64,000 nt of DNA from Acidobacteriota bacterium. Its GTDB lineage: Bacteria > Acidobacteriota > Vicinamibacteria > Vicinamibacterales > CAVVIG01. The translations under genes were made by a program, and so were the position numbers. Below, piece after piece: positions 1 through 64,000 of this stretch; positions within the stretch are counted from its first letter, which is position 1; every line of letters starts with the position of its first letter. The stretch spans positions 10,623 to 74,622 of the forward strand of contig JADZED010000041.1 in assembly GCA_020850715.1 (NCBI GenBank), read 5' to 3'. Under the pieces are notes generated by a model, which ran no database searches, had not been told where the DNA came from, and worked only from the letters and a program-made list of their open reading frames with translations.

Positions 1-1507
1 TCGGATACTTCGAGGTCATCGCGAAGTCGTCGAGGACCGCGCTCGTCAGCGCTGGTGGAGGGACGCGCACATCGAAAAGCCCGCGCATCTCGGCGTCTTC
101 AAGCCCCGCTCGCAGACACTTGGGGAACGTGGCCGGTGAACCATGAAGCTCTTGGCGCTCCGCGACAAGTGCCTGCACCCGCTTGAACACCTTCCCGGCC
201 GGATCGGTTGATGCGGCGTCGCCCACCAACCGCACCGTCACGTCGTAAGTGCTCATGCCCAGACGGTTTACGCGTCCGAGCCGCTGAATGAGGCTGTCGG
301 CGGCGCAGGACTCGACGCCCAGGTGATCGCAGTCGATGTCCGCGCCGACCTCGACGCAGGATGTCGCGACGAGAAACATCGGCGAGTCCTTCGGCTCCGA
401 GCGATCTCTCTGGCTTCTTAGGCGCATGTACTTGGGTGAGTCTATGACGGCGTCGCGATCCCAGCCGCGCATGCTGCCTGTGAGCGTCACGACGTGCTCG
501 TCGGCAACACCGCCGTCGCGGAGTGCGGCGGCGCAGCGTCGAACCTCAGCGACGGTGTTCAACACGATGCCGATGACCGCACACTTATCGGCTTTCGATT
601 TCTCGACGGCCCACTTGGCAAGCTGAACGCCAACTCCGCGGTCTGAATCGAGCGGCGCGACCTCGAAGCGCTTCTTCGCGGTCAGCCGGTCGCTGACCTT
701 CTTCTCGTTAGTCTCCTGCGGCCAGGACTGATCGTCGATGATGGTGTCAGCGTCGAGGAGCTGGAAGACGCGGCGAGTGGGCGGCACGTCGGGAAGACCA
801 GGTGTTCGCCGCAGCAGATCTTGGACCGGCTCCAGCGTGGCGCCCATCCGCACGACAGAAAACGATGCGAGCGTCCCCTGGCGCCGCTCGATCGCCGATA
901 GCGTGGCCGCGAACGGCGAGCAGAGGTGAGCCTCGTCGAGGACGAGCAAACAGTCTTGCCCGACGAGACCAGCCTGCAGGGCGCGTTTCCACGATCCCAT
1001 TCGTGGCCCGAAACCACTGAACAGCAGGCGCGAACCGATCATGTCAACCGTGCCCACGATGATCGCCGGTCGCGTGGGATCGTGTGTCCAGAGTTCATCG
1101 AGCATCCGCTGACCGCGCAGAGTGGACACCTCAATCACTGAGGGCGTGAATCCAATGCTCTTCAGTCTCTTCGCGCACGCGTGTAACACGTGCTTCGAAT
1201 TCTCGGCAGCCCGATCGAGGCGTTCGCGAACCTGTTCGGCAAACTCTGAAGCTTGGTCCACAACGACGCGGCGATCGACCACGTAGGCCAGCCGACGAGG
1301 AATCAGGCTCAAAAAGCGCTCGGCGGCGCGGTCCAGAGCCAAGATCCATAGCGCGATAATCGACGTCTTTCCGAGCCCGGTCGGCAGCTCGATGTCGGTT
1401 GGAAATCGTCCGGCCTCAAGATCCTTAAATAGCCGGTATTGCCAGCGGCACGCCCCATCATGCCCGGTGAGTTCACGGTAGCGATCGTTGAACCGTTCGA
1501 ACGACAT
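1..1507 (-). CDS. cas3: Cas3-like DEAH-box helicase, N-terminal about 502 aa (partial; continues past the window start). The helicase-first layout resembles type I-G/I-U Cas3.
   Basis: Hand translation of the minus strand; the ORF is absent from the track because it has no stop inside the window. The ATG at 1507 is preceded by AGGAG. Motifs seen: IELPTGLGKTSIIALW (motif I), LVLDEAHL (DEAH), MGATL (motif III), VATSCVEVGADIDCDHL and LIQRLGRVNRLG (motifs V/VI). Confidence 0.6.
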   Translation of the reverse strand, partial: MSFERFNDRYRELTGHDGACRWQYRLFKDLEAGRFPTDIELPTGLGKTSIIALWILALDRAAERFLSLIPRRLAYVVDRRVVVDQASEFAEQVRERLDRAAENSKHVLHACAKRLKSIGFTPSVIEVSTLRGQRMLDELWTHDPTRPAIIVGTVDMIGSRLLFSGFGPRMGSWKRALQAGLVGQDCLLVLDEAHLCSPFAATLSAIERRQGTLASFSVVRMGATLEPVQDLLRRTPGLPDVPPTRRVFQLLDADTIIDDQSWPQETNEKKVSDRLTAKKRFEVAPLDSDRGVGVQLAKWAVEKSKADKCAVIGIVLNTVAEVRRCAAALRDGGVADEHVVTLTGSMRGWDRDAVIDSPKYMRLRSQRDRSEPKDSPMFLVATSCVEVGADIDCDHLGVESCAADSLIQRLGRVNRLGMSTYDVTVRLVGDAASTDPAGKVFKRVQALVAERQELHGSPATFPKCLRAGLEDAEMRGLFDVRVPPPALTSAVLDDFAMTSKYP

Positions 1508-2795
1508 GGACTCCTGGCACATGGCGTCGGGCAATCGTTCCCCACCTATGCTCGACCCTCAGATTGAGCCGGGCCGAAGCAGGCTGCGTTGGCGGCGCTC
1601 CCTAATGCCGTGGAGGCTCAACTTCGGCTCTTGTAGCTGAGCTATGCCACACCCGACCGCTGTTCTAACAGAAGGTCTCGTCGGTGATGGCAGCCCGCCC
1701 ACCGGCGGCTCCGATGCCCCGCCGATCGCCGGAAGCATACACCTGCCGCGTGACAGGTCAGGTCACAGCGCTCGAGGGCCCTCGGTCCCTGCGGGAGCCG
1801 GCCACGTGAAGGAGCACGGGACTATCTCCCGAGCGCCGTCCGGCGTCGCCTGACGACCACGCGAGGTTCTCATCTCCGAACAGCGGTAAGTGTCTCAATC
1901 CCGCCGCTTTCGCGTCGCCTCACCGCTCCCCCGCAATCAGTTGTGGACACCCCGGCGCATACCATCTCCTCCGGCCCACTCGAACCGGTCGCGCGGCGCG
2001 TCCTCGTTCGACGTCAGCCCGCTCGCGAGGGTGGAGATGCTGGGGCCGGAGCAGACAAGCGCGCGAGGGCCTCGTGCGGCCCACCTTCGCCGGGACCCTC
2101 TGCGACGATGGATCCGCCCGCCGCCATCGACGGCGCGTGCTTCACGTCACATTCGAACGAATAGATCGCCTCTCTGACGATGAAGCCGCCCGCCCCGCAG
2201 TCGATCGGTCGAGCCGCGCGTCATTCGCGACCACGACCGGACACCGCGTCGCCGGCGGGCGCGTCGGGAGGCCTCGACGAACTGAGGCTCACCCCGCGTC
2301 GATCTGCCAGATCTTCAATCGGCGGCCCTGTCGGATTTTCGACCGGCGTTGACACACGGCCTGGAACTTGCGGTACGTCGTGGTCCAGGCGCGCCGCTTG
2401 CGTCGGCGCTCCCCGCGGCGCCGCCGCCGGAGCCGACGAGCGTGACGCGATCCAGGCCGTGAGCGGGTCGGACGAGACGAGGCGACGTCGAGCCGGCGCT
2501 CCGTCCCGCGTCGCATCGCCGGGCAGGACGCGCCGAAGGGTGCCGCGGCCACACGCTCACGTTCCGCGCTCGAGAGGACGCGGCTGATCCGCTGGGCGCG
2601 CACCGGCTCGGGCCCATCACGGCCGCGCCGCGGAATCGCCCGGCCGCGTCCACCTCGCCGGAAAGAGAGGCAGCTCCAGATGAGGCCGGCACAGCACGAA
2701 CCGCTCGCGGTGCGCCCGGCCCCATGTCCCGCCCGGGCCGCGTTGTCAACGCGCGATCCGGCGGCGTGCACCGGCGCCATCGGCGCCGGCGCACG

Positions 2796-4040
2796 ATGAA
2801 GGTCGACGCGAACGTCGCCGCGCTCGGCGCGGCGCGGATGGCCGATGCCGTCGCCAACTCGTTCCTCGTCGTCGTCCTGCCGCTCTATGTCGCGAGCGGG
2901 CAGATGGGCGGCACGCTCTTCGGCCTGACCGGCGCCGCGGCGACCGGCGTCATCCTCTCGGGCTTCGGGTTCTTCAACGCCGCGCTGCAGCCGTTTGCAG
3001 GCCATCTCAGCGATCGCGCCGGACGCCGGAAGCTCTTCGTCGTCGGCGGGCTGATTGCGGTCTGCGCGCTCAGCCTGGTCTACTCGTTCGCCCACAGCTA
3101 CGTCACGGTTCTGCTGGTGCGCCTCGGGCAGGGCGCGGCCGCGGCGTTCACCATCACCGCGAGCATCGCCCTGGTGAACGAACTGAGCGCGCGCGAGAAC
3201 CGCGGTGCCAACATGGGCACGTACAATTCTCTGCGGCTCGTCGGTTTCGGCGCCGGGCCGCTCGCGGCCGGATTCCTCGTGGAATCAGGACCGTACCGGA
3301 TGTTCGGCCGGCGCATCACCGGCTACGACGCCGCGTTCTACCTCGCCGCGTTCGGCGCGCTGCTGAGCGTCGCCCTCGTCACGCGGCTGGTGAAGGAGCC
3401 GCCACGAGCGGCCGGCGTGCAGCCCGGCGCGTTCCGTCTCGCCCTGCGGGCATCCGAAGGGTCGCACGTGCTGGACCCGATCTTCGCGCTCGGCATCGCC
3501 ACGCTGCTGATGACGTCGTCGATTTCACTCCTGTCGCCGCTCGAGAAGCAGGTGAACGCCCGCCTCGGCCAGACGCCGTTCTGGTTCGGGCTCGAGTTCG
3601 CCGCCTTCGTCTTCTCGCTCTCCGCTCTGCAGCCGATCGTCGGATCGTGGAGCGACCGGTGGGGCCGGCGGCGGTTCATCGTGGCCGGACTGGTGCTGCT
3701 GGCGCCGGCGACGATGGCGGTCGGCCTGGCGGGATCGCCGTGGTGGATGGTGGCCGCGCGGATGGCGCAGGGGATCGCCGGCGCCCTCGTGTTCGCCCCC
3801 GCGCTGGCGCTCGGCGGCGATCTCGTCCGGAAGGGCGCCTCCGGCGCCCAACTCTCCGTCCTGACGATGGGCTTCGGGATCGGCATCTCGGTCGGCCAGA
3901 TCAGCGCGGGATTCCTGGTGCGATGGGGCTTCATCGTTCCCTTCGCCGCCGCCGCCGCGCTCGCGCTCGCGGCGGCCTTCGTCGTCTGGCGTGAAGCCGT
4001 GGAGCCGCCGGCCCGTGGCGGCGGAGGAACCCGCCGATGA
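2796..4040 (+). CDS. MFS transporter
   Basis: Within track ORF 2724..4040; the start is moved to the ATG at 2796 (MKVDANVAALG...). It has about 12 hydrophobic segments. The MFS loop motif is GHLSDRAGRRKL, with a second-half repeat WSDRWGRRRF. Confidence 0.8.
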   Translation: MKVDANVAALGAARMADAVANSFLVVVLPLYVASGQMGGTLFGLTGAAATGVILSGFGFFNAALQPFAGHLSDRAGRRKLFVVGGLIAVCALSLVYSFAHSYVTVLLVRLGQGAAAAFTITASIALVNELSARENRGANMGTYNSLRLVGFGAGPLAAGFLVESGPYRMFGRRITGYDAAFYLAAFGALLSVALVTRLVKEPPRAAGVQPGAFRLALRASEGSHVLDPIFALGIATLLMTSSISLLSPLEKQVNARLGQTPFWFGLEFAAFVFSLSALQPIVGSWSDRWGRRRFIVAGLVLLAPATMAVGLAGSPWWMVAARMAQGIAGALVFAPALALGGDLVRKGASGAQLSVLTMGFGIGISVGQISAGFLVRWGFIVPFAAAAALALAAAFVVWREAVEPPARGGGGTRR

Positions 4041-4128
4041 CCGCAGGTGGCCGCGCGTCGGCCAGCGGCGGAGACGAATCTCGATGCTCATGACGGCCAA
4101 GAGGAGGGCAGATGCGAGCTCGCCGCCC

Positions 4129-4443
4129 TCATCCATCGCCGGGCGGGCTGGCCTTCGCGCGCAGGGTCGCTTCGAGAACCGGGAGACTGGCAGCATCCTT
4201 CGGCCTTCCGGTCGCGCGCTTGCTGGCGAGGACGCGCTCGAGCGGAAGGACCCGAAGGCGCACCCCTTCGATTTCCCGTTCCGAGCTGTCGTCGTACTCC
4301 TCGGCAAACGGGCGAAGGCCGTGCGCCGTGAGGACGACGCCGATACGCGAGAGATCATCGCCGCCGAAGGCCGGCGGCTGCGGGGGCGCCCCGAGGGCCT
4401 CCAGGCCGGGCGCCCGGGCCCGTATGACGCCGGTCATAGGCAT
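4129..4443 (-). CDS. Hypothetical protein. The C-terminal half resembles the tail of DUF2204-type nucleotidyltransferase-fold proteins, so it may be a truncated remnant.
   Basis: 104-aa ORF. The tail VLPLERVLASKRATGRPKDAASLPVLEATL matches the common L..K..AGR.KD..D...L ending of that fold family. No N-terminal NTase GS/DxD motif is seen. Confidence 0.3.
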   Translation of the reverse strand: MPMTGVIRARAPGLEALGAPPQPPAFGGDDLSRIGVVLTAHGLRPFAEEYDDSSEREIEGVRLRVLPLERVLASKRATGRPKDAASLPVLEATLRAKASPPGDG

Positions 4444-4515
4444 GCGCGTCCCCTCGAATCACGATGAGCGCCGCTCGGTCAGCCTGTCGTCGCGGGTTCC
4501 CACGGGTCTGGAATC

Positions 4516-5214
4516 ATGGAGATCTCCACGACAGACCTCGCTCGCGTTGCGGCGTTCTCGACCCTCCCCGAGGAGACGCTCATCGTCCTCCAGCGCGTCG
4601 TCGTGACGCGCGTCTTCCATCCAGACGAGATCGTGTTCGCCGCCGGCGAGCCCAGCGGAGGCTTGTGGTTTCTCAGGGAGGGGCGGGTTCGCATCTTCCG
4701 GACGTCGGTGGACGGCCGGAAGCAGGAGTTCTGCGTCATGCACGCGGGGATGTGCTGCGGCTGCCCGCTGTTCTTCGGCGACGTGAACCCGGCCTGGGCC
4801 GAAGCGATCGACCGGGTCACGTTCTATTTCATCGAACGCAGCGCCGCGCTGCAGCTCGCCGAGCGGCATCCCGACATCGGCCGGCTGCTGTTTCGCGTGT
4901 TCGGGCGGGGCGAGCGCGTACTGGCCGCGCTGGTGGTCGGCCTGTCGGGATCGCCCGTGCACGCGCGGGTGGCCCGCACCATCCTCGATCATGTCGACGC
5001 CGATCCGGTCGCTCCGTCGCGCGTCATCGCGATCAGCCACCAGGAGCTCGCCGACAGCGTCGGCACGAGCCGGGAGGTCGTCACCCGGTCGCTCGACACG
5101 CTCGCGCGCGAACAGATCATCGCGCTGGGGCGCCGCGGCATCACGGTGCTGGATCGGCGGAAGCTGGCGCACCTGACCGGGAGGATGTGTCCCCTCTTGC
5201 CTGCCCGTCCCTGA
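4516..5214 (+). CDS. Crp/Fnr family transcriptional regulator (paralog 1) with an internal Cys cluster
   Basis: cNMP-binding beta-roll (FAAGEPSGGLWFLREGRVRIFR) plus a C-terminal HTH (ISHQELADSVGTSREVVTRSLDTLAREQII). It carries an unusual CVMHAGMCCGCP motif. Confidence 0.85.
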   Translation: MEISTTDLARVAAFSTLPEETLIVLQRVVVTRVFHPDEIVFAAGEPSGGLWFLREGRVRIFRTSVDGRKQEFCVMHAGMCCGCPLFFGDVNPAWAEAIDRVTFYFIERSAALQLAERHPDIGRLLFRVFGRGERVLAALVVGLSGSPVHARVARTILDHVDADPVAPSRVIAISHQELADSVGTSREVVTRSLDTLAREQIIALGRRGITVLDRRKLAHLTGRMCPLLPARP

Positions 5215-5409
5215 GCCGGGATCGGCCGTCCGGCCGACCGTGGACCGTCCCCGCTGAAGCACCATCACTGGGGCGGCGGGTGGCCGCAGCCGGCGCGCCC
5301 GGCCAGGCAGGGAGCCGGCAGCCGTGATACGCGTTCTTCGGCGCGCACCAGGGGTGGGCCTGTTTGCGGACAGGACCCGGCGCGCTGCGGTACTGATTCG
5401 GCCGGGACA

Positions 5410-5575
5410 CTAGAACCCATCTCATAAATGGGGGCGCAGCACCGAGGGCGGCGAGGCGCCCGGCTGGCCAGGCGCGACGACCGAGAATATCGGGAATATT
5501 TGAGGGAGGAGCAACGCTGCCAGGCGGGATGCATCGCCGGCCGAATGCCGGCCCTATTTATGGGATGGGTTCTAG
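5410..5575. repeat. Imperfect 166-bp palindromic element. The terminal 23-nt inverted repeats are CTAGAACCCATCTCATAAATGGG (5410-5432) and its near-complement (5553-5575). A central palindrome AATAT-N5-ATATT lies at 5486-5500.
   Basis: Read directly from the sequence: 21 of 23 positions match between the arms. Each arm contains an internal CCCAT-N7-AT(G/A)GG palindrome. The midpoint of the arms (about 5493) coincides with the central palindrome. These are AT-rich islands in a GC-rich intergenic region. Confidence 0.7.
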
Positions 5576-5669
5576 GACTTTAGTCACAGAACGCCCGTCG
5601 CGGCGGTGCTACAAGAACGGCCACGGTCGTTCCTGCTCGGTGCGGCACAGCGTCGGAGGCAGGTTGCCG

Positions 5670-6446
5670 ATGCGCGAGTCGGTGCGCTCACTTCGGGCTC
5701 TCCCGCTGTTCGCCGATCTGGCGGCGAGCGAACTGGAGGAGCTGTCGGGCCTGGTCGAGGAGCGGACCTTCGACGCGCACCAGGCGATCACGCGCGAGGG
5801 CCGTCTGTGGGAAGGGCTCTACGTCGTCAAGTCGGGCAAAGTGAAGATGACGAGGCGCATCGGCGTGCAGCAGGCGGGGCGCGAGCTGACGATCGCGGTG
5901 CTCGGACCGGGCGACCCCGTCAACATGACGGCGCTCTTCGAGGGCGACCGGAACGTCTTCACGACCGAGGCGCTGACGCCCGCCGCGCTGTGGGTCCTTC
6001 CCGGCGCGCGCGCGCGGGCATTCGTCTCGCGGCACCCGGCGATGCAGCGGGCGCTCCTGCGGGCCCTGAACTGGGAGCTGCGCCGCCTCGTCTCGCTCGC
6101 GAGCCGTCTCGCCTTCAGCGGCGTCACCGCGCGCCTGGCCTTCAGCGTGTTCGAGCAGACGCGCCTCACGGGCGTGCGGACCGACAGAGGCGTCGCGATT
6201 CGTCGCGATCTGACGCTGAACGACCTCGCGTCGCTCGTGGGCACGACGCGGCGCGTCATCTCGAAATCTCTCAGCGAGCTGCGCCACGACGGCGTGATCG
6301 CGGTCGAGCCGTCGCGGCTCGTCGTGCTGGACGAAGACAGGCTGGCCGAGATCGCCGGCCTGCGGCAGCACGCCCGGGCGGCGACTCGCGCCGGGCGCGA
6401 CTCCTCCGGGGCTGGACGGGCGCCGCGGCCGCCGCTCGCCAACTGA
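5670..6446 (+). CDS. Crp/Fnr family transcriptional regulator (paralog 2)
   Basis: Within track ORF 5529..6446; the start is moved to the ATG at 5670 (GGAGG lies 10 nt upstream). MRESVRSLRALPLFADL... is a typical cNMP-domain start. HTH: LTLNDLASLVGTTRRVISKSLSELRHDGVI. Confidence 0.85.
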   Translation: MRESVRSLRALPLFADLAASELEELSGLVEERTFDAHQAITREGRLWEGLYVVKSGKVKMTRRIGVQQAGRELTIAVLGPGDPVNMTALFEGDRNVFTTEALTPAALWVLPGARARAFVSRHPAMQRALLRALNWELRRLVSLASRLAFSGVTARLAFSVFEQTRLTGVRTDRGVAIRRDLTLNDLASLVGTTRRVISKSLSELRHDGVIAVEPSRLVVLDEDRLAEIAGLRQHARAATRAGRDSSGAGRAPRPPLAN

Positions 6447-6459
6447 AGGGGACAGGGGC

Positions 6460-6582
6460 ATGCCGATGGAGAAATGGGAGACGCCCGGGACGCTCGTGGT
6501 CAACTTCGTGTACATCGCGATCTTCGTCGTCCTGTACTGCCTGATCTTCTATGAGCTGGCACGGAAATGGGGGGTCCGATGA
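6460..6582 (+). CDS. 40-aa single-TM miniprotein, a candidate ba3-type oxidase subunit IIa (CbaD-like)
   Basis: Not in the track because it is under 60 aa. MPMEKWETPGTLVVNFVYIAIFVVLYCLIFYELARKWGVR. A purine-rich RBS (GAAGGGGA) lies upstream. It ends in an ATGA overlap with the next ORF and sits directly upstream of subunit II, as cbaD does in Thermus. Confidence 0.4.
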   Translation: MPMEKWETPGTLVVNFVYIAIFVVLYCLIFYELARKWGVR

Positions 6583-6776
6583 GCGCGCCCGCAGCGGTTC
6601 GCGACGGACGGCCCAGAACGATCGTGGGCGCCTGTCTCGACAGCCTCGGCTTCTGGTTCTTCCTCTGCATGCTCGAAGGCTTCGCGTTCATTCTCTGGAC
6701 GGTGGTCGAGGTGCAGAACCACTACTACTTCGCGACGATGCCGTTCGGCACGTCGGGAATGCGGATTCCGTGGTAA
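6579..6776 (+). CDS. Small membrane protein (65 aa) of unknown function in the oxidase operon
   Basis: Track ORF 6567..6776; ATG at 6579 in an ATGA overlap. Hydrophobic core: LGFWFFLCMLEGFAFILWTVV. Confidence 0.4.
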   Translation: MSAPAAVRDGRPRTIVGACLDSLGFWFFLCMLEGFAFILWTVVEVQNHYYFATMPFGTSGMRIPW

Positions 6777-6806
6777 CCGGATCGTTCTGCTGAAGGAGCG
6801 CGTGCG

Positions 6807-7328
6807 ATGGCTGGAACCGCGTTCGATCCCCCGGGAGCCGGCTGGGAGCGCAGGATGCCTCCCGACAAGCGGCTGTTCCTCTGGGTGCTGCTCGCGCAGG
6901 CCCTCTTCCTCATCGGCGTCAGCGCGACCATGCTGGCGAGCGCGCACACCAACCCGGTCAAGCAGTTCCAGACGACTCCGGAAGCCTTCTCGCAGCGCGT
7001 CGCCGAGTTCGTCGACAAGTACCAGGTTGGCCCGCGCACGGTTCGCGTGCCGCCCGGGGAAGACGCCTACCTGCTCGCGCGCATGTGGAGCTTCTATCCC
7101 GACCTGATTCTGAAGAAGGGGCAGGCCTACACCATCTGGTACTCGTCGGTCGATGTGACGCACAACCCGCAGATCGCGGGGCAGCGCCTCAGCTTTCAGG
7201 CCGTGCCCGGCCACGCACAGGGGGTGGTGCTGACGCCGACCACGACCGGCACCTTCCTCCTGTACTGCGGCGAGTACTGCGGCGTCGGCCACCAGGCCAT
7301 GATGGGCAAGATCGTCGTCGAGGACTAG
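6807..7328 (+). CDS. Heme-copper oxidase subunit II (CuA cupredoxin, ba3-like, no fused cytochrome c)
   Basis: One N-terminal TM segment followed by a cupredoxin domain. CuA motif: YCGEYCGVGHQAMMGKIVV (C-x-E-x-C-G-x2-H-x2-M), with an upstream His in VDVTHNP. Confidence 0.85.
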   Translation: MAGTAFDPPGAGWERRMPPDKRLFLWVLLAQALFLIGVSATMLASAHTNPVKQFQTTPEAFSQRVAEFVDKYQVGPRTVRVPPGEDAYLLARMWSFYPDLILKKGQAYTIWYSSVDVTHNPQIAGQRLSFQAVPGHAQGVVLTPTTTGTFLLYCGEYCGVGHQAMMGKIVVED

Positions 7329-7354
7329 CCGCCTTCACGCCGAGGAGACATCAC

Positions 7355-8938
7355 GTGGAAGCGATTTACACGGATCCCGAAACCGGGTTGCGGCTCGATC
7401 GCGCCACCCACCGGCTCATCGTCACCTTTCTCGCGACGGCCTTTCTCGCGCTCGGCGGCGCCGCGCTCGCGGCATTCTTCGTGGCGCTCACGCGCGCGCC
7501 GGCGATCCAGCTCCTGTGGCCCTCCGCGTACTACATGGCGCTGACCTTCCACGGCATTCTCGCGCTGACGATCTGGCCGCACGTCTTCGAGGCGACCCTG
7601 TGGCTCTGGGCCTGCACGTCGCTGCTCCGGACGCGCCTCATCTCGCCGGCGCTCGGCTGGCTCGCCTACGGCCTCGCGGTCTTCGGCATTCTCATGATCC
7701 TCGGGACGGTCGCCAGCGGGAACGCGAGCGTCATGTACACGATGTACGTCCCGCTCAGGGCCGACCCCCTCTTCTATCTCGGCCACATCATCTACGCGCT
7801 CGGACTCCTCACGCTCCTGATCCTCTTCGGCCTCAATCTCCTGAAGGCCCGCGCCGACGGCACCTATCTGGGGTCGCTGCCGCTCCTCACCTACGGCATG
7901 GCGGTCGCGGCGATTCTCACGGTGGTCGCGATCATCGGCGCCGTCGCGGCGTTCGTGCCGACGGTGCTGTGGGCGTTCCGGATTCTGATCTCGAAGGTCG
8001 ATCCGCTCTACTTCAAGGCGACCTTCTGGTCGATGGGGCACACGCTCCAGTACACGAACATCACGGCGATGGTCGTCGCCTGGTACGGCACCGCGACCTT
8101 CACGCTCGGGGCCAGGCCGGTCTCCGAGAAGTTCTCGCGCTGGGCGTTTGCGCTCTACCTCATCACGACGCTGCCGGTGTTCATGCACCACTTCCTGGTC
8201 GACCCGACGTGGTCGCACGCCGTGAAGTGGGTCGGCGCGACCGTCGTCGGCATCTTCCTCGGCATCCCGAGCGCGATGCACGGGCTGGCGGTGCCGGCCT
8301 CGGTCGAGAAGACCCTGCGCAGCCGCGGCGTGGGCGGCCTCTGGGGCTGGTTCCGCCAGTGGGGCTGGAACCAGGCGCCGATGGTGCTGCTGGCGTTCTC
8401 GGTGGTGCTCTTCGGCCTGGGCGGGTTCGACGGCACCGTCGCGACGACGATGCAGTTGAACATGATCGAGCACAACAACATGTGGATTCCCGCGCACATC
8501 CACGGCACGCTCGCGGGCGGCGCCACGCTCGGCTTCATGGCGTTCTCCTACGGCTTCCTGCCGCACCTGGGGTTCGAGATCAAGGGACGCCGCTTCGCCC
8601 TGCCGCAGGCCTGGATCACCGGCATCGGCTTCGCCCTGCTGATCACGGGCATGCACTGGGGCGCGCACCTCGGCGTGCCGCGCCGCATGCAGGACATCCG
8701 CTTCCTCGGCGCCGATGCGCCGGTGCCGGACTGGCTGAATTCCATGAACCTCCTCGGCGTGGGCGGCGTCCTGGCGGCGACCGGGATCCTGACGTTCGTG
8801 ACGATCGGGCTGGCGAGCGTCCTCGCCGGCAACAGGCGCCGGCCGGAAATGCTGGCCGAGGCGACCGACCTCTGGCTGCCGTCGGAGCGGCCCGGGTACG
8901 TCGCCGGGCAGGTCACCCCGTCTCCGAACACGGTATGA
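7355..8938 (+). CDS. Heme-copper oxidase subunit I, B-family (ba3-like), full ligand set
   Basis: Inside track ORF 7085..8938; GTG at 7355 with GAGGAG 7 nt upstream. Ligand motifs: AYYMALTFHGIL (helix II His), FWSMGHTLQY (CuB His plus cross-link Tyr), VFMHHFL (HH pair), WIPAHIHGTLAGG (HxH). Confidence 0.85.
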   Translation: MEAIYTDPETGLRLDRATHRLIVTFLATAFLALGGAALAAFFVALTRAPAIQLLWPSAYYMALTFHGILALTIWPHVFEATLWLWACTSLLRTRLISPALGWLAYGLAVFGILMILGTVASGNASVMYTMYVPLRADPLFYLGHIIYALGLLTLLILFGLNLLKARADGTYLGSLPLLTYGMAVAAILTVVAIIGAVAAFVPTVLWAFRILISKVDPLYFKATFWSMGHTLQYTNITAMVVAWYGTATFTLGARPVSEKFSRWAFALYLITTLPVFMHHFLVDPTWSHAVKWVGATVVGIFLGIPSAMHGLAVPASVEKTLRSRGVGGLWGWFRQWGWNQAPMVLLAFSVVLFGLGGFDGTVATTMQLNMIEHNNMWIPAHIHGTLAGGATLGFMAFSYGFLPHLGFEIKGRRFALPQAWITGIGFALLITGMHWGAHLGVPRRMQDIRFLGADAPVPDWLNSMNLLGVGGVLAATGILTFVTIGLASVLAGNRRRPEMLAEATDLWLPSERPGYVAGQVTPSPNTV

Positions 8939-10305
8939 CGCGGGATGCACGCGACCGCGACCGGCTGCTCGACGCCTGGGCGCTGTTTGCCGCAGCCGCG
9001 ATGGTGACGGCTTCGCTCCTCGCCCTTGCCGCCGGCGCCGTCGCCACCGGCACCGGGACGGGATTCGCGGCGCCGGTCGTCGTCCGGCTGCTCGTCGGCC
9101 ACGTGTTCTTCTCCCTGGTGGTGGCGGCCACCTCATTCGCCGCGGTGCTCTGGATCCACTCCGCTCGTCTGCTCGAGGGGTCGCGGTTCTCGAACCGCAG
9201 CGGATGGATCGGCTGGTGGCTCGCTGCCGCCGGAGCGCTCCTGGCAATGGTGGGCACGCTGGGCCCATGGGGCACGCCGGTGCTCACCGAGTTCGTCCCC
9301 GTAATCGTGGATCCGCTGTTCCTCTCGGGGTTTGGCCTCTTCATGGCCGGCATCGCCCTGACGACCGGCGCGTTCGGCGCGGCGGTCGCCGGCGCCGAGA
9401 TCGGCCGGATGCCCCTGGTGGTCTACGGGATGGCCTGTTCCGCCGGGATGATGGTGGCAACCGGACTGGCCGGCGTGGCCTCGCTCACGCGCCTCTTCGG
9501 CGACTGGCTGGCGTTCCGCCTCGCCTGGCGCACGCCGGTCGTGCTGTTCCAGGCCATCTTCTGGGGGCCGGCGCACCTCATCCAGTTCGCGGTGATTGCG
9601 GCCATGGTGTCCGCGTGGATTCTGATGCTGCCGGGCCGGACGCCGGACGCCAGGAGCGAGCGGGTCGGCAGGGGCGTGTTCCTGGTCCTGCTGCTCTTTG
9701 CCGGCGTCACGCTGGTGGTGCTCTACGCCTGGAACCCGCTCGACCTTCCGAAGGCCTCGACGTTGAACACGTTGATCTCCGACTCGCAGGCCTTGCCGGT
9801 CGCCGTGATGGCGGTCGCGATCCTGCGGGCGATGCGGCGCCGGGGGGCGGGCGTGCCGGCGCCGGGCCTGCTGCTGTCGCTGCTGCTCTTCGCCTGGGGG
9901 CTGCTGATTGTGCTGGTCGGGATTCGGCAGGAAGGCAACGCCTGGGTGCCGGCGCACTACGTCGCGATGATCCCGGGCGCCGTGCTGTCGGCGTTCATGG
10001 CGATCACCAGCGCGCTGGTCCGCGGCGAGCGCCGGCCGGCGATGACGGCGCTGTCGGCCGTGCAGCCGGCCTTGTACGCCGGCGGCGTGTTCGTCTGTTC
10101 GCTGGCCCTGCTCTGGAGCGCGCTGGCCGGGGGCGAGCGGCGGGGCTACTTCGTCACGATGCCGGCGGAGGGACCCTCCGTGCTCCTCTGGGCCGGCGGG
10201 ATCGCGACCGGCCTCGGCGTCCTCGCGTTTGCGACCGGCGTAGGCGATGCCGTGATCGGCGCCGCGCGGCGTCCGTTCGGGCGAACCGCGGATTCGACGG
10301 TGTAG
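8935..10305 (+). CDS. Divergent heme-copper-oxidase subunit-I-like membrane protein (paralog 2, ligand-depleted)
   Basis: Inside track ORF 7516..10305; the ATG at 8935 forms an ATGA overlap with subunit I. It shares LLVGHVFF, VDPLFLSGF, IFWGPAHLIQF and NAWVPAHYVAM with subunit I, but lacks the HH pair, the Tyr and the second helix-X His. Confidence 0.6.
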   Translation: MTRDARDRDRLLDAWALFAAAAMVTASLLALAAGAVATGTGTGFAAPVVVRLLVGHVFFSLVVAATSFAAVLWIHSARLLEGSRFSNRSGWIGWWLAAAGALLAMVGTLGPWGTPVLTEFVPVIVDPLFLSGFGLFMAGIALTTGAFGAAVAGAEIGRMPLVVYGMACSAGMMVATGLAGVASLTRLFGDWLAFRLAWRTPVVLFQAIFWGPAHLIQFAVIAAMVSAWILMLPGRTPDARSERVGRGVFLVLLLFAGVTLVVLYAWNPLDLPKASTLNTLISDSQALPVAVMAVAILRAMRRRGAGVPAPGLLLSLLLFAWGLLIVLVGIRQEGNAWVPAHYVAMIPGAVLSAFMAITSALVRGERRPAMTALSAVQPALYAGGVFVCSLALLWSALAGGERRGYFVTMPAEGPSVLLWAGGIATGLGVLAFATGVGDAVIGAARRPFGRTADSTV

Positions 10306-10326
10306 GTCGTCGCGCGCGAGGCACCC

Positions 10327-11730
10327 ATGCATCCATCATCCGCGTCGTGGGCGTACGGAGGCCGGCTCTCTCAGCTTCGCGCCTGGCTGCTGTTCGCCGT
10401 GAGCGCGCTCGCGATCGCCGGCGCCTTCGCGCTGCTCGCGGTCCTCACCCGCACGCCGGCGGTGCAGTTGCTGGGGACGGCGGAGGGGCTGCACCGGGCC
10501 ATCGCCGGGCACGTCACCTTCGCCCTGCTCGTGTGGCTGCTCGCCTTCGAAACCGTCCTGTGGCTCCTTGCCTCGCCGCCCGAATGTCGTCCGAGGACGT
10601 TCTCGCGATCGCTGCTGCTGGCTTCCGCCGGCAGCGGCCTGCTGATCGTCGCGGTCCTGTCCGGCCGGGGCGCCGCCGTGCTCACCGACTACGTGTCGGT
10701 CATCGTCGATCCGCTGTTCTTCGCGGGGCTCGCCCTCTTCGCGGCCGGCGTCGGGGGCGCGGCGTGGGCAGCCGTCGGCCACGTCGCGGGTACGCGCTCG
10801 CTGCTGCAGCACGGCATGCAGGCGGCGGCGGTGATTGGGGTGCTCGCGCTGGGCGCGTGCGGGACGGCGCTGGCATGGCTGCTGCCGAGGGACCCGGCAG
10901 CCACCGACTTCGTCTTCTTCCAGAGCCTGTTCTGGATGACCGGTCACCTGTTGCAGTTCGTCAACGTCGTCGCGATGACCTCGGTGTGGTACCTGCTCCT
11001 CGACGCGGGATTCGGCGCCGGCGTGCGCGACGATCGTCTCGCGCGGCGGGCCTACGATGCGTCCGTCGTCCTGGCGATGCTGCTGTTCGCCTGCACGGTG
11101 GGGTTCGATTCGCGCACGCTGCCGGCCAATCTCGGATTGAGCGTGGCCATGGGGCTCGCCGCGGCGCTGCCGGCGCTGGTGCACGCCGCCCTCGTGGTGG
11201 GCGCGATCGCCAGGAGGAGGCGCGGATGGTCGTCGCCTGAAGGCGCCGCGCTCCTCTGCTCGGTGACGTTGTTCGTCTGCGGCATCGTGCTCGCCCTCGC
11301 GAGGGTGCGAACGGGCAGTTCGATGTGGATTCCGGCGCACTACCACGCCGTCGTCGTCGGCGGGGTCACGATGGCGTTCATGGGGCTGACCTACACGCTG
11401 ATCGGTCGGCTGGGCACGATGGCGTGGCCGCGCCTGTCGGCCGTCCAGCCGTGGCTGTACGGCCTGGGCATGCTGCTGGTCGTCGCCGGCATGAACTGGG
11501 CCGGCGCCGAGGGCGCACCGCGCAAGACCTTCGACCCCGCGTTGGGCGCCGCGGCGGCGCGATGGGTCACGCCGATGAACGTGATGGGCGCCGGCGGCGT
11601 GGTCGCGGTGCTCGGCGGCGCGATGTTCGTGCTGAATGCCCTCGTCTCGCTTGCGACCACCGCGCGTGTGCGGGCGGACGCGCCGGTCATCCCGATCCAC
11701 GCGGCCTCGGTACACGGCCGAATCCGTTGA
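10327..11730 (+). CDS. Divergent heme-copper-oxidase subunit-I-like membrane protein (paralog 3, partly ligand-depleted)
   Basis: Track ORF of 467 aa. Motifs: AIAGHVTFALLVW, VDPLFFAGL, LFWMTGHLLQF (Phe in place of Tyr), LVHAALV (single His instead of HH), MWIPAHYHAVVVGG (HxH retained). Confidence 0.6.
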   Translation: MHPSSASWAYGGRLSQLRAWLLFAVSALAIAGAFALLAVLTRTPAVQLLGTAEGLHRAIAGHVTFALLVWLLAFETVLWLLASPPECRPRTFSRSLLLASAGSGLLIVAVLSGRGAAVLTDYVSVIVDPLFFAGLALFAAGVGGAAWAAVGHVAGTRSLLQHGMQAAAVIGVLALGACGTALAWLLPRDPAATDFVFFQSLFWMTGHLLQFVNVVAMTSVWYLLLDAGFGAGVRDDRLARRAYDASVVLAMLLFACTVGFDSRTLPANLGLSVAMGLAAALPALVHAALVVGAIARRRRGWSSPEGAALLCSVTLFVCGIVLALARVRTGSSMWIPAHYHAVVVGGVTMAFMGLTYTLIGRLGTMAWPRLSAVQPWLYGLGMLLVVAGMNWAGAEGAPRKTFDPALGAAAARWVTPMNVMGAGGVVAVLGGAMFVLNALVSLATTARVRADAPVIPIHAASVHGRIR

Positions 11731-11742
11731 GGCAGTTCGCCC

Positions 11743-12588
11743 ATGGGCGTGTGGATCGCACTGTTCAAGCTTCGCATCGCGCTGCTGATCACGTTCAGCG
11801 GCGTCGCCGCCGCAATTCTCACGGCGGCGCAGTGGCAGGCGCACGTGCTGCCGGGGCTGGCGCTGGCCTTGATGCTCGCCTCCGCCGGCGCCGGGGCGCT
11901 GAACCATGCCCTCGACGCCGACATCGACCGGCGGATGTCGCGCACGGCGCGACGGCCGATTCCTTCCGGCCGCGTACGCCGTCGAACGGCGATCGCCGCC
12001 GGCGTCGGACTGGTCCTCGTCGCGCTGGCCGTCGCGGCGTTGGGCGTGAACCGGTGGGTGGCGCTGTATCTCTTCGGCGGCGTGTTCGTCTACGTCGTGG
12101 TCTACACGGCGTGGCTGAAACGGCGGACCGCCGCGAACATCGTCGTCGGCGGCCTGGCCGGAAGCTTCGCGGCGCTCGCCGGCGGTGCATCCGTCGGACC
12201 GGATCTCGGCCTTCCTCCGATCCTGCTGGCGGCGGTCCTGTTCTTCTGGACGCCGCCGCACTTCTGGGCGCTGGCCATTGCCTGCGAGGAGGACTATCGC
12301 CAGGCGGGCATTCCCATGCTGCCGGTCGTGAGAGGACCGAAGCGCACGGCGGGATGGATACTCGCGCACACGATGGCGCTGGTTGCCGTGTCGCTGGTTC
12401 CCGCGCTGCTCGGGAGGGCCGCGCCGGCGTACGCGACGGCGGCGGCGGCGCTGGGCGCCTACTACCTCTGGCGGAACTGGCAGCTCTTCAGGCGGCCGAC
12501 GCGGCTCTCGGCGCGCAGATCGTTTCGGGCGTCGCTCGTCTATCTCACGCTGCTGCTCGCCGCCGTCGTGGCCAATCTGAGGTTGTGA
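11743..12588 (+). CDS. ctaB: Protoheme IX farnesyltransferase (heme O synthase)
   Basis: UbiA-family polytopic protein. Motifs: NHALDADIDRRMSRTARRPIPSGRV, and the second Asp-rich region context FWTPPHFWALA. Confidence 0.9.
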   Translation: MGVWIALFKLRIALLITFSGVAAAILTAAQWQAHVLPGLALALMLASAGAGALNHALDADIDRRMSRTARRPIPSGRVRRRTAIAAGVGLVLVALAVAALGVNRWVALYLFGGVFVYVVVYTAWLKRRTAANIVVGGLAGSFAALAGGASVGPDLGLPPILLAAVLFFWTPPHFWALAIACEEDYRQAGIPMLPVVRGPKRTAGWILAHTMALVAVSLVPALLGRAAPAYATAAAALGAYYLWRNWQLFRRPTRLSARRSFRASLVYLTLLLAAVVANLRL

Positions 12589-14702
12589 TGGCGGACGCGG
12601 CCGGACCCACCTGTTTCCACTGCACGCTGCCGGCCGGCAGCCATCCGCTGCGCTACCGCATGGCCGGCGCCCGGCAGCCGTTCTGCTGTCACGGCTGCTA
12701 TCTCGTGTGCCTCATGACCGGCCGCCACGGCGAACAGGGCGAATCGCTGCTGGCGCTCGCGCGGCTGACCGTCGGCGTGACCTGCGGCATGGTCGTGATG
12801 ATCTTCTCCTGGTCGCACTACGCCGATCGGTATCTGCTTCACGATGCCGCGGGCGACGCCGATGCGCTCGCGCTGCTCGTGCGGTACTACGTGCTCCTGA
12901 CGGCAACGGTGGCGGTCGCGGTGCTGGGAGTTCCGATCCTGCGCGACGCGCTCGCCGGGCTCCGCAGCCTGCGTGCCGGAATTGCGCTGCTCGTCGCGAT
13001 CGGAGCGTTTTCCGCGTACGGGGTGTCGGCCGTCGAGGTGATGCGGGGCGGCGAGACCTACTTCGACACGGCCACGATGATCCTCGTGTTCTTCACCATG
13101 GGGCACTATCTCGAGGCGCGCGGGCGCGCGCGGGCCACCGACGCCATGCGGTCGCTGGCGGCCGTCGCGCCGGCTGCCGCCCGCGTGCTGCGCGGCGGCC
13201 GGGAGATCCGCGTCGCGGTGGCCGATCTCGCCATCGGCGATATGGTGCTCGTGCGGGCGGGCGAGACCATCCCGGTGGACGGCGTGGCCTGCGAGGGCGG
13301 CGGCGGGTTGAACGAGGCGGCGCTGACGGGAGAGAGCCGCCCGGTCGCCCGCGAGATCGGCGATCGGCTGCTGGCCGGTTCGGTGAGCCTCGACGGGGCG
13401 TTCGTGATCAGGGTCACCGCGCTCGCCGCGGATCGCACGGTGGCGCGGCTGGCGCGCCTGGCTGAAGAGGCGAAGCGGCAGCGGCCGGCATGGGTCGGCC
13501 TGGCCGATACGGTCGCGTCGATCTTCACGCCCGCGGTCATCCTGCTGGCGATCGCGGCGTTCGCGTTCTGGGCGCACCGGCTCGGCTTCATCCATGGCCT
13601 GCTCGTCGCCATGTCCGTGCTCCTGATCGCCTGCCCGTGCACGCTGGGCGTCGCGACGCCGCTGGCGTTCTGGAGCGGCCTCGCGCTCGCCGCGCGGCGC
13701 GGAATTCTCGTGCGATCGGGACCGGTCTTCGAGCGGCTTGCCCGCGCCTCGGACGTGTTCTTCGACAAGACCGGGACGCTGACCGACGGCCTCTTCACGA
13801 TCGTGGACGTGTTGCACGGCGACGAGGACGGACCGGCCGCCGCGGCGGCCGCCCCGCCGCCGCTGCAGATCGCCGCATCGCTCGAATCGCGCGCGCAGCA
13901 CCCGGTCGCGTCGGCGCTGCGGGCCCACGCGGCGGCAGCCGGCCTCGCGGAGCTGCCGCTGTCGGATGGCCGCGTCCACGCGGGCCTCGGGGTCCGCGGG
14001 CGCATCGCGGGCGGCGACACGGAGTACGTGCTCGGCAGCCGGCGGCTGATGGAGCGCTGCGGTCTCGAGATCGGCAGGAGGCTCGACCGGGCCGCCGCCG
14101 CACGCAGCGCGCGCGGCGAAAGCGTCGCGTATCTCGGGTGGGAGGGCCGGGTGCGCGCGGCATTTGTCGCCGCCGAAGCGCCGCGCGCGGAAGCCCGAAC
14201 GGCCGTGGAGGAATTGCGGCGGCTCGGATCGCGCGTCGCGCTCCTGAGCGGCGACCAGCCCGCCAGCGCGGGGCGCTTGGGCGCGGCGGTCGGCGTCAGC
14301 GACATCCGATCGGCGCTGTTGCCACACGAAAAGGTCGATGCCGTGCAGGCGGGCCGGCGGGCGGTCATGGTCGGCGACGGGATCAACGACGCGGCGGCGC
14401 TGGCTGCGGCCCATGTCGGGATTGCGCTGGGCTGCGGAACCGACATCGCGCGCGAAATGGCCGACGTCACCATGATCGGCAGCAATCTGATGCAGGTGCC
14501 CTGGCTGCTCAGGTTCGCACGCCGCATCCGGCGCACCGTCGTCACCAACCTGCTGTGGGCGTTCGCGTACAACGTCGTCGGGATCGGGCTCGCGCTCGCG
14601 GGGTCGATCTCGCCGGTGCTCGCGGCGCTCGCGATGGTCGCGAGCAGCCTGTTCGTGTTCGCGAACACCGGCCGGCTGGCTCGCGCCGACGCCCGGTTCT
14701 GA
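12588..14702 (+). CDS. Copper-translocating P1B-type ATPase, CcoI/FixI-like (oxidase metallation type)
   Basis: Inside the artefactual track ORF 11325..14702; the ATG at 12588 overlaps the ctaB stop (ATGA). N-terminal CFHC...FCCHGCYLVC metal-binding domain, CPC motif (IACPCTLGVATP), DKTGTLT, LPHEKV, MVGDGINDAAALA. Confidence 0.9.
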   Translation: MADAAGPTCFHCTLPAGSHPLRYRMAGARQPFCCHGCYLVCLMTGRHGEQGESLLALARLTVGVTCGMVVMIFSWSHYADRYLLHDAAGDADALALLVRYYVLLTATVAVAVLGVPILRDALAGLRSLRAGIALLVAIGAFSAYGVSAVEVMRGGETYFDTATMILVFFTMGHYLEARGRARATDAMRSLAAVAPAAARVLRGGREIRVAVADLAIGDMVLVRAGETIPVDGVACEGGGGLNEAALTGESRPVAREIGDRLLAGSVSLDGAFVIRVTALAADRTVARLARLAEEAKRQRPAWVGLADTVASIFTPAVILLAIAAFAFWAHRLGFIHGLLVAMSVLLIACPCTLGVATPLAFWSGLALAARRGILVRSGPVFERLARASDVFFDKTGTLTDGLFTIVDVLHGDEDGPAAAAAAPPPLQIAASLESRAQHPVASALRAHAAAAGLAELPLSDGRVHAGLGVRGRIAGGDTEYVLGSRRLMERCGLEIGRRLDRAAAARSARGESVAYLGWEGRVRAAFVAAEAPRAEARTAVEELRRLGSRVALLSGDQPASAGRLGAAVGVSDIRSALLPHEKVDAVQAGRRAVMVGDGINDAAALAAAHVGIALGCGTDIAREMADVTMIGSNLMQVPWLLRFARRIRRTVVTNLLWAFAYNVVGIGLALAGSISPVLAALAMVASSLFVFANTGRLARADARF

Positions 14703-14821
14703 AGACGACTGGTGTCCCGTTCCCGGTGGATCGTGGCATGAGTCGCGGAGCGCCGCGCCCCGATGGCCAGGCGCTGGGACGGGACACTACCAGGAGCGGC
14801 ATCCAGGAGGAGACCGAAGCC

Positions 14822-15589
14822 ATGGCGAACAGCGATTCGACGGCCGCGACGGCGGTCCGCGTGCTACTGATGGTCGTGCCGATGCTCGCGGGGACCGCCA
14901 GCGCACAGTCCCAGGCGCCCGCTCAATCCGACGACGTCAAGGCCGGACAGTTCATCTACGAACGCTCGTGCGTGAACTGTCACGGCCCGCGCGGACAGGG
15001 CGACGGCGTCGCGGCGCCGCAGCTGGATCCGCAGCCCAGGGACTTCACCCGCGGCCTGTTCAAGTTTCGAACGACGCCGAGCGGCACGATGCCCACGCTG
15101 GACGATCTGGAGAGAACGGTGACGCACGGCATCACGGGCACCGCGATGAATCAATGGAGCGAGCTGTCGGCCGCCGATCAGCGCGACGTTCTCCTCTACA
15201 TCCAGACCTTCTCGCGCTCCGGCTGGAAAGCCGGGACGCCGATCGTGGTGCCCCCGGAGCCCGCCTTCACGATCGAGTCGGCACGGCGGGGCGTGCAGGC
15301 CTACGCCCTTCTCCAGTGCGCGAAGTGCCACGGCGAGACCGGACGCGGCGACGGGCCGTCGGCCGCCGACCTGAAGGACAGCTGGGAGCGGCCGATCCGG
15401 CCGGCCGACCTGACGATTGGCAGTCGGTACAAGCGCGGCTCCACGCCGCTCGACATCTATCTCACCTTCTTCACCGGGCTCATGGGAACGCCCATGCCGT
15501 CCTATGCGGGCACGCTCCAGACGCCGCAGGACGAATGGGATCTCGTGCACTACGTCTACGCGCTCTCGCAAGGCCGACCGGTGCAGTGA
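14822..15589 (+). CDS. Dihaem c-type cytochrome (secreted)
   Basis: Inside track ORF 13490..15589; ATG at 14822. Signal peptide: VLLMVVPMLAGTASAQ. Two CxxCH sites: CVNCHG and CAKCHG. Confidence 0.85.
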   Translation: MANSDSTAATAVRVLLMVVPMLAGTASAQSQAPAQSDDVKAGQFIYERSCVNCHGPRGQGDGVAAPQLDPQPRDFTRGLFKFRTTPSGTMPTLDDLERTVTHGITGTAMNQWSELSAADQRDVLLYIQTFSRSGWKAGTPIVVPPEPAFTIESARRGVQAYALLQCAKCHGETGRGDGPSAADLKDSWERPIRPADLTIGSRYKRGSTPLDIYLTFFTGLMGTPMPSYAGTLQTPQDEWDLVHYVYALSQGRPVQ

Positions 15590-15645
15590 GCGGGGAGGAC
15601 GGCCGGCCGGCGGGACGTGGACCAAACGGAATCGAGGAGCAACCG

Positions 15646-16362
15646 ATGCGGCATACATGGCAATCGCTGGCGGCGCCGGCACTCCGCCGGCCTGGCCTCA
15701 CCGCGCTCGCGATCGTGACGGCGATCGCCGGCGCGGGCCTGGCCGGGTACAGCACCGCGGATTTCAGCGGCGTGACGGAGGCGTCGCTCGGCATTCATCC
15801 GACGATGGCGCCTGAGGCGCCCGACGCCGGCGACCCGCCTCTCGCGCGGGGCGACTCACCGGTGAGGGATTTCGTCCTGACCGACGAGGAAGGGCGCCGC
15901 GTGAGCCTCGGACAGCAGGCGGGCAAGGTCACGCTCGTCAACTTCGTGACGAGCCGCTGCACCGACGCGTGCCCGCGCGTCACCCGACAGCTCCGGAATC
16001 TGCAGGCGACGCTCGGGGATCGGATGGAACGCGACGTGATGTTCCTCAGCATCGGGCTCGACCCGCGTGTCGACTCGCGCGGCGCCATCCGGAAGTTCGC
16101 GGTCGATCTCGGCGTGGAGTTCAACGGATGGCGGTTCCTGACCGGGAGCCCGGCCGAGCTGGAGCGCGCCCGGAGCGCGTTCGACGTGCAGGTCCTGAAT
16201 GCGCCGCCCGGAGGCGACGCCTCCGTCGACCTCGTGCACACCGCGTCGGTCTTCCTCGTGGATCGCACGGGCGTCCTGCGCCGGAAGCTCGACCCGGACA
16301 CGCTGCCGCAGAGCGCGCTCGACGCGGTCGAAGCGGCGCTCGCCGGGCGGCCGGCCACGTGA
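15646..16362 (+). CDS. SCO1/SenC family copper chaperone
   Basis: Inside track ORF 14968..16362; ATG at 15646. It has an N-terminal TM anchor, a thioredoxin fold with CTDACP (CxxxCP), and a distal His (LVHTASVFLVD). Confidence 0.85.
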   Translation: MRHTWQSLAAPALRRPGLTALAIVTAIAGAGLAGYSTADFSGVTEASLGIHPTMAPEAPDAGDPPLARGDSPVRDFVLTDEEGRRVSLGQQAGKVTLVNFVTSRCTDACPRVTRQLRNLQATLGDRMERDVMFLSIGLDPRVDSRGAIRKFAVDLGVEFNGWRFLTGSPAELERARSAFDVQVLNAPPGGDASVDLVHTASVFLVDRTGVLRRKLDPDTLPQSALDAVEAALAGRPAT

Positions 16363-17123
16363 AACGCCTGTTGCTCGTCCTCGCGGCGGTCTCGCTCGGC
16401 GCCGGCACGAGCTTCGCGGCGACCGGACAGCATGTCCATGCCGCCTCTGCCCTTCCAGGACTCGGCGTCGTCGCGGCCTGCCTGTTCGGCCTTCTGGGCA
16501 GCACGCACTGCGCCGGCATGTGCGGTCCCCTGGTGGCGATGTATGCCAGCCAGGTCTCTGCTTCCGCGGCGCCGGTCCATCGTCAACACCTGCTGTTCAA
16601 CCTCGGGCGCGTGCTGGCGTACACCAACGGGGGCATCTTGTGCGGTGCGGCTGGATTCGTGCTGGCCACGCGCCCCTGGATCGCGGCTGTCGTCGGCATG
16701 AGCGTCGGCCTGTTCGTGCTGACCGTCGCCGGACGCCTGGTCGGGATTTCAGCGTCGAGCGGCGCCGCGCGCCCGCGCCTGATCCCGCTTGCCGCACTCG
16801 AGGCGCGAATGTATCGCGGCTGTTTGCGCGCCGCACGGTCGCCCAACATCGCGCTGCTCGGCGCGTTGCACGCGCTGCTCCCCTGTCCGCTGCTGTACGT
16901 GATGTACGCCTCCGCGGTGGCGCTCGGAGATCCGGCGCGCGGGGGCATCCTGCTGCTTGCCTTCGGCATGGGAACGGTCCCGATGCTGTGGGCGATCGGT
17001 GCGATTGGCGCCGCCTTGAAGCTCGAGCGCCGGGTCCGATGGCATCGGCTCTTCGGCTGGACGGTGGCGGCCTGGGGCGTCGTTCTGCTGATCCGGAGCG
17101 TGCAGAGCCTGCGGGCGCTCTGA
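16359..17123 (+). CDS. DsbD_2/TauE-like membrane protein with an HCxxMCGP motif (putative thiol/metal handling for oxidase biogenesis)
   Basis: Inside track ORF 15969..17123; the GTG at 16359 overlaps the sco stop (GTGA). Motifs: STHCAGMCGPLVAMY and ALLPCPLLY. About 6 TM segments. Confidence 0.6.
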   Translation: MKRLLLVLAAVSLGAGTSFAATGQHVHAASALPGLGVVAACLFGLLGSTHCAGMCGPLVAMYASQVSASAAPVHRQHLLFNLGRVLAYTNGGILCGAAGFVLATRPWIAAVVGMSVGLFVLTVAGRLVGISASSGAARPRLIPLAALEARMYRGCLRAARSPNIALLGALHALLPCPLLYVMYASAVALGDPARGGILLLAFGMGTVPMLWAIGAIGAALKLERRVRWHRLFGWTVAAWGVVLLIRSVQSLRAL

Positions 17124-17433
17124 TCGCGGGCCATGCGGGCCTGCGCAGGAGGATACGCGACGCGGCTCCCATCGTCCGGCCATCGGAGCCATCGATGACG
17201 AGCGTGAAGGGCGGGAAGTCGGGACGGAACCGCGAGACGGGAATACCCTGGTCCCGGTCTCCCGCGGAATGGGAGCGGTTGGTCCCCCAGGATCGACGCC
17301 GCGCGGACGGGCGCTGGCGTCGTGTGCCCGGGGACGCCGGATCTCGGCCGAGGACAGGCGCCGGCGCGCGCGCGCCGGCAGCCGTCCCCGGCCTCCCCGG
17401 GCTGGTCGAGCCGGGGGATGGCGGCGGCTTCGA

Positions 17434-18993
17434 TCAGCCGAGCCGCGGCTCGCGCGGGAACTTGATCGGACCCGACTTCTCGACCACCTGCCGCCACACG
17501 CGCCGGCCGACCCTGTCCGCTTCGGCCACGAGCGCGGCTTCGTCCATCGTCAGCACCTTGCCGCCGCGCATCAGGAACCGCCCGTCGACCATCGTCGACT
17601 CGATGTCCGACGACTGCCCGCAGTGCACGATCGCCGAGATGATGCGCCCGTACGGCACCGTGTTCGGCTTCATGTAGTTGAAGACGAAGAGGTCCGCTTT
17701 CTTCCCGACCGTGAGGCTGCCGATGGTCTTCTCCTGATTCACCGCCGCCGCGCCGCCCATCGTCGCGTCAGCCAGCATGTCTTCCGGCTGCGGGCGCAGC
17801 CCCGGCTTGATGTCGCTCGTCCGGGAAACGCGCTCGGTGACCAGCGCGATGCGCATCACCTGGAAGACGTCGTTGGTGTTGTTGTCGGTGCCGTTGGCGA
17901 TCACGCAGCCGGCCGCGCGCAGCTTTGCAATCGGCGGGATGACGCCGCGGTTGCCGGCCATGTTGGCCTGGTGCGAGATGATGCAGTGGTTGCTGCCGAG
18001 CAGCGCGATGTCCTCGTCGCTGAGATAGCGGCCGTGGCCGACGAAGAACCGCGGCCCGAGAAAGCCGGCCCGCGCGAGAAACTGCGTCGGCGATTCGCCC
18101 TGCCCCTGCCACTTGCGGACGAAGTCGTTTTCCCAGGTCGTCTGGGACAGGTGCAGCGTGTAGCCCAGGTCGTGCTTGTCGGCGAAGTCGCGAATCTGCT
18201 TCAACGCGACGAGCGACGTCGATTCGGCAAGCCCGCCGGATGGAAACACGCTGACGCGGCCATTTTCCTTGCCGTGCCACCTGCTGTAGCCGTCGTTGAT
18301 GCGCTGGAGCCCTTCAGCGCGCAGCTTCTCGGAGAAGCGCGGCGCTTCCTTCATGTCCCTGAGCGTCTCGAGCGTCATCGGGCCCGACATGTTCTCCGCA
18401 TCGCGGATCGACTCGAGGAACACGCAGCGCAGGCCGCTCGGGATGAGCCCGGGGCCGTCACCGGAAGTGCTGCCGGCGACCACGGTGGTCGTGCCGCTCC
18501 GGATGGATTCGAGCGCCGCGATCTGCACCATCAGCGTGGATTCGCCGGGCTGGAGATAGCTGCTCGGGCTGGCCGCGAGCTTGTAGCTGTTCGGGAACCC
18601 GAAGTCCTCGTTGTAGCCGCGCTCGAGGACCGCGCCCAGGTGCCCGTGGCAGTTGACGAGGCCCGGCAGGATCACCTTGCCGCGCCCGTCGTACTGATCC
18701 GCGTTCGGATACTTCTGAAGGATGGCGTCGGTCGGGCCGATGTCGGCGATCGTATCGCCCACGACCGCGAGCGCGACGTCTTCCTGCGTCAGATCGGGAT
18801 TGGCGACGATCGTGTGCGTGAACACGATGGGCCGCGCGGCGGGTGGCGCCTGCCGCGCTTCGACGCCGCCGGACTCGAAGAAGAGCGCCGCGGCGCCGGC
18901 GCCCGCTCCGGCCAGCAGTTGGCGGCGTGTCAGGTTGACGGAAGGCCCGGACGCGGGCGAAGACGACGAGCGGCGCTTGTTCCGTTTGCGCAT
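17434..18993 (-). CDS. Amidohydrolase-superfamily protein with a Tat signal
   Basis: Track ORF 17434..19203; the start is moved to the ATG at 18993 (AGGAGG 8 nt upstream). Tat-like signal: TRRQLLAGAGAGAAALFF. Metal-binding motif: LVNCHGHLG. The length and pattern fit a chlorohydrolase/deaminase-type amidohydrolase. Confidence 0.75.
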   Translation of the reverse strand: MRKRNKRRSSSSPASGPSVNLTRRQLLAGAGAGAAALFFESGGVEARQAPPAARPIVFTHTIVANPDLTQEDVALAVVGDTIADIGPTDAILQKYPNADQYDGRGKVILPGLVNCHGHLGAVLERGYNEDFGFPNSYKLAASPSSYLQPGESTLMVQIAALESIRSGTTTVVAGSTSGDGPGLIPSGLRCVFLESIRDAENMSGPMTLETLRDMKEAPRFSEKLRAEGLQRINDGYSRWHGKENGRVSVFPSGGLAESTSLVALKQIRDFADKHDLGYTLHLSQTTWENDFVRKWQGQGESPTQFLARAGFLGPRFFVGHGRYLSDEDIALLGSNHCIISHQANMAGNRGVIPPIAKLRAAGCVIANGTDNNTNDVFQVMRIALVTERVSRTSDIKPGLRPQPEDMLADATMGGAAAVNQEKTIGSLTVGKKADLFVFNYMKPNTVPYGRIISAIVHCGQSSDIESTMVDGRFLMRGGKVLTMDEAALVAEADRVGRRVWRQVVEKSGPIKFPREPRLG

Positions 18994-19262
18994 ATATGGC
19001 CTCCTGGCGGCGGAATCGTTGTCTGTCGAGGCGCTCATTATGGACCAGGCGACGGCGTGTTCGCACCGGGGCAGTGCCCGCGGATTGGCGCCGTGCCGCC
19101 GGGCGGCGGCGCCCGCCGGGTGGAGACTGCAGCGGCGGGGCGTGTCTCGCGGCGCGGCGCGCACGGCGTGGCAACGGCTGGGCTCGCTCGTGCTCCGCGG
19201 CACGCCGGGGCCGCGCCTTGGTAGACTCGGGACTTGCCGCCTGCCGGGCGCCGAGGGGCCAC

Positions 19263-22385
<3,123 letters not shown>

Positions 22386-22389
22386 AAGG

Positions 22390-23217
22390 ATGCGGGCGTT
22401 GGCGCACGAGGTCGACCTGGAGATCAGGCTGCTGCTGGACGCGATCTACCACCGGTACCAGCACGACTTCCGTGATTACGCCGTGGCGTCGCTCAGACGC
22501 CGGCTGGCGCAGGCGGTCGAGCATCTGGGCTGCCTGAGCGTCTCCGGCCTGCAGGAGCGCGTCCTGCACGATCCGACGGCCTTCCCCTCCGTCCTGCAGT
22601 ACCTGACGGTACCGGTCAGCGACATGTTTCGCGATCCGTGGTACTTCCGCGCCGTTCGCGAGCACGTCGTCCCGGTGCTCCGGACCTATCCGTCGATCAA
22701 GCTGTGGATCGCGGGCTGCGGCCACGGCGAGGAGGTGTACTCGTTCGCGATCGTGCTCGCCGAAGAGGGGATGCTCGATCGGACGCTCATCTACGCGACC
22801 GACATCAACCCGGCGGGCCTCGAGGCGGCCCAGGCCGGCATCTACCCTCTGGATCGCTTCCGCCGGTTCACCGAGAATCACCGGCGCGCGGGCGGGAAGA
22901 GCTCGTTGTCGGCCTACTATCGGGCGGCATACGGCTCGGCGGCGATCGACAAGCGCCTGAAGAAGCGGATCGTCTTCTCCGACCACAGCCTGGCCACCGA
23001 CAGCGCCTTCGGCGAAGTGCAGTTCGTCTCGTGTCGCAACGTGCTCATCTACTTCAACCGCACGCTTCAGGACCGTGCGGTGGGCCTGTTTCACGATTCG
23101 CTGTGCCGGCGAGGGTTCCTGGGGCTCGGCGCGAAGGAGAGCCTGCGCTTCACCGCCCACGCGGCGGCCTTCGCCGAGGTCGAACACGACGCGCGCATCT
23201 ACCAGCGGAAGGCCTGA
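22390..23217 (+). CDS. cheR: CheR-type protein-glutamate O-methyltransferase
   Basis: 275 aa. Motifs: LWIAGCGHGEEVYSFAIVL (SAM-binding region typical of CheR) and FVSCRNVLIYFN. Confidence 0.85.
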   Translation: MRALAHEVDLEIRLLLDAIYHRYQHDFRDYAVASLRRRLAQAVEHLGCLSVSGLQERVLHDPTAFPSVLQYLTVPVSDMFRDPWYFRAVREHVVPVLRTYPSIKLWIAGCGHGEEVYSFAIVLAEEGMLDRTLIYATDINPAGLEAAQAGIYPLDRFRRFTENHRRAGGKSSLSAYYRAAYGSAAIDKRLKKRIVFSDHSLATDSAFGEVQFVSCRNVLIYFNRTLQDRAVGLFHDSLCRRGFLGLGAKESLRFTAHAAAFAEVEHDARIYQRKA

Positions 23218-23820
23218 ATGATCGACACCGCGCGGATCGACGCAATCGTGGTCGGCGGATCGGCGGGGGCGTTCACCGTGCTGTCGTCGCTGCTGCCCGC
23301 CCTCGGTCCCGCCCCGCGCGTGCCCGTGCTCGTCGTCCTCCACCTCCCGCCCGACCGGCCGAGCGCGGCGGCTGCGGCGTTGGGCGGCCGGGGACAGCGC
23401 GTGAAGGAGGCGGAAGACAAGGAGCGGATCGAGGCGGGCGTCATCTACTTCGCCCCGCCCGGCTATCACCTGCTCGTCGAGCCCGATCGTTCGCTGGCGC
23501 TGGCCTTCGATGAACCGGTGCACCATTCACGGCCTTCGATCGACGTGCTGTTCGAATCGGCGGCCGACGCGTTCGGCGAGGGTCTGCTCGGCGTGATCCT
23601 GAGCGGCGCCAACGAGGACGGCGCGGCCGGGCTCGGCGCGATAAGCGCGCGCGGCGGTCTCACGGTCGTGCAACGGCCGGATACGGCCGAACATCCGTTC
23701 ATGCCGGCCGCAGCCCTGCGGGCCGCGCCGGCGAGCGCCGCCCTGTCGGTCGACGAGCTTCGGTCGATCTTCGCCGGATTCGACACGCCCTCGCGCGACC
23801 GTGGAGCTCTCGATGACTGA
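23218..23820 (+). CDS. cheB: CheB-type methylesterase, catalytic domain only (no receiver)
   Basis: 200 aa. Motifs: IVVGGSAGAFTVL, YFAPPGYHLLVE, HHSRPSIDVLFESAA, GVILSGANEDGAAGL. The start immediately follows the cheR stop. Confidence 0.8.
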   Translation: MIDTARIDAIVVGGSAGAFTVLSSLLPALGPAPRVPVLVVLHLPPDRPSAAAAALGGRGQRVKEAEDKERIEAGVIYFAPPGYHLLVEPDRSLALAFDEPVHHSRPSIDVLFESAADAFGEGLLGVILSGANEDGAAGLGAISARGGLTVVQRPDTAEHPFMPAAALRAAPASAALSVDELRSIFAGFDTPSRDRGALDD

Positions 23821-24985
23821 TCCCGTGAAGTTCCTGCTCGTCGACGACGTCGACGACAACCTCGTGGCGCTCTCCGGCCTGCTCGAACGGCCCGGCGTCG
23901 AGCTGCACACGGCGCGCTCGGGCGTCGAAGCGCTCGACCGCGTGCTCGACCACGACTTCGCGCTCGTGCTGCTCGACGTCCAGATGCCCGGGATGGACGG
24001 GTTCGAGGTGGCCGAGCTGATGCGCGGAGCCGAGCGGTCCAGGCACGTGCCGATCATCTTCATCACGGCCGGCGCGCGCGAGCCGCATCGCGTGTTCAAG
24101 GGGTACGAGAGCGGGGCGGTCGACTTCCTGTTCAAGCCGATCGACCCCGGGATTCTCCAGCACAAGGCCGGCGTCTTCTTCGAGCTCTACCGGCAGCGCC
24201 AGCAGCTCGCCCGGCAGGTGACCGAGCGCGAGCAGATGCTGGCACGCCTGTCGGAGACGCTGCGGCTGAACGAGACGTTCGCGGCCGTCCTCGGCCACGA
24301 TCTGCGCAACCCGCTGAGCGCAATCATGGCGGGCGCGACGCTGCTGGCCCACCGCTCGAGCGATGCGCCGACGACGGCAGTCGCGAACAGGATCCTCGCG
24401 AGCGGATCCCGGATGGGCGTGATGATCGAGCAGCTCCTCGATCTGTCGCGCGCGCGGCTGGGCGGCGGCATCTCGATCGCCCGCGCCGAGGTCGACCTGC
24501 GCGCGGTTGCCGAGAAGGTGGCGGCGGAGCTGCGCGACGGCCATCCCGATCGCACGCTGTCGCTCGAAGCGGCCGGCGATCTGCACGGGTCCTGGGACGC
24601 GCCGCGCCTGGCGCAGGCGCTGTCGAACCTGGCGGCCAATGCGCTGCAGCACGGCGACGGCGGCGGACCGGTGTGCGTGCTCCTCGACGGCCGCGATCCG
24701 GACACCGTGTCTGTCTGCGTCAAGAACGCCGGCGTGATCGCGCCGGCGGCGCTGGAGCACCTGTTCGAGCCGTTCAGGCCCGGCCGCGGCACGCGGCCCG
24801 GTTCGCGTGGCCTCGGACTCGGGTTGTACATCGTCGATCAGATCGTGAAGGCGCACGAGGGCGCCATCCATGTGGGCTCGACCGCAGCCGACGGGACCAT
24901 CTTCGAGGTCCGGCTGCCCCGAACGCCGGCAGGCGGAGCCGCGCTTGGTCCGCGGCCCGGCCACGATCGCGGCGATCGGCTCTGA
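23813..24985 (+). CDS. Response-regulator receiver fused to a histidine kinase (REC-HisKA-HATPase)
   Basis: Track ORF 23801..24985; the ATG at 23813 overlaps the cheB stop. Motifs: KFLLVDDVDDNL...LLDVQMPGMDG; H-box AVLGHDLRNPLS; GLGLGLYIV. Confidence 0.85.
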   Translation: MTDPVKFLLVDDVDDNLVALSGLLERPGVELHTARSGVEALDRVLDHDFALVLLDVQMPGMDGFEVAELMRGAERSRHVPIIFITAGAREPHRVFKGYESGAVDFLFKPIDPGILQHKAGVFFELYRQRQQLARQVTEREQMLARLSETLRLNETFAAVLGHDLRNPLSAIMAGATLLAHRSSDAPTTAVANRILASGSRMGVMIEQLLDLSRARLGGGISIARAEVDLRAVAEKVAAELRDGHPDRTLSLEAAGDLHGSWDAPRLAQALSNLAANALQHGDGGGPVCVLLDGRDPDTVSVCVKNAGVIAPAALEHLFEPFRPGRGTRPGSRGLGLGLYIVDQIVKAHEGAIHVGSTAADGTIFEVRLPRTPAGGAALGPRPGHDRGDRL

Positions 24986-25195
24986 CCCGGGCCGGCCAAG
25001 CGCGGGACTCCGGCTTCAGACTGGGCGCTCCGGCGCCCCACCGGCGCGGCGGAATACGCCAGGTCGACGCCGCGGCTGGCCGCGGACATCCCGGCGATCT
25101 GCTGCGTGACGTGCTGCCCGCGCCGATTCGCGGCGCGTCCGATCCGGTCGCCGTGGCCGCCGCGAAGTGAATCCGGCGCCGCGCGCAGTCGCCAT

Positions 25196-25225
25196 TTGAC
25201 GCGGCTCGGCGCAGCCGCGGATAAT
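25196..25225 (+). promoter_or_regulatory. Putative sigma-70-like promoter for the DUF882 gene
   Basis: TTGACG (25196-25201), an 18-nt spacer, then GATAAT (25220-25225), which lies 11 nt upstream of the ATG at 25237. Pattern match only. Confidence 0.3.
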
Positions 25226-25236
25226 GGCGCGCCGGC

Positions 25237-25776
25237 ATGTTGCAGCGATCCCGCCGCGCGTTTCTCTCGACCGTGCTCGCCGGTGTGCCTGTCGCCCTCG
25301 CCGTGCCGCGGCGCCTGCTGGCCGGACCGGCGGGCACCCGCGCGCTCCGCTTCGCGCACACCCACACCGGCGAGCGTCTCGCAGTCGAGTACTTCAGCGG
25401 CGGCGCCTACCTGCCCGACGCGCTGGCGGCGGTCGACCGCTTCCTCCGCGATTTCCGCACGGGCGACGTGCACGCCATCGATCCGCGGCTGCTCGACCTG
25501 CTGCACCGCCTGGCGGCGGCGACCGATACGACCCGGCCGTTTCAGGTGATCTCCGGCTACAGGTCGCCGGCGACCAACGAGATGTTGCGGCGCCGCAGCG
25601 AGGGCGTCGCCGCCGGCAGCCTGCACCAGGTCGGCCAGGCCATCGACATCCGCCTCGCGGACGTGCCGCTCTCCCATCTGCAGAAGGCCGCGCTCGACGC
25701 CGGGCGCGGGGGGGTCGGCTATTACCCCGCGTCCGATTTCGTCCACGTCGACACCGGCCGCGTCCGCCGCTGGTGA
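25237..25776 (+). CDS. DUF882 / peptidase M15A family protein (YcbK/MepK-like peptidoglycan endopeptidase), Tat signal
   Basis: 179 aa. Motifs: SRRAFLSTVLAG, FQVISGYRSPATNE, SLHQVGQAIDI, SDFVHVDTG. Confidence 0.85.
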   Translation: MLQRSRRAFLSTVLAGVPVALAVPRRLLAGPAGTRALRFAHTHTGERLAVEYFSGGAYLPDALAAVDRFLRDFRTGDVHAIDPRLLDLLHRLAAATDTTRPFQVISGYRSPATNEMLRRRSEGVAAGSLHQVGQAIDIRLADVPLSHLQKAALDAGRGGVGYYPASDFVHVDTGRVRRW

Positions 25777-27422
25777 ACCCGCTCGAGCGCCTGCTCGAGC
25801 CGCGAGTCGTGGCGGTAGATGTCGTCGGCAAACCGCATCGTGTCGTCCTCGGGCATGACCGCGGCCGTCGTGTAGAACAGGAACACCTGGATCGGCCGCG
25901 GCAGCGCAACCCACGTCGTCTCCTGCCCCATCGTCGCCGCGACGATGCGTGCGCGGGTCCATTCCGGCAGATCCCGCAGCACCCACTCGGCGAGCGCGAC
26001 CGGGTCGACGACGCGCACGCAGCCGTGGCTGAAGTCGCGGCGGCTCCGGCTGAACAGCGCCCGCGCCGGCGTGCCGTGTATGTAGATGTCGTCCCGGTTC
26101 GGAAAGACGAACTTGATCAGGCCGAGCGCGTTGTTCGGACCCGGACGCTGGCGCACGCGCAGCCTGCCCGCGCGCAGCCCGGCGATCGCCGCGGGCGTGA
26201 GGGCGACGGGCCGATCGTCGCCGCCGACGATCTCCATGTCTTCGCGGCGCAGGTACTCGGGATCCCGCTGGATCGCCGGCAGCACTTCCTTCAGGAGAAT
26301 CGAACGCGGGACATTCCAATACGGCCGGAAGACCACGTCCTGCAGCTCCGCGGCCATCACCGGCGTCTCGGTGCTGAGCGCACGCCCGACGATCGCGTCC
26401 ATGCCGAAGGCCGGCACGCCGGCCGGCGGTGCGGCATTCCAGGCCCACAGGCGGAACATCGGGATGTTCAGCGCGATGAAGCGCTCGGCGCCCAGATGCG
26501 GCAGCCAGCGCAGCCGCTCGAGCGCCAGCTCGATCTGGCGGACGCGCCAGGCCAGCGGCACGCCGAGCTCGGCCATCGTCCTGCGCCCGATCACGCCGTC
26601 GACCGCAAGGCCGTGGCGAACCTGGAATCGCTCGATGCCTTCGACAAGCGCGCCCTGGTAGCGGCTGTCGGGAGAAGGCGCCGCAGGAGTCGACAGATCC
26701 CCGAGCGCGATCAACAGCCGGCGCAGCGCGTCGATGTCGTCGTAGGCGTCGCCGGGCCGGATCGCGCGCGCCGCCGCGCGCGGCGGCACCAGCGCCGGGT
26801 TGGCGGCGAGAGCCCGGTAGCGGGGCAGCCACGCTCGGAGCAGCCGATATTGTGCGAGCGGCGGCCTCAAGTCGACGGCGAGCTTCCCCACCTGGCCGTC
26901 GGCGAGCGCGCCTCCGAGCAGAAGGGCCAGATCGTCCTGGTCGTGCGGCGTGGGCAGGAGGAAGCCGATGGACCTCGGATCGATCCATCCCATGTGAAGA
27001 TCGCGCAGGTAGCGCAGCATGCCGGCGCTGAGGGCGACATCGAGCCGTGCGAGATCCTGCGGCGCGAGCGTGCCCGCTTCCGCTCCGGGCAGCAGGCCGG
27101 CGACGAGGCTCTGGAAGTAGTCGGCCGGATCGAGTCCATCGTCGGATGCGCCGTTCAACACCGCCAGCGCGTCGCGTACGTTGCGGGTCGGCCGTCCGTC
27201 GGTATCGAGCCATTTCGCCGCGCCGGCCGGGCCATACAGCTCGTTCAGCTCTGCGCGCTCGATCGCCGAGACATATCCGAGCGCATCGCCGCGCCCGGCC
27301 GCCAGGGCGGCGATGAACCCATCGAGGTCCGGCCTGCGCGGCAGCGCCTGCGCACCCGAGTGCGCCGGCCACGAGAGCGCCGCCAACAGCGACAGGAGCG
27401 CGCCAACCAGTCTTCGACTCAC
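25722..27422 (-). CDS. YcbB/LdtD-type L,D-transpeptidase (PG-binding domain plus YkuD domain)
   Basis: Track ORF 25722..27725; the start is moved to the GTG at 27422, just before the signal peptide (VSRRLVGALLSLLAALSWPAHSGAQA). PG-binding: IERFQVRHGLAVDGVIG. Catalytic motif: IYIHGT...FSHGCVRV. Confidence 0.8.
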   Translation of the reverse strand: MSRRLVGALLSLLAALSWPAHSGAQALPRRPDLDGFIAALAAGRGDALGYVSAIERAELNELYGPAGAAKWLDTDGRPTRNVRDALAVLNGASDDGLDPADYFQSLVAGLLPGAEAGTLAPQDLARLDVALSAGMLRYLRDLHMGWIDPRSIGFLLPTPHDQDDLALLLGGALADGQVGKLAVDLRPPLAQYRLLRAWLPRYRALAANPALVPPRAAARAIRPGDAYDDIDALRRLLIALGDLSTPAAPSPDSRYQGALVEGIERFQVRHGLAVDGVIGRRTMAELGVPLAWRVRQIELALERLRWLPHLGAERFIALNIPMFRLWAWNAAPPAGVPAFGMDAIVGRALSTETPVMAAELQDVVFRPYWNVPRSILLKEVLPAIQRDPEYLRREDMEIVGGDDRPVALTPAAIAGLRAGRLRVRQRPGPNNALGLIKFVFPNRDDIYIHGTPARALFSRSRRDFSHGCVRVVDPVALAEWVLRDLPEWTRARIVAATMGQETTWVALPRPIQVFLFYTTAAVMPEDDTMRFADDIYRHDSRLEQALERVHQRRTRPVSTWTKSDAG

Positions 27423-27669
27423 GCCATCGGCCTCTGAAACACGATTGTCCGTCCCCTGTCGAGATGCAAGAATCCGGCCGCGGGCGGGCGTCGTCCACTG
27501 CCAGGATCCAACACCGCTGAGTTGCGCGGCAGCGTGTCGGCAAGGCTGACGGCATCGGTGCTCGACCTTCCGAACGCGCCGGAGCCACCCCTCACCCGCG
27601 AACGTGCCGTGATAGATTTGGAACACTTGCAGCAGTCGATGTGAACCATCAGCGGAGAACCTGTCAACC

Positions 27670-28227
27670 GTGAATGCCATCGAAGCAATGTCAGCCGAAC
27701 ATCGGATGATCGAACACGTCGTCAACGCCCTGTCGGAGGCGGTGGATCAGCAACGGCGGCTCGACGTCGACACGCTCCACAGCGTCGTGGAGTTCCTGGG
27801 CACGTATGCCGATCGACGCCACCACGAACGCGAGGAGGCGTTGTTCTTTCCGCTCCTGGTCCGGCGGGGAGTGCCGCCGCAGGGGTGCCCGATCGGGGGA
27901 TTGAACAACGACCACGCCAAGGGGCGCGCGCTCGTGGCGACGCTCGCAGACCAGATCCCCGCTTACGCGCAGCAACATCCGGACGCGGAAAGGGCCCTGC
28001 GTCAGACGCTCGGCGATATTGCCAGGCTCTATCGCCATCATCTCTGGATGGAGGACGCGATGGTCTTTCCGATGGCGGAAAGACTCGTCTCCGAGGACGA
28101 TCATCAGGAGTTGCTGGCGAAGTTCATCGACCTGGACCGCGTCATCGGGCCGGCGGTCGTCGCCAGGCTGGAACGATTCGCCGACACCATCTCATTCCCT
28201 GCCGGCGGAACGGGCACGGCCGGATGA
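27670..28227 (+). CDS. Hemerythrin HHE cation-binding domain protein
   Basis: 185 aa. Motifs: EHRMIEHV, RRHHEREEALFFPLL, NDHAKG, HHLWMEDAMVFPM. The start could instead be the ATG at 27688. Confidence 0.75.
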   Translation: MNAIEAMSAEHRMIEHVVNALSEAVDQQRRLDVDTLHSVVEFLGTYADRRHHEREEALFFPLLVRRGVPPQGCPIGGLNNDHAKGRALVATLADQIPAYAQQHPDAERALRQTLGDIARLYRHHLWMEDAMVFPMAERLVSEDDHQELLAKFIDLDRVIGPAVVARLERFADTISFPAGGTGTAG

Positions 28228-28296
28228 CGCGCGGCCGGACCGAGCCGCCTTCAGCCGGGTCGTGTTCCGTCGGGCGGTGAAGAAGCAGCGCGCGGA

Positions 28297-28791
28297 GTGC
28301 TTCCTGCCGAGCCGTTCACCGCGCTGACCGATTACGCGCTCGCCGCGGCCGCCCTTGGCTTTGCCGTGGCGGCGGCGCGGTCGAGAGGCGCGCACAACCG
28401 CGTATCGGCATGGCTCTGGTGCGCGGCGTTTGTCGCCGCGGCAGTCGCGGCGGCAGTCGGAGGCACGTACCACGGCCTTCACGGACGGCTCGACGCCCGG
28501 AGACTCGATGCGCTCTGGAACATCACGGTCTTCGCGATGGGCGGGTGCGCGGCCTTCATCGTCGCCGGCATCCACACGGCGGACCTCACACGCGGTGGCG
28601 ACACGATCGGCTGGCTGATCGCCGCGATCGCAACCACCCTCGCAGGCGCCGCGGTGCAGCAGCTGGGCGTGCCGGGGCTGGCCGGGTGGAACAGGAATGC
28701 GATGTATCACCTGATCCAGATCGCCGGACTGTATCTGTTCCATCGCAGCGCCCGGACCGTACGCGACCGCCCGGGCGCGCCCGCCTGCTGA
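28297..28791 (+). CDS. Hypothetical polytopic membrane protein
   Basis: 164 aa with about 5 hydrophobic segments and no recognisable motif. Confidence 0.5.
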   Translation: MLPAEPFTALTDYALAAAALGFAVAAARSRGAHNRVSAWLWCAAFVAAAVAAAVGGTYHGLHGRLDARRLDALWNITVFAMGGCAAFIVAGIHTADLTRGGDTIGWLIAAIATTLAGAAVQQLGVPGLAGWNRNAMYHLIQIAGLYLFHRSARTVRDRPGAPAC

Positions 28792-29014
28792 TTCGAGCGG
28801 AAACGGGGAACAGCTGCCGGCGTCCGGGCCGATCGGCCGCGAATCGTCAAGCCGGTGGGCGGCCGCGCATGCCGCTCCGATGCGTGGGCCAAGGTGAGCG
28901 CCGCTGGTTCCTGCCAGGGGCGCCGCGCCGGTCTGCAGGCCAATCGGCGCAGACCATCTTTGTCGACCTCACTTTGCGGTCCCCGCGGCAGGCCTGCAGG
29001 CTCGCACGACAGCC

Positions 29015-30211
29015 TCAGCGGCTCACGACCTCGCCCGCCGCCGCCAGGATCTCCCCGGGAGGCGCGTCGAGTCCGCCGCCCTGCGCGAGATCCGGCCGGC
29101 CGCCGCCGCGGCCGCCGAACCGCGCCATCAGGGCCGACAGGATCTGATCGGCCCGGATCGGCAGGTCGGCCGCGCGCGCCACGACGACGAGGGCGGGCCG
29201 CGACGCCGACAGCAGCACGGCTGCGTGCCCGGGCGCCGACGCGATCTGCAGCGCCAGCGCCTTCAGTGCCGGCGCGTCGGCGTCGAGCGCACGCCGGACG
29301 ACCCGGGCGCCGCCCATCGGCTCGGCCGAAGCGATCAGGTCCGCCGAACGGAACGCCAGGAGCTCGGACTGGAGCGCGGCGGTCGCTCGCTTCTGCTCCC
29401 TGACGTCGACCTGCAGGTGTTCGATGGCCGCACCGAGGCCGTCCACGCCGGTCGACAACAGGCGGCCGGCCGACGCCAGCGTGTCCCGCATCGATCGAAA
29501 TCCGCGCAGCGCGCGGATGCCGCACAGGAACTCGATCCGCGTCCCGCCGCGGAACCGCTCCGCGCCGGCGATTGCGATCGACCCGATCTCCCCGGTCCCC
29601 GCGACGTGCGTCCCGCCGCAGGCGGAGAGATCGACGTCGCGAATCGCGACGAGCCGGATCGTGCCGGTGCGGTCCGGGCGCTTCCTGAGCGGCAGGCGCG
29701 CCGCCTCCCCGGCGGCGACGAACGAAACCGCCACCGGCCGGTTCTCCCACACGACGCGGTTGGCTTCCTCCTCGGCGGCGGCGATCGCCGCCGGCGGCAC
29801 CTCGCGGGCAAGATCGATCGTCGCGCTGGTGGCGCCGAGATGAACGCTCACGGTCTCGGCCGATGCGGCGTGCTGGAACGCGGCCGACAGCACGTGCTGG
29901 CCGGTGTGCTGCTGCATGTGCTCGAACCGGCGGGCCCAGTCGATCGCGCCGTGGATCGGATCGCCAGCCGCCGGCGGCTCTGCGCCAGACGCCTCGATGG
30001 CATGGGCGACGTCTCCATCGCCCTCGTCGATCACATCGACGACGAGGTGGGGTCCAAGCGTGCCGGCGTCGAACATCTGGCCGCCCGATGTCGGGTAGAA
30101 CGCCGTGCGATCGAGCGTCACCAGGAGGCGATCGGCGGCGTGCGACACGCGCACGACGCGCGCGTCGAACTCCCGCAGGTAGGAATCGGCGTAGTACAGC
30201 CTGTCGGTCAT
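29015..30211 (-). CDS. AlaX-L type alanyl-tRNA editing protein (tRNA_SAD plus DHHA1)
   Basis: 398 aa. Motifs: MTDRLYYADSYLREF, HTGQHVLSAAF (HxxxH), LSACGGTHV, and a C-terminal GGRGGGRPDLAQGGG. Confidence 0.8.
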   Translation of the reverse strand: MTDRLYYADSYLREFDARVVRVSHAADRLLVTLDRTAFYPTSGGQMFDAGTLGPHLVVDVIDEGDGDVAHAIEASGAEPPAAGDPIHGAIDWARRFEHMQQHTGQHVLSAAFQHAASAETVSVHLGATSATIDLAREVPPAAIAAAEEEANRVVWENRPVAVSFVAAGEAARLPLRKRPDRTGTIRLVAIRDVDLSACGGTHVAGTGEIGSIAIAGAERFRGGTRIEFLCGIRALRGFRSMRDTLASAGRLLSTGVDGLGAAIEHLQVDVREQKRATAALQSELLAFRSADLIASAEPMGGARVVRRALDADAPALKALALQIASAPGHAAVLLSASRPALVVVARAADLPIRADQILSALMARFGGRGGGRPDLAQGGGLDAPPGEILAAAGEVVSR

Positions 30212-32016
30212 TCGGCAGGAGGCGGCGGTTCCACTGCCGCCAGCTCGAAGAAGAAGGTCGCGCCGCCCCAGTCGTTGCCGCGGTACCCGATCGCGCCGCC
30301 GTACGACTCGATGATCCCGTAGCTCACCGAGAGGCCGAGGCCGGTGCCCTTGCCCACCGGCTTGGTCGTGAAGAACGGCTGGAACAGCTTCGGCTCGTCC
30401 GCGACGGAAACGCCGGTGCCATTGTCGATCACCTCGAGCCGCACCCTGCGGCCCTCGTCGGCCGCGCGGATGCGGATCCGGCCGTCCCTCCGTCCGGACG
30501 CTTCGATCGACTGCTGCGCGTTGATGACGAAATTGAGCACGACCTGCTCGATCTCGGTGAAGTTTGCCAGGACTCGTCGCGCCGGCGGCGTCTCCGCTTC
30601 CAGGGCGATGGACGACGCATCGAGATCGCGCTGCCGGATCTGGACGACTTCGCGGATCACGTCGCCCAGCTCGAGCTGTGACGGCGGCCCGGTCTGCTGG
30701 CTGCTGAAGCGCGAGAGGTTGCGGATGATATCGCGCGCCCGTGCGCTCTGGGTCTTGACGAACGCGACCTCCTCCTTCATCTCCGGCGCCAGATCCGCGC
30801 TGCGCTCGAGCAGTTCCGCCGTGCCGAGGATCGCCTGCAGGGGGTTGTTCAGCTCGTGGGCCACGCCGGAGACCAGCAGACCCACGGCGGCGAGCCGCTC
30901 CTGGCGCACGACCTGCCGCTCGAGCGACTGCACCATCTCGCGCATCCTGCGCTCCTGGGCGACCTGACGGTCGAGCGCATCGCGCGTCCCGCGCAGGTTG
31001 GCGGCCATGGTGACGAACGACGACTGGAGCGCCGCCAGTTCGAAGTTCGACATGGGGCTCGTTGCCGGCGTGGAGAGATCGCCGTCGGCGATGCGCTGCA
31101 CGGCGAGCCGCAACCGGTTGACGTCGACGTGCAGCAGACGGGCGAGCCAGAGCGACAACCCGAGGAGAATGCCGACCACCAGCAGCACGATGGCGACGCT
31201 CCGGCTCCAGAGGCGCATCACGCGGGCCAGCGCGACCTGGGCGGGGATGCCGATGCTGAGCACGAGGGGTCCCCTGGCGATCGCCGCCGTGCCGAAATAG
31301 CGCGTCAGGCCGTCGAGACCGGTCGCCGGCGGCGCATCCGGCGGCGGCCCCACCGCCGCGAGCCGTCCCGGGTCCAGGATCGCCGCGGCGCCCGACGAGC
31401 CGGCGAGCAGGCGGCCCCGGGCATCCGTCAGGGCGACCACCGAACGCTCCGGCAGCGGGAGCGCGTCGAAGGTCGCCTGCAGCTGTTCCAGGCTCAACGC
31501 GAGCCCCAGCACGCCCGCCACCTCGCCCTCGCCGTTCTGCACGGGATAGGCAAGGATGATCGCCGCCTCGGGCCCTGAGCTGAGGTCGCTGATCACCGGC
31601 TTGCCCTCGCGGATCACGTCGGCGACAAACGGCGTCGCCTGCGGCAGGTTGGCGGGCGGCACCGGCAGGCCGGACGCCCGGACGGCGCCGCCCGGGCTCA
31701 TGAGGAGCACGTTCTTCAGGAACGGCTGATCGCGCAGGACCGACGCGAACGCCCGGTTCGCCTGCGGAAGGTCGAACGCGCCCACCGCCGGGTGTGCGAG
31801 GAGTGCCCCGGCGACGGCATCGAAGCTGCCGAGCACGCTCATCAGGTTCGCGGCTTCGAGCGCGGCGGCATTGACCGCGTCACGCCGCACGTCCGCCCGC
31901 CGCTCGTTCAGGATGCGCGTGGTGGACCAGGCGACGGCGATGAGGAGCACGGCCAGCATGACCGCCGCGGCGGTCATGAGTTGACGACGGATGGACTTGC
32001 CGGCCAGCAGTCGCAC
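30208..32016 (-). CDS. Sensor histidine kinase (periplasmic Cache-like domain, HAMP, HisKA, HATPase)
   Basis: 602 aa, GTG start. Two TM segments flank about 260 aa. H-box: VSGVAHELNNPLQ. HATPase motifs: DNGTGV and GTGLGLSVSYGI. The stop overlaps the alaX start (ATGA). Confidence 0.8.
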   Translation of the reverse strand: MRLLAGKSIRRQLMTAAAVMLAVLLIAVAWSTTRILNERRADVRRDAVNAAALEAANLMSVLGSFDAVAGALLAHPAVGAFDLPQANRAFASVLRDQPFLKNVLLMSPGGAVRASGLPVPPANLPQATPFVADVIREGKPVISDLSSGPEAAIILAYPVQNGEGEVAGVLGLALSLEQLQATFDALPLPERSVVALTDARGRLLAGSSGAAAILDPGRLAAVGPPPDAPPATGLDGLTRYFGTAAIARGPLVLSIGIPAQVALARVMRLWSRSVAIVLLVVGILLGLSLWLARLLHVDVNRLRLAVQRIADGDLSTPATSPMSNFELAALQSSFVTMAANLRGTRDALDRQVAQERRMREMVQSLERQVVRQERLAAVGLLVSGVAHELNNPLQAILGTAELLERSADLAPEMKEEVAFVKTQSARARDIIRNLSRFSSQQTGPPSQLELGDVIREVVQIRQRDLDASSIALEAETPPARRVLANFTEIEQVVLNFVINAQQSIEASGRRDGRIRIRAADEGRRVRLEVIDNGTGVSVADEPKLFQPFFTTKPVGKGTGLGLSVSYGIIESYGGAIGYRGNDWGGATFFFELAAVEPPPPAE

Positions 32017-32033
32017 GAGGCCCGGTGCCGATT

Positions 32034-32705
32034 CTAGCCCACGGCCAGCGGGTCGACGAGCCCGGCTTCACGGAATCCCCGGGCGCGCAACGCGCAGCTG
32101 TCGCAGCGGCCGCACGGCCGCCCGGCCGCCCCGGGATCGTAGCAACTGTGCGTGAGGCCGTAGTCGAGCCCCAGCGCGGCGCCGCGCCCGATGATCTCCG
32201 CCTTCGTCATGGCGATGAGCGGGGTGTGAAGGCGAACGGCTGCGCCTTCGACGCCGGCCCGTGTCGCCAGCGCGGCCAGCGACTCGAACGCCGCGATGTA
32301 TTCGGGCCGGCAGTCCGGGTACCCCGAGTAATCGAGCGCGTTGACGCCGATGGCGATGTCGCGCGCGCCGAGCGTCTCGGCCCAGGCGAGCGCGAGCGAC
32401 AGGAAGATCGTGTTGCGCGCCGGCACGTAGGTGGAGGGGATGTCCGGCGCGCCGAGATCGCGGCCGTGCGGCACCTCGCCGCCCGAGGTGAGCGACGAGC
32501 CGCCGATGGCGCGGAGATCGAGGGCCAGCTCGAGGTGCCGCTCGACGCCGAGCGCCCGCGCGACGACGCGGGCCGCCTCGATCTCCCGTGCGTGGCGCTG
32601 GCCGTAGGCGATCGTCAGCGCACAGAGGTCGAAGCCTTCCGCCTTGACCAGCGCCGCGGCGGTGTAGGAATCGAGGCCGCCGCTCAGCAGGATGACCGCA
32701 CGCAT
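32034..32705 (-). CDS. queC: 7-cyano-7-deazaguanine synthase
   Basis: 223 aa. [15 protein letters not shown] (PP-loop). The C-terminal zinc Cys cluster is CYDP...[10 protein letters not shown]. Confidence 0.9.
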
Positions 32706-32744
32706 GTCAGACGGGCTGCCGGCGCCGACCTGGGCGGGCGCGCC

Positions 32745-33386
32745 TCATACGCCTCTCGTGGCAGGCGGCCAGATGTACTTGTGGATCTGGAGCTGCAGCC
32801 GGACCGGCAGCCGATCGGCAAGGACCCATGCCGACAGCGGCTCCGGATCGAGGATGCCGTGTGCCGGCGACAGCAGGATCGCGCCCGTGCGGCCGGCAAG
32901 ATCGAGCCGGCCGATCGTGTCGCGCGCGAACTCGTAATCCCGTCGGTCCGCGATCACGAACTTCACCTCGTCCCTGGGCGTCAGGTGCCCGATGTTCGAC
33001 CAGTCGTTCCGGTGCGCTTCGCCGCTGCCCGGGCACTTGATGTCGACGATCCTGATCACGTCGGGCGGCACGCGTCCGATCGGACGGTGGCCGCCGGTCT
33101 CGAGCAGCACCGTGCGGCCGCGGTCTGCCAGCGCCCGCATCAGCTCGTACACGTCCTCCTGCAGCAGCGGCTCGCCGCCGGTGATCTCGACCAGGGGACA
33201 CTCGTAGGCCTCCACGGCGGCCACGACGTCGGCGACCGACTGCTTGCGCCCCCCGGTGAACGCGTAGGGCGTGTCGCACCAGGCGCAGCGCAGATCGCAG
33301 GAGGTCAGCCGCACGAACACGCAGGGGCGGCCGGCGTGCGTCGATTCGCCCTGAATCGAATGGAAGATCTCGTTGACGGTGAGCAT
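32745..33386 (-). CDS. queE: 7-carboxy-7-deazaguanine synthase (radical SAM)
   Basis: 213 aa. Motifs: IFHSIQGEST..GRPCVFVRLTSCDLRCAWCDT. Confidence 0.9.
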   Translation of the reverse strand: MLTVNEIFHSIQGESTHAGRPCVFVRLTSCDLRCAWCDTPYAFTGGRKQSVADVVAAVEAYECPLVEITGGEPLLQEDVYELMRALADRGRTVLLETGGHRPIGRVPPDVIRIVDIKCPGSGEAHRNDWSNIGHLTPRDEVKFVIADRRDYEFARDTIGRLDLAGRTGAILLSPAHGILDPEPLSAWVLADRLPVRLQLQIHKYIWPPATRGV

Positions 33387-33434
33387 CCGTCCTTCATTAT
33401 CCTATGGACGTGAGCGCGACGGGGGCGGCCGCCC

Positions 33435-34475
33435 GTGGCTGATCTGCGCATCGGCACCTCCGGCTGGCACTATCCGTCCGGCCGCGGCACCTGGAACGGC
33501 GTGTTCTACCCGCCGCCGCGCGGGCGTTCGAGAGCGTTCGACGAGCTCTCGTACTACGCCGAGCACTTCAACACCGTCGAGTTGAACTCGACCTTCTACG
33601 GCCAGCCGCGCGCCGAGGTCGCGCGCGGCTGGGCCGCGCGAACGCCGCGCGGATTCGAGTTCTCGGTCAAGCTCCATCAGAAGTTCACGCACCCTTCGCT
33701 CTACGCGAAGCGGCTTGCCGGCGCGCTCCCGCGCGACGCCGGCAGCGAGGCGCTGCGTGCGATCGGAGGCGCGAGCGGCGCCGATCTCGACCAGTTCCGG
33801 AAGGGGATCGAGCCGCTCGCCGCCGCCGGCAAGCTCGGCGCCCTGCTCGCCCAGTTTCCGGCGGGCTTCAAGGACGACGAGGCGTCGCGCGAGACGCTGG
33901 CGGGGCTGCTGCGCGCCTTCCGCGGCTACCGCGTCGCCGTCGAGCTGAGACACCGGAGCTGGAGCGATCGCGTCGCCGCGACGCTCGGACTCCTCAATCA
34001 GTTCGGCGCCGCCTGGGTGCAGATCGACGAACCGAAGTTCCAGTGCTCGATCAGGCAGAACTTCCTGCCCAACGTGAGAGGGTTCTACTACATGCGGCTC
34101 CACGGCCGGAACGCCGCCGCCTGGTGGCGCCACGACCGCGCCGAGGATCGGTACGATTACCTGTATTCGAGCGCTGAGCTGAAGGCGCTCGCCGGAACGG
34201 CCGACGCGGTGCGGCACCTGGTGCAGAAGACGTATCTGTACACCAACAACCACTTCTCGGCGAAGTCGGTGGCCAATGCGGTGATGCTCAAGCGGCAGCT
34301 CGGCGATCCGATTGAGGGCGCCTATCCGCCGGAGTTCGCCGCGCGATATCCAGAGACCGCAGGCATCGTGGCGGCGTCGCGCGCGGAGCGGGCCGCCGCG
34401 CCCGCGCCCGCCCCGGCGGCCTCGCGGCAATCAGACCCGGCCGGGGCGGCGGCGGCGCGCCGGCGCCGCAGGTGA
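33435..34475 (+). CDS. DUF72 (YecE-like) domain protein with an Ala/Pro/Arg-rich C-terminal tail
   Basis: 346 aa, GTG start. ADLRIGTSGWHYPSG is the typical DUF72 N-terminus. Other motifs: NSTFY, VELRHRSW. Confidence 0.8.
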   Translation: MADLRIGTSGWHYPSGRGTWNGVFYPPPRGRSRAFDELSYYAEHFNTVELNSTFYGQPRAEVARGWAARTPRGFEFSVKLHQKFTHPSLYAKRLAGALPRDAGSEALRAIGGASGADLDQFRKGIEPLAAAGKLGALLAQFPAGFKDDEASRETLAGLLRAFRGYRVAVELRHRSWSDRVAATLGLLNQFGAAWVQIDEPKFQCSIRQNFLPNVRGFYYMRLHGRNAAAWWRHDRAEDRYDYLYSSAELKALAGTADAVRHLVQKTYLYTNNHFSAKSVANAVMLKRQLGDPIEGAYPPEFAARYPETAGIVAASRAERAAAPAPAPAASRQSDPAGAAAARRRRR

Positions 34476-35174
34476 TGCTCCTGCGCGGCGCGATCTGTCG
34501 ACGACCCCCGCCTGCGCGCACAGCGGCCGGATCGCGCACGCCGCGCAGCGCGGGTAGACCGGCCTGCACACGTTCTGGCCCCACGTGACGAGATACAGGT
34601 TGATGTAGGGCCACCAGCGCGGGGAGGTTGCCTCGTAGAGCGCCTGCTCGGTCTCATCGGGCGTCCCGGTCGCCACCCACCCGAGACGGTTGGCAATCCG
34701 GTGCACGTGCGTGTCGACGCAGATGTTGCGGCGGCTCCCGAACGACAGGATGAGGACGAGATTCGCCGTCTTCCGGCCGACGCCCGGCAGCGTGAGCAGC
34801 TCCGCCATCGTGCCCGGCACGCGGCCGCCGAACCGCGCCGCCAGCAGCGCGCATGTCCGCTTCAGGTGCCGCGCCTTGTGCCGGTAGAAGCTCACCGGGT
34901 AGATGAGCCGCTCGATCCGCTTCGTTGCGAGCGACGCCATCTCGGGCGGCGTCCGTGCGGCGCGGAACAGCCGCGAGGAAGCCGCCGCCGTCACCGGGTC
35001 GCGCGTCTGCGCCGACAGCATCGTCGAGACCAGCACCTCGAAGGCATTCCTGCGGCTGCCGCCGGCAATCTTCTCGACGGCGGGCAGTTCGAGGCCGGCG
35101 ATCTCGCGGGCAATCACCTTCATCACCCGCGCGACACGGCGGGCGCGCGCGGCTGGAACGGCGCGACGCGTCAT
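34431..35174 (-). CDS. nth: Endonuclease III
   Basis: Inside track ORF 34431..35792; the ATG at 35174 forms an ATGA overlap with the upstream dehydrogenase. HhH motif: LLTLPGVGRKTANLVL. Other motifs: VDTHVHRI, and the Fe-S cluster CRPVYPRCAACAIRPLC (C-x6-C-x2-C-x5-C). Confidence 0.9.
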   Translation of the reverse strand: MTRRAVPAARARRVARVMKVIAREIAGLELPAVEKIAGGSRRNAFEVLVSTMLSAQTRDPVTAAASSRLFRAARTPPEMASLATKRIERLIYPVSFYRHKARHLKRTCALLAARFGGRVPGTMAELLTLPGVGRKTANLVLILSFGSRRNICVDTHVHRIANRLGWVATGTPDETEQALYEATSPRWWPYINLYLVTWGQNVCRPVYPRCAACAIRPLCAQAGVVDRSRRAGASPAAPARRRRPGRV

Positions 35175-36118
35175 GAGACCGGCGTGAGCGGCGGCCGGCC
35201 GCGCAGGACGTTGATCACGTTCTCCACCGCCAGCTCGGCCATCGCCGTGCGCGTTTCCTTCGTCGCGCTGCCCAGGTGCGGCGCCAGCAGGACGTTCTCG
35301 AGCGGCAGCAGATCGGGATGCACCGCCGGCTCGCGTTCGTAGACGTCGAGCGCCGCGCCCGCGATCAGGTGCTCCTTCAACGCCCAGGCGAGGGCGGCTT
35401 CGTCGACCACCGGCCCGCGCGCCGTGTTGATCAGGCACGCGCTGCGCTTCATGCGGGCCAGCGCTCGGCGGTCGATCAGGTGGGTCGTCTCCCGCGTCAG
35501 CGGCACGTGCAGCGAGACGACGTCGGAGCTGTTGAGCAGCCGATCGAGCGACATCGGCTCGGCTCCCGATGGGTCCGCCGGACGCCTCGACGTGAACGCC
35601 ACCCGCAGGCCGAACGCCGGCGCACGCGCGGCGACCGCGCGGCCGATGCGGCCGTATCCGATCAGGCCGAGCTGCTTGCCGCGAAGGTCGGTGCCCAGCA
35701 TGAAGTCGAGCGCCCATCCCTTCCACCCGCCGCGCCTGATCAGGCGCTCGCCTTCCGACAGCCGCCGCGTGAGCGCCAGGATCAGCGCCCACGTGAAGTC
35801 GGCGACCGGTTCGGTCAGGACGTCCGGCGTGTTGGTGACGATGATGCCCCGGCCGCGCGCGTACTCGACATCGACGTTGTTGAACCCGACGGCGACGTTG
35901 GCAATCACCTTCAGGCCCGGTGCGGCGTCAACGACCGCCGCGTCGATCGACTCGGTGAGCAGGCACACAATCGCGTCCTTGCCGGCAATGCGGCGTTTCA
36001 GCTCGGCCGGCCCGATCGGCGCTTCGCCGTCGTACACGTCGACGTCTCCGATCGCACACAGCTTCGCCAGCACCGAGGAGGGCAGCTTGCGCGTGACGAG
36101 AATGCTGGGCATCGCCAA
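35171..36118 (-). CDS. D-isomer-specific 2-hydroxyacid dehydrogenase (glyoxylate/hydroxypyruvate reductase-like)
   Basis: 315 aa. NAD-binding motif: GLIGYGRIGRAVA. Other motifs: NTARGPVVDEAAL, DVYEREP, PHLGSAT. Confidence 0.85.
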   Translation of the reverse strand: MAMPSILVTRKLPSSVLAKLCAIGDVDVYDGEAPIGPAELKRRIAGKDAIVCLLTESIDAAVVDAAPGLKVIANVAVGFNNVDVEYARGRGIIVTNTPDVLTEPVADFTWALILALTRRLSEGERLIRRGGWKGWALDFMLGTDLRGKQLGLIGYGRIGRAVAARAPAFGLRVAFTSRRPADPSGAEPMSLDRLLNSSDVVSLHVPLTRETTHLIDRRALARMKRSACLINTARGPVVDEAALAWALKEHLIAGAALDVYEREPAVHPDLLPLENVLLAPHLGSATKETRTAMAELAVENVINVLRGRPPLTPVS

Positions 36119-36202
36119 CTGCGGCAGGCGTGCGTGAGGGGGGAAGGCGGCCTTCGCGATCCTTCCTGCCGCTCCCGCCCTGCCCGCCCCTCCCTGCCCC
36201 TC

Positions 36203-36451
36203 TCAATGTCCGAACGACTGGCAGAACCCGCAGTGGGTGCACCGAGCGGCCGGCTCGATCAGACAGACGCCGCCATCCTCTCCGCCGCGGTGGACGGGCA
36301 ACCTCAGATGGCTGGCGTGCTCGCGGCAGCCGGCCGCGTCGAGCGGGGCGCCGGGTTCCGCCGGCGGGTCGCCGCCCCGGCCCGAGCCTGCGGCGTACCT
36401 CGCCACCGCCTCCCGCACGAGCGCGCGCAGTTCCTGCTCAGAGAGCTCCAT
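36203..36451 (-). CDS. 82-aa protein with an N-terminal encapsulation-peptide-like amphipathic helix and a C-terminal Cys/His cluster (candidate BMC cargo or redox cofactor protein)
   Basis: Track ORF 36203..36490; the start is moved to the ATG at 36451 (a 14-nt overlap with the upstream BMC-P). The sequence runs MELSEQELRALVREAVARY, then a Gly/Pro linker, then CREHASHLRLPVH...VCLIEPAARCTHCGFCQSFGH. Confidence 0.5.
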   Translation of the reverse strand: MELSEQELRALVREAVARYAAGSGRGGDPPAEPGAPLDAAGCREHASHLRLPVHRGGEDGGVCLIEPAARCTHCGFCQSFGH

Positions 36452-36716
36452 CGACGTCAACCCGGTCGACGATGCCCACGACGGCGGCATCGACCGGCGC
36501 GGCCTTGCGCCCCAATGCCTCGCCCGCGGCCCGTCCCTCGAGCACGATCAGCACGCGTTCGTGGACGCCTGCGCCCACGCCGTCGACCGCGAGCAGCGCC
36601 GTGCCGCGCGGGTTGCCATCGGGATCGATCGGCTGCACCAGCAGCAGCTTCGCGCCCTCGAACCTGGCGTGCTTCTGAGTGGCGACGACGGTGCCGACGA
36701 CCCGTCCAATCTGCAT
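36438..36716 (-). CDS. BMC-P pentameric vertex protein (EutN/CcmL/PduN family), copy 3
   Basis: 92 aa. MQIGRVVGTVVATQKHARFEGAKLLLVQPID...DAAVVGIVD. Confidence 0.85.
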   Translation of the reverse strand: MQIGRVVGTVVATQKHARFEGAKLLLVQPIDPDGNPRGTALLAVDGVGAGVHERVLIVLEGRAAGEALGRKAAPVDAAVVGIVDRVDVDGAL

Positions 36717-36719
36717 CCG

Positions 36720-37025
36720 CTATTCAGCCGCTCCGGCGCGAACCGCGGCGTCCGCCGGCGGCTCGACGCTCCAGTGATCGACAATGCCGACGATGCCGGC
36801 ATCCACCGGCGGCTCGGCGGGCAGAAACGGGAAGCTGGCTTCCTTCCCGCGCACGAAGAAGACGTGCTCGCCGGCGCCGGCCCCGACCTCGTCGACGGCG
36901 ACGATCGGCCGGCCCGCGGGCTGCCCGTCGGGCGCGATCGGCTGGACGATCAGCAGCTTCACGCCGAGGAGCGTCTCGTCCTTGCGGGTGGCGACGACCT
37001 CTCCGACGACTCTCGCGAGCTGCAT
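36720..37025 (-). CDS. BMC-P pentameric vertex protein (EutN/CcmL/PduN family), copy 2
   Basis: Track ORF 36720..37052; start at the ATG at 37025. MQLARVVGEVVATRKDETLLGVKLLIVQPI...DAGIVGIVD. Confidence 0.85.
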   Translation of the reverse strand: MQLARVVGEVVATRKDETLLGVKLLIVQPIAPDGQPAGRPIVAVDEVGAGAGEHVFFVRGKEASFPFLPAEPPVDAGIVGIVDHWSVEPPADAAVRAGAAE

Positions 37026-37035
37026 CGCCGCCCGG

Positions 37036-37308
37036 CTACTCGCGAACCGCAATCTCGTCGACGATGCCGACCACGGCGGCGTCGACGGGGCAATCTTTGA
37101 GGCCCGATGCCATGCGCGCGGAACTGCCGCTCACGATCAGGACGGTCTCGCCGACGCCCGCATCGACCGTGTCGACCGCAATCACACAGCCGCCTTCGGC
37201 GGCCTTGCCCCGGGGATCCATGGGGCGCGCGATGAGCAGCTTGGTGCTGACGAGCCGCGGATCCTTGCGGGTCGCGACGACGGTGCCGATGATCCGGGCC
37301 AGCAGCAT
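37036..37308 (-). CDS. BMC-P pentameric vertex protein (EutN/CcmL/PduN family), copy 1
   Basis: Inside track ORF 37036..37431; start at the ATG at 37308. [30 protein letters not shown]...DAAVVGIVD. Confidence 0.85.
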
Positions 37309-37312
37309 CCGG

Positions 37313-37603
37313 CTATGCCTTGACGGTCGCCTTGCCGATCGGCAGCGCGTCCTCCAGATTGGCGTGCGGACGCGGAATGACGTGCACCGACACGAGCTCC
37401 CCGACGCGGCGCGCCGCGGCGGCGCCTGCATCGGTGGCGGCCTTCACCGCCGCGACATCGCCGCGGACGATCGCCGTGACATAGCCTGCGCCGATCTTCT
37501 CCCAGCCGACGAGCGTGACCTTCGCGGCCTTGACCATCGCGTCGGCGGCCTCGATCATCGCGACCAGGCCCTTTGTTTCGATCATGCCGAGTGCCTCACC
37601 CAT
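37313..37603 (-). CDS. BMC-H hexameric shell protein (PduA/EutM-like, Pfam00936-type)
   Basis: Track ORF 37313..37618 begins at a TTG; the ATG at 37603 has AAGGAG 7 nt upstream. [56 protein letters not shown]. Confidence 0.9.
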
Positions 37604-37625
37604 TGCGGTCTCCTTCAAGCGGCCT

Positions 37626-38531
37626 CTATCGCAGGCTCCGTATCGCGTCTTCGATCAGCGCGGAGAGCTCGCGGTATGTTAACCGAATTTCGCCGCCCGC
37701 CCCGGCCGGAGCCGGCGGCGCCGCGCCGTGTGTGAGCTCCAGCACGAGGCGGCGCCCGCCGCCTTCCGGCGCCTGCACGACCTGACAGGCCACCTCGCCG
37801 GTTCCGCCCGGCGCCGCGGAGCCGATCGCCGGGGGTCGGCGTCCGGGTCCGAGCGCGTCCGCCGCGTCGGCGCAGATCGGCGCGGGGGCGGCGATGCCGT
37901 ACGCGCCGCGCAGCGCCTGGAGCCGGCCGACCTCCTCGCGCGAGAGCACGTGCTCGCGTCCGAGCAGCCGCGCGACGAGGCTGATCCGGGCGAAGTGCTC
38001 GATCGTCTCCATCTTGTAGTACGCCCCGAACAGATCGGCGCCGACGGTGAGGGCGCCGTGGTTGGCGAGGAGCATGCCGTCGTGCGCCTTGATGTACTTC
38101 CGGACCGCCTCGGGCAGCTCCTCGGTCGACGGCGTGGCGTACTCGGCGATCGGAATGCTGCCCAGCGTCGTCAGGACCTCGGCGAGCACGGCGCGGTCCA
38201 GCGGAATGCCGGCGACGGCGAAGCCGGTCGCCGTCGGCGGATGCGCGTGGACGACCGCCCGCGCATCCGGGCGCTGGCGGTACACCTCGAGGTGCATCAG
38301 CATCTCCGACGACGGGTCGCGATCTCCCTCGAGCTTGCGCCCCTCGAGATCGGTGATGCACATCATGTCCGGCGTCATGAAGCCCTTGCAGACGCTCTTC
38401 GGGGTCATGAGCAGCCGGGCCTCGCCGAGACGGACGCTGATGTTGCCGTCGTTCGACGCGGTGTAGCCGCGGGCGTACATGCGGCGCCCGACTTCGACGA
38501 TGTCCGCGCGCAGGGAGGATTCGAGGCTCAT
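37626..38531 (-). CDS. Class II aldolase/adducin-family protein (fuculose-phosphate-aldolase-like) with an approximately 85-aa C-terminal extension ending in an encapsulation-peptide-like helix
   Basis: 301 aa. Motifs: [31 protein letters not shown] (metal His), [11 protein letters not shown]. The tail is a Pro/Ala/Gly-rich linker followed by [21 protein letters not shown]. Confidence 0.85.
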
Positions 38532-38779
38532 GCGGTGCGGGCGCGGTACTTGTCGCGGCAGGCAGTCGAGCAGAAGAAGACCGGCTGGCGGTCCCCGGCC
38601 AGCGTCACGGCGCGACCGGGCACCACGAAAGTGCCGCAGACCGGATCGCGGACCATCGGCACCGGCCGCGGCGGCGTGTCCCGCCCGCCGCCGAGCCCGG
38701 CCAGCACGCCGTCGACGAGGCGCCAGAACGCCCGGGCGAAGACGACGAACAGGACGAGCAGGAGGGCCAGGCGCAGCAC
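38528..38779 (-). CDS. Small membrane-anchored YHS/TRASH-like domain protein
   Basis: Inside track ORF 38528..39115; the GTG at 38779 overlaps the upstream stop. It has an N-terminal TM segment (LRLALLLVLFVVFARAFW) followed by DPVCGTFVVPGRAV...FFCSTACRDKY. The stop overlaps the aldolase ATG (ATGA). Confidence 0.5.
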   Translation of the reverse strand: MLRLALLLVLFVVFARAFWRLVDGVLAGLGGGRDTPPRPVPMVRDPVCGTFVVPGRAVTLAGDRQPVFFCSTACRDKYRARTA

Positions 38780-39423
38780 TACTGCCCCTGCGGCGGCGCC
38801 GGCGCGCTGCCTGTCGTGGGATGCGCCGAGCGAAGGCTGTCGAGTGCGCGTTTGGCGGCCTGCCCTTCCGGACCGTCCGGAGCGACGGCGAGCACCTGCT
38901 CCCACGAGCGGGTCGCGCCGTCGAGGTCCTGCTTGCCGAACGCGAGGACGATGCCCTTGTTGAGCAGCGTCTTGACGTGCTTGGGATCGACCGCCAGCGA
39001 ATGGTCGAATTGCTCGATCGCCTTGTCGGGCTGGTTGGTGTAGTAGTACGCCACGCCGAGATCGGTGCTCACGTTGGGATCGCCAGGATCGAGCTTGATC
39101 GCCGCCGAATACCACTTGATCGCGTCGTCGTAGCGCTCGGCATCGAAGTAGAGGTTGGCGAGATCGACGCGCGGCTTCGCGCTCGACGGCTCGCGCTCGG
39201 CGATCGCCTCGAGCGCCTTCACCCGCTCCTGGTCGAGAATCGCCGCGCGCGTGGTCCCCTCGCTCCCGGCCGGGGCGGCGGCGGTCTGGACCGCGGCCGG
39301 CGGGCCAGCGCCCGGCCTTGCCTGCTGGCTGCCGATAACCCAGCCGGCGATCAGGCCGAACGCGATGCCGGCGAGGCCGAAGGCGATCGCATCGGACTTC
39401 ATGGAGGTAGAGTCTTCGATCAT
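38779..39423 (-). CDS. Membrane-anchored tetratricopeptide-repeat protein
   Basis: 214 aa. TM segment: AIAFGLAGIAFGLIAGWVIG. TPR-like repeats: LANLYFDAERYDDAIKWYSAAIKLDPGDP and LGVAYYYTNQPDKAIEQFDHSLAVDP. Confidence 0.7.
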   Translation of the reverse strand: MIEDSTSMKSDAIAFGLAGIAFGLIAGWVIGSQQARPGAGPPAAVQTAAAPAGSEGTTRAAILDQERVKALEAIAEREPSSAKPRVDLANLYFDAERYDDAIKWYSAAIKLDPGDPNVSTDLGVAYYYTNQPDKAIEQFDHSLAVDPKHVKTLLNKGIVLAFGKQDLDGATRSWEQVLAVAPDGPEGQAAKRALDSLRSAHPTTGSAPAPPQGQ

Positions 39424-40172
39424 ATCAGCGTGCGGAGAAACCAGTCCACCAGCGCGCGCGCCAGGTCGCCGTCGTGCTCGAGCATGCGGGTGCCGTGGCC
39501 GGCCGTCTCCGAGGTCCGGATTTCGCGCGTGCCGCCGCCGAGCCCGGCCAGGGCGTGAACCGAGCGCATGGCATAGGGATCGTCGGTCGCCGCCGCCAGC
39601 AGGGCGGGGCGGGCGCCGTATTTCCGCATCGGCGCATCGGCGCGCAGCGACCGGTAATCGAGCGACGGCGACAGCAGCGCCACGCTCCGGATCGTCTCAT
39701 CGGCGGCAGCCGCGGCAATTGCCACGTTGGCGCCCAGCGAGGCGCCCCCAATGCCGATGCGCGAGCGATCCACCAGGTCCGGCCGCGACGCCAGGAAGCC
39801 AACGGCAGCCCTGACGTCGAGCGCCATGCGCGCCAGATCGGGCCCGCCGCCCTCGGCTGGCGTCCCGAGCGTCGAACCGCCGTGGCCGCGGAAGTCGATC
39901 GCCAGCGCATGGATGCCCGCCCCGGCCAGCCGGTCCGCGACCGCGCGCCAGTCGTCGCGCGAGCGTCCGAGCATGTGGAGCAGGACGACGGCCGGCGCGG
40001 GCCGGCTCGAGGCTTCGTACAGCGTCGCGGCGATCGTCACGCCGTCTTCGGTTGCAAAGGAGACGGGGCGCGGCGCGGCGCCCGCGACGGCCGCTCCGAT
40101 CAGCAGCGCGCAGGCGGCGAGGCACGAGGCGGCGGCCGGCGGCCGGCCGGCGTGTCGCGCGCTGCCGTTCAC
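39420..40172 (-). CDS. Secreted alpha/beta hydrolase (dienelactone-hydrolase/peptidase S9-like)
   Basis: Inside track ORF 39420..40658; the GTG at 40172 overlaps the pdxJ stop (GTGA). It has a signal peptide. Other motifs: VVLLHMLGRSRDDW, and the nucleophile elbow GIGGASLGANV. Confidence 0.7.
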   Translation of the reverse strand: MNGSARHAGRPPAAASCLAACALLIGAAVAGAAPRPVSFATEDGVTIAATLYEASSRPAPAVVLLHMLGRSRDDWRAVADRLAGAGIHALAIDFRGHGGSTLGTPAEGGGPDLARMALDVRAAVGFLASRPDLVDRSRIGIGGASLGANVAIAAAAADETIRSVALLSPSLDYRSLRADAPMRKYGARPALLAAATDDPYAMRSVHALAGLGGGTREIRTSETAGHGTRMLEHDGDLARALVDWFLRTLI

Positions 40173-40936
40173 GCCTGGCCTTCGGACGCGGGCGCGTCGA
40201 GCACGGCCAGATACTCGCGGACCGCGGTCGCAAGGCCGACAAACAGGGCGCGGGAGACAATCGCGTGGCCGATCGAGACTTCGTCGAGATGAGGCAGCGC
40301 GCGGAAGAGCGCCAGATTGTCCAGATCGAGATCGTGCCCGGCATTCACGCCGAGCCCCAGCGCGTGCGCCAGGCGCGCCGCCTCCGCATAGCGGGCGAAC
40401 GAAGCCCGCGCGGCGGCGCCATCGGGACCCGCCTGCGCGAACGCGCGCGCGAAGGGCTCCGTGTAGAGCTCGACGCGATCGGCGCCGACCGCCTTCGCCC
40501 AACGGATCGCCTCCGGCTCGGGATCGACGAAGAGGCTGACCCGGATGCCGCGGCCGCGCATTCCGGCAACCGCGGCGCCCAGGCGATCGGCCTCGGCGCC
40601 GGCCTGCCAGCCGGCCTGGCTGGTCACTTCTCCCGGTCTGACCGGCACGAGCGTGCACTGATCCGGGCGCACCTGGCGGACCAGCTCGATGAGGTCCGGG
40701 CGCGGATCGCCCTCGATGTTGTACTCGACGCGCGGACGCACCGGCGCCAGCCCGTCCGCGATGTCACGCACGTCGTCGGGCGTGATGTGGCGGCGATCGG
40801 CGCGCGGGTGCACCGTAATGCCCCGGGCGCCCGCCTCGAGACAGGCGCCGACGGCCGCGAGCACGCGCGGCTCGCGCCCGCCGCGCGCGTTGCGCAGCGT
40901 GGCGATCTTGTTGACGTTCACCGAGAGACGCACCAT
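40169..40936 (-). CDS. pdxJ: Pyridoxine 5'-phosphate synthase
   Basis: 255 aa. Motifs: RLSVNVNKIATLRNARGG, HPRADRRHI, VNAGHDL. Confidence 0.9.
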   Translation of the reverse strand: MVRLSVNVNKIATLRNARGGREPRVLAAVGACLEAGARGITVHPRADRRHITPDDVRDIADGLAPVRPRVEYNIEGDPRPDLIELVRQVRPDQCTLVPVRPGEVTSQAGWQAGAEADRLGAAVAGMRGRGIRVSLFVDPEPEAIRWAKAVGADRVELYTEPFARAFAQAGPDGAAARASFARYAEAARLAHALGLGVNAGHDLDLDNLALFRALPHLDEVSIGHAIVSRALFVGLATAVREYLAVLDAPASEGQA

Positions 40937-41023
40937 GCGGAAGTCCGCCTCACGCGCCCTCGCGCGCCGGCCATGTCGATCGGCAGCCGCCGGAGAGCGT
41001 CCGCCTGCAGTCGGCGGTCTGCC

Positions 41024-42397
41024 TCATCCCAGATGCTGCTCGACCGCGTCCACGATCTCCTGCCCCCATCGCCTGATGTCTGCGTCGCTGCGACCCTCGA
41101 GCATGACCCGCAGCAGCGGCTCGGTGCCCGAATAGCGCACCAGGAGCCGCCCCTGTCCGGCCAGGCGCGATTCGACGCGTCCGATCGCCTCGGCAATCGC
41201 GGGCACCGTCGTCAGATCGACCCGGTCGCGGACCCGCACGTTCAGCAGCACCTGCGGATAGGCGATCAGATCCGACGCGAGATCGGCGAGCGTCCTTCCG
41301 GTGAGCGCGATCGTGCGCAGCACGTTCAGCGCCGTGCAGAGGCCGTCCCCGGTGAAGAGGTAGTCGGAGAAGATGACATGGCCCGACTGTTCGCCGCCGA
41401 GCGACAGGTCGCGCGCGAGCATCTCCTCCATCACGTGCTTGTCGCCGACGGCGCATCGGACGAGCTCGATGCCGCGGCCGCGCAGCGCGAGTTCCAGGCC
41501 GATGTTGCTCATCACGGTCGCCACGATCGCGCCGCGCTTCAGTCTTCCCTCCCGCTGCAGCTGCACGCCGCACATCAGCAGCACCGCGTCGCCGTCGACC
41601 AGCCGTCCCCGCTCGTCGACGAAGATCGCGCGGTCGCCGTCGCCGTCGAACGCCACGCCCAGACGGCAGCCGCGGTCGATCACCGTCCGGGCCAGGCGCT
41701 CGGGGTGGGTCGATCCGCAGTGCAGGTTGATGTTCCGGCCGTCCGGCTGATCGCCGATCACCGTGACGGGCAGGCCCAGGCTCGTGAAGAGGCCGGGCGC
41801 GACCGGCGCGGTCGCGCCGTTGGCGCAGTCGAGCGCCAGGGAAAACCCGGCGGGCAGCGCCACACCGGCCACGATCGCGCGCAGATGGTCGAGATAGGCG
41901 CCGACCAGATCGGTGTGCGGCAGGTGAGCCGGCTCGCCGTCCCGCGCCTGCCACGTCTGGTCGGCGACGATCGCCTCCACTTCCCGCTCGACGCGCTCGG
42001 TGAACTTCTCGCCGCGTCCCGAGAACACCTTGATGCCGTTGTCCTCGAACGGATTGTGGGAGGCCGAGATCACCACACCCGCATCGTAGCGCTGCGATCG
42101 CGTGAGGTAGGCGACGGCAGGCGTCGGCACCACCCCGACGCTGGTGACCGACGCGCCTTCCCCGGACGCGCCGTGCGCCAGCTCCGCTTCGATCCATGGG
42201 CCCGATTCGCGCGTGTCGCGGCCGACCAGCAGCCGCGGCGCGCCGGGCTGCCCCGATCGCCCCGTCACCGGGTCTTCCGGCAGCGCGCGCACCAGCGCCG
42301 CGCCCAGGCGGCGCACCGTCGTGCGATCGAGGGGATGCCGTCCGGCGATGCCGCGAATGCCGTCGGTGCCGAACAGGCGAGGATTACTGCTGGACAC
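41024..42397 (-). CDS. glmM: Phosphoglucosamine mutase
   Basis: 457 aa. Motifs: LFGTDGIRG, the active-site ISASHNPFEDNGIK, GVAFDGDGDR, GGEQSGH. Confidence 0.9.
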   Translation of the reverse strand: MSSSNPRLFGTDGIRGIAGRHPLDRTTVRRLGAALVRALPEDPVTGRSGQPGAPRLLVGRDTRESGPWIEAELAHGASGEGASVTSVGVVPTPAVAYLTRSQRYDAGVVISASHNPFEDNGIKVFSGRGEKFTERVEREVEAIVADQTWQARDGEPAHLPHTDLVGAYLDHLRAIVAGVALPAGFSLALDCANGATAPVAPGLFTSLGLPVTVIGDQPDGRNINLHCGSTHPERLARTVIDRGCRLGVAFDGDGDRAIFVDERGRLVDGDAVLLMCGVQLQREGRLKRGAIVATVMSNIGLELALRGRGIELVRCAVGDKHVMEEMLARDLSLGGEQSGHVIFSDYLFTGDGLCTALNVLRTIALTGRTLADLASDLIAYPQVLLNVRVRDRVDLTTVPAIAEAIGRVESRLAGQGRLLVRYSGTEPLLRVMLEGRSDADIRRWGQEIVDAVEQHLG

Positions 42398-43310
42398 GGG
42401 AGATCCTCACCTGGACCGACGCCGGCGATACCGCCGCCACACCGAGGCCGCCGGGCGCCGAGGCGTCGACCGGAAGCGTGTACTGGCCGGCGCCGAGCCC
42501 GGCCAGATCGACGGATGCGGAGACGTCGTCGGCGGCGAGGCCCTGGACGGCGCTGCGGCTGCCGCGCACGCTGATGTCGATCAGTTCTGGCGCGGTCTGG
42601 GCCGTGAGACCGGGCGCCAGATTGCGCAGGCGCACCGGGCGGCCGCGCAGGATCCGCTCACCTGACGCGGGCACGATCTCGACGGTGACGGCGGCCGCGC
42701 GCGGCGTCTTCAGGCGGACGGACGGCTCGACAAAGCCGATGGTCACCTCTTCGGTCACCGTTCCGGTCGCGCCGGCAACAGACACCGGCTCGGTGATCGC
42801 CTCCTGCACGCGCGCGACCGCGCTCTCGGGGCCGATGACGTCGACCACCGCAGGATCCGAGCGGACCGCGGCCACGGTGAAACCGTCCGCCGGCCGCCCC
42901 TCGATCGACGGAGAGACCGGCACCTGCCGCGAACCGGTCTGCTCGAACACGAGCGCGATGCTCGGCGGCGACACCTGGGTCACCTCGACGCCGAAGGGGA
43001 CGCGCACCTGCTCGGCCGTCAGATGAAACAGGCGGCGGCCCGGGCGCGCCCCGTGAAGATCGAGCACGGCCACGACGTCGGCCGGCGCGAGCCGGCTGAG
43101 CGTCCCCGAGCCGCCGCGCAGCCGCAGATCGACCGTCGACGGCATCTCCTGCCGCAGCTCGAGCCCCGCCGGAAGCTGCTGGAACTCGAGCGGCGCGCGC
43201 AGACCGCGCTCGACGGTCTCTTCGCCCGATGCCACGAGCCACAGCAGGATCGCAAGGCCGATCGACAGCGCCTTGAGGCCGGGATGGCCGAACGGCCAGG
43301 GCGCCTTCAT
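42384..43310 (-). CDS. YbbR-domain protein (CdaR-like regulator of diadenylate cyclase)
   Basis: 308 aa. It has an N-terminal TM segment and repeated YbbR-like beta-rich modules, and it sits between cdaA and glmM as in the conserved cdaA-cdaR-glmM module. Confidence 0.7.
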   Translation of the reverse strand: MKAPWPFGHPGLKALSIGLAILLWLVASGEETVERGLRAPLEFQQLPAGLELRQEMPSTVDLRLRGGSGTLSRLAPADVVAVLDLHGARPGRRLFHLTAEQVRVPFGVEVTQVSPPSIALVFEQTGSRQVPVSPSIEGRPADGFTVAAVRSDPAVVDVIGPESAVARVQEAITEPVSVAGATGTVTEEVTIGFVEPSVRLKTPRAAAVTVEIVPASGERILRGRPVRLRNLAPGLTAQTAPELIDISVRGSRSAVQGLAADDVSASVDLAGLGAGQYTLPVDASAPGGLGVAAVSPASVQVRISRVQQ

Positions 43311-44125
43311 ATCGTGAGCTGCACCCGCGCATCCCGCCGCGCCGGCTGCGTGCTCTTGTGGAGCACGAGCCCGCGGAGGCGCGCGCGCAGCGTATCGGCA
43401 TCGAGGTGCCGGTCGATCTGGCCGTCGACCACGACCGAGATGAGCCCGGTCTCCTCGGACACCACAATCGCGACCGCGTCGTTCTCCTCGGTGAGGCCGA
43501 TCGCCGCGCGATGGCGCGATCCGAGGTCCTTCGCGAGCCGCGGATTGACCGTGAGCGGCAGGAAGCAGGCGGCGGCAGCCACGCGGTTCTCCTGCACGAT
43601 GACGGCGCCGTCGTGCAGCGGCGACTGGGGCTGGAACACGCTGAGCAGCAGGTCGTAGGTCAGCGTGGCATCCAGCGGAATGCCGCCCTCGATGTAGTTG
43701 CGCAGCCCGATCTGCCGCTCGATGGCGATGATCGCCCCGATGCGCTGCGCCGCCAGCATGCTCGTCGCCACCACGAGCTCCTCGATCGATTCCTCCGCCG
43801 ATTCTGTCTTCGCGAAGTACCGGAAGAAGGGCGCGCGGCCCAGGTGCGCGAGCGCCCGGCGGATGTCGGCCTGGAACAGCACGATGATGGCGAACACGAC
43901 GTAGCCGGCGACGTTGCGGATCAGCCAGTTGACCGTCTCGAGGTGCCCCCAGCGCGATCCGTAGAACAGCGCGACGAACACGCCCCCGCCGAGCGCCATC
44001 TGCACGGCCCGCGTGCCGCGGATCATCTTGAGGACTTCGTAGACGATCACCGACACGACGAGGATGTCGAGCAGGTCCCGCCAGCCGATCGGCGGACGCC
44101 GCAGCAGGAGCGTGAGCCAGTTCAT
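43307..44125 (-). CDS. cdaA: Diadenylate cyclase CdaA (membrane-anchored DAC domain)
   Basis: 272 aa with three N-terminal TM segments. Motifs: PLHDGAVIV, LGSRHRAAIGLTEE. Confidence 0.9.
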   Translation of the reverse strand: MNWLTLLLRRPPIGWRDLLDILVVSVIVYEVLKMIRGTRAVQMALGGGVFVALFYGSRWGHLETVNWLIRNVAGYVVFAIIVLFQADIRRALAHLGRAPFFRYFAKTESAEESIEELVVATSMLAAQRIGAIIAIERQIGLRNYIEGGIPLDATLTYDLLLSVFQPQSPLHDGAVIVQENRVAAAACFLPLTVNPRLAKDLGSRHRAAIGLTEENDAVAIVVSEETGLISVVVDGQIDRHLDADTLRARLRGLVLHKSTQPARRDARVQLTI

Positions 44126-44997
44126 GATCGATCCGCGTGCCGCCGGATCTCGTCCGCGACGCGCACCACCTGCAGCATCTCCGCGACGGCGTGGACCCGC
44201 ACGATGTGGGCGCCGCCGAGCACGGCGGCGGTCACCGCCGCCGCGGTCCCCCAGTCGCGCTCCGGCGCCGGCCTGGCGCCGAGCGCCTCTCGCATGAAGG
44301 ACTTGCGCGACACCCCGGCGAGCAGCGGCCGCCCCAGCCGCACGAGGAGCTCCGGCAGGCGGGCCAGGACACCATAGCTGTGCGGCGGCCGTTTGGCAAA
44401 CCCGATGCCGGGGTCGACGACCAGGCGCTCGGCAGGGATGCCGGCCGCCTGCGCCCGGTCCAGGCTCGCGCGCAGCTCGGACTCGATCTCGCCGAGCAGG
44501 TCCTGGTAGACCGCCTCGTCCTGCATCGTCGCCGGCCGGCCGCGCGTGTGCATGAGCACGAGCGCGGCGCCGCTGGCGGCGGCCGCGGATCCGAGCGCCG
44601 GGTCGAACCGGAGCCCGCTGTTGTCGTTGATGAGGGCGGCGCCGGCCGCCACGGCCGCCCGCGCCACCTCCGCCTTGTAGGTGTCGATCGAGATGAGGGC
44701 CCTGACGCGGCCGGCCAGCGCTTCGACAACCGGCAGGACGCGGGCGCGCTCGTCGGCCGCCGGCACCGGCGCGGCGCCCGGACGCGTCGATTCGCCGCCC
44801 ACGTCGATGATGTCGGCCCCTTCCGCATCCATGCGCAGGCCGGCCTCGATCGCCGCCGCCGGGTCCAGACGGCTCGCGGCCTCCGCAAACGAGTCGGGGG
44901 TGACGTTGAGGACGCCCATGACGAGGGTCCGCTCGCCGAGGGCCAGCGGCGGGCGGCCCGGCAGCGCCAGGCGATGAAGGGGGCGGGGGGCGATCAT
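44122..44997 (-). CDS. folP: Dihydropteroate synthase
   Basis: 291 aa. Motifs: VMGVLNVTPDSF, IIDVGGESTRPG, LINDNSG. Confidence 0.9.
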   Translation of the reverse strand: MIAPRPLHRLALPGRPPLALGERTLVMGVLNVTPDSFAEAASRLDPAAAIEAGLRMDAEGADIIDVGGESTRPGAAPVPAADERARVLPVVEALAGRVRALISIDTYKAEVARAAVAAGAALINDNSGLRFDPALGSAAAASGAALVLMHTRGRPATMQDEAVYQDLLGEIESELRASLDRAQAAGIPAERLVVDPGIGFAKRPPHSYGVLARLPELLVRLGRPLLAGVSRKSFMREALGARPAPERDWGTAAAVTAAVLGGAHIVRVHAVAEMLQVVRVADEIRRHADRS

Positions 44998-45081
44998 GAA
45001 ATCGGAAGCCGGGAACCGCGGACTCCGGAATTATCCCAAATTCCTCGATCGCGATTCCCGATTCCGGACTGCTGGTCCCGT

Positions 45082-46995
<1,914 letters not shown>

Positions 46996-47020
46996 CGGTG
47001 AGCTCCCAACAGGACACGCC

Positions 47021-48457
47021 TCATAGATGCGTAAGTTTCAAGATTAGCACGGCTTGCGAAGGGTCGGAGACGCGAAACGCCTCGTCAATTCCGTAACCGG
47101 CGACCCACACGATCCGATCCGCGGCATCCACGACCAGCGGCACGCGATCGCGCTCGCCGCGGGGCACCCGCCGGTCGACAAACAGGTCCTGCAGCTTCTT
47201 GCGTCCGCCCAGCCCGACCGGCCGGAAGCGGTCGCCCGGCCGGCGGCCACGCACCGTCAGCGGCCCCGCGCACCGATCGGCCCTGACGATCGCGATCGAC
47301 CCGCTGCTCGCCACTGCATCGCCCGGCCCGGCCGCGCATTCGACCGTCAGCCGGCAGCCCGCCTCGATCAGTTCAACCTCTCCTGGAATAGACAACGGAT
47401 AGGAGAAAAGGTTCACGGGCTGCGCAGGGTGCTCGGGGTGGACGGGATGTTCCGCGCTCCAGCGGCCCGTCGTGCCGGCCGGCCTGCTGGCAAAGATGAG
47501 GTGGGCACCCGCCCTCTCGACGCGGTGGCCCGGCGCGTCCATGCGGTCCGCCGGCGCCCGCAGCACCTCGAGCGCCCTCTCCACGTGCCGACACGAGACG
47601 GGACGTCCTCCGCTCGCCCGCTCCATCGCGCGGCTCACCGCCAGACGCCTCACGGCCGACGGCGCCGCGAGCATCGCGGCGGCATCGAGGGCCGAGGCCG
47701 ACGGGTGTGGCGCGGGGCGGGCGGCGGCCTGCAGGAGCGCGTCCGCCGCCTGCGCGAGCCATTCGGAGACCTCGCGCGCGAGGTCGGCCTCGCCGGCGAG
47801 CACGGCCACGATGTTGGGGTTGAAGCGCGCCTCGAGCAGCGGAACGAGCTCGGCGCGAATGCGGTTGCGCGGAATCGAGACGTCGGCGTTGGACGCGTCC
47901 TCGACGAAACCGATTCGCCCGCGGTCGAGCCAGGCGCGCAGCTCGGCACGCCGGCATGCCAGCAGCGGCCGCACGAGACGTCCGCGCCGCGGTCGCATCG
48001 ATCCGAGGCCGCGGGCGCCGGCGCCACGGAGCAGGCGCAGCAGGAACGTCTCCGCCTGATCGTCGCGCGTGTGCCCGAGCGCGACGACCTCGCCGTTCAG
48101 ACGGTCGCACGCACGCTCGAAGAAGGCGTGGCGCGCCACGTGCGCCGCATGCTCCACCGAGCGGCGCGCGGCGCGCGCGCGCGCCGCGACGTCCTCGCGC
48201 TCGACGACGAACGGCCAGCCGAGCGCGGCCGCCGCCTCCCGGACGAAGCGCTCGTCGTCGTCGGCCGCCGGCCGGAGCTGGTGGTTGAAATGGGCGACGC
48301 CGGCGATCTTCAGCGCGCCGCCGGCGGCGAGCGCACGCATGAGGTGCGCGAGCGCGATGGAATCGGATCCGCCCGACACGGCGAGAACCACGCGGGTGGC
48401 CGGGCCGGCGAGCGCGTGCTGGCGGATGAATCGGCCGACGCGGTCGACAACTGGCAT
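47021..48457 (-). CDS. tilS: tRNA(Ile)-lysidine synthase
   Basis: 478 aa. PP-loop: [13 protein letters not shown]. The C-terminal TilS substrate-binding domain carries [15 protein letters not shown]. Confidence 0.85.
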
Positions 48458-48567
48458 GGACGGACCGGCGGGACGGGCGGGACGGCGGGACAGGCGGGAT
48501 GGATGCGCGACTGCGCGGCGACCGTCCTGCCCTCCAGCCGTTGCTGCCGTGCCTGCCGAGTATCAAG

Positions 48568-48641
48568 TGCCGGAGGACGGATTCGAACCGTCGACCCCGC
48601 GCTTATGAGACGCGTGCTCTCACCAACTGAGCTACTCCGGC
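48568..48641 (-). tRNA. tRNA with a CAT anticodon (elongator Met, or Ile2 that becomes lysidine-modified). No encoded CCA.
   Basis: Hand-folded cloverleaf from the reverse complement: GCCGGAG-TA-GCTC-AGTTGGTGA-GAGC-A-CGCGT-CTCATAA-GCGCG-GGGTC-GACGG-TTCGAAT-CCGTC-CTCCGGC-A. The acceptor stem has 7 bp, and the G1-C72 pair rules out an initiator tRNA. Confidence 0.85.
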
Positions 48642-48658
48642 CAGAACCAGCGATTGTA

Positions 48659-49612
48659 TTACGTCCCGTCGCTGCGCTCAACGACCGCCGCCGCGAGCAG
48701 CGGAATCATCAACTCGTGGTGCCCGACCAGCGAGTACCCGCGCCCCGATGTGGCGGTCGGCCGCGCAACCACGTTGGTCTGCGGCCGGTATCCCCTCGCG
48801 AAATCCAGGTTCACCGTCGTCAGCCCGGCAAAGGCGATGCCCTGATTGCGCGCGAGCGCGACGGCCTTCAGGAACACTTCGGGCAGGACGACCGCCGATC
48901 CGCAGTTGAGGTACACCCCGCGCTCGAGCCGCGCGACGTTCGAGACCAGGTGACGGAAATCGCGGAGGCTCCCCTCGCCCAGCGCCGCACCCGACGCCGC
49001 CGGGTGCATGTGGATGATATCGGTGCCGATCGCCACGTGCACGGTGACCGGCACGGCCAGACGCGAGGCGGCGGCGAGCACGCTCGCGCGCGCGAACTGC
49101 GGCTCCCTGAGGCTCATGAACGCGGCGATCGCCTGGCCGATACCGAGCCCGTTCGCGACCCCGTCGCCGATCGCCTCGTTGAGGAGGCGGCCGGTCTCCT
49201 CGGCCAGCCCGAACCGCCCCGGGCCCAGTGCGGCGTCCACGTCCTCCGAGGTCCTGCCGACCAGGGCGATCTCGAAATCGTGGATCACCGCAGCGCCATT
49301 GACGGCAATCGCCGAGACGAACCCGCGCTCCATGAGATCGATGAGCACGGGACCGAGGCCGGTCTTGATCACGTGCCCGCCCAGGCCCCACACGATGCCG
49401 CCGCCGTCGCGCCTGGCGTCGACCAGCGCGTCGACCACGGCCCGGAAATCGGCGCCGCCCAGGATCTTCGGCAGCGATTCGACCAGGCCCCCGATCGTCA
49501 TGCCCGGCCTCGCCGCCCTGGCAAAGTCCTCGATGCGCACTTTGCCCCCGCGCGATTTCAACGGGTAGGTCGTCACGCCGGAGAGATCGAATTCCTCGTA
49601 GTGAAAGGGCAT
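48659..49612 (-). CDS. Conserved protein of unknown function, possibly with a deoxyhypusine-synthase-like fold
   Basis: Inside track ORF 48659..50488; ATG at 49612 (MPFHYEEFDLSG...). The pattern GLGGHVIKTGLGPVLIDLMERGFVSAIAVNGAAVIHDFEIAL..TSEDV is reminiscent of DHS-family proteins. This is a weak, by-eye assignment. Confidence 0.4.
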   Translation of the reverse strand: MPFHYEEFDLSGVTTYPLKSRGGKVRIEDFARAARPGMTIGGLVESLPKILGGADFRAVVDALVDARRDGGGIVWGLGGHVIKTGLGPVLIDLMERGFVSAIAVNGAAVIHDFEIALVGRTSEDVDAALGPGRFGLAEETGRLLNEAIGDGVANGLGIGQAIAAFMSLREPQFARASVLAAASRLAVPVTVHVAIGTDIIHMHPAASGAALGEGSLRDFRHLVSNVARLERGVYLNCGSAVVLPEVFLKAVALARNQGIAFAGLTTVNLDFARGYRPQTNVVARPTATSGRGYSLVGHHELMIPLLAAAVVERSDGT

Positions 49613-49635
49613 GGATAGCGTCGGGAGGTACCAGT

Positions 49636-50727
49636 TTAGAGGATCAGCATGGCGTCGCCGTAGCTGTAGAACCGATACCCCTCGTCGATGGCGCGGCGAT
49701 AGGCCGAGAGCACCCGCTCGCGGCCGGCGAAGGCCGAGACCAGCATCAGCAGCGACGACCTGGGCAGGTGAAAATTCGTGATCAGGCCGCCGATCGCGCG
49801 GAAGTCGAAGCCCGGGTGGATGAACAGGTCGGTCTGCCCCGCCCCGGGTGCGATCGTCCCTTTCGCACGAGCCACCGCCTCGAGCGTCCTGGTCGTCGTG
49901 GTGCCCACGGCGACGATGCGGCGCCGATCGCGCAGCGCGGCGGCGATGGCAGACGCCGCCGGCGGCTCGATGACGTATGGCTCGGCTTCCAGCCGGTGAT
50001 CTTCGACGCGCTCGACGCGAACCGGCTGGAATGTGCCGTACCCCACGTGCAGCGTGATCTGCGCGATCTCGACGCCGCGCGCGGCCAGCGCCGCGATGAG
50101 CGGCGGCGTGAAGTGCAAGCCGGCCGTCGGCGCGGCAATCGAACCGCGCGCGCGCGCGAATACGGTCTGGTACCGCGCGCGATCGTCCCCACGGTCGTCG
50201 CGCTTGATGTAGGGCGGCAACGGCACGTGACCGATCGCGTCGACGACGGCGTCGATCGACCCGGCGCCCTCCGGCCGCAGGCGCACCACCCGCCTGCCGT
50301 GGAAACGCCGCTCGACCACCTCGCCGTGCAGCCGCAGGCCGCCCGACGCACCCTCCGGCGGCTCGAAGACGACGCGCGCTCCCGGCCCGAGCTTCTGGCC
50401 CGGGTGCATCAGCGCCTCCCACATGTCCCCGCCCGACATGTCGGAACCGTCCGCGCGGGCCGGATCCACACGCCGCAGCAGCAGGCACTCGACCGCGCCG
50501 CCGCTCGGCACGCGCCGCCCGATCAGCCGCGCGGCGAAGACACGCGTGTCGTTGACGACGAGGAGATCGCCGCTGTCGAGCAGATCCGGCAGCGCGGCAA
50601 TGGAGAGGTGCGCGAGTTCGCCGGTGCGGCGGTCGAGCCTCAGCAGCCGTGAGGCGCCGCGGTCGGGCGGGGGTTCCTGCGCTATCAGTTCGGAGGGGAG
50701 CTCGAAGTCGAAGTCGCGGACATCCAT
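49636..50727 (-). CDS. queA: S-adenosylmethionine:tRNA ribosyltransferase-isomerase
   Basis: Track ORF 49636..50784; the start is moved to the ATG at 50727 (MDVRDFDFELPSELIAQEP). Other motifs: LPPYIKR, VTLHVGYGTF, FRFYSYGDAMLI. Confidence 0.9.
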   Translation of the reverse strand: MDVRDFDFELPSELIAQEPPPDRGASRLLRLDRRTGELAHLSIAALPDLLDSGDLLVVNDTRVFAARLIGRRVPSGGAVECLLLRRVDPARADGSDMSGGDMWEALMHPGQKLGPGARVVFEPPEGASGGLRLHGEVVERRFHGRRVVRLRPEGAGSIDAVVDAIGHVPLPPYIKRDDRGDDRARYQTVFARARGSIAAPTAGLHFTPPLIAALAARGVEIAQITLHVGYGTFQPVRVERVEDHRLEAEPYVIEPPAASAIAAALRDRRRIVAVGTTTTRTLEAVARAKGTIAPGAGQTDLFIHPGFDFRAIGGLITNFHLPRSSLLMLVSAFAGRERVLSAYRRAIDEGYRFYSYGDAMLIL

Positions 50728-50787
50728 GTCCGCCTCGATCTTATCCGAGCCGAACGCGCTGCCGGCTCTCTTCGCCGGCTGCACGCA

Positions 50788-51453
50788 TCAGTGGACGACC
50801 GAGGCGGCGATCCAGAGGTCCCGGCCGCCGTGCCACTCGTCCGCAAGCAGCGTCCAGAGGCTCTGATCCAGCCATTCGCCGTGGCGCAGCAGCGAGCGGC
50901 GGAGCAGTCCCTCCTGCACGGCGCCCAGCTTCCTGAGCGCACCGATGCCTCGCCCGTTCCGCACCGCCGCCCGCGCTTCGAGGCGCCGCACGCCGAGCAC
51001 CTCGAACGCGAACGTCGCCGCCAGCTTGGCGCCGTCCATGAAGACGCCCGAACCCCAGAACTCCTCCGCAAGCGCGAAGCCCCACTCCGACGTGCCGAAC
51101 GCCGGCTCGAGCGATCGGATCTGATACAGACCGATCGCCACGTCGGAGCCGTGCGGCACCACGGCAAAGCAGACATATTGTCCGGCCGCGCGCTGCCGCT
51201 GCGACCACGCGATGAAGCGCTCGAACCCCTCGACGCTGGACGGCGGCGGGGAGATGAACCGCGACACCTGTTCGGTCGTGAGCGCCGCGAACAGTGCCGG
51301 GGCATCGGCGATGCGCATCTCGCGCAGCGTCACCATCGCCCCTCGCAGCGCCGGCAGGTCGCGCCGCCAGTCGGGAGCCGATGGCTCGGGCCGATCGATC
51401 GCCGCCGGCAGGACCGCGGTGTCGAGCGACGGCTGATACGGCATCTTCTCCAT
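50788..51453 (-). CDS. GNAT family N-acetyltransferase (RimJ/RimL-like)
   Basis: Track ORF 50788..51561; start at the ATG at 51453. Motifs: VTLREMRIADAP, GFALAEEFWGSGV, RLEARAAVRNGRGIGALRKLG. Confidence 0.7.
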   Translation of the reverse strand: MEKMPYQPSLDTAVLPAAIDRPEPSAPDWRRDLPALRGAMVTLREMRIADAPALFAALTTEQVSRFISPPPSSVEGFERFIAWSQRQRAAGQYVCFAVVPHGSDVAIGLYQIRSLEPAFGTSEWGFALAEEFWGSGVFMDGAKLAATFAFEVLGVRRLEARAAVRNGRGIGALRKLGAVQEGLLRRSLLRHGEWLDQSLWTLLADEWHGGRDLWIAASVVH

Positions 51454-51454
51454 G

Positions 51455-53557
51455 TCAGAAGACTCCTGCCGCCATGCCCCAGACGATGTTGTCGCCGTCG
51501 TCGGACGTCCCCCACACGATGTTGTCGCCCTCGTCGGAGGTCCCCCAGATGATGTTGTCACCCTCGTCAGCGGTGCCCCAGACGATGTTGTCGCCCTCGT
51601 CGGCAGTGCCCCAGACGATGTTGTCGCCCTCGTCAGCGGTCGCGAAGAGAATCGCGTCGCCCTGTCGCATGCCCCAGACGATGTTGCCGGCCGTCAGCGT
51701 GCCCCAGACGATGTTGTCGCCCTCGTCGCTGGTGCCCCACACGATGTTGTCGCCGTCGTCGCTCATCGCGCCGACCAGACGGCTGCCCCAGACGACGTTC
51801 GCGCCCCAGACGGCGTTGGCGCCCCAGACGATGTCGGTCGCGCTCACGATCACGCCGGTGCCCCAGACGATGTTGTCGCCCTCGTCGCTGGCGCCCCACA
51901 CGGCGCCGGCGCCCCATGCGGCACTGCTGACGTACAGGACGTCGCCCCCGAGAATCGTGCCGCCCCAGATGACCTGTTGCGACCACTGGTGCGACTGCCC
52001 GCCGATCATCGAGGATGGCGTGATGCCGATCGAGAACCACGGCAGGCCCGGCGCCACATCGGTGTCGATCGCTCCGGCGAGCTCGATCGCCCCGGCAGCG
52101 TTGATCCCGCCGGCGCCCTGGCTGAGCGCGTCGAACCCCGAAAGCGGGATCGCGCTGTACTCGAGGATCCCCTTCATCAGGTTCGCCGAAATCGGATGGA
52201 CGCTCTGGAGTCCCGCGCGATTGTGCGCGTCGAGGGCCAGCGCCGCCACGCCGCTGGCGACCGCCGTGGCCATGCTGGCGCCGCTCAGCTCGAGGTAGTC
52301 GCCGCCATTGCGCGACTTCACGTGGCCGCTCTTGAGCAGCTTGAACAGGTACGACGTCGCGTTGGTGTCCGAGGCCAGCCGATGCCCGGGCGCGACGAGG
52401 TCCGGCTTCGCCAGCGCGTCGAACCACGTCGGGCCGCGGGAGCTGTAACGCGCCACCTCGTCGTCCTCGCGGGCAGTCGTGTGCTTCGTGTCGGCCGCGC
52501 CCACCGTGATCGCCGACCGCGCGTTGCCCGGCGACGTGATCCCGAGATAGCCGACCTCGCCACTCCGCTCGGCCTGACCGAAGTTGCCGGCCGATACCAC
52601 GACGATCAGACCGCTGGCGCTCGCCCGCTCGACCGCCTGCACGAGCGGATCGTCCTCGGCGGGCGCGTAGATCGGATGCCCCAGCGACAGATTGACGATG
52701 TGCACGCCGAGCGCCGCGCGGTTGGCGATCACGAACTCGAGCGCGTTGATCACGTCGCTCGTGTAGCCGGCTCCGGTGCTGTCGAGCACCTTCAGGCCGT
52801 ACAGCCGTACCGCGGGGGCGACGCCCTGGAATTCGAAGTTGGAGAGCCGGCCGCTGCTGCCGATCAGGCCGGCGACGTGCGTCCCGTGGCCGTAGTCGTC
52901 GAAGGGCGAGGTCGCGATGCCGCCCCGCGTGAAGTCCCAGAAGCCGGAGATGCGCCCGTTGAAGTCGCGGCTCGGCGCAATCCCCGAGTCGATCACGGCG
53001 ACCCCGATGCCGGCGCCCGTCGGCGTGCCCGCGAGCGCCACCGGCGCCAGGCCGAGCGTCTCGCGAAGCGTCGACGACAGGATGGTCGATGCGCGGCGCG
53101 ACACGGAACCTCGCGCGGCAGTCTTCGACCTGCCGGCGATCTTCTGCGTCCTGGAGGCGACCTTTCGCGCATCCGCGTGCACAAGCGCATCGGCCGCGAT
53201 CTCCTTGACCCACGGCAGGCGCGCGAGCTCGTCGACGTCGACGCTGTGCAGATCGGCCGACACGCCGTCGATGAGGGCGTGCTCCGACTTGACGGCGTCG
53301 CCGTGCTGGCGAAGCGCCTGGCGGAGCGCCGCGCGGTAGCCGGGCTGTACGGTGACGATGACGCGCTGCGTCCGGACGCCCTTGGCCATGGCGCTGCGGA
53401 CGGCGCGGTCGATCTTTCGAGCGTGTTGCGCCGATGCTGGCGCCGCGGCCGTCGCCAGGGCCGAGGCGGCCACGACAACGAGCGCGGCGAATCGGGTAGA
53501 GAGGAATCTCACGCCAGCCGCCTGAGCAATTGGCTCGCCAGAGCTCGGCAGCGGCAT
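51455..53557 (-). CDS. Secreted subtilisin-like serine protease (S8) with an I9 propeptide and a C-terminal array of DEGDNIVWGT repeats
   Basis: 700 aa. Catalytic triad motifs: VAVIDSGI, HGTHVAGLI, SGASMATAVASG. The start may instead be the GTG at 53512, just before the signal peptide. Confidence 0.85.
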   Translation of the reverse strand: MPLPSSGEPIAQAAGVRFLSTRFAALVVVAASALATAAAPASAQHARKIDRAVRSAMAKGVRTQRVIVTVQPGYRAALRQALRQHGDAVKSEHALIDGVSADLHSVDVDELARLPWVKEIAADALVHADARKVASRTQKIAGRSKTAARGSVSRRASTILSSTLRETLGLAPVALAGTPTGAGIGVAVIDSGIAPSRDFNGRISGFWDFTRGGIATSPFDDYGHGTHVAGLIGSSGRLSNFEFQGVAPAVRLYGLKVLDSTGAGYTSDVINALEFVIANRAALGVHIVNLSLGHPIYAPAEDDPLVQAVERASASGLIVVVSAGNFGQAERSGEVGYLGITSPGNARSAITVGAADTKHTTAREDDEVARYSSRGPTWFDALAKPDLVAPGHRLASDTNATSYLFKLLKSGHVKSRNGGDYLELSGASMATAVASGVAALALDAHNRAGLQSVHPISANLMKGILEYSAIPLSGFDALSQGAGGINAAGAIELAGAIDTDVAPGLPWFSIGITPSSMIGGQSHQWSQQVIWGGTILGGDVLYVSSAAWGAGAVWGASDEGDNIVWGTGVIVSATDIVWGANAVWGANVVWGSRLVGAMSDDGDNIVWGTSDEGDNIVWGTLTAGNIVWGMRQGDAILFATADEGDNIVWGTADEGDNIVWGTADEGDNIIWGTSDEGDNIVWGTSDDGDNIVWGMAAGVF
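51477..51890 (-). repeat. 30-bp tandem repeat array inside the protease gene. The plus-strand unit is CCCCAGACGATGTTGTCGCCCTCGTCGGNNGT, which encodes (S/A)D(E/D)GDNIVWGT.
   Basis: At least 5 contiguous near-identical 30-bp units lie at 51477-51636. Further full or degenerate copies extend to about 51890 (NIVWG, DIVWG, NAVWG and NVVWG variants). Confidence 0.85.
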
Positions 53558-53905
53558 CGCGTGGGTGGCAAGTGGCGATCAGTCAATAGGTTGCCAGCCA
53601 TCGAAGGTGGCGCCACGTCTATCGAGAGCAGGATGCAATGTCTCGAATACGAACATTTCGCCAGGAACAATCGCTGAAATCATCGTTATTGGCTGAAAAT
53701 ATTGCCAATATCGGCCGTGCTTCGTATCGGTACAATAGTCTGCGAATCGAACATCGTGACATATCAAGTTCTCGATTCGTGGCGGCGGCTCAGGGAATGA
53801 AGGCGGCGGCGGCGGTCGCGATCAACCGGGCGCTGCAGCGGCAGGAACTCCGGCCGTGAATCCCGGCCGAGCGGGCCGGTGAACGGTCTCGGCCGCGACG
53901 CCGCG

Positions 53906-54838
53906 TCAGAGGTTGGCCGCGCTCATCAGCGGGGCGAGATCGACGCGCCGCGCCTTGTGAAGCAGCGGCTTCCAGAGATCGCCGAGCCTGGCGATTCGGG
54001 CGGGGACGTTGCGGATCGTGAAGTCTTCGATGCGGACGCCGCGCGACACCTCCTCCCAGGTCACCGGGGTGGAGACGCTGGCGTCGGGGCGCGGGCGCAC
54101 CGAATAGACCGACGCCAGCGTCCGCCCCCACGCGTTCTGGTTGTAGTCGACCAGGACGCGGCCGCGCGGCCGCCGGGCCACGCGGTACTCGGCGGTGATG
54201 AGGGCGGGGTGGCGCGACGCGAGCGTCTGCGCCAGCGCCTTGGCGAAGCGCCAGACCTCCTTCTGCAGCGGGCCGTGCACGATCGGCACATACACGTGCA
54301 ACCCCCTCGATCCGGTCGTCTTGACGAACGAGGGCATCTGCAGCGCGTCGAGCGCCGCGCGCACGACGAGCGCCGTCTCGCGGACCCGGTCGAACCCGGC
54401 GCCGGCGCCGGGATCGAGATCGAAGTGCACGTAGTCGGGGCGGTGATGGTCGCCGCACCGGGCGTACCACTGGTTCAGATCGATGCAGCCCAGATTGACC
54501 ACCCACAGCAGCGCGGCGCGATCCTGGATCATCGGGAAATCGATCGCATTGCCGGAGGGGTGGACGATGCGGCACGTCTGGATCCAGTCGGGCCGCGGCA
54601 CGGGCGCGCGCTTCATGAAGAAGTGCTCCCCCGCCGCGCCGTGCGGATAGCGCTTCATCACCATCGGCCGGTCGCGCAGGTGCGGCAGCAGCACGCCGGC
54701 CACCTCCGCGTAGTAGCGCAGGAGATCGCCCTTGGTCAGCCGCGCCTCCGCCCAGAAGATCTTGCGCAGGTTGGTGAGGCGCACCTCGTGCCGATCGACG
54801 GTCAGCACGACGTGGTCCCGATCGGGGGGGATGATCAT
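53906..54838 (-). CDS. Stand-alone LigD-type polymerase/primase (NHEJ PolDom) protein
   Basis: 310 aa. Motifs: LTNLRKIFWAEARLTKGDLLRYYAEVAGVLLPHLRDRP, YVHFDLDPG, SFVKTTGSRGLHVYVP, VLVDYNQN. Confidence 0.8.
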   Translation of the reverse strand: MIIPPDRDHVVLTVDRHEVRLTNLRKIFWAEARLTKGDLLRYYAEVAGVLLPHLRDRPMVMKRYPHGAAGEHFFMKRAPVPRPDWIQTCRIVHPSGNAIDFPMIQDRAALLWVVNLGCIDLNQWYARCGDHHRPDYVHFDLDPGAGAGFDRVRETALVVRAALDALQMPSFVKTTGSRGLHVYVPIVHGPLQKEVWRFAKALAQTLASRHPALITAEYRVARRPRGRVLVDYNQNAWGRTLASVYSVRPRPDASVSTPVTWEEVSRGVRIEDFTIRNVPARIARLGDLWKPLLHKARRVDLAPLMSAANL

Positions 54839-55455
54839 GGCCCGAGCGGGGGAAGCTTCGGCGGCCGCGCGCCATGCCGCGGCGCGCCGGCCACTTCGAC
54901 GTACGGCAGCTCGGTGCCCTGCCGCGCCATCCGCAGGAGCAGGCCACCGCGGCTCATGTCGCCGCGACCGACGAAGTCGATCGGGAACCGCAGGCGCCCG
55001 CTGAAGATCTCGAGCAGCACCTCGACGTACTTCGTGGAGGCGATGCTCCCGAGCAGGACGACGTCGCAGCCGGGGCCGATGGCGCGCGCGAGCCGCCGGG
55101 CGCTGCGCTCGAGGGGGCGGCGGTACTCCAGGTTGGCCTCGTGCACGTCGGAGGCGGCGAACGATTCGACCGTCCGGCGGGTCACGTACGTGCCGGGCCC
55201 CCGCAGGCCGACATTCGGGGTGATGACGTGGACGCCGCCGGACCCGGCGCCGGGGGGCGCCGCGAACCGGAGGGCATAGGCGAGCTTCCCGCGGAAATAG
55301 AGCCCGCTGACGAACACGAACACGTCGCCAAGCGTGGCGCCGCGGTCCGTGCGCAGCTGTTCGGCCAGCGCGAAGCGCGCGTGCGGCGACAGCAGTTGCC
55401 TGGCGCGCGCCCCGCCGCAGTGGGCGGGGGACAACAGGAAGATCCGTCCGGTCAC
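54835..55455 (-). CDS. Conserved hypothetical protein translationally coupled to the LigD polymerase gene
   Basis: Inside track ORF 54835..56388; GTG at 55455 with AGGAGG 4 nt upstream. The stop overlaps the PolDom ATG (ATGA). Notable strings: IFLLSPAHCGGARA, VVLLGSIASTKY, FVGRGDMSRGGLLLR. I could not assign a family. Confidence 0.5.
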   Translation of the reverse strand: MTGRIFLLSPAHCGGARARQLLSPHARFALAEQLRTDRGATLGDVFVFVSGLYFRGKLAYALRFAAPPGAGSGGVHVITPNVGLRGPGTYVTRRTVESFAASDVHEANLEYRRPLERSARRLARAIGPGCDVVLLGSIASTKYVEVLLEIFSGRLRFPIDFVGRGDMSRGGLLLRMARQGTELPYVEVAGAPRHGARPPKLPPLGP

Positions 55456-55490
55456 CCGGCCTCCTGCGCGATCGTGCGTCCGAGCCTCCG

Positions 55491-56519
55491 CTAGAATCCC
55501 CACCGCACGAGGACCGCGCCGACGGTGAAGCCGGCCCCCACCGAGGCGAGCAGCACGAGGTCCCCCTTCTTGAGCCGCTTCGACGCGACCGCGTCGTTCA
55601 GGGCGAGCGGAATGGTCGCGGCCGTCGTGTTGCCGAAGCGCGCGATGTTGATGATGACCTTGGCCGGGTCGACGCCGAGCTTCTCGGTCGCCGAGAGAAT
55701 GATGCGCTGGTTGGCCTGGTGCGAGACGAAGAGGTCGAGGTCCCTGGGGGTGAGGCCGTTGCGGTCGAGCACGCGCCGGGCGATCTCCTCGGTCTTGCGC
55801 ACGGCGAACTTGAACACCGTCGCGCCATCCTGCTTCACGTAGTGCATCCGCCTGTCGATCGTCTCGTGCGTCGGCGGATTGAGGCTGCCGCCGGCCGGCA
55901 TGCAGAGCGCCGGCGCCCCGGCGCCGTCGATCTCGTGCTCGAAGTCGAGGATCGCGCCGTCGTCGGGCCCCGCCGCCGCCGAGACGATGACGGCGCCGGC
56001 ACCGTCGCCGAACAGCACGCAGGTCGATCGATCCTGGTAGTCGATGATGCTCGACATCACGTCGGCGCCGACCACCAGGGCGTGCTCGTGCGCGCCCGTG
56101 CTCACGATCTGGCTCGCGGTCGTCAGCGCGTAGGTGAACGCCGAGCAGGCCGCGCTGAGGTCGAATCCCCACGCGCGATGGGCGCCGATCTTGTGCTGGA
56201 GCAGGCAGGCCGTGCTCGGAAACATCATGTCGGGGGTCACCGTGCCGACGACGATGAAGCCGAGGTCGTCTGGCGCGAGGCCCGACCGGGCGATCGCGTC
56301 GGTTGCCGCGTGGGCCGCCAGGTCGGAGGTCGCGACGCCCGGGTCGACCAGGTGGCGCTCCCGGATGCCGGTCCGCTGCAGGATCCACTCGTTGCTGGTG
56401 TCGACCATCTTCTCCAGGTCGGCGTTCGACAGCACGCGCGGCGGCACATAGGTCGCCAGCGATCGAATTGTCGTCGGACGCCCTCCGCAGCGCGTCCTCC
56501 GCTTGGTCTCGGTTACCAC
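55491..56519 (-). CDS. fabH: 3-oxoacyl-ACP synthase III
   Basis: Inside track ORF 55491..58280. Motifs: [11 protein letters not shown] (active-site Cys), [22 protein letters not shown]. The start is uncertain. The only in-frame canonical start upstream of the conserved IRSLATYVP is the GTG at 56519, which overlaps ruvB by 7 nt. Confidence 0.8.
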
Positions 56520-57532
56520 AGTCGTGAGTCCCTCCCCGGCGCCTGGAGCCCGAAATAGCCGTACGCGCGGGGCGTCGCCACGCGCCCGCGCGGCGTCCGG
56601 TCCAGAAAGCCGATCTGGATCAGGAACGGCTCGTAGATGTCCTCGATGGCGTCCTTCTCTTCGCTGATCGCGGCCGCGATCGTGCCGAGCCCGACCGGCC
56701 CCCCGCCGAACTTCTCGATGATCGTCCTGAGCAGCCGGCGGTCGGTTTCGTCGAACCCGTGCTCGTCGACTTCCAGCAGCGCGAGCGCCGCCCGCGCCAC
56801 GTCGACCGTGATCGTGCCGCCGGCCCTGACCTGGGCGTAGTCGCGCACGCGCCGCAGCAGCCGGTTCACGATGCGCGGCGTTCCGCGTGCGCGCCGGGCG
56901 ACCTCGGCGGCGGCGGCGGGTTCGATCGGCACGCCGAGAATCCCCGCCGAACGCCCGATGATCGCCTCCAGGTCGCGCGCCGTGTAGAACTCGAGGCGGT
57001 GCGTGATTCCGAACCGGGAGCGGAGCGGCGAGGTGAGCAGCCCCGTGCGCGTCGTCGCGCCGATGAGCGTGAAGGGCTCCAGCCGCATCTTCACGGTGCG
57101 CGCGCCCGGACCCTGGCCGATCACGATGTCGACCTCGTAGTCCTCGAGCGCGGGGTACAGGATCTCCTCGACCGCCGGCGACATCCGGTGAATCTCGTCG
57201 ATGAAGAGGACATCGCCCGCCGCGAGATTCGTGATGATGCCGACCAGATCGCCCGGCTTCTCGATCGCGGGTCCGGAGGTCGCACGGACCTGGACCCCCA
57301 TCTCGTTGCCGATGGCGTAGGCCAGCGTCGTCTTGCCCAGCCCCGGCGGGCCGTGGAGCAGCACGTGATCCAGCGGCTCGCTGCGCTGCTTCGCGGCGGC
57401 GATCGACACCTGGAGGTTCTCGCGAATGCGATCCTGCCCGATGTACTCGTCCAGCAGGCGCGGCCGGAGCCCGGCCTCGTACTGGACGTCGTCCTCCGCG
57501 CGCGCGCCGGCGACGATACGGGAATCGGCCAT
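56513..57532 (-). CDS. ruvB: Holliday junction branch migration helicase RuvB
   Basis: 339 aa. Motifs: [30 protein letters not shown]. Confidence 0.95.
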
Positions 57533-57538
57533 GGATCC

Positions 57539-58132
57539 CTACCGCGCCAGTTCGCGAAGCGCCTGTTTCAGCGTCCGCTCGAACGTGGCGTCGGGCGTGG
57601 TCTCGAGCGCGGCATCGACCGCGCGCTCGGCGAGCGGCCGATGATACCCCAGGTTGATCAGGGCCGAGAGCAGGTCGTCGCGCATCGCCGGAGCCGCCCG
57701 CCCGTCTTCGGGCGCACCCGCGCCCTCCCCCCGCGGCAGCCGGTCCTTGAGCTCGAGCACGATCCGCTCCGACGTCTTCCTGCCGATGCCCGGAATCGCA
57801 GTCAGGCGCGCGACATCGCCGCGCTCCACCGCACGCACCAGATCGCGCGGCTCGATGCCGGAGAGCACCGCCAGCGCCACCTTCGGTCCGATCCCGCTGA
57901 TGCCGATCAGGCGCTCGAACAGGTCCTGCTCGAGCCTCGTCGCGAAGCCGTAGAGGAGTAGCGCGTCCTCGCGCACGTGGGTGTGGATGCGCAGCGCGAT
58001 CTCGGCGCCCGGCTCTCCGAGGCCGTAGAACGTCGACAGCGGCACGGCGACGTCGTAGCCGACGCCGTTGACGTCGATCGTGAGGCGATTCGGCTGTTTG
58101 GAGAGAATGCGGCCCCGCAGGTAGGCGATCAC
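57539..58132 (-). CDS. ruvA: Holliday junction DNA helicase RuvA
   Basis: Inside track ORF 57539..58501; the GTG at 58132 forms a GTGA overlap with the ruvC stop. Motifs: VIAYLRGRI, LIGISGIGPKVALAVLS, LTAIPGIGRKTSERI. Confidence 0.9.
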   Translation of the reverse strand: MIAYLRGRILSKQPNRLTIDVNGVGYDVAVPLSTFYGLGEPGAEIALRIHTHVREDALLLYGFATRLEQDLFERLIGISGIGPKVALAVLSGIEPRDLVRAVERGDVARLTAIPGIGRKTSERIVLELKDRLPRGEGAGAPEDGRAAPAMRDDLLSALINLGYHRPLAERAVDAALETTPDATFERTLKQALRELAR

Positions 58133-58674
58133 GGCCGATAGTGCCGCCAGCTCGTCGCCGCCTTCGCCGGCGCCGGCATCCGGGCGGCCGCGCGCGCGCA
58201 CGCGGGCGGGGCGGCGTGCAGCTGGCAGATGGCGACCGCGAGCGCGTCGGCCGCGTCGTGCGGCGTGGGCACCGAGGCAAGACCGAGCAGCAGCTTCACC
58301 ATGTGCTGCACCTGCGGCTTCTCGGCGCGGCCGTAGCCGGCCACCGCCCGCTTGACCTCGGCGGGCGTGTGCTCGAAGACGGGCAGCCCGGCTTCCACCG
58401 CGGCGAGCACCGCCACGCCGCGCGCGTGGCCGAGCTTCAGCGCGCTGCGCGCATTCACGGAGTAGAAGAGGCTCTCGACGGCCACACAGTCCGGGCGGCA
58501 CTGGGCGAGCAGCGCGGCCAGCCCGCGATGGATCTGCATCAGCCGGTCGGGGAACGCCGTGCGGGGCGGGGCGGCGATGGCGCCGCAGAGAACCACCGAG
58601 TGGCGCGACCCGTCGCTCTCGACGCAGCCGTAACCGGTGCGCTCCGAGCCGGGGTCGATGCCGAAGACCCTCAC
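58129..58674 (-). CDS. ruvC: Crossover junction endodeoxyribonuclease RuvC
   Basis: 181 aa. Motifs: MRVFGIDPGSERTGYG and PHDAADALAVAICH-like (PHDAADALAVAICQLH). Confidence 0.9.
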   Translation of the reverse strand: MRVFGIDPGSERTGYGCVESDGSRHSVVLCGAIAAPPRTAFPDRLMQIHRGLAALLAQCRPDCVAVESLFYSVNARSALKLGHARGVAVLAAVEAGLPVFEHTPAEVKRAVAGYGRAEKPQVQHMVKLLLGLASVPTPHDAADALAVAICQLHAAPPACARAAARMPAPAKAATSWRHYRP

Positions 58675-59420
58675 GCGAGCGACGCCTCGATCTCCTTCTC
58701 CGAGATGTCGAAGTTCGACGAGACGTTCTGCACGTCGTCGTGATCCTCGAGGTCCGACATCAGCTTCACCATCTGCTGCGCCGGCTTGCCTTCGAGCTTC
58801 ACGTAATTCTGCGGAATCATCGAGATCTTCGCGGTCGCCGGCTCGATGCCGAGCTGCTTGATCGCTTCGTGCACCGCGGCGAACTTCTCGGGCGCCGTGA
58901 ACACCTCCCAGTTGTCCTCGTCGTCCTGCAGATCGTCGGCGCCGGCATCCAGTACGGCCGTCATCAACCGTTCCTCGTCCGCCTTCGCCTTCTCCACCAC
59001 GATGTAGCCCTTCTTGCTGAACATCCAGGCGACGGCGTTGGGCGCCGCGAGGTTGCCGCCGTGCTTCTCGAGCAGATGGCGGATCTCGCCGGCCGTGCGG
59101 TTCTTGTTGTCGGTCAGGACGTCGATGATCAGCGCGGCGCCGCCGGGGCCGTAGCCCTCGTACTGGGCTTCCTCATAGGAGACGCCCGGCTCCTGGCCGG
59201 TGCCGCGGCGAATGGCGCGCTCGATGTTCTCGCGCGGCATGTTGTTCGCCTTGGCTTCGGCGACGACCGTCCGCAGCCGCGGGTTCATGTCGGGGTCGCC
59301 GCCGCCGGCGCGCGCCGCCACCGACAGCTCCTTGATCAGCCGTGTGAAGATCTTGCCGCGCTTGGCGTCGGCAGCGCCCTTCTTGTGCTTGATGGAGTGC
59401 CACTTCGAGTGCCCTGACAT
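58671..59420 (-). CDS. yebC: YebC/PmpR family DNA-binding transcriptional regulator
   Basis: 249 aa. Motifs: MSGHSKWHSIKHKKGAADAKRGKIFTRL and YEGYGPGGAA. Confidence 0.9.
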   Translation of the reverse strand: MSGHSKWHSIKHKKGAADAKRGKIFTRLIKELSVAARAGGGDPDMNPRLRTVVAEAKANNMPRENIERAIRRGTGQEPGVSYEEAQYEGYGPGGAALIIDVLTDNKNRTAGEIRHLLEKHGGNLAAPNAVAWMFSKKGYIVVEKAKADEERLMTAVLDAGADDLQDDEDNWEVFTAPEKFAAVHEAIKQLGIEPATAKISMIPQNYVKLEGKPAQQMVKLMSDLEDHDDVQNVSSNFDISEKEIEASLA

Positions 59421-59429
59421 GACAGCACT

Positions 59430-60206
59430 CTACCTCTTTTTCGCGAGAATGATCCACACATCCGCGCGCGGATCCCAGGGGCGGCCGCGGTAGTCTCCGA
59501 GCACCGATTCCACGGCGAAGCCGGCCTTGTCGAGGCGCCGCGACATCTGCGGCACCGACAGCGAACGGAACGTCAGCGCGAAGCGGTGCCGCATCGTCCG
59601 GCCGCGCCGGCGCACGAGGTACTGCTGCTCGAAGGTCGTCAGACGGCGGCGGCGATCCTGCCGCACCGATTCGAGCAGCGTGAAATGGGCGCCCGCCGCC
59701 GCGCGGCCGCGGTGCTGGACGCGATCGGTGTACTCCGGCCACTTCGGCACGTCGGGCACCAGATCGACGCCGAACACGCCGCCGCGCGGGAGCACCCGCG
59801 CGGCCGATTCGAGCGCTGCCTGCAGATCGCGATCGCTCAGCAGCGATTGAAGGATGCCGTACGGCGCGATCACGGCGGCAAACGCGGCGGCAGCAAACGG
59901 CAGGCGCCGGATGTCGCCGCGCACGATGTCCGGCGAGGGACCGCGGCGGCCGCGCGCGCCCGCGCGCGCGCGGAGGCGAGCCAGCATCGCCGACGACCGG
60001 TCGATCCCGACCAGCTCGATGCCGGCGCGGGCGAGCGGCAGCGAGACGCGGCCGGTGCCGCACCCCAGCTCCAGCACCCGCCCGGCCGCGGCGCGCGCGA
60101 TCTGCCGCCAGAAGGCGACGTCGCGCCGGCCCAGCGTCCGTGCGTTCTCCCAGTCGTAGAACGGCGCGTACTCGTCCCAGCCGTGCCACCCCTGGCGCGC
60201 GGCCAC
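59430..60206 (-). CDS. Class I SAM-dependent methyltransferase
   Basis: Inside track ORF 59430..60755; start at the GTG at 60206 (or the TTG at 60215). Motif I: VLELGCGTGRVSLPLA. Other motifs: VGIDRS, GDIRRLPF. Confidence 0.75.
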   Translation of the reverse strand: MAARQGWHGWDEYAPFYDWENARTLGRRDVAFWRQIARAAAGRVLELGCGTGRVSLPLARAGIELVGIDRSSAMLARLRARAGARGRRGPSPDIVRGDIRRLPFAAAAFAAVIAPYGILQSLLSDRDLQAALESAARVLPRGGVFGVDLVPDVPKWPEYTDRVQHRGRAAAGAHFTLLESVRQDRRRRLTTFEQQYLVRRRGRTMRHRFALTFRSLSVPQMSRRLDKAGFAVESVLGDYRGRPWDPRADVWIILAKKR

Positions 60207-60211
60207 GCGGC

Positions 60212-60937
60212 TCAATCCGAGACGGCCAGCTCGCCCGGCACAATCGGCCGCGTCCGCGGCAGGCGGCCGAGCCTGGCGAGATGGCCGACGAAGGCGAGGA
60301 TGCCGATGAAGAGCGCCAGCTTGAAGGCGTCCGATGCGCGCGTCTGCGGCAGCGCCTTCCACGACAGCCACAGCGCCGGCTGCGCCCAGCAGACGGCCCA
60401 CACCGAGCCGTAGAAGTACCGCCGCTCGTGCCCTTCGCCCTTCGTCGATGCCTTGACCCTTGGCAGCCGGCCGAGCGCGCCGAGGAGCCAGATGCTGCCG
60501 GCCATCGGGAAGTACGCCCAGCGGTAGATCTCCTTCAGCTGCCAGTGCCCGGTCGCGATCGCCGCGATCAGCCCGGCCGCGTTCAGGACCGCGAACGTGA
60601 CGGCCTCGCTCCAGGCGACGGTATAGCAGACGCGGCGGTACAACGGGTTCGGCCGGTCCTCGGTGAATCGGATGATGTAGGGCGCCGGCTCGACGCCCGG
60701 CAGGCGGCCGCGCAGGCCCGCCACACCCGTCCCCAGCATCACCGCGCCGAGCCACAGCGCCATCCGTCCATCGAAGCCGCGCTCGAAGAGATCGAAAGTG
60801 AGCGGGCCGGGCGCGATGAAGAAGACGAAGATCCAGATCGGCCAGTGGTTGAAGCGGTAGTACAGCTTGTTGCGCGCCCGAATCTTGCGCTGCGACGCGT
60901 ACTCGACCGGAATCGGCGATTGGAGCGGGTCCCTCAC
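60212..60937 (-). CDS. Hypothetical polytopic membrane protein
   Basis: 241 aa with about 6 TM segments. The GTG start forms a GTGA overlap with the upstream OmpA-like gene. No motif was recognised. Confidence 0.5.
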   Translation of the reverse strand: MRDPLQSPIPVEYASQRKIRARNKLYYRFNHWPIWIFVFFIAPGPLTFDLFERGFDGRMALWLGAVMLGTGVAGLRGRLPGVEPAPYIIRFTEDRPNPLYRRVCYTVAWSEAVTFAVLNAAGLIAAIATGHWQLKEIYRWAYFPMAGSIWLLGALGRLPRVKASTKGEGHERRYFYGSVWAVCWAQPALWLSWKALPQTRASDAFKLALFIGILAFVGHLARLGRLPRTRPIVPGELAVSD

Positions 60938-61764
60938 TTCTTGACCAGCTCCACGCGGCGGTTCCGGGCGCGTCCGGCCTCCGACGCGTTGTCGGCGATC
61001 GGCCTGGTGTCGCCGAACCCGGCGGTCGTGAGGCGGTCGGGCGCCACGCCGAAGGTCTGCACCAGGTAGGTCTTCACCGCCGCGGCGCGATCCTGCGACA
61101 GTTGCAGGTTGGCGGCCGCGCCGCCGACGTTGTCCGTGTGTCCCCCGATCTCGAGCTGAAGCGTCGCGTCCGTCCCGAGGAGCTCGCCGACCGGCGCGAG
61201 CGTCGCCAGCGACTCGGGGGTCAGCGCGGCCTTGCCGTTCTCGAACTGGACGTCGTGCAGCGCGACGACGCCGCGCTCGTTCAGCGCCGCCGCCAGTTCG
61301 GCCGCCGTGAGCACGACCTTCTGGGCCATCGCCGCTTCCTCGACAATCGTCAGCTCGTACATTTCGCCGCTGTTGGCGATGTCCACCTGGAGCCAGATCG
61401 TCCTGCCGGAGGCGGGCATCCGGCAGACCATCGTCCCGCCGCCCGCATCCACCTGCTCGAAGACCTTGGAGCCGCCGCGACTGGTGAAGAGATTGAGGTA
61501 GTTGCGCGCGATCTCGAGAGGCCCGCCCTTCTTCCGGCCCTCCTCGAGCTCATAGGAGATTTGCCAGTACTTCCCCTCGGCGGTGATGCCGTCGCCGTCG
61601 GTCTCGAACTGGAAGCTCCCGAAGTCGGTCGCATCGTAGGCGGTGATGAAGTAGCCCGGAAAGCGGGACACCATCGGGTGATCCTTCGACCCTTCGGCAT
61701 CCTGCGCCGGGGCTGCGGCCGCCATCGCGGCGCACAAGACGATTGTGAGCATCCAGACCCGCAT
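60934..61764 (-). CDS. OmpA-family protein (unknown N-terminal domain plus a C-terminal OmpA peptidoglycan-binding domain)
   Basis: Inside track ORF 60934..62091; ATG at 61764 with GGAGG upstream. Signal peptide: MRVWMLTIVLCAAMAAAAPAQ. OmpA motif: GHTDNVGGAAANLQLSQDRAAAVKTYL...RNRRVELV. Confidence 0.8.
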   Translation of the reverse strand: MRVWMLTIVLCAAMAAAAPAQDAEGSKDHPMVSRFPGYFITAYDATDFGSFQFETDGDGITAEGKYWQISYELEEGRKKGGPLEIARNYLNLFTSRGGSKVFEQVDAGGGTMVCRMPASGRTIWLQVDIANSGEMYELTIVEEAAMAQKVVLTAAELAAALNERGVVALHDVQFENGKAALTPESLATLAPVGELLGTDATLQLEIGGHTDNVGGAAANLQLSQDRAAAVKTYLVQTFGVAPDRLTTAGFGDTRPIADNASEAGRARNRRVELVKK

Positions 61765-61792
61765 CCTGATCACCTCCGGAATCCCGCCGGCC

Positions 61793-63256
61793 TCACGGCC
61801 CGGGCGTCCACCAACCGCGGAGCTGCAGCACCCGATCGAGCCCCGCGCCAACCAGCATCCTGCCCACGCCCGGGCGGTCCAGCGCCGCGGCGATCGGCCG
61901 CGGCGCGTCGGCGATCGCGTACGCGGCGATGGCCACCGCCGCGGCGCCGACCGACAGATCGTGCCGATTGACGTTGTCGAGGACGTCGTTCGCCTTGTGA
62001 TGCACGCGCTCGTAGGGCACGTCGTCGGGGTCGAGATCCAGCGCCGGAATGCCGTGCAGGATGAATGGACCGACGTCGGTCTGGAACGCATAGCGCATGC
62101 TCGGGTCCAGGCCGGCGGCGCCCAGGTCCGACAGCAGCGCCCGGCTCAGCGGCCGCATCGCCGCGGCGACATCCTCGCGGCCGGGCGTGAAGAAGCCGCG
62201 GACCCGCCCCGATCCCCCGTCGGTGTTGATCGTGGCGACGCAGCGCGCGAGCTCGCCTGCGTGCGCCGCGACATAGGCCAGCGAGCCCAGCAAGCCCTGC
62301 TCCTCGCCGCCCCACAGGGCGAACCGGATGGATCGGCGCGGTCTGGTCGGCAGCGCCGCGATCGCCCGCGCGGCGTCGAGCACCATCGCCACACCGGTGG
62401 CGTTGTCCTGCGCGCCGGTGGCGAGATCCCATGAGTCGAGGTGCGCGCCGACGATCACCCACTCGTCGGGCCGCTCGCGTCCCCGCAGTTCGGCGACGAT
62501 GTTGGAAACCTGCGCCGGCCCCGGCGAAATCCGGTTGTGCCAGTCGATCGCGAGCCGGACCGGCCCCTGCCCGAGCAGCCGGCGAACGAGCGCGGCGTCC
62601 TCGCGCCCGATCTGGGCGGCCGGCAGCACGCCGATCCCGGTGCCGCTGCCGCCGGATCGCGCCGCGAGCACGTTGTCGGGAGCGCCATCCGGCGACAGCA
62701 TCGCGATCGCCTGCGCGGCGCGGAGCCGCGCGGCGAGCTGCTGGCGCAGCGAGAACCGCTGCGCGGCGTCGCCGCCGGCGTCGGGCGGGTCCACCAGCGC
62801 AATGCGGCCGGCGAGCGAGGCATCCCCGGCGATCGTCCCGGGCCCGATGCCGGTCACCAGCGCGACCTCGGCTTCCATCCCGCCCTCTGGCGTCGACGGC
62901 GTCCAGCCGAGCGACTGCACGTGCAGCGACCTGTCGATCGGGGCGACCACGCGCGCGCGCGCAGACCCGCGCTCCCAGCTTCGCTCGATCGTGAAGGTCT
63001 CGGTCGCGACGTTCGCGATCCCGGCGGCGCGGAACTGCGCGGCCGCCCAGGCGGCGGCCCGCTCGTAGCCGGCCGTCCCCGTGAGCCGCGCGCCAAACGT
63101 ATCGGTCAGCTCCCGCACGTATTCGAACGAGCGTCCGTACACGAGCGTCGCGCCCGCCAGTTGACGGCTGGCCGCCACGTCGTAATCCCCCTGCGCGGCG
63201 AGCCCGGCGAACGCCAGGCCGACCGCCAGGCCGGTGAGCATCAGACGACGTGTCAT
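61793..63256 (-). CDS. M28 family metallopeptidase (aminopeptidase-like) with a PA-like insert
   Basis: 487 aa with a signal peptide. Motifs: VIVGAHLDSWDLATGAQDNATG, WGGEEQGLLGS, HHKANDVLD. Confidence 0.75.
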   Translation of the reverse strand: MTRRLMLTGLAVGLAFAGLAAQGDYDVAASRQLAGATLVYGRSFEYVRELTDTFGARLTGTAGYERAAAWAAAQFRAAGIANVATETFTIERSWERGSARARVVAPIDRSLHVQSLGWTPSTPEGGMEAEVALVTGIGPGTIAGDASLAGRIALVDPPDAGGDAAQRFSLRQQLAARLRAAQAIAMLSPDGAPDNVLAARSGGSGTGIGVLPAAQIGREDAALVRRLLGQGPVRLAIDWHNRISPGPAQVSNIVAELRGRERPDEWVIVGAHLDSWDLATGAQDNATGVAMVLDAARAIAALPTRPRRSIRFALWGGEEQGLLGSLAYVAAHAGELARCVATINTDGGSGRVRGFFTPGREDVAAAMRPLSRALLSDLGAAGLDPSMRYAFQTDVGPFILHGIPALDLDPDDVPYERVHHKANDVLDNVNRHDLSVGAAAVAIAAYAIADAPRPIAAALDRPGVGRMLVGAGLDRVLQLRGWWTPGP

Positions 63257-63957
63257 GGAGCGGGATTGAGAATATCGTACTGCCGGAGCGTGAGGTTGAA
63301 GCGGCCGCTCATTCCCAACTCCGGCGGCGCGGTGCCCGGCACGATCCGCGTGACGCCGTGGTAGCAGAGCCGCGCCGGCCCGCCGAAGAGGAACGCATCG
63401 CCCGATTCGAGCAGCATCGCCCGGACGTCGTCTCGCCGCTTCAACCCGCCGAAGAGAAACCGGGCGGTGTCGCCAAGCGAGATCGACACCACCGGAATGC
63501 CCGCCGCCAGCGATGCGCCGCTCTCGTCCTTGTCCTGGTGCAGTCCCATCCGACCGTCGCGATCGTAGTAGTTGAGGATGCAGAGATCGGCATCGAGGCG
63601 CATACCGGCCAGGTCGGCGATTTCACCCGCCAGCCGGCGGAATTCGGCCGGAAGCGGCGGCACCGCCAGACCGTCGAAGTCGGTGCGCGTCGGTTCGTAC
63701 GCGTAGTTCCTGCCATTCCAGTGGCGGCCGAGGCACAGCATCCGGACGTGCATGCGGCCGCCGCCGCGGACGACCGGCACGTAGCCGGGCACCTCTCCGT
63801 CGATCAGCGCCCGGCAGCGGTCGGCAAGGGCGCGCTGCCGCTCGAGCGGCAGATACCGCGGGAAATGGATCGCACCGGGCGCGAGCGCGGTTCCGGCCAG
63901 CTGACGCCACCTTTCCGAAGGCCCCGCGACTGTCGAGGCAATCTGCCGCCGCGGCAC
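63253..63957 (-). CDS. alkB: Alpha-ketoglutarate/Fe(II)-dependent dioxygenase AlkB
   Basis: 234 aa. Motifs: ILNYYDRDGRMGLHQDKDE (HxD), ISLGDTARFLFGG, YHGV, RFNLTLRQ. Confidence 0.85.
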   Translation of the reverse strand: MPRRQIASTVAGPSERWRQLAGTALAPGAIHFPRYLPLERQRALADRCRALIDGEVPGYVPVVRGGGRMHVRMLCLGRHWNGRNYAYEPTRTDFDGLAVPPLPAEFRRLAGEIADLAGMRLDADLCILNYYDRDGRMGLHQDKDESGASLAAGIPVVSISLGDTARFLFGGLKRRDDVRAMLLESGDAFLFGGPARLCYHGVTRIVPGTAPPELGMSGRFNLTLRQYDILNPAP

Positions 63958-64000
63958 TCCACGGCCAGTCTAACGCCGGCGCCGGGCGGCCCGGGCGGTC

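Follow-up and report, generated by a model that had tools for sequence, protein, structure and literature searches.

Three consecutive open reading frames on the + strand of the window (the whole 64,000-nucleotide stretch of DNA analysed here), at 7355-11730, encode proteins homologous to subunit I of the haem-copper oxidases (HCO), referred to as P1, P2 and P3. Among these, only P1 can form a haem-CuB-Tyr centre. P2 and P3 are intact subunit-I paralogues under selection that have kept their haem pockets, and neither is the catalytic subunit of an oxidase or an NO reductase. Both belong to a huge, essentially undescribed family of CuB-less subunit-I proteins, which keeps the haem residues and is tied to oxidase-building genes. 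P2 and P3 may act as haem-binding pseudo-subunit-I assembly scaffolds, a function that we infer and to which we assign a probability of about 45%.

The region 6567-17123 is a single operon for a cytochrome-c-oxidising haem-copper oxidase, made up of a small subunit, a CuA subunit II, subunit I (P1) and the oxidase's own biogenesis genes, all on the + strand. Upstream of it on the same strand lie two Crp/Fnr-type regulators, the first (4516-5214) assigned by synteny with locus L003, where two cNMP_binding + HTH_Crp_2 genes take the corresponding place, and the second (5670-6446) by matches to PF00027 (6.7e-17) and PF13545 (5.2e-12). The first gene of the operon (6567-6776) encodes a small single-TM protein of 69 aa, which had no match in Pfam or NCBIfam profile searches and which is kept directly upstream of COX2 in L003, L001 and L002 (83%, 52% and 35% identity, respectively); from this conserved position it is a candidate subunit IIa-like component. 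The sole subunit II of the operon (6807-7328; PF00116, 25.9 bits; TIGR02866, 5.6e-13) is a cupredoxin with a complete CuA motif, H...CGEYCGVGHQAMM. P1 (7355-8938, 527 aa), P2 (8935-10305, 456 aa) and P3 (10327-11730, 467 aa), all assigned to PF00115, are followed by a haem O synthase (CtaB/CyoE; 11743-12588; PF01040; TIGR01473, 272 bits against a cut-off of 210) and by a P-type ATPase that carries a metal-binding domain at its N-terminus (12588-14702; PF00122, PF00702 and a weak PF12156 match) and is a putative CcoI/FixI-type copper exporter. A dihaem cytochrome c with a signal peptide (14822-15589; two PF00034/PF13442 stretches and two CxxCH motifs) is the likely electron donor to CuA. The operon ends with a SCO1/SenC copper chaperone (15646-16362; PF02630, 6e-22) and a DsbD_2-type membrane protein (16359-17123; PF13386, 4.3e-38). 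No recognisable haem-insertion factor was found among the operon genes in the Pfam and NCBIfam scans, a gap in an operon with a haem O synthase, a Cu-ATPase-like pump, SCO1 and DsbD_2 that P2 and P3 could fill.

P1 starts with GTG, 8 nt after GAGGAG, and matches PF00115 (COX1) end to end (183.7 bits, E 7e-54); P1, P2 and P3 all score above the gathering score of this profile (34.8 bits). All six His, the cross-link Tyr and the Arg pair are present in P1 (H66, H229/Y233, H278-H279, H381/H383 and R443-R444; ligand signature HHYHHHHRR). Every ligand aligned with ba3 in the PDB over P1 residues 19-503 (E 6e-46), and GHTLQY of P1 pairs with GHPIVY of ba3, which places the cross-link Tyr at His+4 of helix VI, the A/B-type position. 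The sequence-only reading had compared the operon with canonical ba3/B-family oxidases. P1 is not a canonical ba3/B1 enzyme, being 34-42% identical to eNOR-type subunit I and only 30% identical to a ba3-like one; it is a Tyr-bearing sister of the eNOR clade. The ba3 oxidase consists of subunits I, II and IIa only and, unlike the P1 operon, has no CuB-less paralogue. The nearest relative of P1 is eNOR (Hemp & Gennis 2008; Murali et al. 2024, PMC11214002), and the window shares with eNOR clusters the operon plan of a small protein, CuA subunit II, subunit I, a CuB-less paralogue, CtaB and SCO1. In eNOR the cross-link Tyr is replaced by Gln, giving His-x3-Gln (PMC8756737), whereas P1 has no His-x3-Gln and carries Tyr at His+4. 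The predicted activity of P1 is accordingly that of an O2 reductase. Subunits of the neighbouring clade (L004-L009 and others) carry GHxxQQ, and His+3 of helix VI is Gln in P1, P2, P3 and the eNOR-type subunits. The Asn at the cross-link Tyr position that is the criterion for sNOR/bNOR (PMC3475470) was absent from P1, P2 and P3.

P2 and P3 also matched PF00115 end to end, with 39.8 bits (E 3e-10) and 72.5 bits (E 4e-20), respectively. In the PDB sequence search, P3 matched ba3 (E 2.5e-8) and P2 had no real match. Both AlphaFold models have 12 TM helices (P2, pLDDT 85 and pTM 0.88; P3, pLDDT 88 and pTM 0.90), and their top match among solved structures was subunit I of Thermus thermophilus ba3, with TM-scores of 0.73 for P2 and 0.76 for P3. 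This B-family protein (PDB 1EHK/1XME) was the best solved-structure match for P1 as well, and its haem ligands, Arg pair and helix-VI W/H align with those of the window proteins. Given the PF00115 matches and the ba3 fold of the models, the likeness of P2 and P3 to HCO subunit I is homology and not TM composition. The earlier view of three genuine subunit-I homologues was thus borne out; the motifs quoted for it are present in all three proteins, and the P1 stop and P2 start do overlap as ATGA.

Only P1 has the complete set of six His and the cross-link Tyr, as had been proposed. P3 has four of the six His: it keeps both haem sites (H62, the HxH residues H338 and H340, and R399/K400) and the helix-VI H207, has Phe (F211) at the Tyr position, and lacks the CuB His pair, i.e. 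both helix-VII His. P2 (H56, H214/F218, H341/V343) has four His in all, three of which are at canonical ligand positions, so that three of the six ligand His are present; it has no CuB His pair, Phe in place of the Tyr, and Val in place of the second helix-X His. P2 retains the proximal ligand His of the high-spin haem as well as the His of helix II and the Arg pair. The single His of P3 'LVHAAL' had been placed by the sequence-only reading where the HH pair should be, and this has to be revised. In the family alignment this residue (H286) occupies one column with H309 of P1 ('SAMHGL'), the position of which falls, in the P1-ba3 alignment, on the ba3 helix-VIII segment 'PSLMTAF', which is part of the K-channel. 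The LVHAAL His is at this helix-VIII K-channel position and is not a CuB ligand. The HH-equivalent segment of P3, LLFACTVGFDSRTL, contains zero His, and HH falls on C256-T257 of P3 with MAFFT or on D261-S262 with HMMER.

The HMMER alignment, with 'DS' under the 'HH' of ba3, raised the possibility that P3 is a gNOR, the HCO family that it resembles in having a replaced active-site His. This was rejected, as the family alignment shifts the register by four residues and gNOR, for which a catalytic role has been proposed, swaps a single His, to Asp, and has its own cupredoxin subunit without CuA (Murali et al. 2024, PMC11214002). The active-site His are fully conserved across all HCO families but gNOR (Murali et al. 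2024, PMC11214002); P2 and P3 have lost two of the three CuB/FeB His, which every described family except gNOR keeps. Unlike gNOR, they lack both helix-VII His and any dedicated subunit II.

The name 'P3-like' is coined here for CuB-less subunit-I paralogues with a helix II His, W-x3-H-x2-Q in helix VI, no His-His in helix VII, P-A-H-Y-H in helix X, and P-R-K. P3 carries every element of this signature. The P3-like family is encoded at no fewer than 576 genomic loci and numbers at least 6835 protein clusters, under generic names throughout, from Proteobacteria, Nitrospinota, Nitrospirota, Aquificota, Chloroflexota, Acidobacteriota and archaea, and includes genes of cultured organisms. H62, W203, H207, Q210, H338, H340, R399 and K400 were invariant in 35 diverse members; no P3-like member has His at either HH column, where [ILVA]-Tyr is the usual pair. 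With their axial His and propionate-binding Arg/Lys conserved, P3-like proteins would be expected to bind two haems. The P3 subclade of the window lacks the distal Tyr of the family, so its function may not match that of the wider family exactly.

The P3-like family derives from an eNOR/B-type subunit I. P2 aligned over its full length with the family in hhalign (E 6.5e-62), departs from the signature in having HYV for HYH and RR for RK, and forms a single 50%-identity cluster, a rare offshoot; it is a recent duplicate of P3 limited to this oxidase lineage. By hhalign and a neighbour-joining tree, the proposed stepwise loss of ligands comes down to two events, an old duplication in which CuB was lost (P3-like) and a later lineage-specific copy in which one more His was lost (P2). 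In this tree, which is rough (BLOSUM distances, without support values or a clean outgroup root) and informative for nearest-neighbour relations only, P3-like and eNOR clades from the same loci grouped in parallel. Nor is the triplet a one-off: synteny places P3-like genes with eNOR clusters and with some A-family clusters, and only P2 is rare. The progressive loss of metal ligands, and a Pfam score of P2 barely over the cut-off, might indicate that P2 and P3 are decaying, functionless duplicates of subunit I. Pseudogenisation is, however, effectively refuted by the intact reading frames, the confident predicted folds, the thousands of family members, and the intact P2/P3 orthologues on many contigs and in many phyla (44-76% identity; closest homologues 64-76% at the amino-acid level), in which the ligand residues are invariant. 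The P2 homologues (n=36) are 44-64% identical to it; among 33 homologues, H214 and H341 were invariant and H56 was at least 90% conserved, and three of the four P2 His are retained ligand positions.

Exact-sequence look-up of P2 and of P0001, which is 100% identical to it, gave no match in the assembly index, and gene context was taken from the contigs of homologues instead. Linkage was counted at 47 loci, an unbiased set in which each flank extends for at least 3 kb. CtaA or CtaB directly adjoined the P3-like gene at 25 of the 47 loci, and a real subunit I at only 7. Within 3 kb, SCO1 was found at 18 loci and a CytB-[4Fe-4S]-FlpD protein at 24. P3-like genes occur in eNOR clusters, in Tyr-type clusters like that of the window and in some A-family clusters (order COX3-SCO1-COX2-I-CtaA-CtaB-P3like); such company with several kinds of oxidase is expected of a gene meeting a need common to them all, for instance the handling of haem O/A or copper. 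Fusions of P3-like proteins to haem O synthase (P0060, P0067, P0105 and P0286), to SCO1 (P0299 and P0301), to TPR repeats (six scanned representatives) and, in P0344, to cytochrome b were also found. Of the earlier suggestions for the paralogues (structural partners, gas, proton or copper-delivery modules, or a haem-only enzyme), a delivery or assembly module fits best with the CtaA/CtaB/SCO1 linkage and the fusions.

As assembly scaffolds, P2 and P3 would bind haem (B, O or A) from the adjoining haem O or haem A synthases and, in addition or instead, dock subunit II and the copper chaperone. They would keep cofactors or partner subunits in a subunit-I-like setting ahead of, or during, maturation of the real subunit I. 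A possible analogue is NifEN, the paralogue scaffold of nitrogenase NifDK. In NifEN, and with haem a insertion factors of the Surf1/CbaX type, a degenerate paralogue or a dedicated membrane factor holds the cofactor before hand-over and is encoded with cofactor-synthesis genes; these proteins are unrelated to P2 and P3 in sequence, and the likeness is in logic only.

Other features suit a catalytic or ligand-binding site better than a passive scaffold, namely the strict conservation of W203, H207 and Q210 and of the Tyr in place of the second CuB His. P3-like proteins, with P2 as a variant, might accordingly be stand-alone haem-only membrane oxidoreductases with haem O or A in the old a3 pocket and a His/Tyr/Gln distal site, taking electrons from CytB-FeS-FlpD or cytochrome c, with a small molecule (NO, O2, peroxide or nitrite) as substrate or sensed ligand. 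We consider this possible, though doubtful. The invariance of both haem sites and of the distal-pocket residues speaks for it, and the CytB-[4Fe-4S]-FlpD neighbours together with the cytochrome b fusion suggest that P3-like proteins give or receive electrons. Some clusters consist of P3like-CtaB-cytochrome c with no oxidase subunits nearby, which fits a stand-alone haem-O enzyme; a main subunit I was undetected at 52 of 88 loci (8 of the 88 included for other reasons) in a search that misses A-family subunits, and nirS or nos genes are present at several loci. The adjacency of CtaA/CtaB would be equally expected if P3-like proteins use haem O/A as their own cofactor. However, turnover in an HCO scaffold without a second metal has no precedent, the fusions to SCO1, TPR repeats and haem O synthase are difficult to account for in an enzyme, and a dedicated cupredoxin or cytochrome partner is not consistently present; moreover, the P3 subclade of the window lost the distal Tyr and P2 lost the second haem ligand. 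A further reading, which we regard as quite improbable, is that P3-like proteins, including the offshoot P2, form a machine for cofactor maturation and not a passive scaffold. Mimicking subunit I, they would keep haem O in the former a3 pocket and, with the recurrent CytB-[4Fe-4S]-FlpD protein, oxidise or otherwise process it, for example in a haem A route needing little or no O2 or in the hand-over of haem A(s). If true, this would explain the maturation of haem-A-containing eNOR in denitrifiers at very low oxygen, and would extend the NifEN-type 'paralogue scaffold' principle to respiratory oxidases.

P2 and P3 could also be permanent non-catalytic subunits of the mature oxidase, stabilising it as subunit III does in the A-family or forming a pseudo-heterodimer with P1. 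B-type oxidases have no subunit III, P2 and P3 directly follow subunit I among the structural genes of the operon, and in many clusters the P3-like gene is immediately downstream of eNOR subunit I, at times overlapping it; the parallel grouping in the rough tree is in agreement with this. The P1-P2 ATGA coupling fits a stoichiometric subunit as well as a scaffold. We nevertheless find a structural role unlikely, as P3-like genes are mostly not beside subunit I and also accompany A-family oxidases with their own COX3, and as the SCO1 and CtaB fusions point to a role during assembly. Purified Rhodothermus marinus eNOR gave two main bands (subunits I and II), which bears on the question only if R. 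marinus carries a P3-like gene.

The statement that no role had been described for such paralogues was upheld, and NCBIfam profiles had no match for P2 or P3. The arrangement is not unique, and the P3-like family is very large. An earlier HCO classifier dropped sequences without the six His that ligate the low-spin haem (two), the high-spin haem (one) and CuB/FeB (three), and curated HCO surveys filter out P3-like sequences. Literature searches for a described CuB-less subunit-I paralogue gave nothing beyond a Ferrigenium preprint, which in passing names an "eNOR scaffold protein of unknown function" without sequence description, evidence or citation, in an operon with eNOR II, eNOR I, haem O synthase, sco1 and cytochrome b-FeS genes. 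The same layout surrounds P3-like genes in Beta- and Gammaproteobacteria, and the Ferrigenium protein is probably a member of the P3-like family.

HCOs and NO reductases are very well studied, whereas haem O/A and copper delivery to B-type and eNOR-type subunit I is poorly known. If P3-like proteins do act in scaffolding or haem handling, they would make eNOR maturation, and hence N2O production, directly accessible to genetics. In automatic annotation they receive the label 'cbb3-type cytochrome c oxidase subunit I', so terminal-oxidase counts are inflated in metagenomic surveys. The window adds a rarer case, the second-generation duplicate P2, which has lost one more ligand and is translationally coupled to the catalytic subunit.

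The sNOR 'orf1' was also considered for P2 and P3 and was rejected, as it is described as a protein of about 6 TM helices. By description alone, the DsbD_2 gene at 16359-17123 is more like orf1, and resembles the protein of about 6 TM helices after senC in sNOR/bNOR clusters (PMC3475470). The host of the window is a soil bacterium. At the deltaproteobacterial loci, a 108-aa monohaem cytochrome c was among the neighbours of the P3-like gene.

All three consecutive subunit-I homologues on the + strand, P1 (7355-8938), P2 (8935-10305) and P3 (10327-11730), were matched by PF00115 across their full length and above the Pfam threshold, and the claim of the sequence-only reading that they form a tandem set was borne out. 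The motifs quoted there were all found in the sequences, and the ATGA overlap of P1 and P2 is real. Within the window, the phmmer E-values were 2e-39 to 7e-37 for P1-P3, 3e-40 to 1e-39 for P2-P3 and 4e-12 to 3e-11 for P1-P2. P1 was aligned to Thermus thermophilus ba3 subunit I with an E-value of 6e-46, and H66, H229, Y233, H278, H279, H381, H383 and R443/R444 were all in register, in keeping with the complete ligand set first read in this protein. P3 matched ba3 by sequence with an E-value of 2.5e-8, and for P2 no solved structure was matched in the sequence search. The AlphaFold models made from family alignments were confident (pLDDT 88.3 for P3 and 85.4 for P2), and the top structural match of both was ba3 subunit I (TM-score 0.76 and 0.73, respectively).

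The segment of P3 that matches helix VII around the His pair holds zero His. The 'LVHAAL' His (H286) had been placed at the CuB His pair, wrongly: it shares a column with P1 H309 in the family alignment, and in the P1-ba3 alignment this position falls in the helix-VIII 'PSLMTAF' segment, which we take to be part of the K-channel. P2 has four His in total, of which three are at the retained ligand positions H56, H214 and H341; the HH equivalent and the second helix-X His are missing from it, as had been noticed. It is established that P2 and P3 are unable to build a haem-CuB(-Tyr) centre, and that haem-ligand positions are retained in both.

Among 36 close homologues of P2 (44-64% identity), H214 and H341 were invariant, H56 was conserved in at least 90%, and an E-R-R-G-Y-F motif was aligned with the haem-propionate Arg pair. 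The second helix-X His was replaced by a variable residue (Q, E, D, N or V), and hence the P2 family has no conserved alternative axial ligand. For P3, the helix-II His, W203, G206, H207, Q210, the helix-X P-A-H-Y-H, R399 and K400 were invariant in 35 diverse relatives. Decay of duplicate genes, the pseudogenisation that the sequence-only reading had allowed for, was excluded as an explanation of P2 and P3, as the reading frames are intact and functional residues are invariant across orthologues. Both are established as conserved genes.

The initial comparison with canonical ba3/B-family oxidases did not hold for P1, which was 34-42% identical to subunit I proteins with His-x3-Gln, the diagnostic eNOR signature (PMC8756737), and only 30% identical to a ba3-like subunit I of the same data set. 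P1 was rejected as an eNOR, which has Gln where P1 has Tyr; as an sNOR or bNOR, for which Asn is expected at the Tyr position (PMC3475470); and as a gNOR, in which one active-site His is replaced by Asp. Tyr-bearing relatives of P1 were present in Anaerolineales and Actinomycetes MAGs, and this clade was sister to the eNOR clade in a rough NJ tree. Its six His and Tyr predict O2 reductase activity for P1. In some eNOR-type subunit I genes, from Aquificae and relatives, Lys was present for the second helix-X His (signature HHQHHHK; 6334-8001 in L004/L005, 5292-6959 in L027 and 5300-6967 in L072, L numbers denoting homologous loci from other genomes). This agrees with the His/Lys low-spin haem ligation mentioned for some eNORs by Murali et al.

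In the window (G+C approximately 70%), all genes from 6567 to 17123 are on the + strand, and neighbours overlap or lie a short distance apart. The first encodes a 69-aa single-TM protein (6567-6776), conserved among P1-type clusters, and is followed by a CuA-type subunit II, P1, P2, P3, haem O synthase directly after P3 (TIGR01473, 272 bits), a P-type ATPase with an N-terminal metal-binding domain, a dihaem cytochrome c, SCO1/SenC and a DsbD_2 membrane protein (16359-17123). Two Crp/Fnr-type regulators lie upstream, and downstream the operon is followed by an amidohydrolase gene on the opposite strand. Homologues of haem A synthase (CtaA), subunit III, NirS and the CytB-[4Fe-4S]-FlpD (CytB-FeS) protein were searched for in the 64-kb window, and none was detected. 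P2 and P3 were 100% identical to proteins from one Acidobacteria metagenome-assembled genome. An extra 38-aa gene was called immediately before the 69-aa counterpart in L002 (7284-7400) and L003 (4367-4483). In L003, the closest syntenic contig, a DUF2249 plus hemerythrin protein (14291-14998) follows the DsbD_2 gene, at the place of the amidohydrolase. Two kinases and a CheR methyltransferase make up a signalling block downstream of the operon (18939-24985); one is a large hybrid histidine kinase with a GAF domain and three matches to receiver domains, and the other a second receiver-kinase.

The finding holds up and reaches further than first supposed. In the synteny survey that the sequence-only reading had proposed, the layout of the window (subunit II, subunit I, P2, P3) recurred in L003, and L001 (Binatia) and L002 had the first three of these genes but lacked P3. 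CuB-less paralogues related to P3, here called P3-like, were confirmed at no fewer than 576 loci in a pattern scan with one genome per species. The matches included Anaerolineales, Nitrospinota, Nitrospirota, Aquificaceae, Delta-, Beta-, Gamma- and Alphaproteobacteria, the archaeal Halobacteria and Hydrothermarchaeota, and the cultured Noviherbaspirillum sp. ST 5-3 and Sedimenticola hydrogenitrophicus. When the Noviherbaspirillum protein was the query, E-values below 1e-20 were obtained for 6835 protein clusters, under generic names only ('cbb3-type cytochrome c oxidase subunit I', 'cytochrome c oxidase subunit I', 'hypothetical protein'). Ligand columns were read from an alignment of subunit-I-like ORFs of at least 300 aa from a phmmer screen of 88 loci. 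The P3-like signature comprises the helix-II His, the helix-VI His with Phe or Tyr at +4, the helix-X H-x-H and Arg-Lys; in helix VII, His is at neither CuB position, mostly with [ILVA]-Tyr instead. The P3-like partners of the Lys-bearing eNOR clusters formed their own clade, with a gap at the HH columns.

P2 is a rare second-generation paralogue, an offshoot of the P3-like family. The two family profiles were aligned end to end (hhalign E 6.5e-62, 29% identity), and P2-type sequences form, in the rough NJ tree, the sister clade of the subclade to which the window's P3 belongs; the pair adjoins P3-like partners from the oxidase clusters of greatest similarity. A profile search run exhaustively over 1.84 billion representatives returned one P2-type representative of full length plus two fragments (346-576 bits) before scores fell to 217 bits, at the P3 subclade; P2-type sequences hence make up what is essentially one cluster at 50% identity.

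The neighbourhoods of P3-like genes were of several types. In Deltaproteobacteria, Nitrospirota, archaea and some Aquificae, the order was a small protein, COX2, eNOR subunit I, P3-like, CtaB (haem O synthase), SCO1 and CytB-FeS, often adjoining nirS or nos genes. In Beta- and Gammaproteobacteria, including Noviherbaspirillum, it was COX2, eNOR subunit I, CtaB, SCO1, CytB-FeS, P3-like and CtaA. Aquificaceae and Nitrospinota had COX3, SCO1, COX2, A-family subunit I, CtaA, CtaB and P3-like, and in Alphaproteobacteria CtaA and P3-like were divergently transcribed. In the 47 scan loci that had flanks of 3 kb or longer on either side, CtaA or CtaB was directly adjacent (gap under 400 bp) in 25 and within 3 kb in 28; the corresponding counts were 11 and 24 for CytB-FeS, 2 and 18 for SCO1, and 7 and 12 for a real subunit I. 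About 20 of the best 150 P3-like representatives were far longer than 470 aa. Pfam scans of ten long representatives and three earlier ones revealed fusions to haem O synthase (P0060, P0067, P0105, P0286), SCO1 (P0299, P0301) and TPR repeats (P0294, P0308, P0312, P0320, P0338, P0353), and of cytochrome b to a P3-like protein (P0344). The TPR subfamily is sizeable, with a C-terminal TPR domain of approximately 150-200 aa, which in two of the six also matched the Pfam CcmH/CycH TPR family below the cut-off. A link of the P3-like family, by neighbourhood and gene fusion, to suppliers of haem O/A and copper for more than one oxidase family is established. That P2 and P3 are permanent structural subunits of the oxidase is an unlikely alternative. 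Their place in the operon and the coupling of P2 by ATGA suit it; the A-family contexts and the fusions suit it badly. eNOR has been purified from Rhodothermus marinus and Magnetospirillum; the R. marinus preparation gave two main bands, which bears on the matter if R. marinus carries a P3-like gene.

The simplest model covering CuB loss, conservation, haem-ligand retention and gene linkage, to which we give a probability of roughly 45%, is that P3-like proteins and P2 are pseudo-subunits I active during oxidase assembly. They would keep haem O/A in place, serve as a docking site for subunit II and SCO1, or do both. The logic would be that of NifEN for nitrogenase, by analogy only. The window operon, with its haem O synthase, putative copper pump, SCO1 and DsbD_2 and no recognisable haem-insertion factor, fits this assembly model. 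Caution comes from the strictly conserved distal pocket of the wider family (W, H, Q, Y), the cytochrome b/Fe-S protein as frequent neighbour and once fusion partner, and the Deltaproteobacterial clusters of P3-like, CtaB and monohaem cytochrome c without an oxidase subunit nearby. These features would suit a rival model, possible if rather doubtful, in which P3-like proteins themselves act as redox enzymes or sensors with bound haem O/A. The clusters of P3-like, CtaB and cytochrome c (L017, 6974-9747; similar in L014-L016, L022 and L029), with a 108-aa cytochrome and a flanking Mrp/NUBPL Fe-S ATPase, had zero oxidase subunits within 7 kb and are the best hint that the family can work without a neighbouring oxidase.

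Within a well-known superfamily, the P3-like family forms a branch that is new and undescribed. According to Murali et al. (2024, PMC11214002), gNOR is the sole haem-copper oxidase (HCO) family in which the active-site His are not fully conserved, and many eNOR operons contain CtaA; CuB-less subunit-I paralogues are absent from the discussion in that paper, and sequences without six His are discarded by the HCO classifier (Sousa et al. 2011). The only literature trace found was a single sentence, naming an 'eNOR scaffold protein' that is presumably P3-like, in a preprint of 2026 about Ferrigenium straubiae. The preprint also asks how O2-dependent haem A synthesis is served in anoxic denitrifying growth. 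That question makes a haem-processing role attractive, albeit speculative. The family is surprising, abundant and testable through its cultured carriers; the contribution of the window is P2.

In the CytB-FeS protein, a membrane cytochrome b is joined to a ferredoxin domain with two [4Fe-4S] clusters and to a domain like FlpD/MvhD; its gene is located in eNOR clusters and beside P3-like genes at approximately 40 of the 88 loci (4727-6403 in L052, from Noviherbaspirillum; 4811-6388 in L028; also L004, L006 and L008). The protein might pass electrons to, or take them from, eNOR, haem A synthase or P3-like proteins. In L017, which lacks a full subunit I or II, a 140-aa ORF (5669-6091, - strand) approximately 0.9 kb upstream of the P3-like gene matched the C-terminal part of PF00115 only (profile positions 342-404, 36.8 bits). 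In L006, a Calidithermus MAG (1948-4191, - strand, and 5630-10345, + strand), a canonical ba3-type oxidase (GHPIVY, HH) is followed by a multicopper-oxidase-domain gene (Cu-oxidase_3/Cu-oxidase_2) and the eNOR cluster, and the P3-like gene lies in the latter, not adjoining the ba3 genes.

Follow-up and report, generated by a model that had tools for sequence, protein, structure and literature searches.

The window analysed here is a stretch of 64,000 nucleotides from an Acidobacteriota bacterium of the order Vicinamibacterales (GenBank assembly GCA_020850715.1, contig JADZED010000041.1), in which a class II aldolase gene (37626..38531, minus strand) comprises 301 codons followed by a TAG stop and matches Pfam PF00596 with an E-value of 2.5e-50. 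The encoded protein is 100% identical to NCBI protein MCC7417006.1, which originates from an Acidobacteria MAG, and metagenomes contain thousands of aldolase homologues of about 293 aa sharing approximately 80% identity. The interval to which a first-pass annotation had drawn attention (37626..37886, minus strand) corresponds to the codons for residues 216-301 and the stop of this 301-aa open reading frame (ORF). The GC content of the window is about 70%, and reaches 0.73, 0.51 and 0.91 at the first, second and third codon positions of the aldolase gene, respectively. Gene calling based on third-position GC picked antisense frames in this 70% GC window, and Pfam-supported ORFs were used instead. 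Two plus-strand ORFs (35276..37735 and 37573..37785) were rejected as GC artefacts, conservation in this region tracking the codons of the minus strand.

The aldolase gene is part of an operon whose first gene is likely the one encoding a TPR protein (38779..39423, minus strand), which matches Pfam TPR families and bears an N-terminal hydrophobic segment. It is followed by a gene for a small 83-aa protein (38528..38779, minus strand) that contains a single hydrophobic helix together with the YHS-like motif DPVCG…FFCS..C; an orthologue of this protein in a related locus gives a weak match to PF04945 (YHS). The GTG start of the YHS-like gene overlaps the TPR stop by 1 nt, and at the other end its stop and the aldolase ATG share 4 nt. 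On the other side, 22 nt past the aldolase stop and behind an AAGGAG ribosome-binding site, lies the ATG of a BMC-H shell hexamer gene (37313..37603, minus strand; Pfam PF00936, E = 1.6e-30). Next come three consecutive BMC-P (EutN/CcmL) pentamer genes (36438..37308, minus strand; singly at about 37036..37308, 36720..37025 and 36438..36716), each of which matches Pfam PF03319 with an E-value of 3e-30 to 5e-29 and whose products share 48-53% mutual identity. Besides BMC-H and the three BMC-P, no further shell gene was found in the 64-kb window. Beyond the shell genes are encoded a small 82-aa protein (36203..36451, minus strand), with an amphipathic helix at its N-terminus (MELSEQELRALVREAVARY) that a variable linker connects to a C-terminal cysteine motif of the form C-x7-C-x2-C-x2-C…GH, and a D-2-hydroxyacid dehydrogenase resembling glyoxylate/hydroxypyruvate reductases (35171..36118, minus strand; Pfam PF02826 and PF00389). 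The dehydrogenase carries no terminal extension, and its best NCBIfam match is glyoxylate reductase, with 336 bits against a cutoff of 455. No aldehyde dehydrogenase (PF00171) was detected in the operon or in a scan of the window's ten largest plausible ORFs.

The catalytic domain of the aldolase (37893..38531, minus strand) extends over residues 1-213 and closes in Y211-G-I, with the Pfam Aldolase_II match spanning residues 10-184. Among 37 diverse relatives, the three metal-binding histidines H95, H97 and H158 are invariant and the catalytic E76 is nearly so, and the PSSE motif containing the phosphate-binding Ser-Ser pairs with that of FucA in the PDB alignment. AlphaFold2 (AF2), run on the monomer with a 54-sequence alignment, predicts residues 1-210 with pLDDT values above 90, and Foldseek comparison of the predicted structure with FucA, DrdA and YgbL yields TM-scores of about 0.9, normalised to target length and covering 205-208 columns only. 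By its sequence, the protein possesses in residues 1-213 an intact class II aldolase of the metal-dependent, FucA-like kind. The free-standing enzymes FucA, DrdA and YgbL/OtnC (PDB 1FUA, 6BTG and 6VOQ) have the fold and the residues of the metal and phosphate sites in common with it, but are only 28-32% identical, and their chains stop where its tail starts. None of the curated cutoffs of the NCBIfam equivalogs FucA, RhaD, MtnB, OtnC, AraD and ribulose-1-P aldolase was reached: the best score was that of OtnC (3-oxo-tetronate-4-P decarboxylase), with 136 bits against a cutoff of 250, and the FucA models scored 79-119 bits against cutoffs of 264-400.

The first-pass annotation had placed the end of the class II fold near residue 215 and considered the remainder as an addition made of a low-complexity linker and a terminal amphipathic helix. 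The boundary stands, as alignments to FucA, YgbL and DrdA (the 5-deoxyribulose-1-P aldolase of PDB entries 6BTD/6BTG), which are free-standing and 207-222 aa long, end at query residues ~193-214. Since both the PDB alignments and the Foldseek superpositions stop before the tail, the extension of 88 aa that lies beyond the fold (residues 214-301) is indeed an addition to the free-standing aldolases; searched alone against PDB sequences, it gave no match at E-values up to 10. The terminal helix was also recovered, residues 282-299 having the maximum hydrophobic moment of the whole protein (0.60), a value that shuffles of the last 18 residues attain in 2% of cases, and the AF2 monomer contains a helix at residues 286-300 (pLDDT 85-91). 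The description of the linker, by contrast, holds in part. Residues 214-280 are indeed enriched in Ala (25%, core 11%), Gly (19%, core 8.5%) and Pro (15%, core 4.7%), the three together making up 60% of the segment and 25% of the core, but the linker is not uniform, invariant islands being set between hypervariable spacers, and the Pro/Ala/Gly bias is peculiar to the GC-rich sequence of the window and is not conserved among orthologues.

This organization was defined on 77 intact species-level orthologues sharing 64-93% overall identity, all of which (77/77) follow the same plan: PAP[ILVF]C, spacer 1, CQ island, spacer 2 and terminal helix. The first island (37872..37892, minus strand; residues 214-220, AAPAPIC) contains P216, A217, P218 and C220, which are invariant in 77/77. 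Spacer 1 (37788..37871, minus strand; residues 221-248) is hypervariable and Pro/Ala/Gly-rich, and that of the window is the longest among the 77 species; across the orthologues its length ranges from 7 to 28 aa, with a column occupancy of 0.47 and a commonest-residue frequency of 0.47. The second island (37743..37787, minus strand; residues 249-263) reads C-Q-x-x-x-[AS]-P-(3-5 residues)-R-L-[VI], with C249 and Q250 present in 77/77, A254 in 73/77, P255 in 76/77, R261 and L262 in 75/77 each, and V or I at position 263 in 76/77; the AF2 monomer shows no predicted fold for it. Spacer 2 (37692..37742, minus strand; residues 264-280) is likewise hypervariable, with a commonest-residue frequency of 0.32 and a length of 5-37 aa in orthologues. 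Finally, the putative encapsulation peptide (37629..37691, minus strand; residues 281-301) begins with an EIRLT lead-in and continues into the amphipathic helix 286-300. Its consensus is E-I-R-L-T-Y-[RG]-E-L-[ST]-A-L-I-x-x-A-[VI]-[RK]-x-L-[RK], in which E281, R283, Y286, L289, L292 and A296 are invariant in 77/77.

The commonest-residue frequency of the terminal 21 residues (0.83) is close to that of the catalytic core (0.84), and synonymous codon diversity is similar in the two regions (0.44 and 0.42, respectively). With the helix conserved like the core at comparable synonymous diversity, constraint therefore acts at the protein level, and the tail is under protein-level selection. A 70% GC genome and hypervariable spacers rich in Ala, Gly and Pro could evoke a non-functional, GC-driven low-complexity read-through that happens to end in a helix. 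Yet one architecture fits 77/77 sequences, and the helix and both islands are invariant across 77 species with normal synonymous variation; we thus regard such a read-through as refuted by the conservation data, with a residual probability close to nil.

The genetic context of the aldolase was surveyed in one genome per GTDB species using a 9-sequence aldolase alignment as query. The best 80 loci, with 64-93% identity, are nearly all titled Vicinamibacterales, Vicinamibacteria or Acidobacteriota, three MAG bins being labelled otherwise (L020, L058 and L072); as it returned Vicinamibacterales loci only, this query is uninformative on non-BMC relatives. The three BMC-P genes occur in 78/81 loci, as do, each counted separately, the YHS-like and TPR genes, and the D-2-hydroxyacid dehydrogenase was detected in 58/81. 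BMC-H adjoins the aldolase in 80/81 loci, the sole exception being a locus cut by a contig end.

A wider set of relatives, limited to one representative per 50% identity, comprises 104 full-length proteins, of which 57 have a long tail (35 aa or more) and 41 of these 57 an amphipathic helix at its end. Several relatives at 50-58% identity close in a homologous 'I.LTR.EL..LI..A' helix, and another group of Acidobacteriota with a homologous terminal helix displays the gene order YHS / aldolase / BMC-H / two BMC-P. In a more distant metagenome set, shell genes flank 14 of the 24 informative long-tailed loci and are absent from the flanks of the other 10, while none of the four informative short-tailed loci is near shell genes. 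The first-pass annotation had reasoned that the same tail on aldolases outside BMC loci would speak against an encapsulation signal, and on this point the outcome is mixed. On the one hand, besides the near-constant adjacency of the shell genes in Vicinamibacterales, the closest relatives devoid of a tail, proteins of 216-221 aa with 58-64% core identity, are encoded in loci of the type hexapeptide protein / aldolase / transaldolase / IclR, without shell genes. On the other hand, one clade and several relatives carry a tail without nearby shell genes. The members of this clade have a GC content of 43-54% and aldolases of about 258 aa ending in the tail 'GPDPF.EGCPIP…ITLTRSQLISLISEAI', which retains a cysteine and the helix; in five loci, no shell gene was found within 5-10 kb of the aldolase, and the TPR-aldolase gene pair is still coupled. 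Tailed aldolases without adjacent shell genes are carried, for example, by genome GCA_964393055.1, of this clade, and by the 1.9-Mb contig ERZ25039550:contig_16702.

Two aldolases that are 92% identical and bear the same tail illustrate how such cases may have arisen. The gene of the first has a BMC-H gene 61 nt downstream, the product of which is 91% identical to that of the window, and that of the second is flanked by ruvAB and purSQ, where no shell gene is close by. Because such closely related aldolases occur both beside and away from BMC-H, dispersal of BMC genes, rather than a different function, is the simplest explanation for the tailed loci devoid of shell genes. Dispersal of BMC genes has been documented for the ACI and HO types (Sutter et al., 2021; PMC8217296).

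The helix of the aldolase has a counterpart in the same operon. The degenerate motif EL.AL[VI].[DE]A[IV] occurs at 61 aldolase C-termini and at the N-termini of 10 of the small Cys-rich proteins in 82 loci, and was found nowhere else in the 2.47 million residues of six-frame ORFs from these 82 loci. The degenerate motif was used in place of a profile HMM of the aldolase helix, which proved too sequence-specific and found no other protein. The presence of the same helix at opposite termini of two proteins of one operon is as expected of a portable targeting tag.

The coupling of the TPR and aldolase genes could be read differently, with the helix acting as a ligand of the membrane-anchored TPR protein, or binding the membrane directly, and thereby tethering the aldolase at the membrane rather than in a shell. 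Binding of terminal peptides is common among TPR domains. In 78/81 loci a TPR gene precedes the aldolase, the overlaps of 1 and 4 nt noted above link the TPR, YHS-like and aldolase genes, and the paired TPR and aldolase genes overlap by 4 nt in the clade devoid of neighbouring shell genes. However, the motif is also present at the N-terminal end of the small Cys-rich protein, and a BMC-adjacent locus of the P0129 type has no TPR gene directly upstream, only a faint TPR match on the opposite strand about 6 kb off. Moreover, the composition and length of the helix match published statistics for encapsulation peptides (Aussignargues et al., 2015; PMC4594438), and the 92%-identical aldolases with and without a neighbouring BMC-H indicate gene dispersal. 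We deem a membrane tether highly improbable.

The first-pass annotation interpreted the linker and terminal helix as a peptide directing the aldolase to the lumen of a bacterial microcompartment. This interpretation gains from the architecture of the tail, from the tail-less non-BMC relatives, from the adjacency of shell genes and from the helix motif on a second protein, and we consider it very probable that, in a bacterial microcompartment of the ACI type, the tail serves to target the aldolase as cargo. The definition of encapsulation peptides (EPs) applied here is that of Kinney 2012 and Aussignargues 2015. In its terms, the aldolase ends in an amphipathic helix of about 15-20 residues, which is preceded by a flexible and poorly conserved linker, with the qualifier that two invariant islands lie within it; the extension is missing from non-BMC homologues; and shell genes are encoded alongside, the picture being mixed in the more distant tailed clades (14/24).

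The EP itself is not new. The ACI type was catalogued by Sutter, Melnicki, Schulz, Woyke and Kerfeld (2021, Nat Commun; PMC8217296, main text and Supplementary Data 2), whose definition includes "a pfam00596 aldolase with a C-terminal EP", so that the C-terminal EP of the aldolase was already published in 2021 as a defining feature of this type. These authors restrict ACI to Acidobacteria subdivisions 4 and 6, list it among the types 'without an obvious signature enzyme', propose a carbohydrate-related role and place its aldehyde dehydrogenase on a satellite locus, outside the main locus (PMC8217296). [quoted passage not shown] The lack of an aldehyde dehydrogenase in the operon and among the ten scanned ORFs agrees with a satellite locus for this enzyme. 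The published description does not mention the PAPIC and CQ..AP…RLV islands, nor the co-operonic TPR and YHS-like genes of the window. Unlike in that description, the hydroxyacid dehydrogenase went undetected in about a quarter of the 81 loci. No experimental work on ACI was found in the literature searched. Microcompartments of this type abound in the Vicinamibacteria of soils.

C-terminal EPs with linkers of 23-81 aa were described earlier on class II aldolases of microcompartments (Aussignargues et al., 2015; PMC4594438). Those aldolases resemble that of the window in having a C-terminal amphipathic helix of about 17 residues past the linker and a high cysteine content in the linker, given as 5.5% in Table 2 of that study without comment. 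They differ in being about 40-50% identical to it, in their loci, which co-encode an aldehyde dehydrogenase and other core enzymes, and in their known substrate (fuculose/rhamnulose-1-P in PVM). Furthermore, their linker is said to lack sequence conservation (PMC4594438), whereas that of ACI contains two invariant islands, which are unaccounted for by the classical EP model.

The cysteine of the first island recurs beyond the close orthologues. Of the 57 relatives with a long tail, none of which exceeds 60% identity, 42 have a cysteine within 25 residues past the fold, with a modal position of +7, equivalent to C220; CxxC is present in 20/57 and CxxCxxC in some tails. In the first 25 residues past the fold cysteine reaches 5.8%, whereas it makes up 1.4% of the core and 1.5% of the remaining tail, and only 9 of 47 short-tailed relatives have any tail cysteine (Fisher P = 2e-8). 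It is possible, though rather doubtful, that the tail is a three-part module in which the invariant Cys-bearing islands, PAP[ILVF]C and CQ..[AS]P…RL[VI], form a second functional element. The +7 cysteine may bind metal or, through disulfide formation, may either cross-link cargo or gate the active site prior to packaging, and a metal- or redox-dependent role of the tail would, on such motif patterns, be a reasonable lead. No description of a cysteine motif in the tails of BMC aldolases was found in the literature searched, and the invariant islands and recurrent +7 cysteine offer a small lead on the assembly or regulation of tailed aldolases.

A stronger version of this proposal would make the tail mainly a regulatory or assembly module built around C220 of PAPIC and C249 of CQVVQAP, with the helix as an oligomerisation element instead of a shell-targeting signal and metal or disulfide chemistry either linking the tails of the oligomer or latching the tail over the active site. 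The C-terminal tail of FucA contributes to the neighbouring active site, which is a precedent in its favour. C220, C249 and Q250 are invariant in 77/77, the +7 cysteine recurs in long-tailed relatives, and a CxxCxxC protein and a YHS-like protein are further products of the operon. A possible importance of metal binding in ACI has also been noted (Sutter et al., 2021; PMC8217296). Against this, the AF2 monomer gives no structure to residues 226-273 (pLDDT below 50), the tail has no sequence match to any solved metal site, and the helix motif at the opposite terminus of another operon protein is a better fit to a portable tag. This stronger version is, in our view, unlikely. A cysteine-based role and a targeting role are not mutually exclusive.

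Returning to the encapsulation reading, the encapsulation event, the binding partner, the role of the islands and the reaction are all points that we infer, and the mechanism could operate as follows. First, the last ~16-21 residues would form the amphipathic helix of an encapsulation peptide, to which the disordered spacers would give reach from the aldolase oligomer. Second, this helix would bundle with equivalent helices of other cargo, by analogy with the peptides of PduP, PduD, EutC and CcmN; its partners could be the small Cys-rich protein and, according to the literature, the satellite-encoded aldehyde dehydrogenase. Third, the helix would dock on the lumenal face of a shell composed of the BMC-H and the three BMC-P encoded downstream. 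The general mechanism of EPs is summarised in PMC11585597. Finally, the likely reaction would be the cleavage of a ketose-1-phosphate to DHAP and an aldehyde, the latter being then oxidised by the aldehyde dehydrogenase. The first-pass annotation also proposed the aldolase as the signature enzyme of the organelle, which is plausible by analogy with PVM.

The helix sequence and its twin on the small Cys-rich protein are concrete reagents for an encapsulation test. The N-terminal EPs of PduP, PduD and EutC, which have been experimentally tested, rely on the same physical principle and have a similar residue pattern, but are located at the opposite terminus and on unrelated enzymes. The PduD sequence '…LLRQIIEDVLRD' resembles the aldolase helix of the window.

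The stretch of the class II aldolase (window 37626..38531, minus strand, 301 aa) that follows its fold, supposedly a mere linker leading to a putative C-terminal encapsulation peptide (EP), contains two invariant, Cys-bearing islands: PAPIC (residues 216-220; window 37872..37892, minus strand) and CQVVQAP…RLV (residues 249-263; window 37743..37787, minus strand). C220, C249 and Q250 are identical in the orthologues of all 77 species compared, and neither island is mentioned in the description of the Acidobacteria-specific bacterial microcompartment (BMC) type, ACI (Sutter et al., 2021). Among 50%-identity cluster representatives (P0121-P0270), a Cys located approximately 7 residues past the fold recurs in tailed class II aldolases of many clades, where it is frequently extended to CxxC or CxxCxxC, and Cys accounts for 5.8% of tail residues 1-25 vs 1.4% of the core. 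Most short-tailed relatives in this set lack the post-fold Cys. Several database orthologues (P0002, P0275, P0290 and P0332, and those of loci L007, L022 and L039), mostly from long-read MAGs, have frameshifted or internally duplicated tails. The GC-rich spacer region of the tail appears to be prone to assembly errors, and automated annotation of the tail is therefore unreliable.

The operon also encodes an 82-aa Cys-rich protein (window 36203..36451, minus strand), which matches the small Cys protein with an EP listed for ACI. Its N-terminal helix, ELRALVREAVARY, shares a motif with the C-terminal helix of the aldolase, its C-terminus carries a C-x7-C-x2-C-x2-C…GH motif, and a HASH motif is conserved as well. 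In several ACI loci with long flanks, the gene of this small protein is directly followed by a HhH-GPD glycosylase gene. The 2-hydroxyacid dehydrogenase, found in 58 of the 81 ACI loci (undetected for instance in L004, L010, L012-L014, L019 and L023), looks accessory rather than core.

Probably first in the operon is a gene coding for a TPR protein with a hydrophobic N-terminal segment (window 38779..39423, minus strand). The next gene (window 38528..38779, minus strand), detected in 78 of the 81 related loci, is translationally coupled on both sides, overlapping the TPR gene by 1 nt and the aldolase gene by 4 nt. Its 83-aa product combines a single hydrophobic helix with a YHS-like motif, DPVCG…FFCS..C, and one orthologue gives a weak match to PF04945. 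In a related, lower-GC clade (L084-L086), the TPR and aldolase genes still overlap and the aldolase tail is kept, yet no shell genes lie within 5-10 kb.

The aldolases of L097 and L101 share 92% identity as well as the tail, but their settings differ: one lies immediately 5' of a shell hexamer (BMC-H) gene, whereas the other is flanked by ruvAB and purSQ without any shell gene nearby, which indicates that BMC genes were dispersed recently. The nearest tail-less relatives of the ACI aldolase (L082, L083) adjoin a gene of the transaldolase/fructose-6-P-aldolase family and one for an IclR regulator, neighbors that may hint at the ancestral sugar-phosphate pathway.

The BMC operon is set within conserved core-genome synteny, not in an island. 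Queuosine biosynthesis genes (QueC, radical-SAM QueE-like, QueA) flank the BMC region (window 32034..33386 and 49639..50787, minus strand). The genes around the operon have housekeeping roles (FtsH, TilS, phosphoglucomutase, PdxJ).
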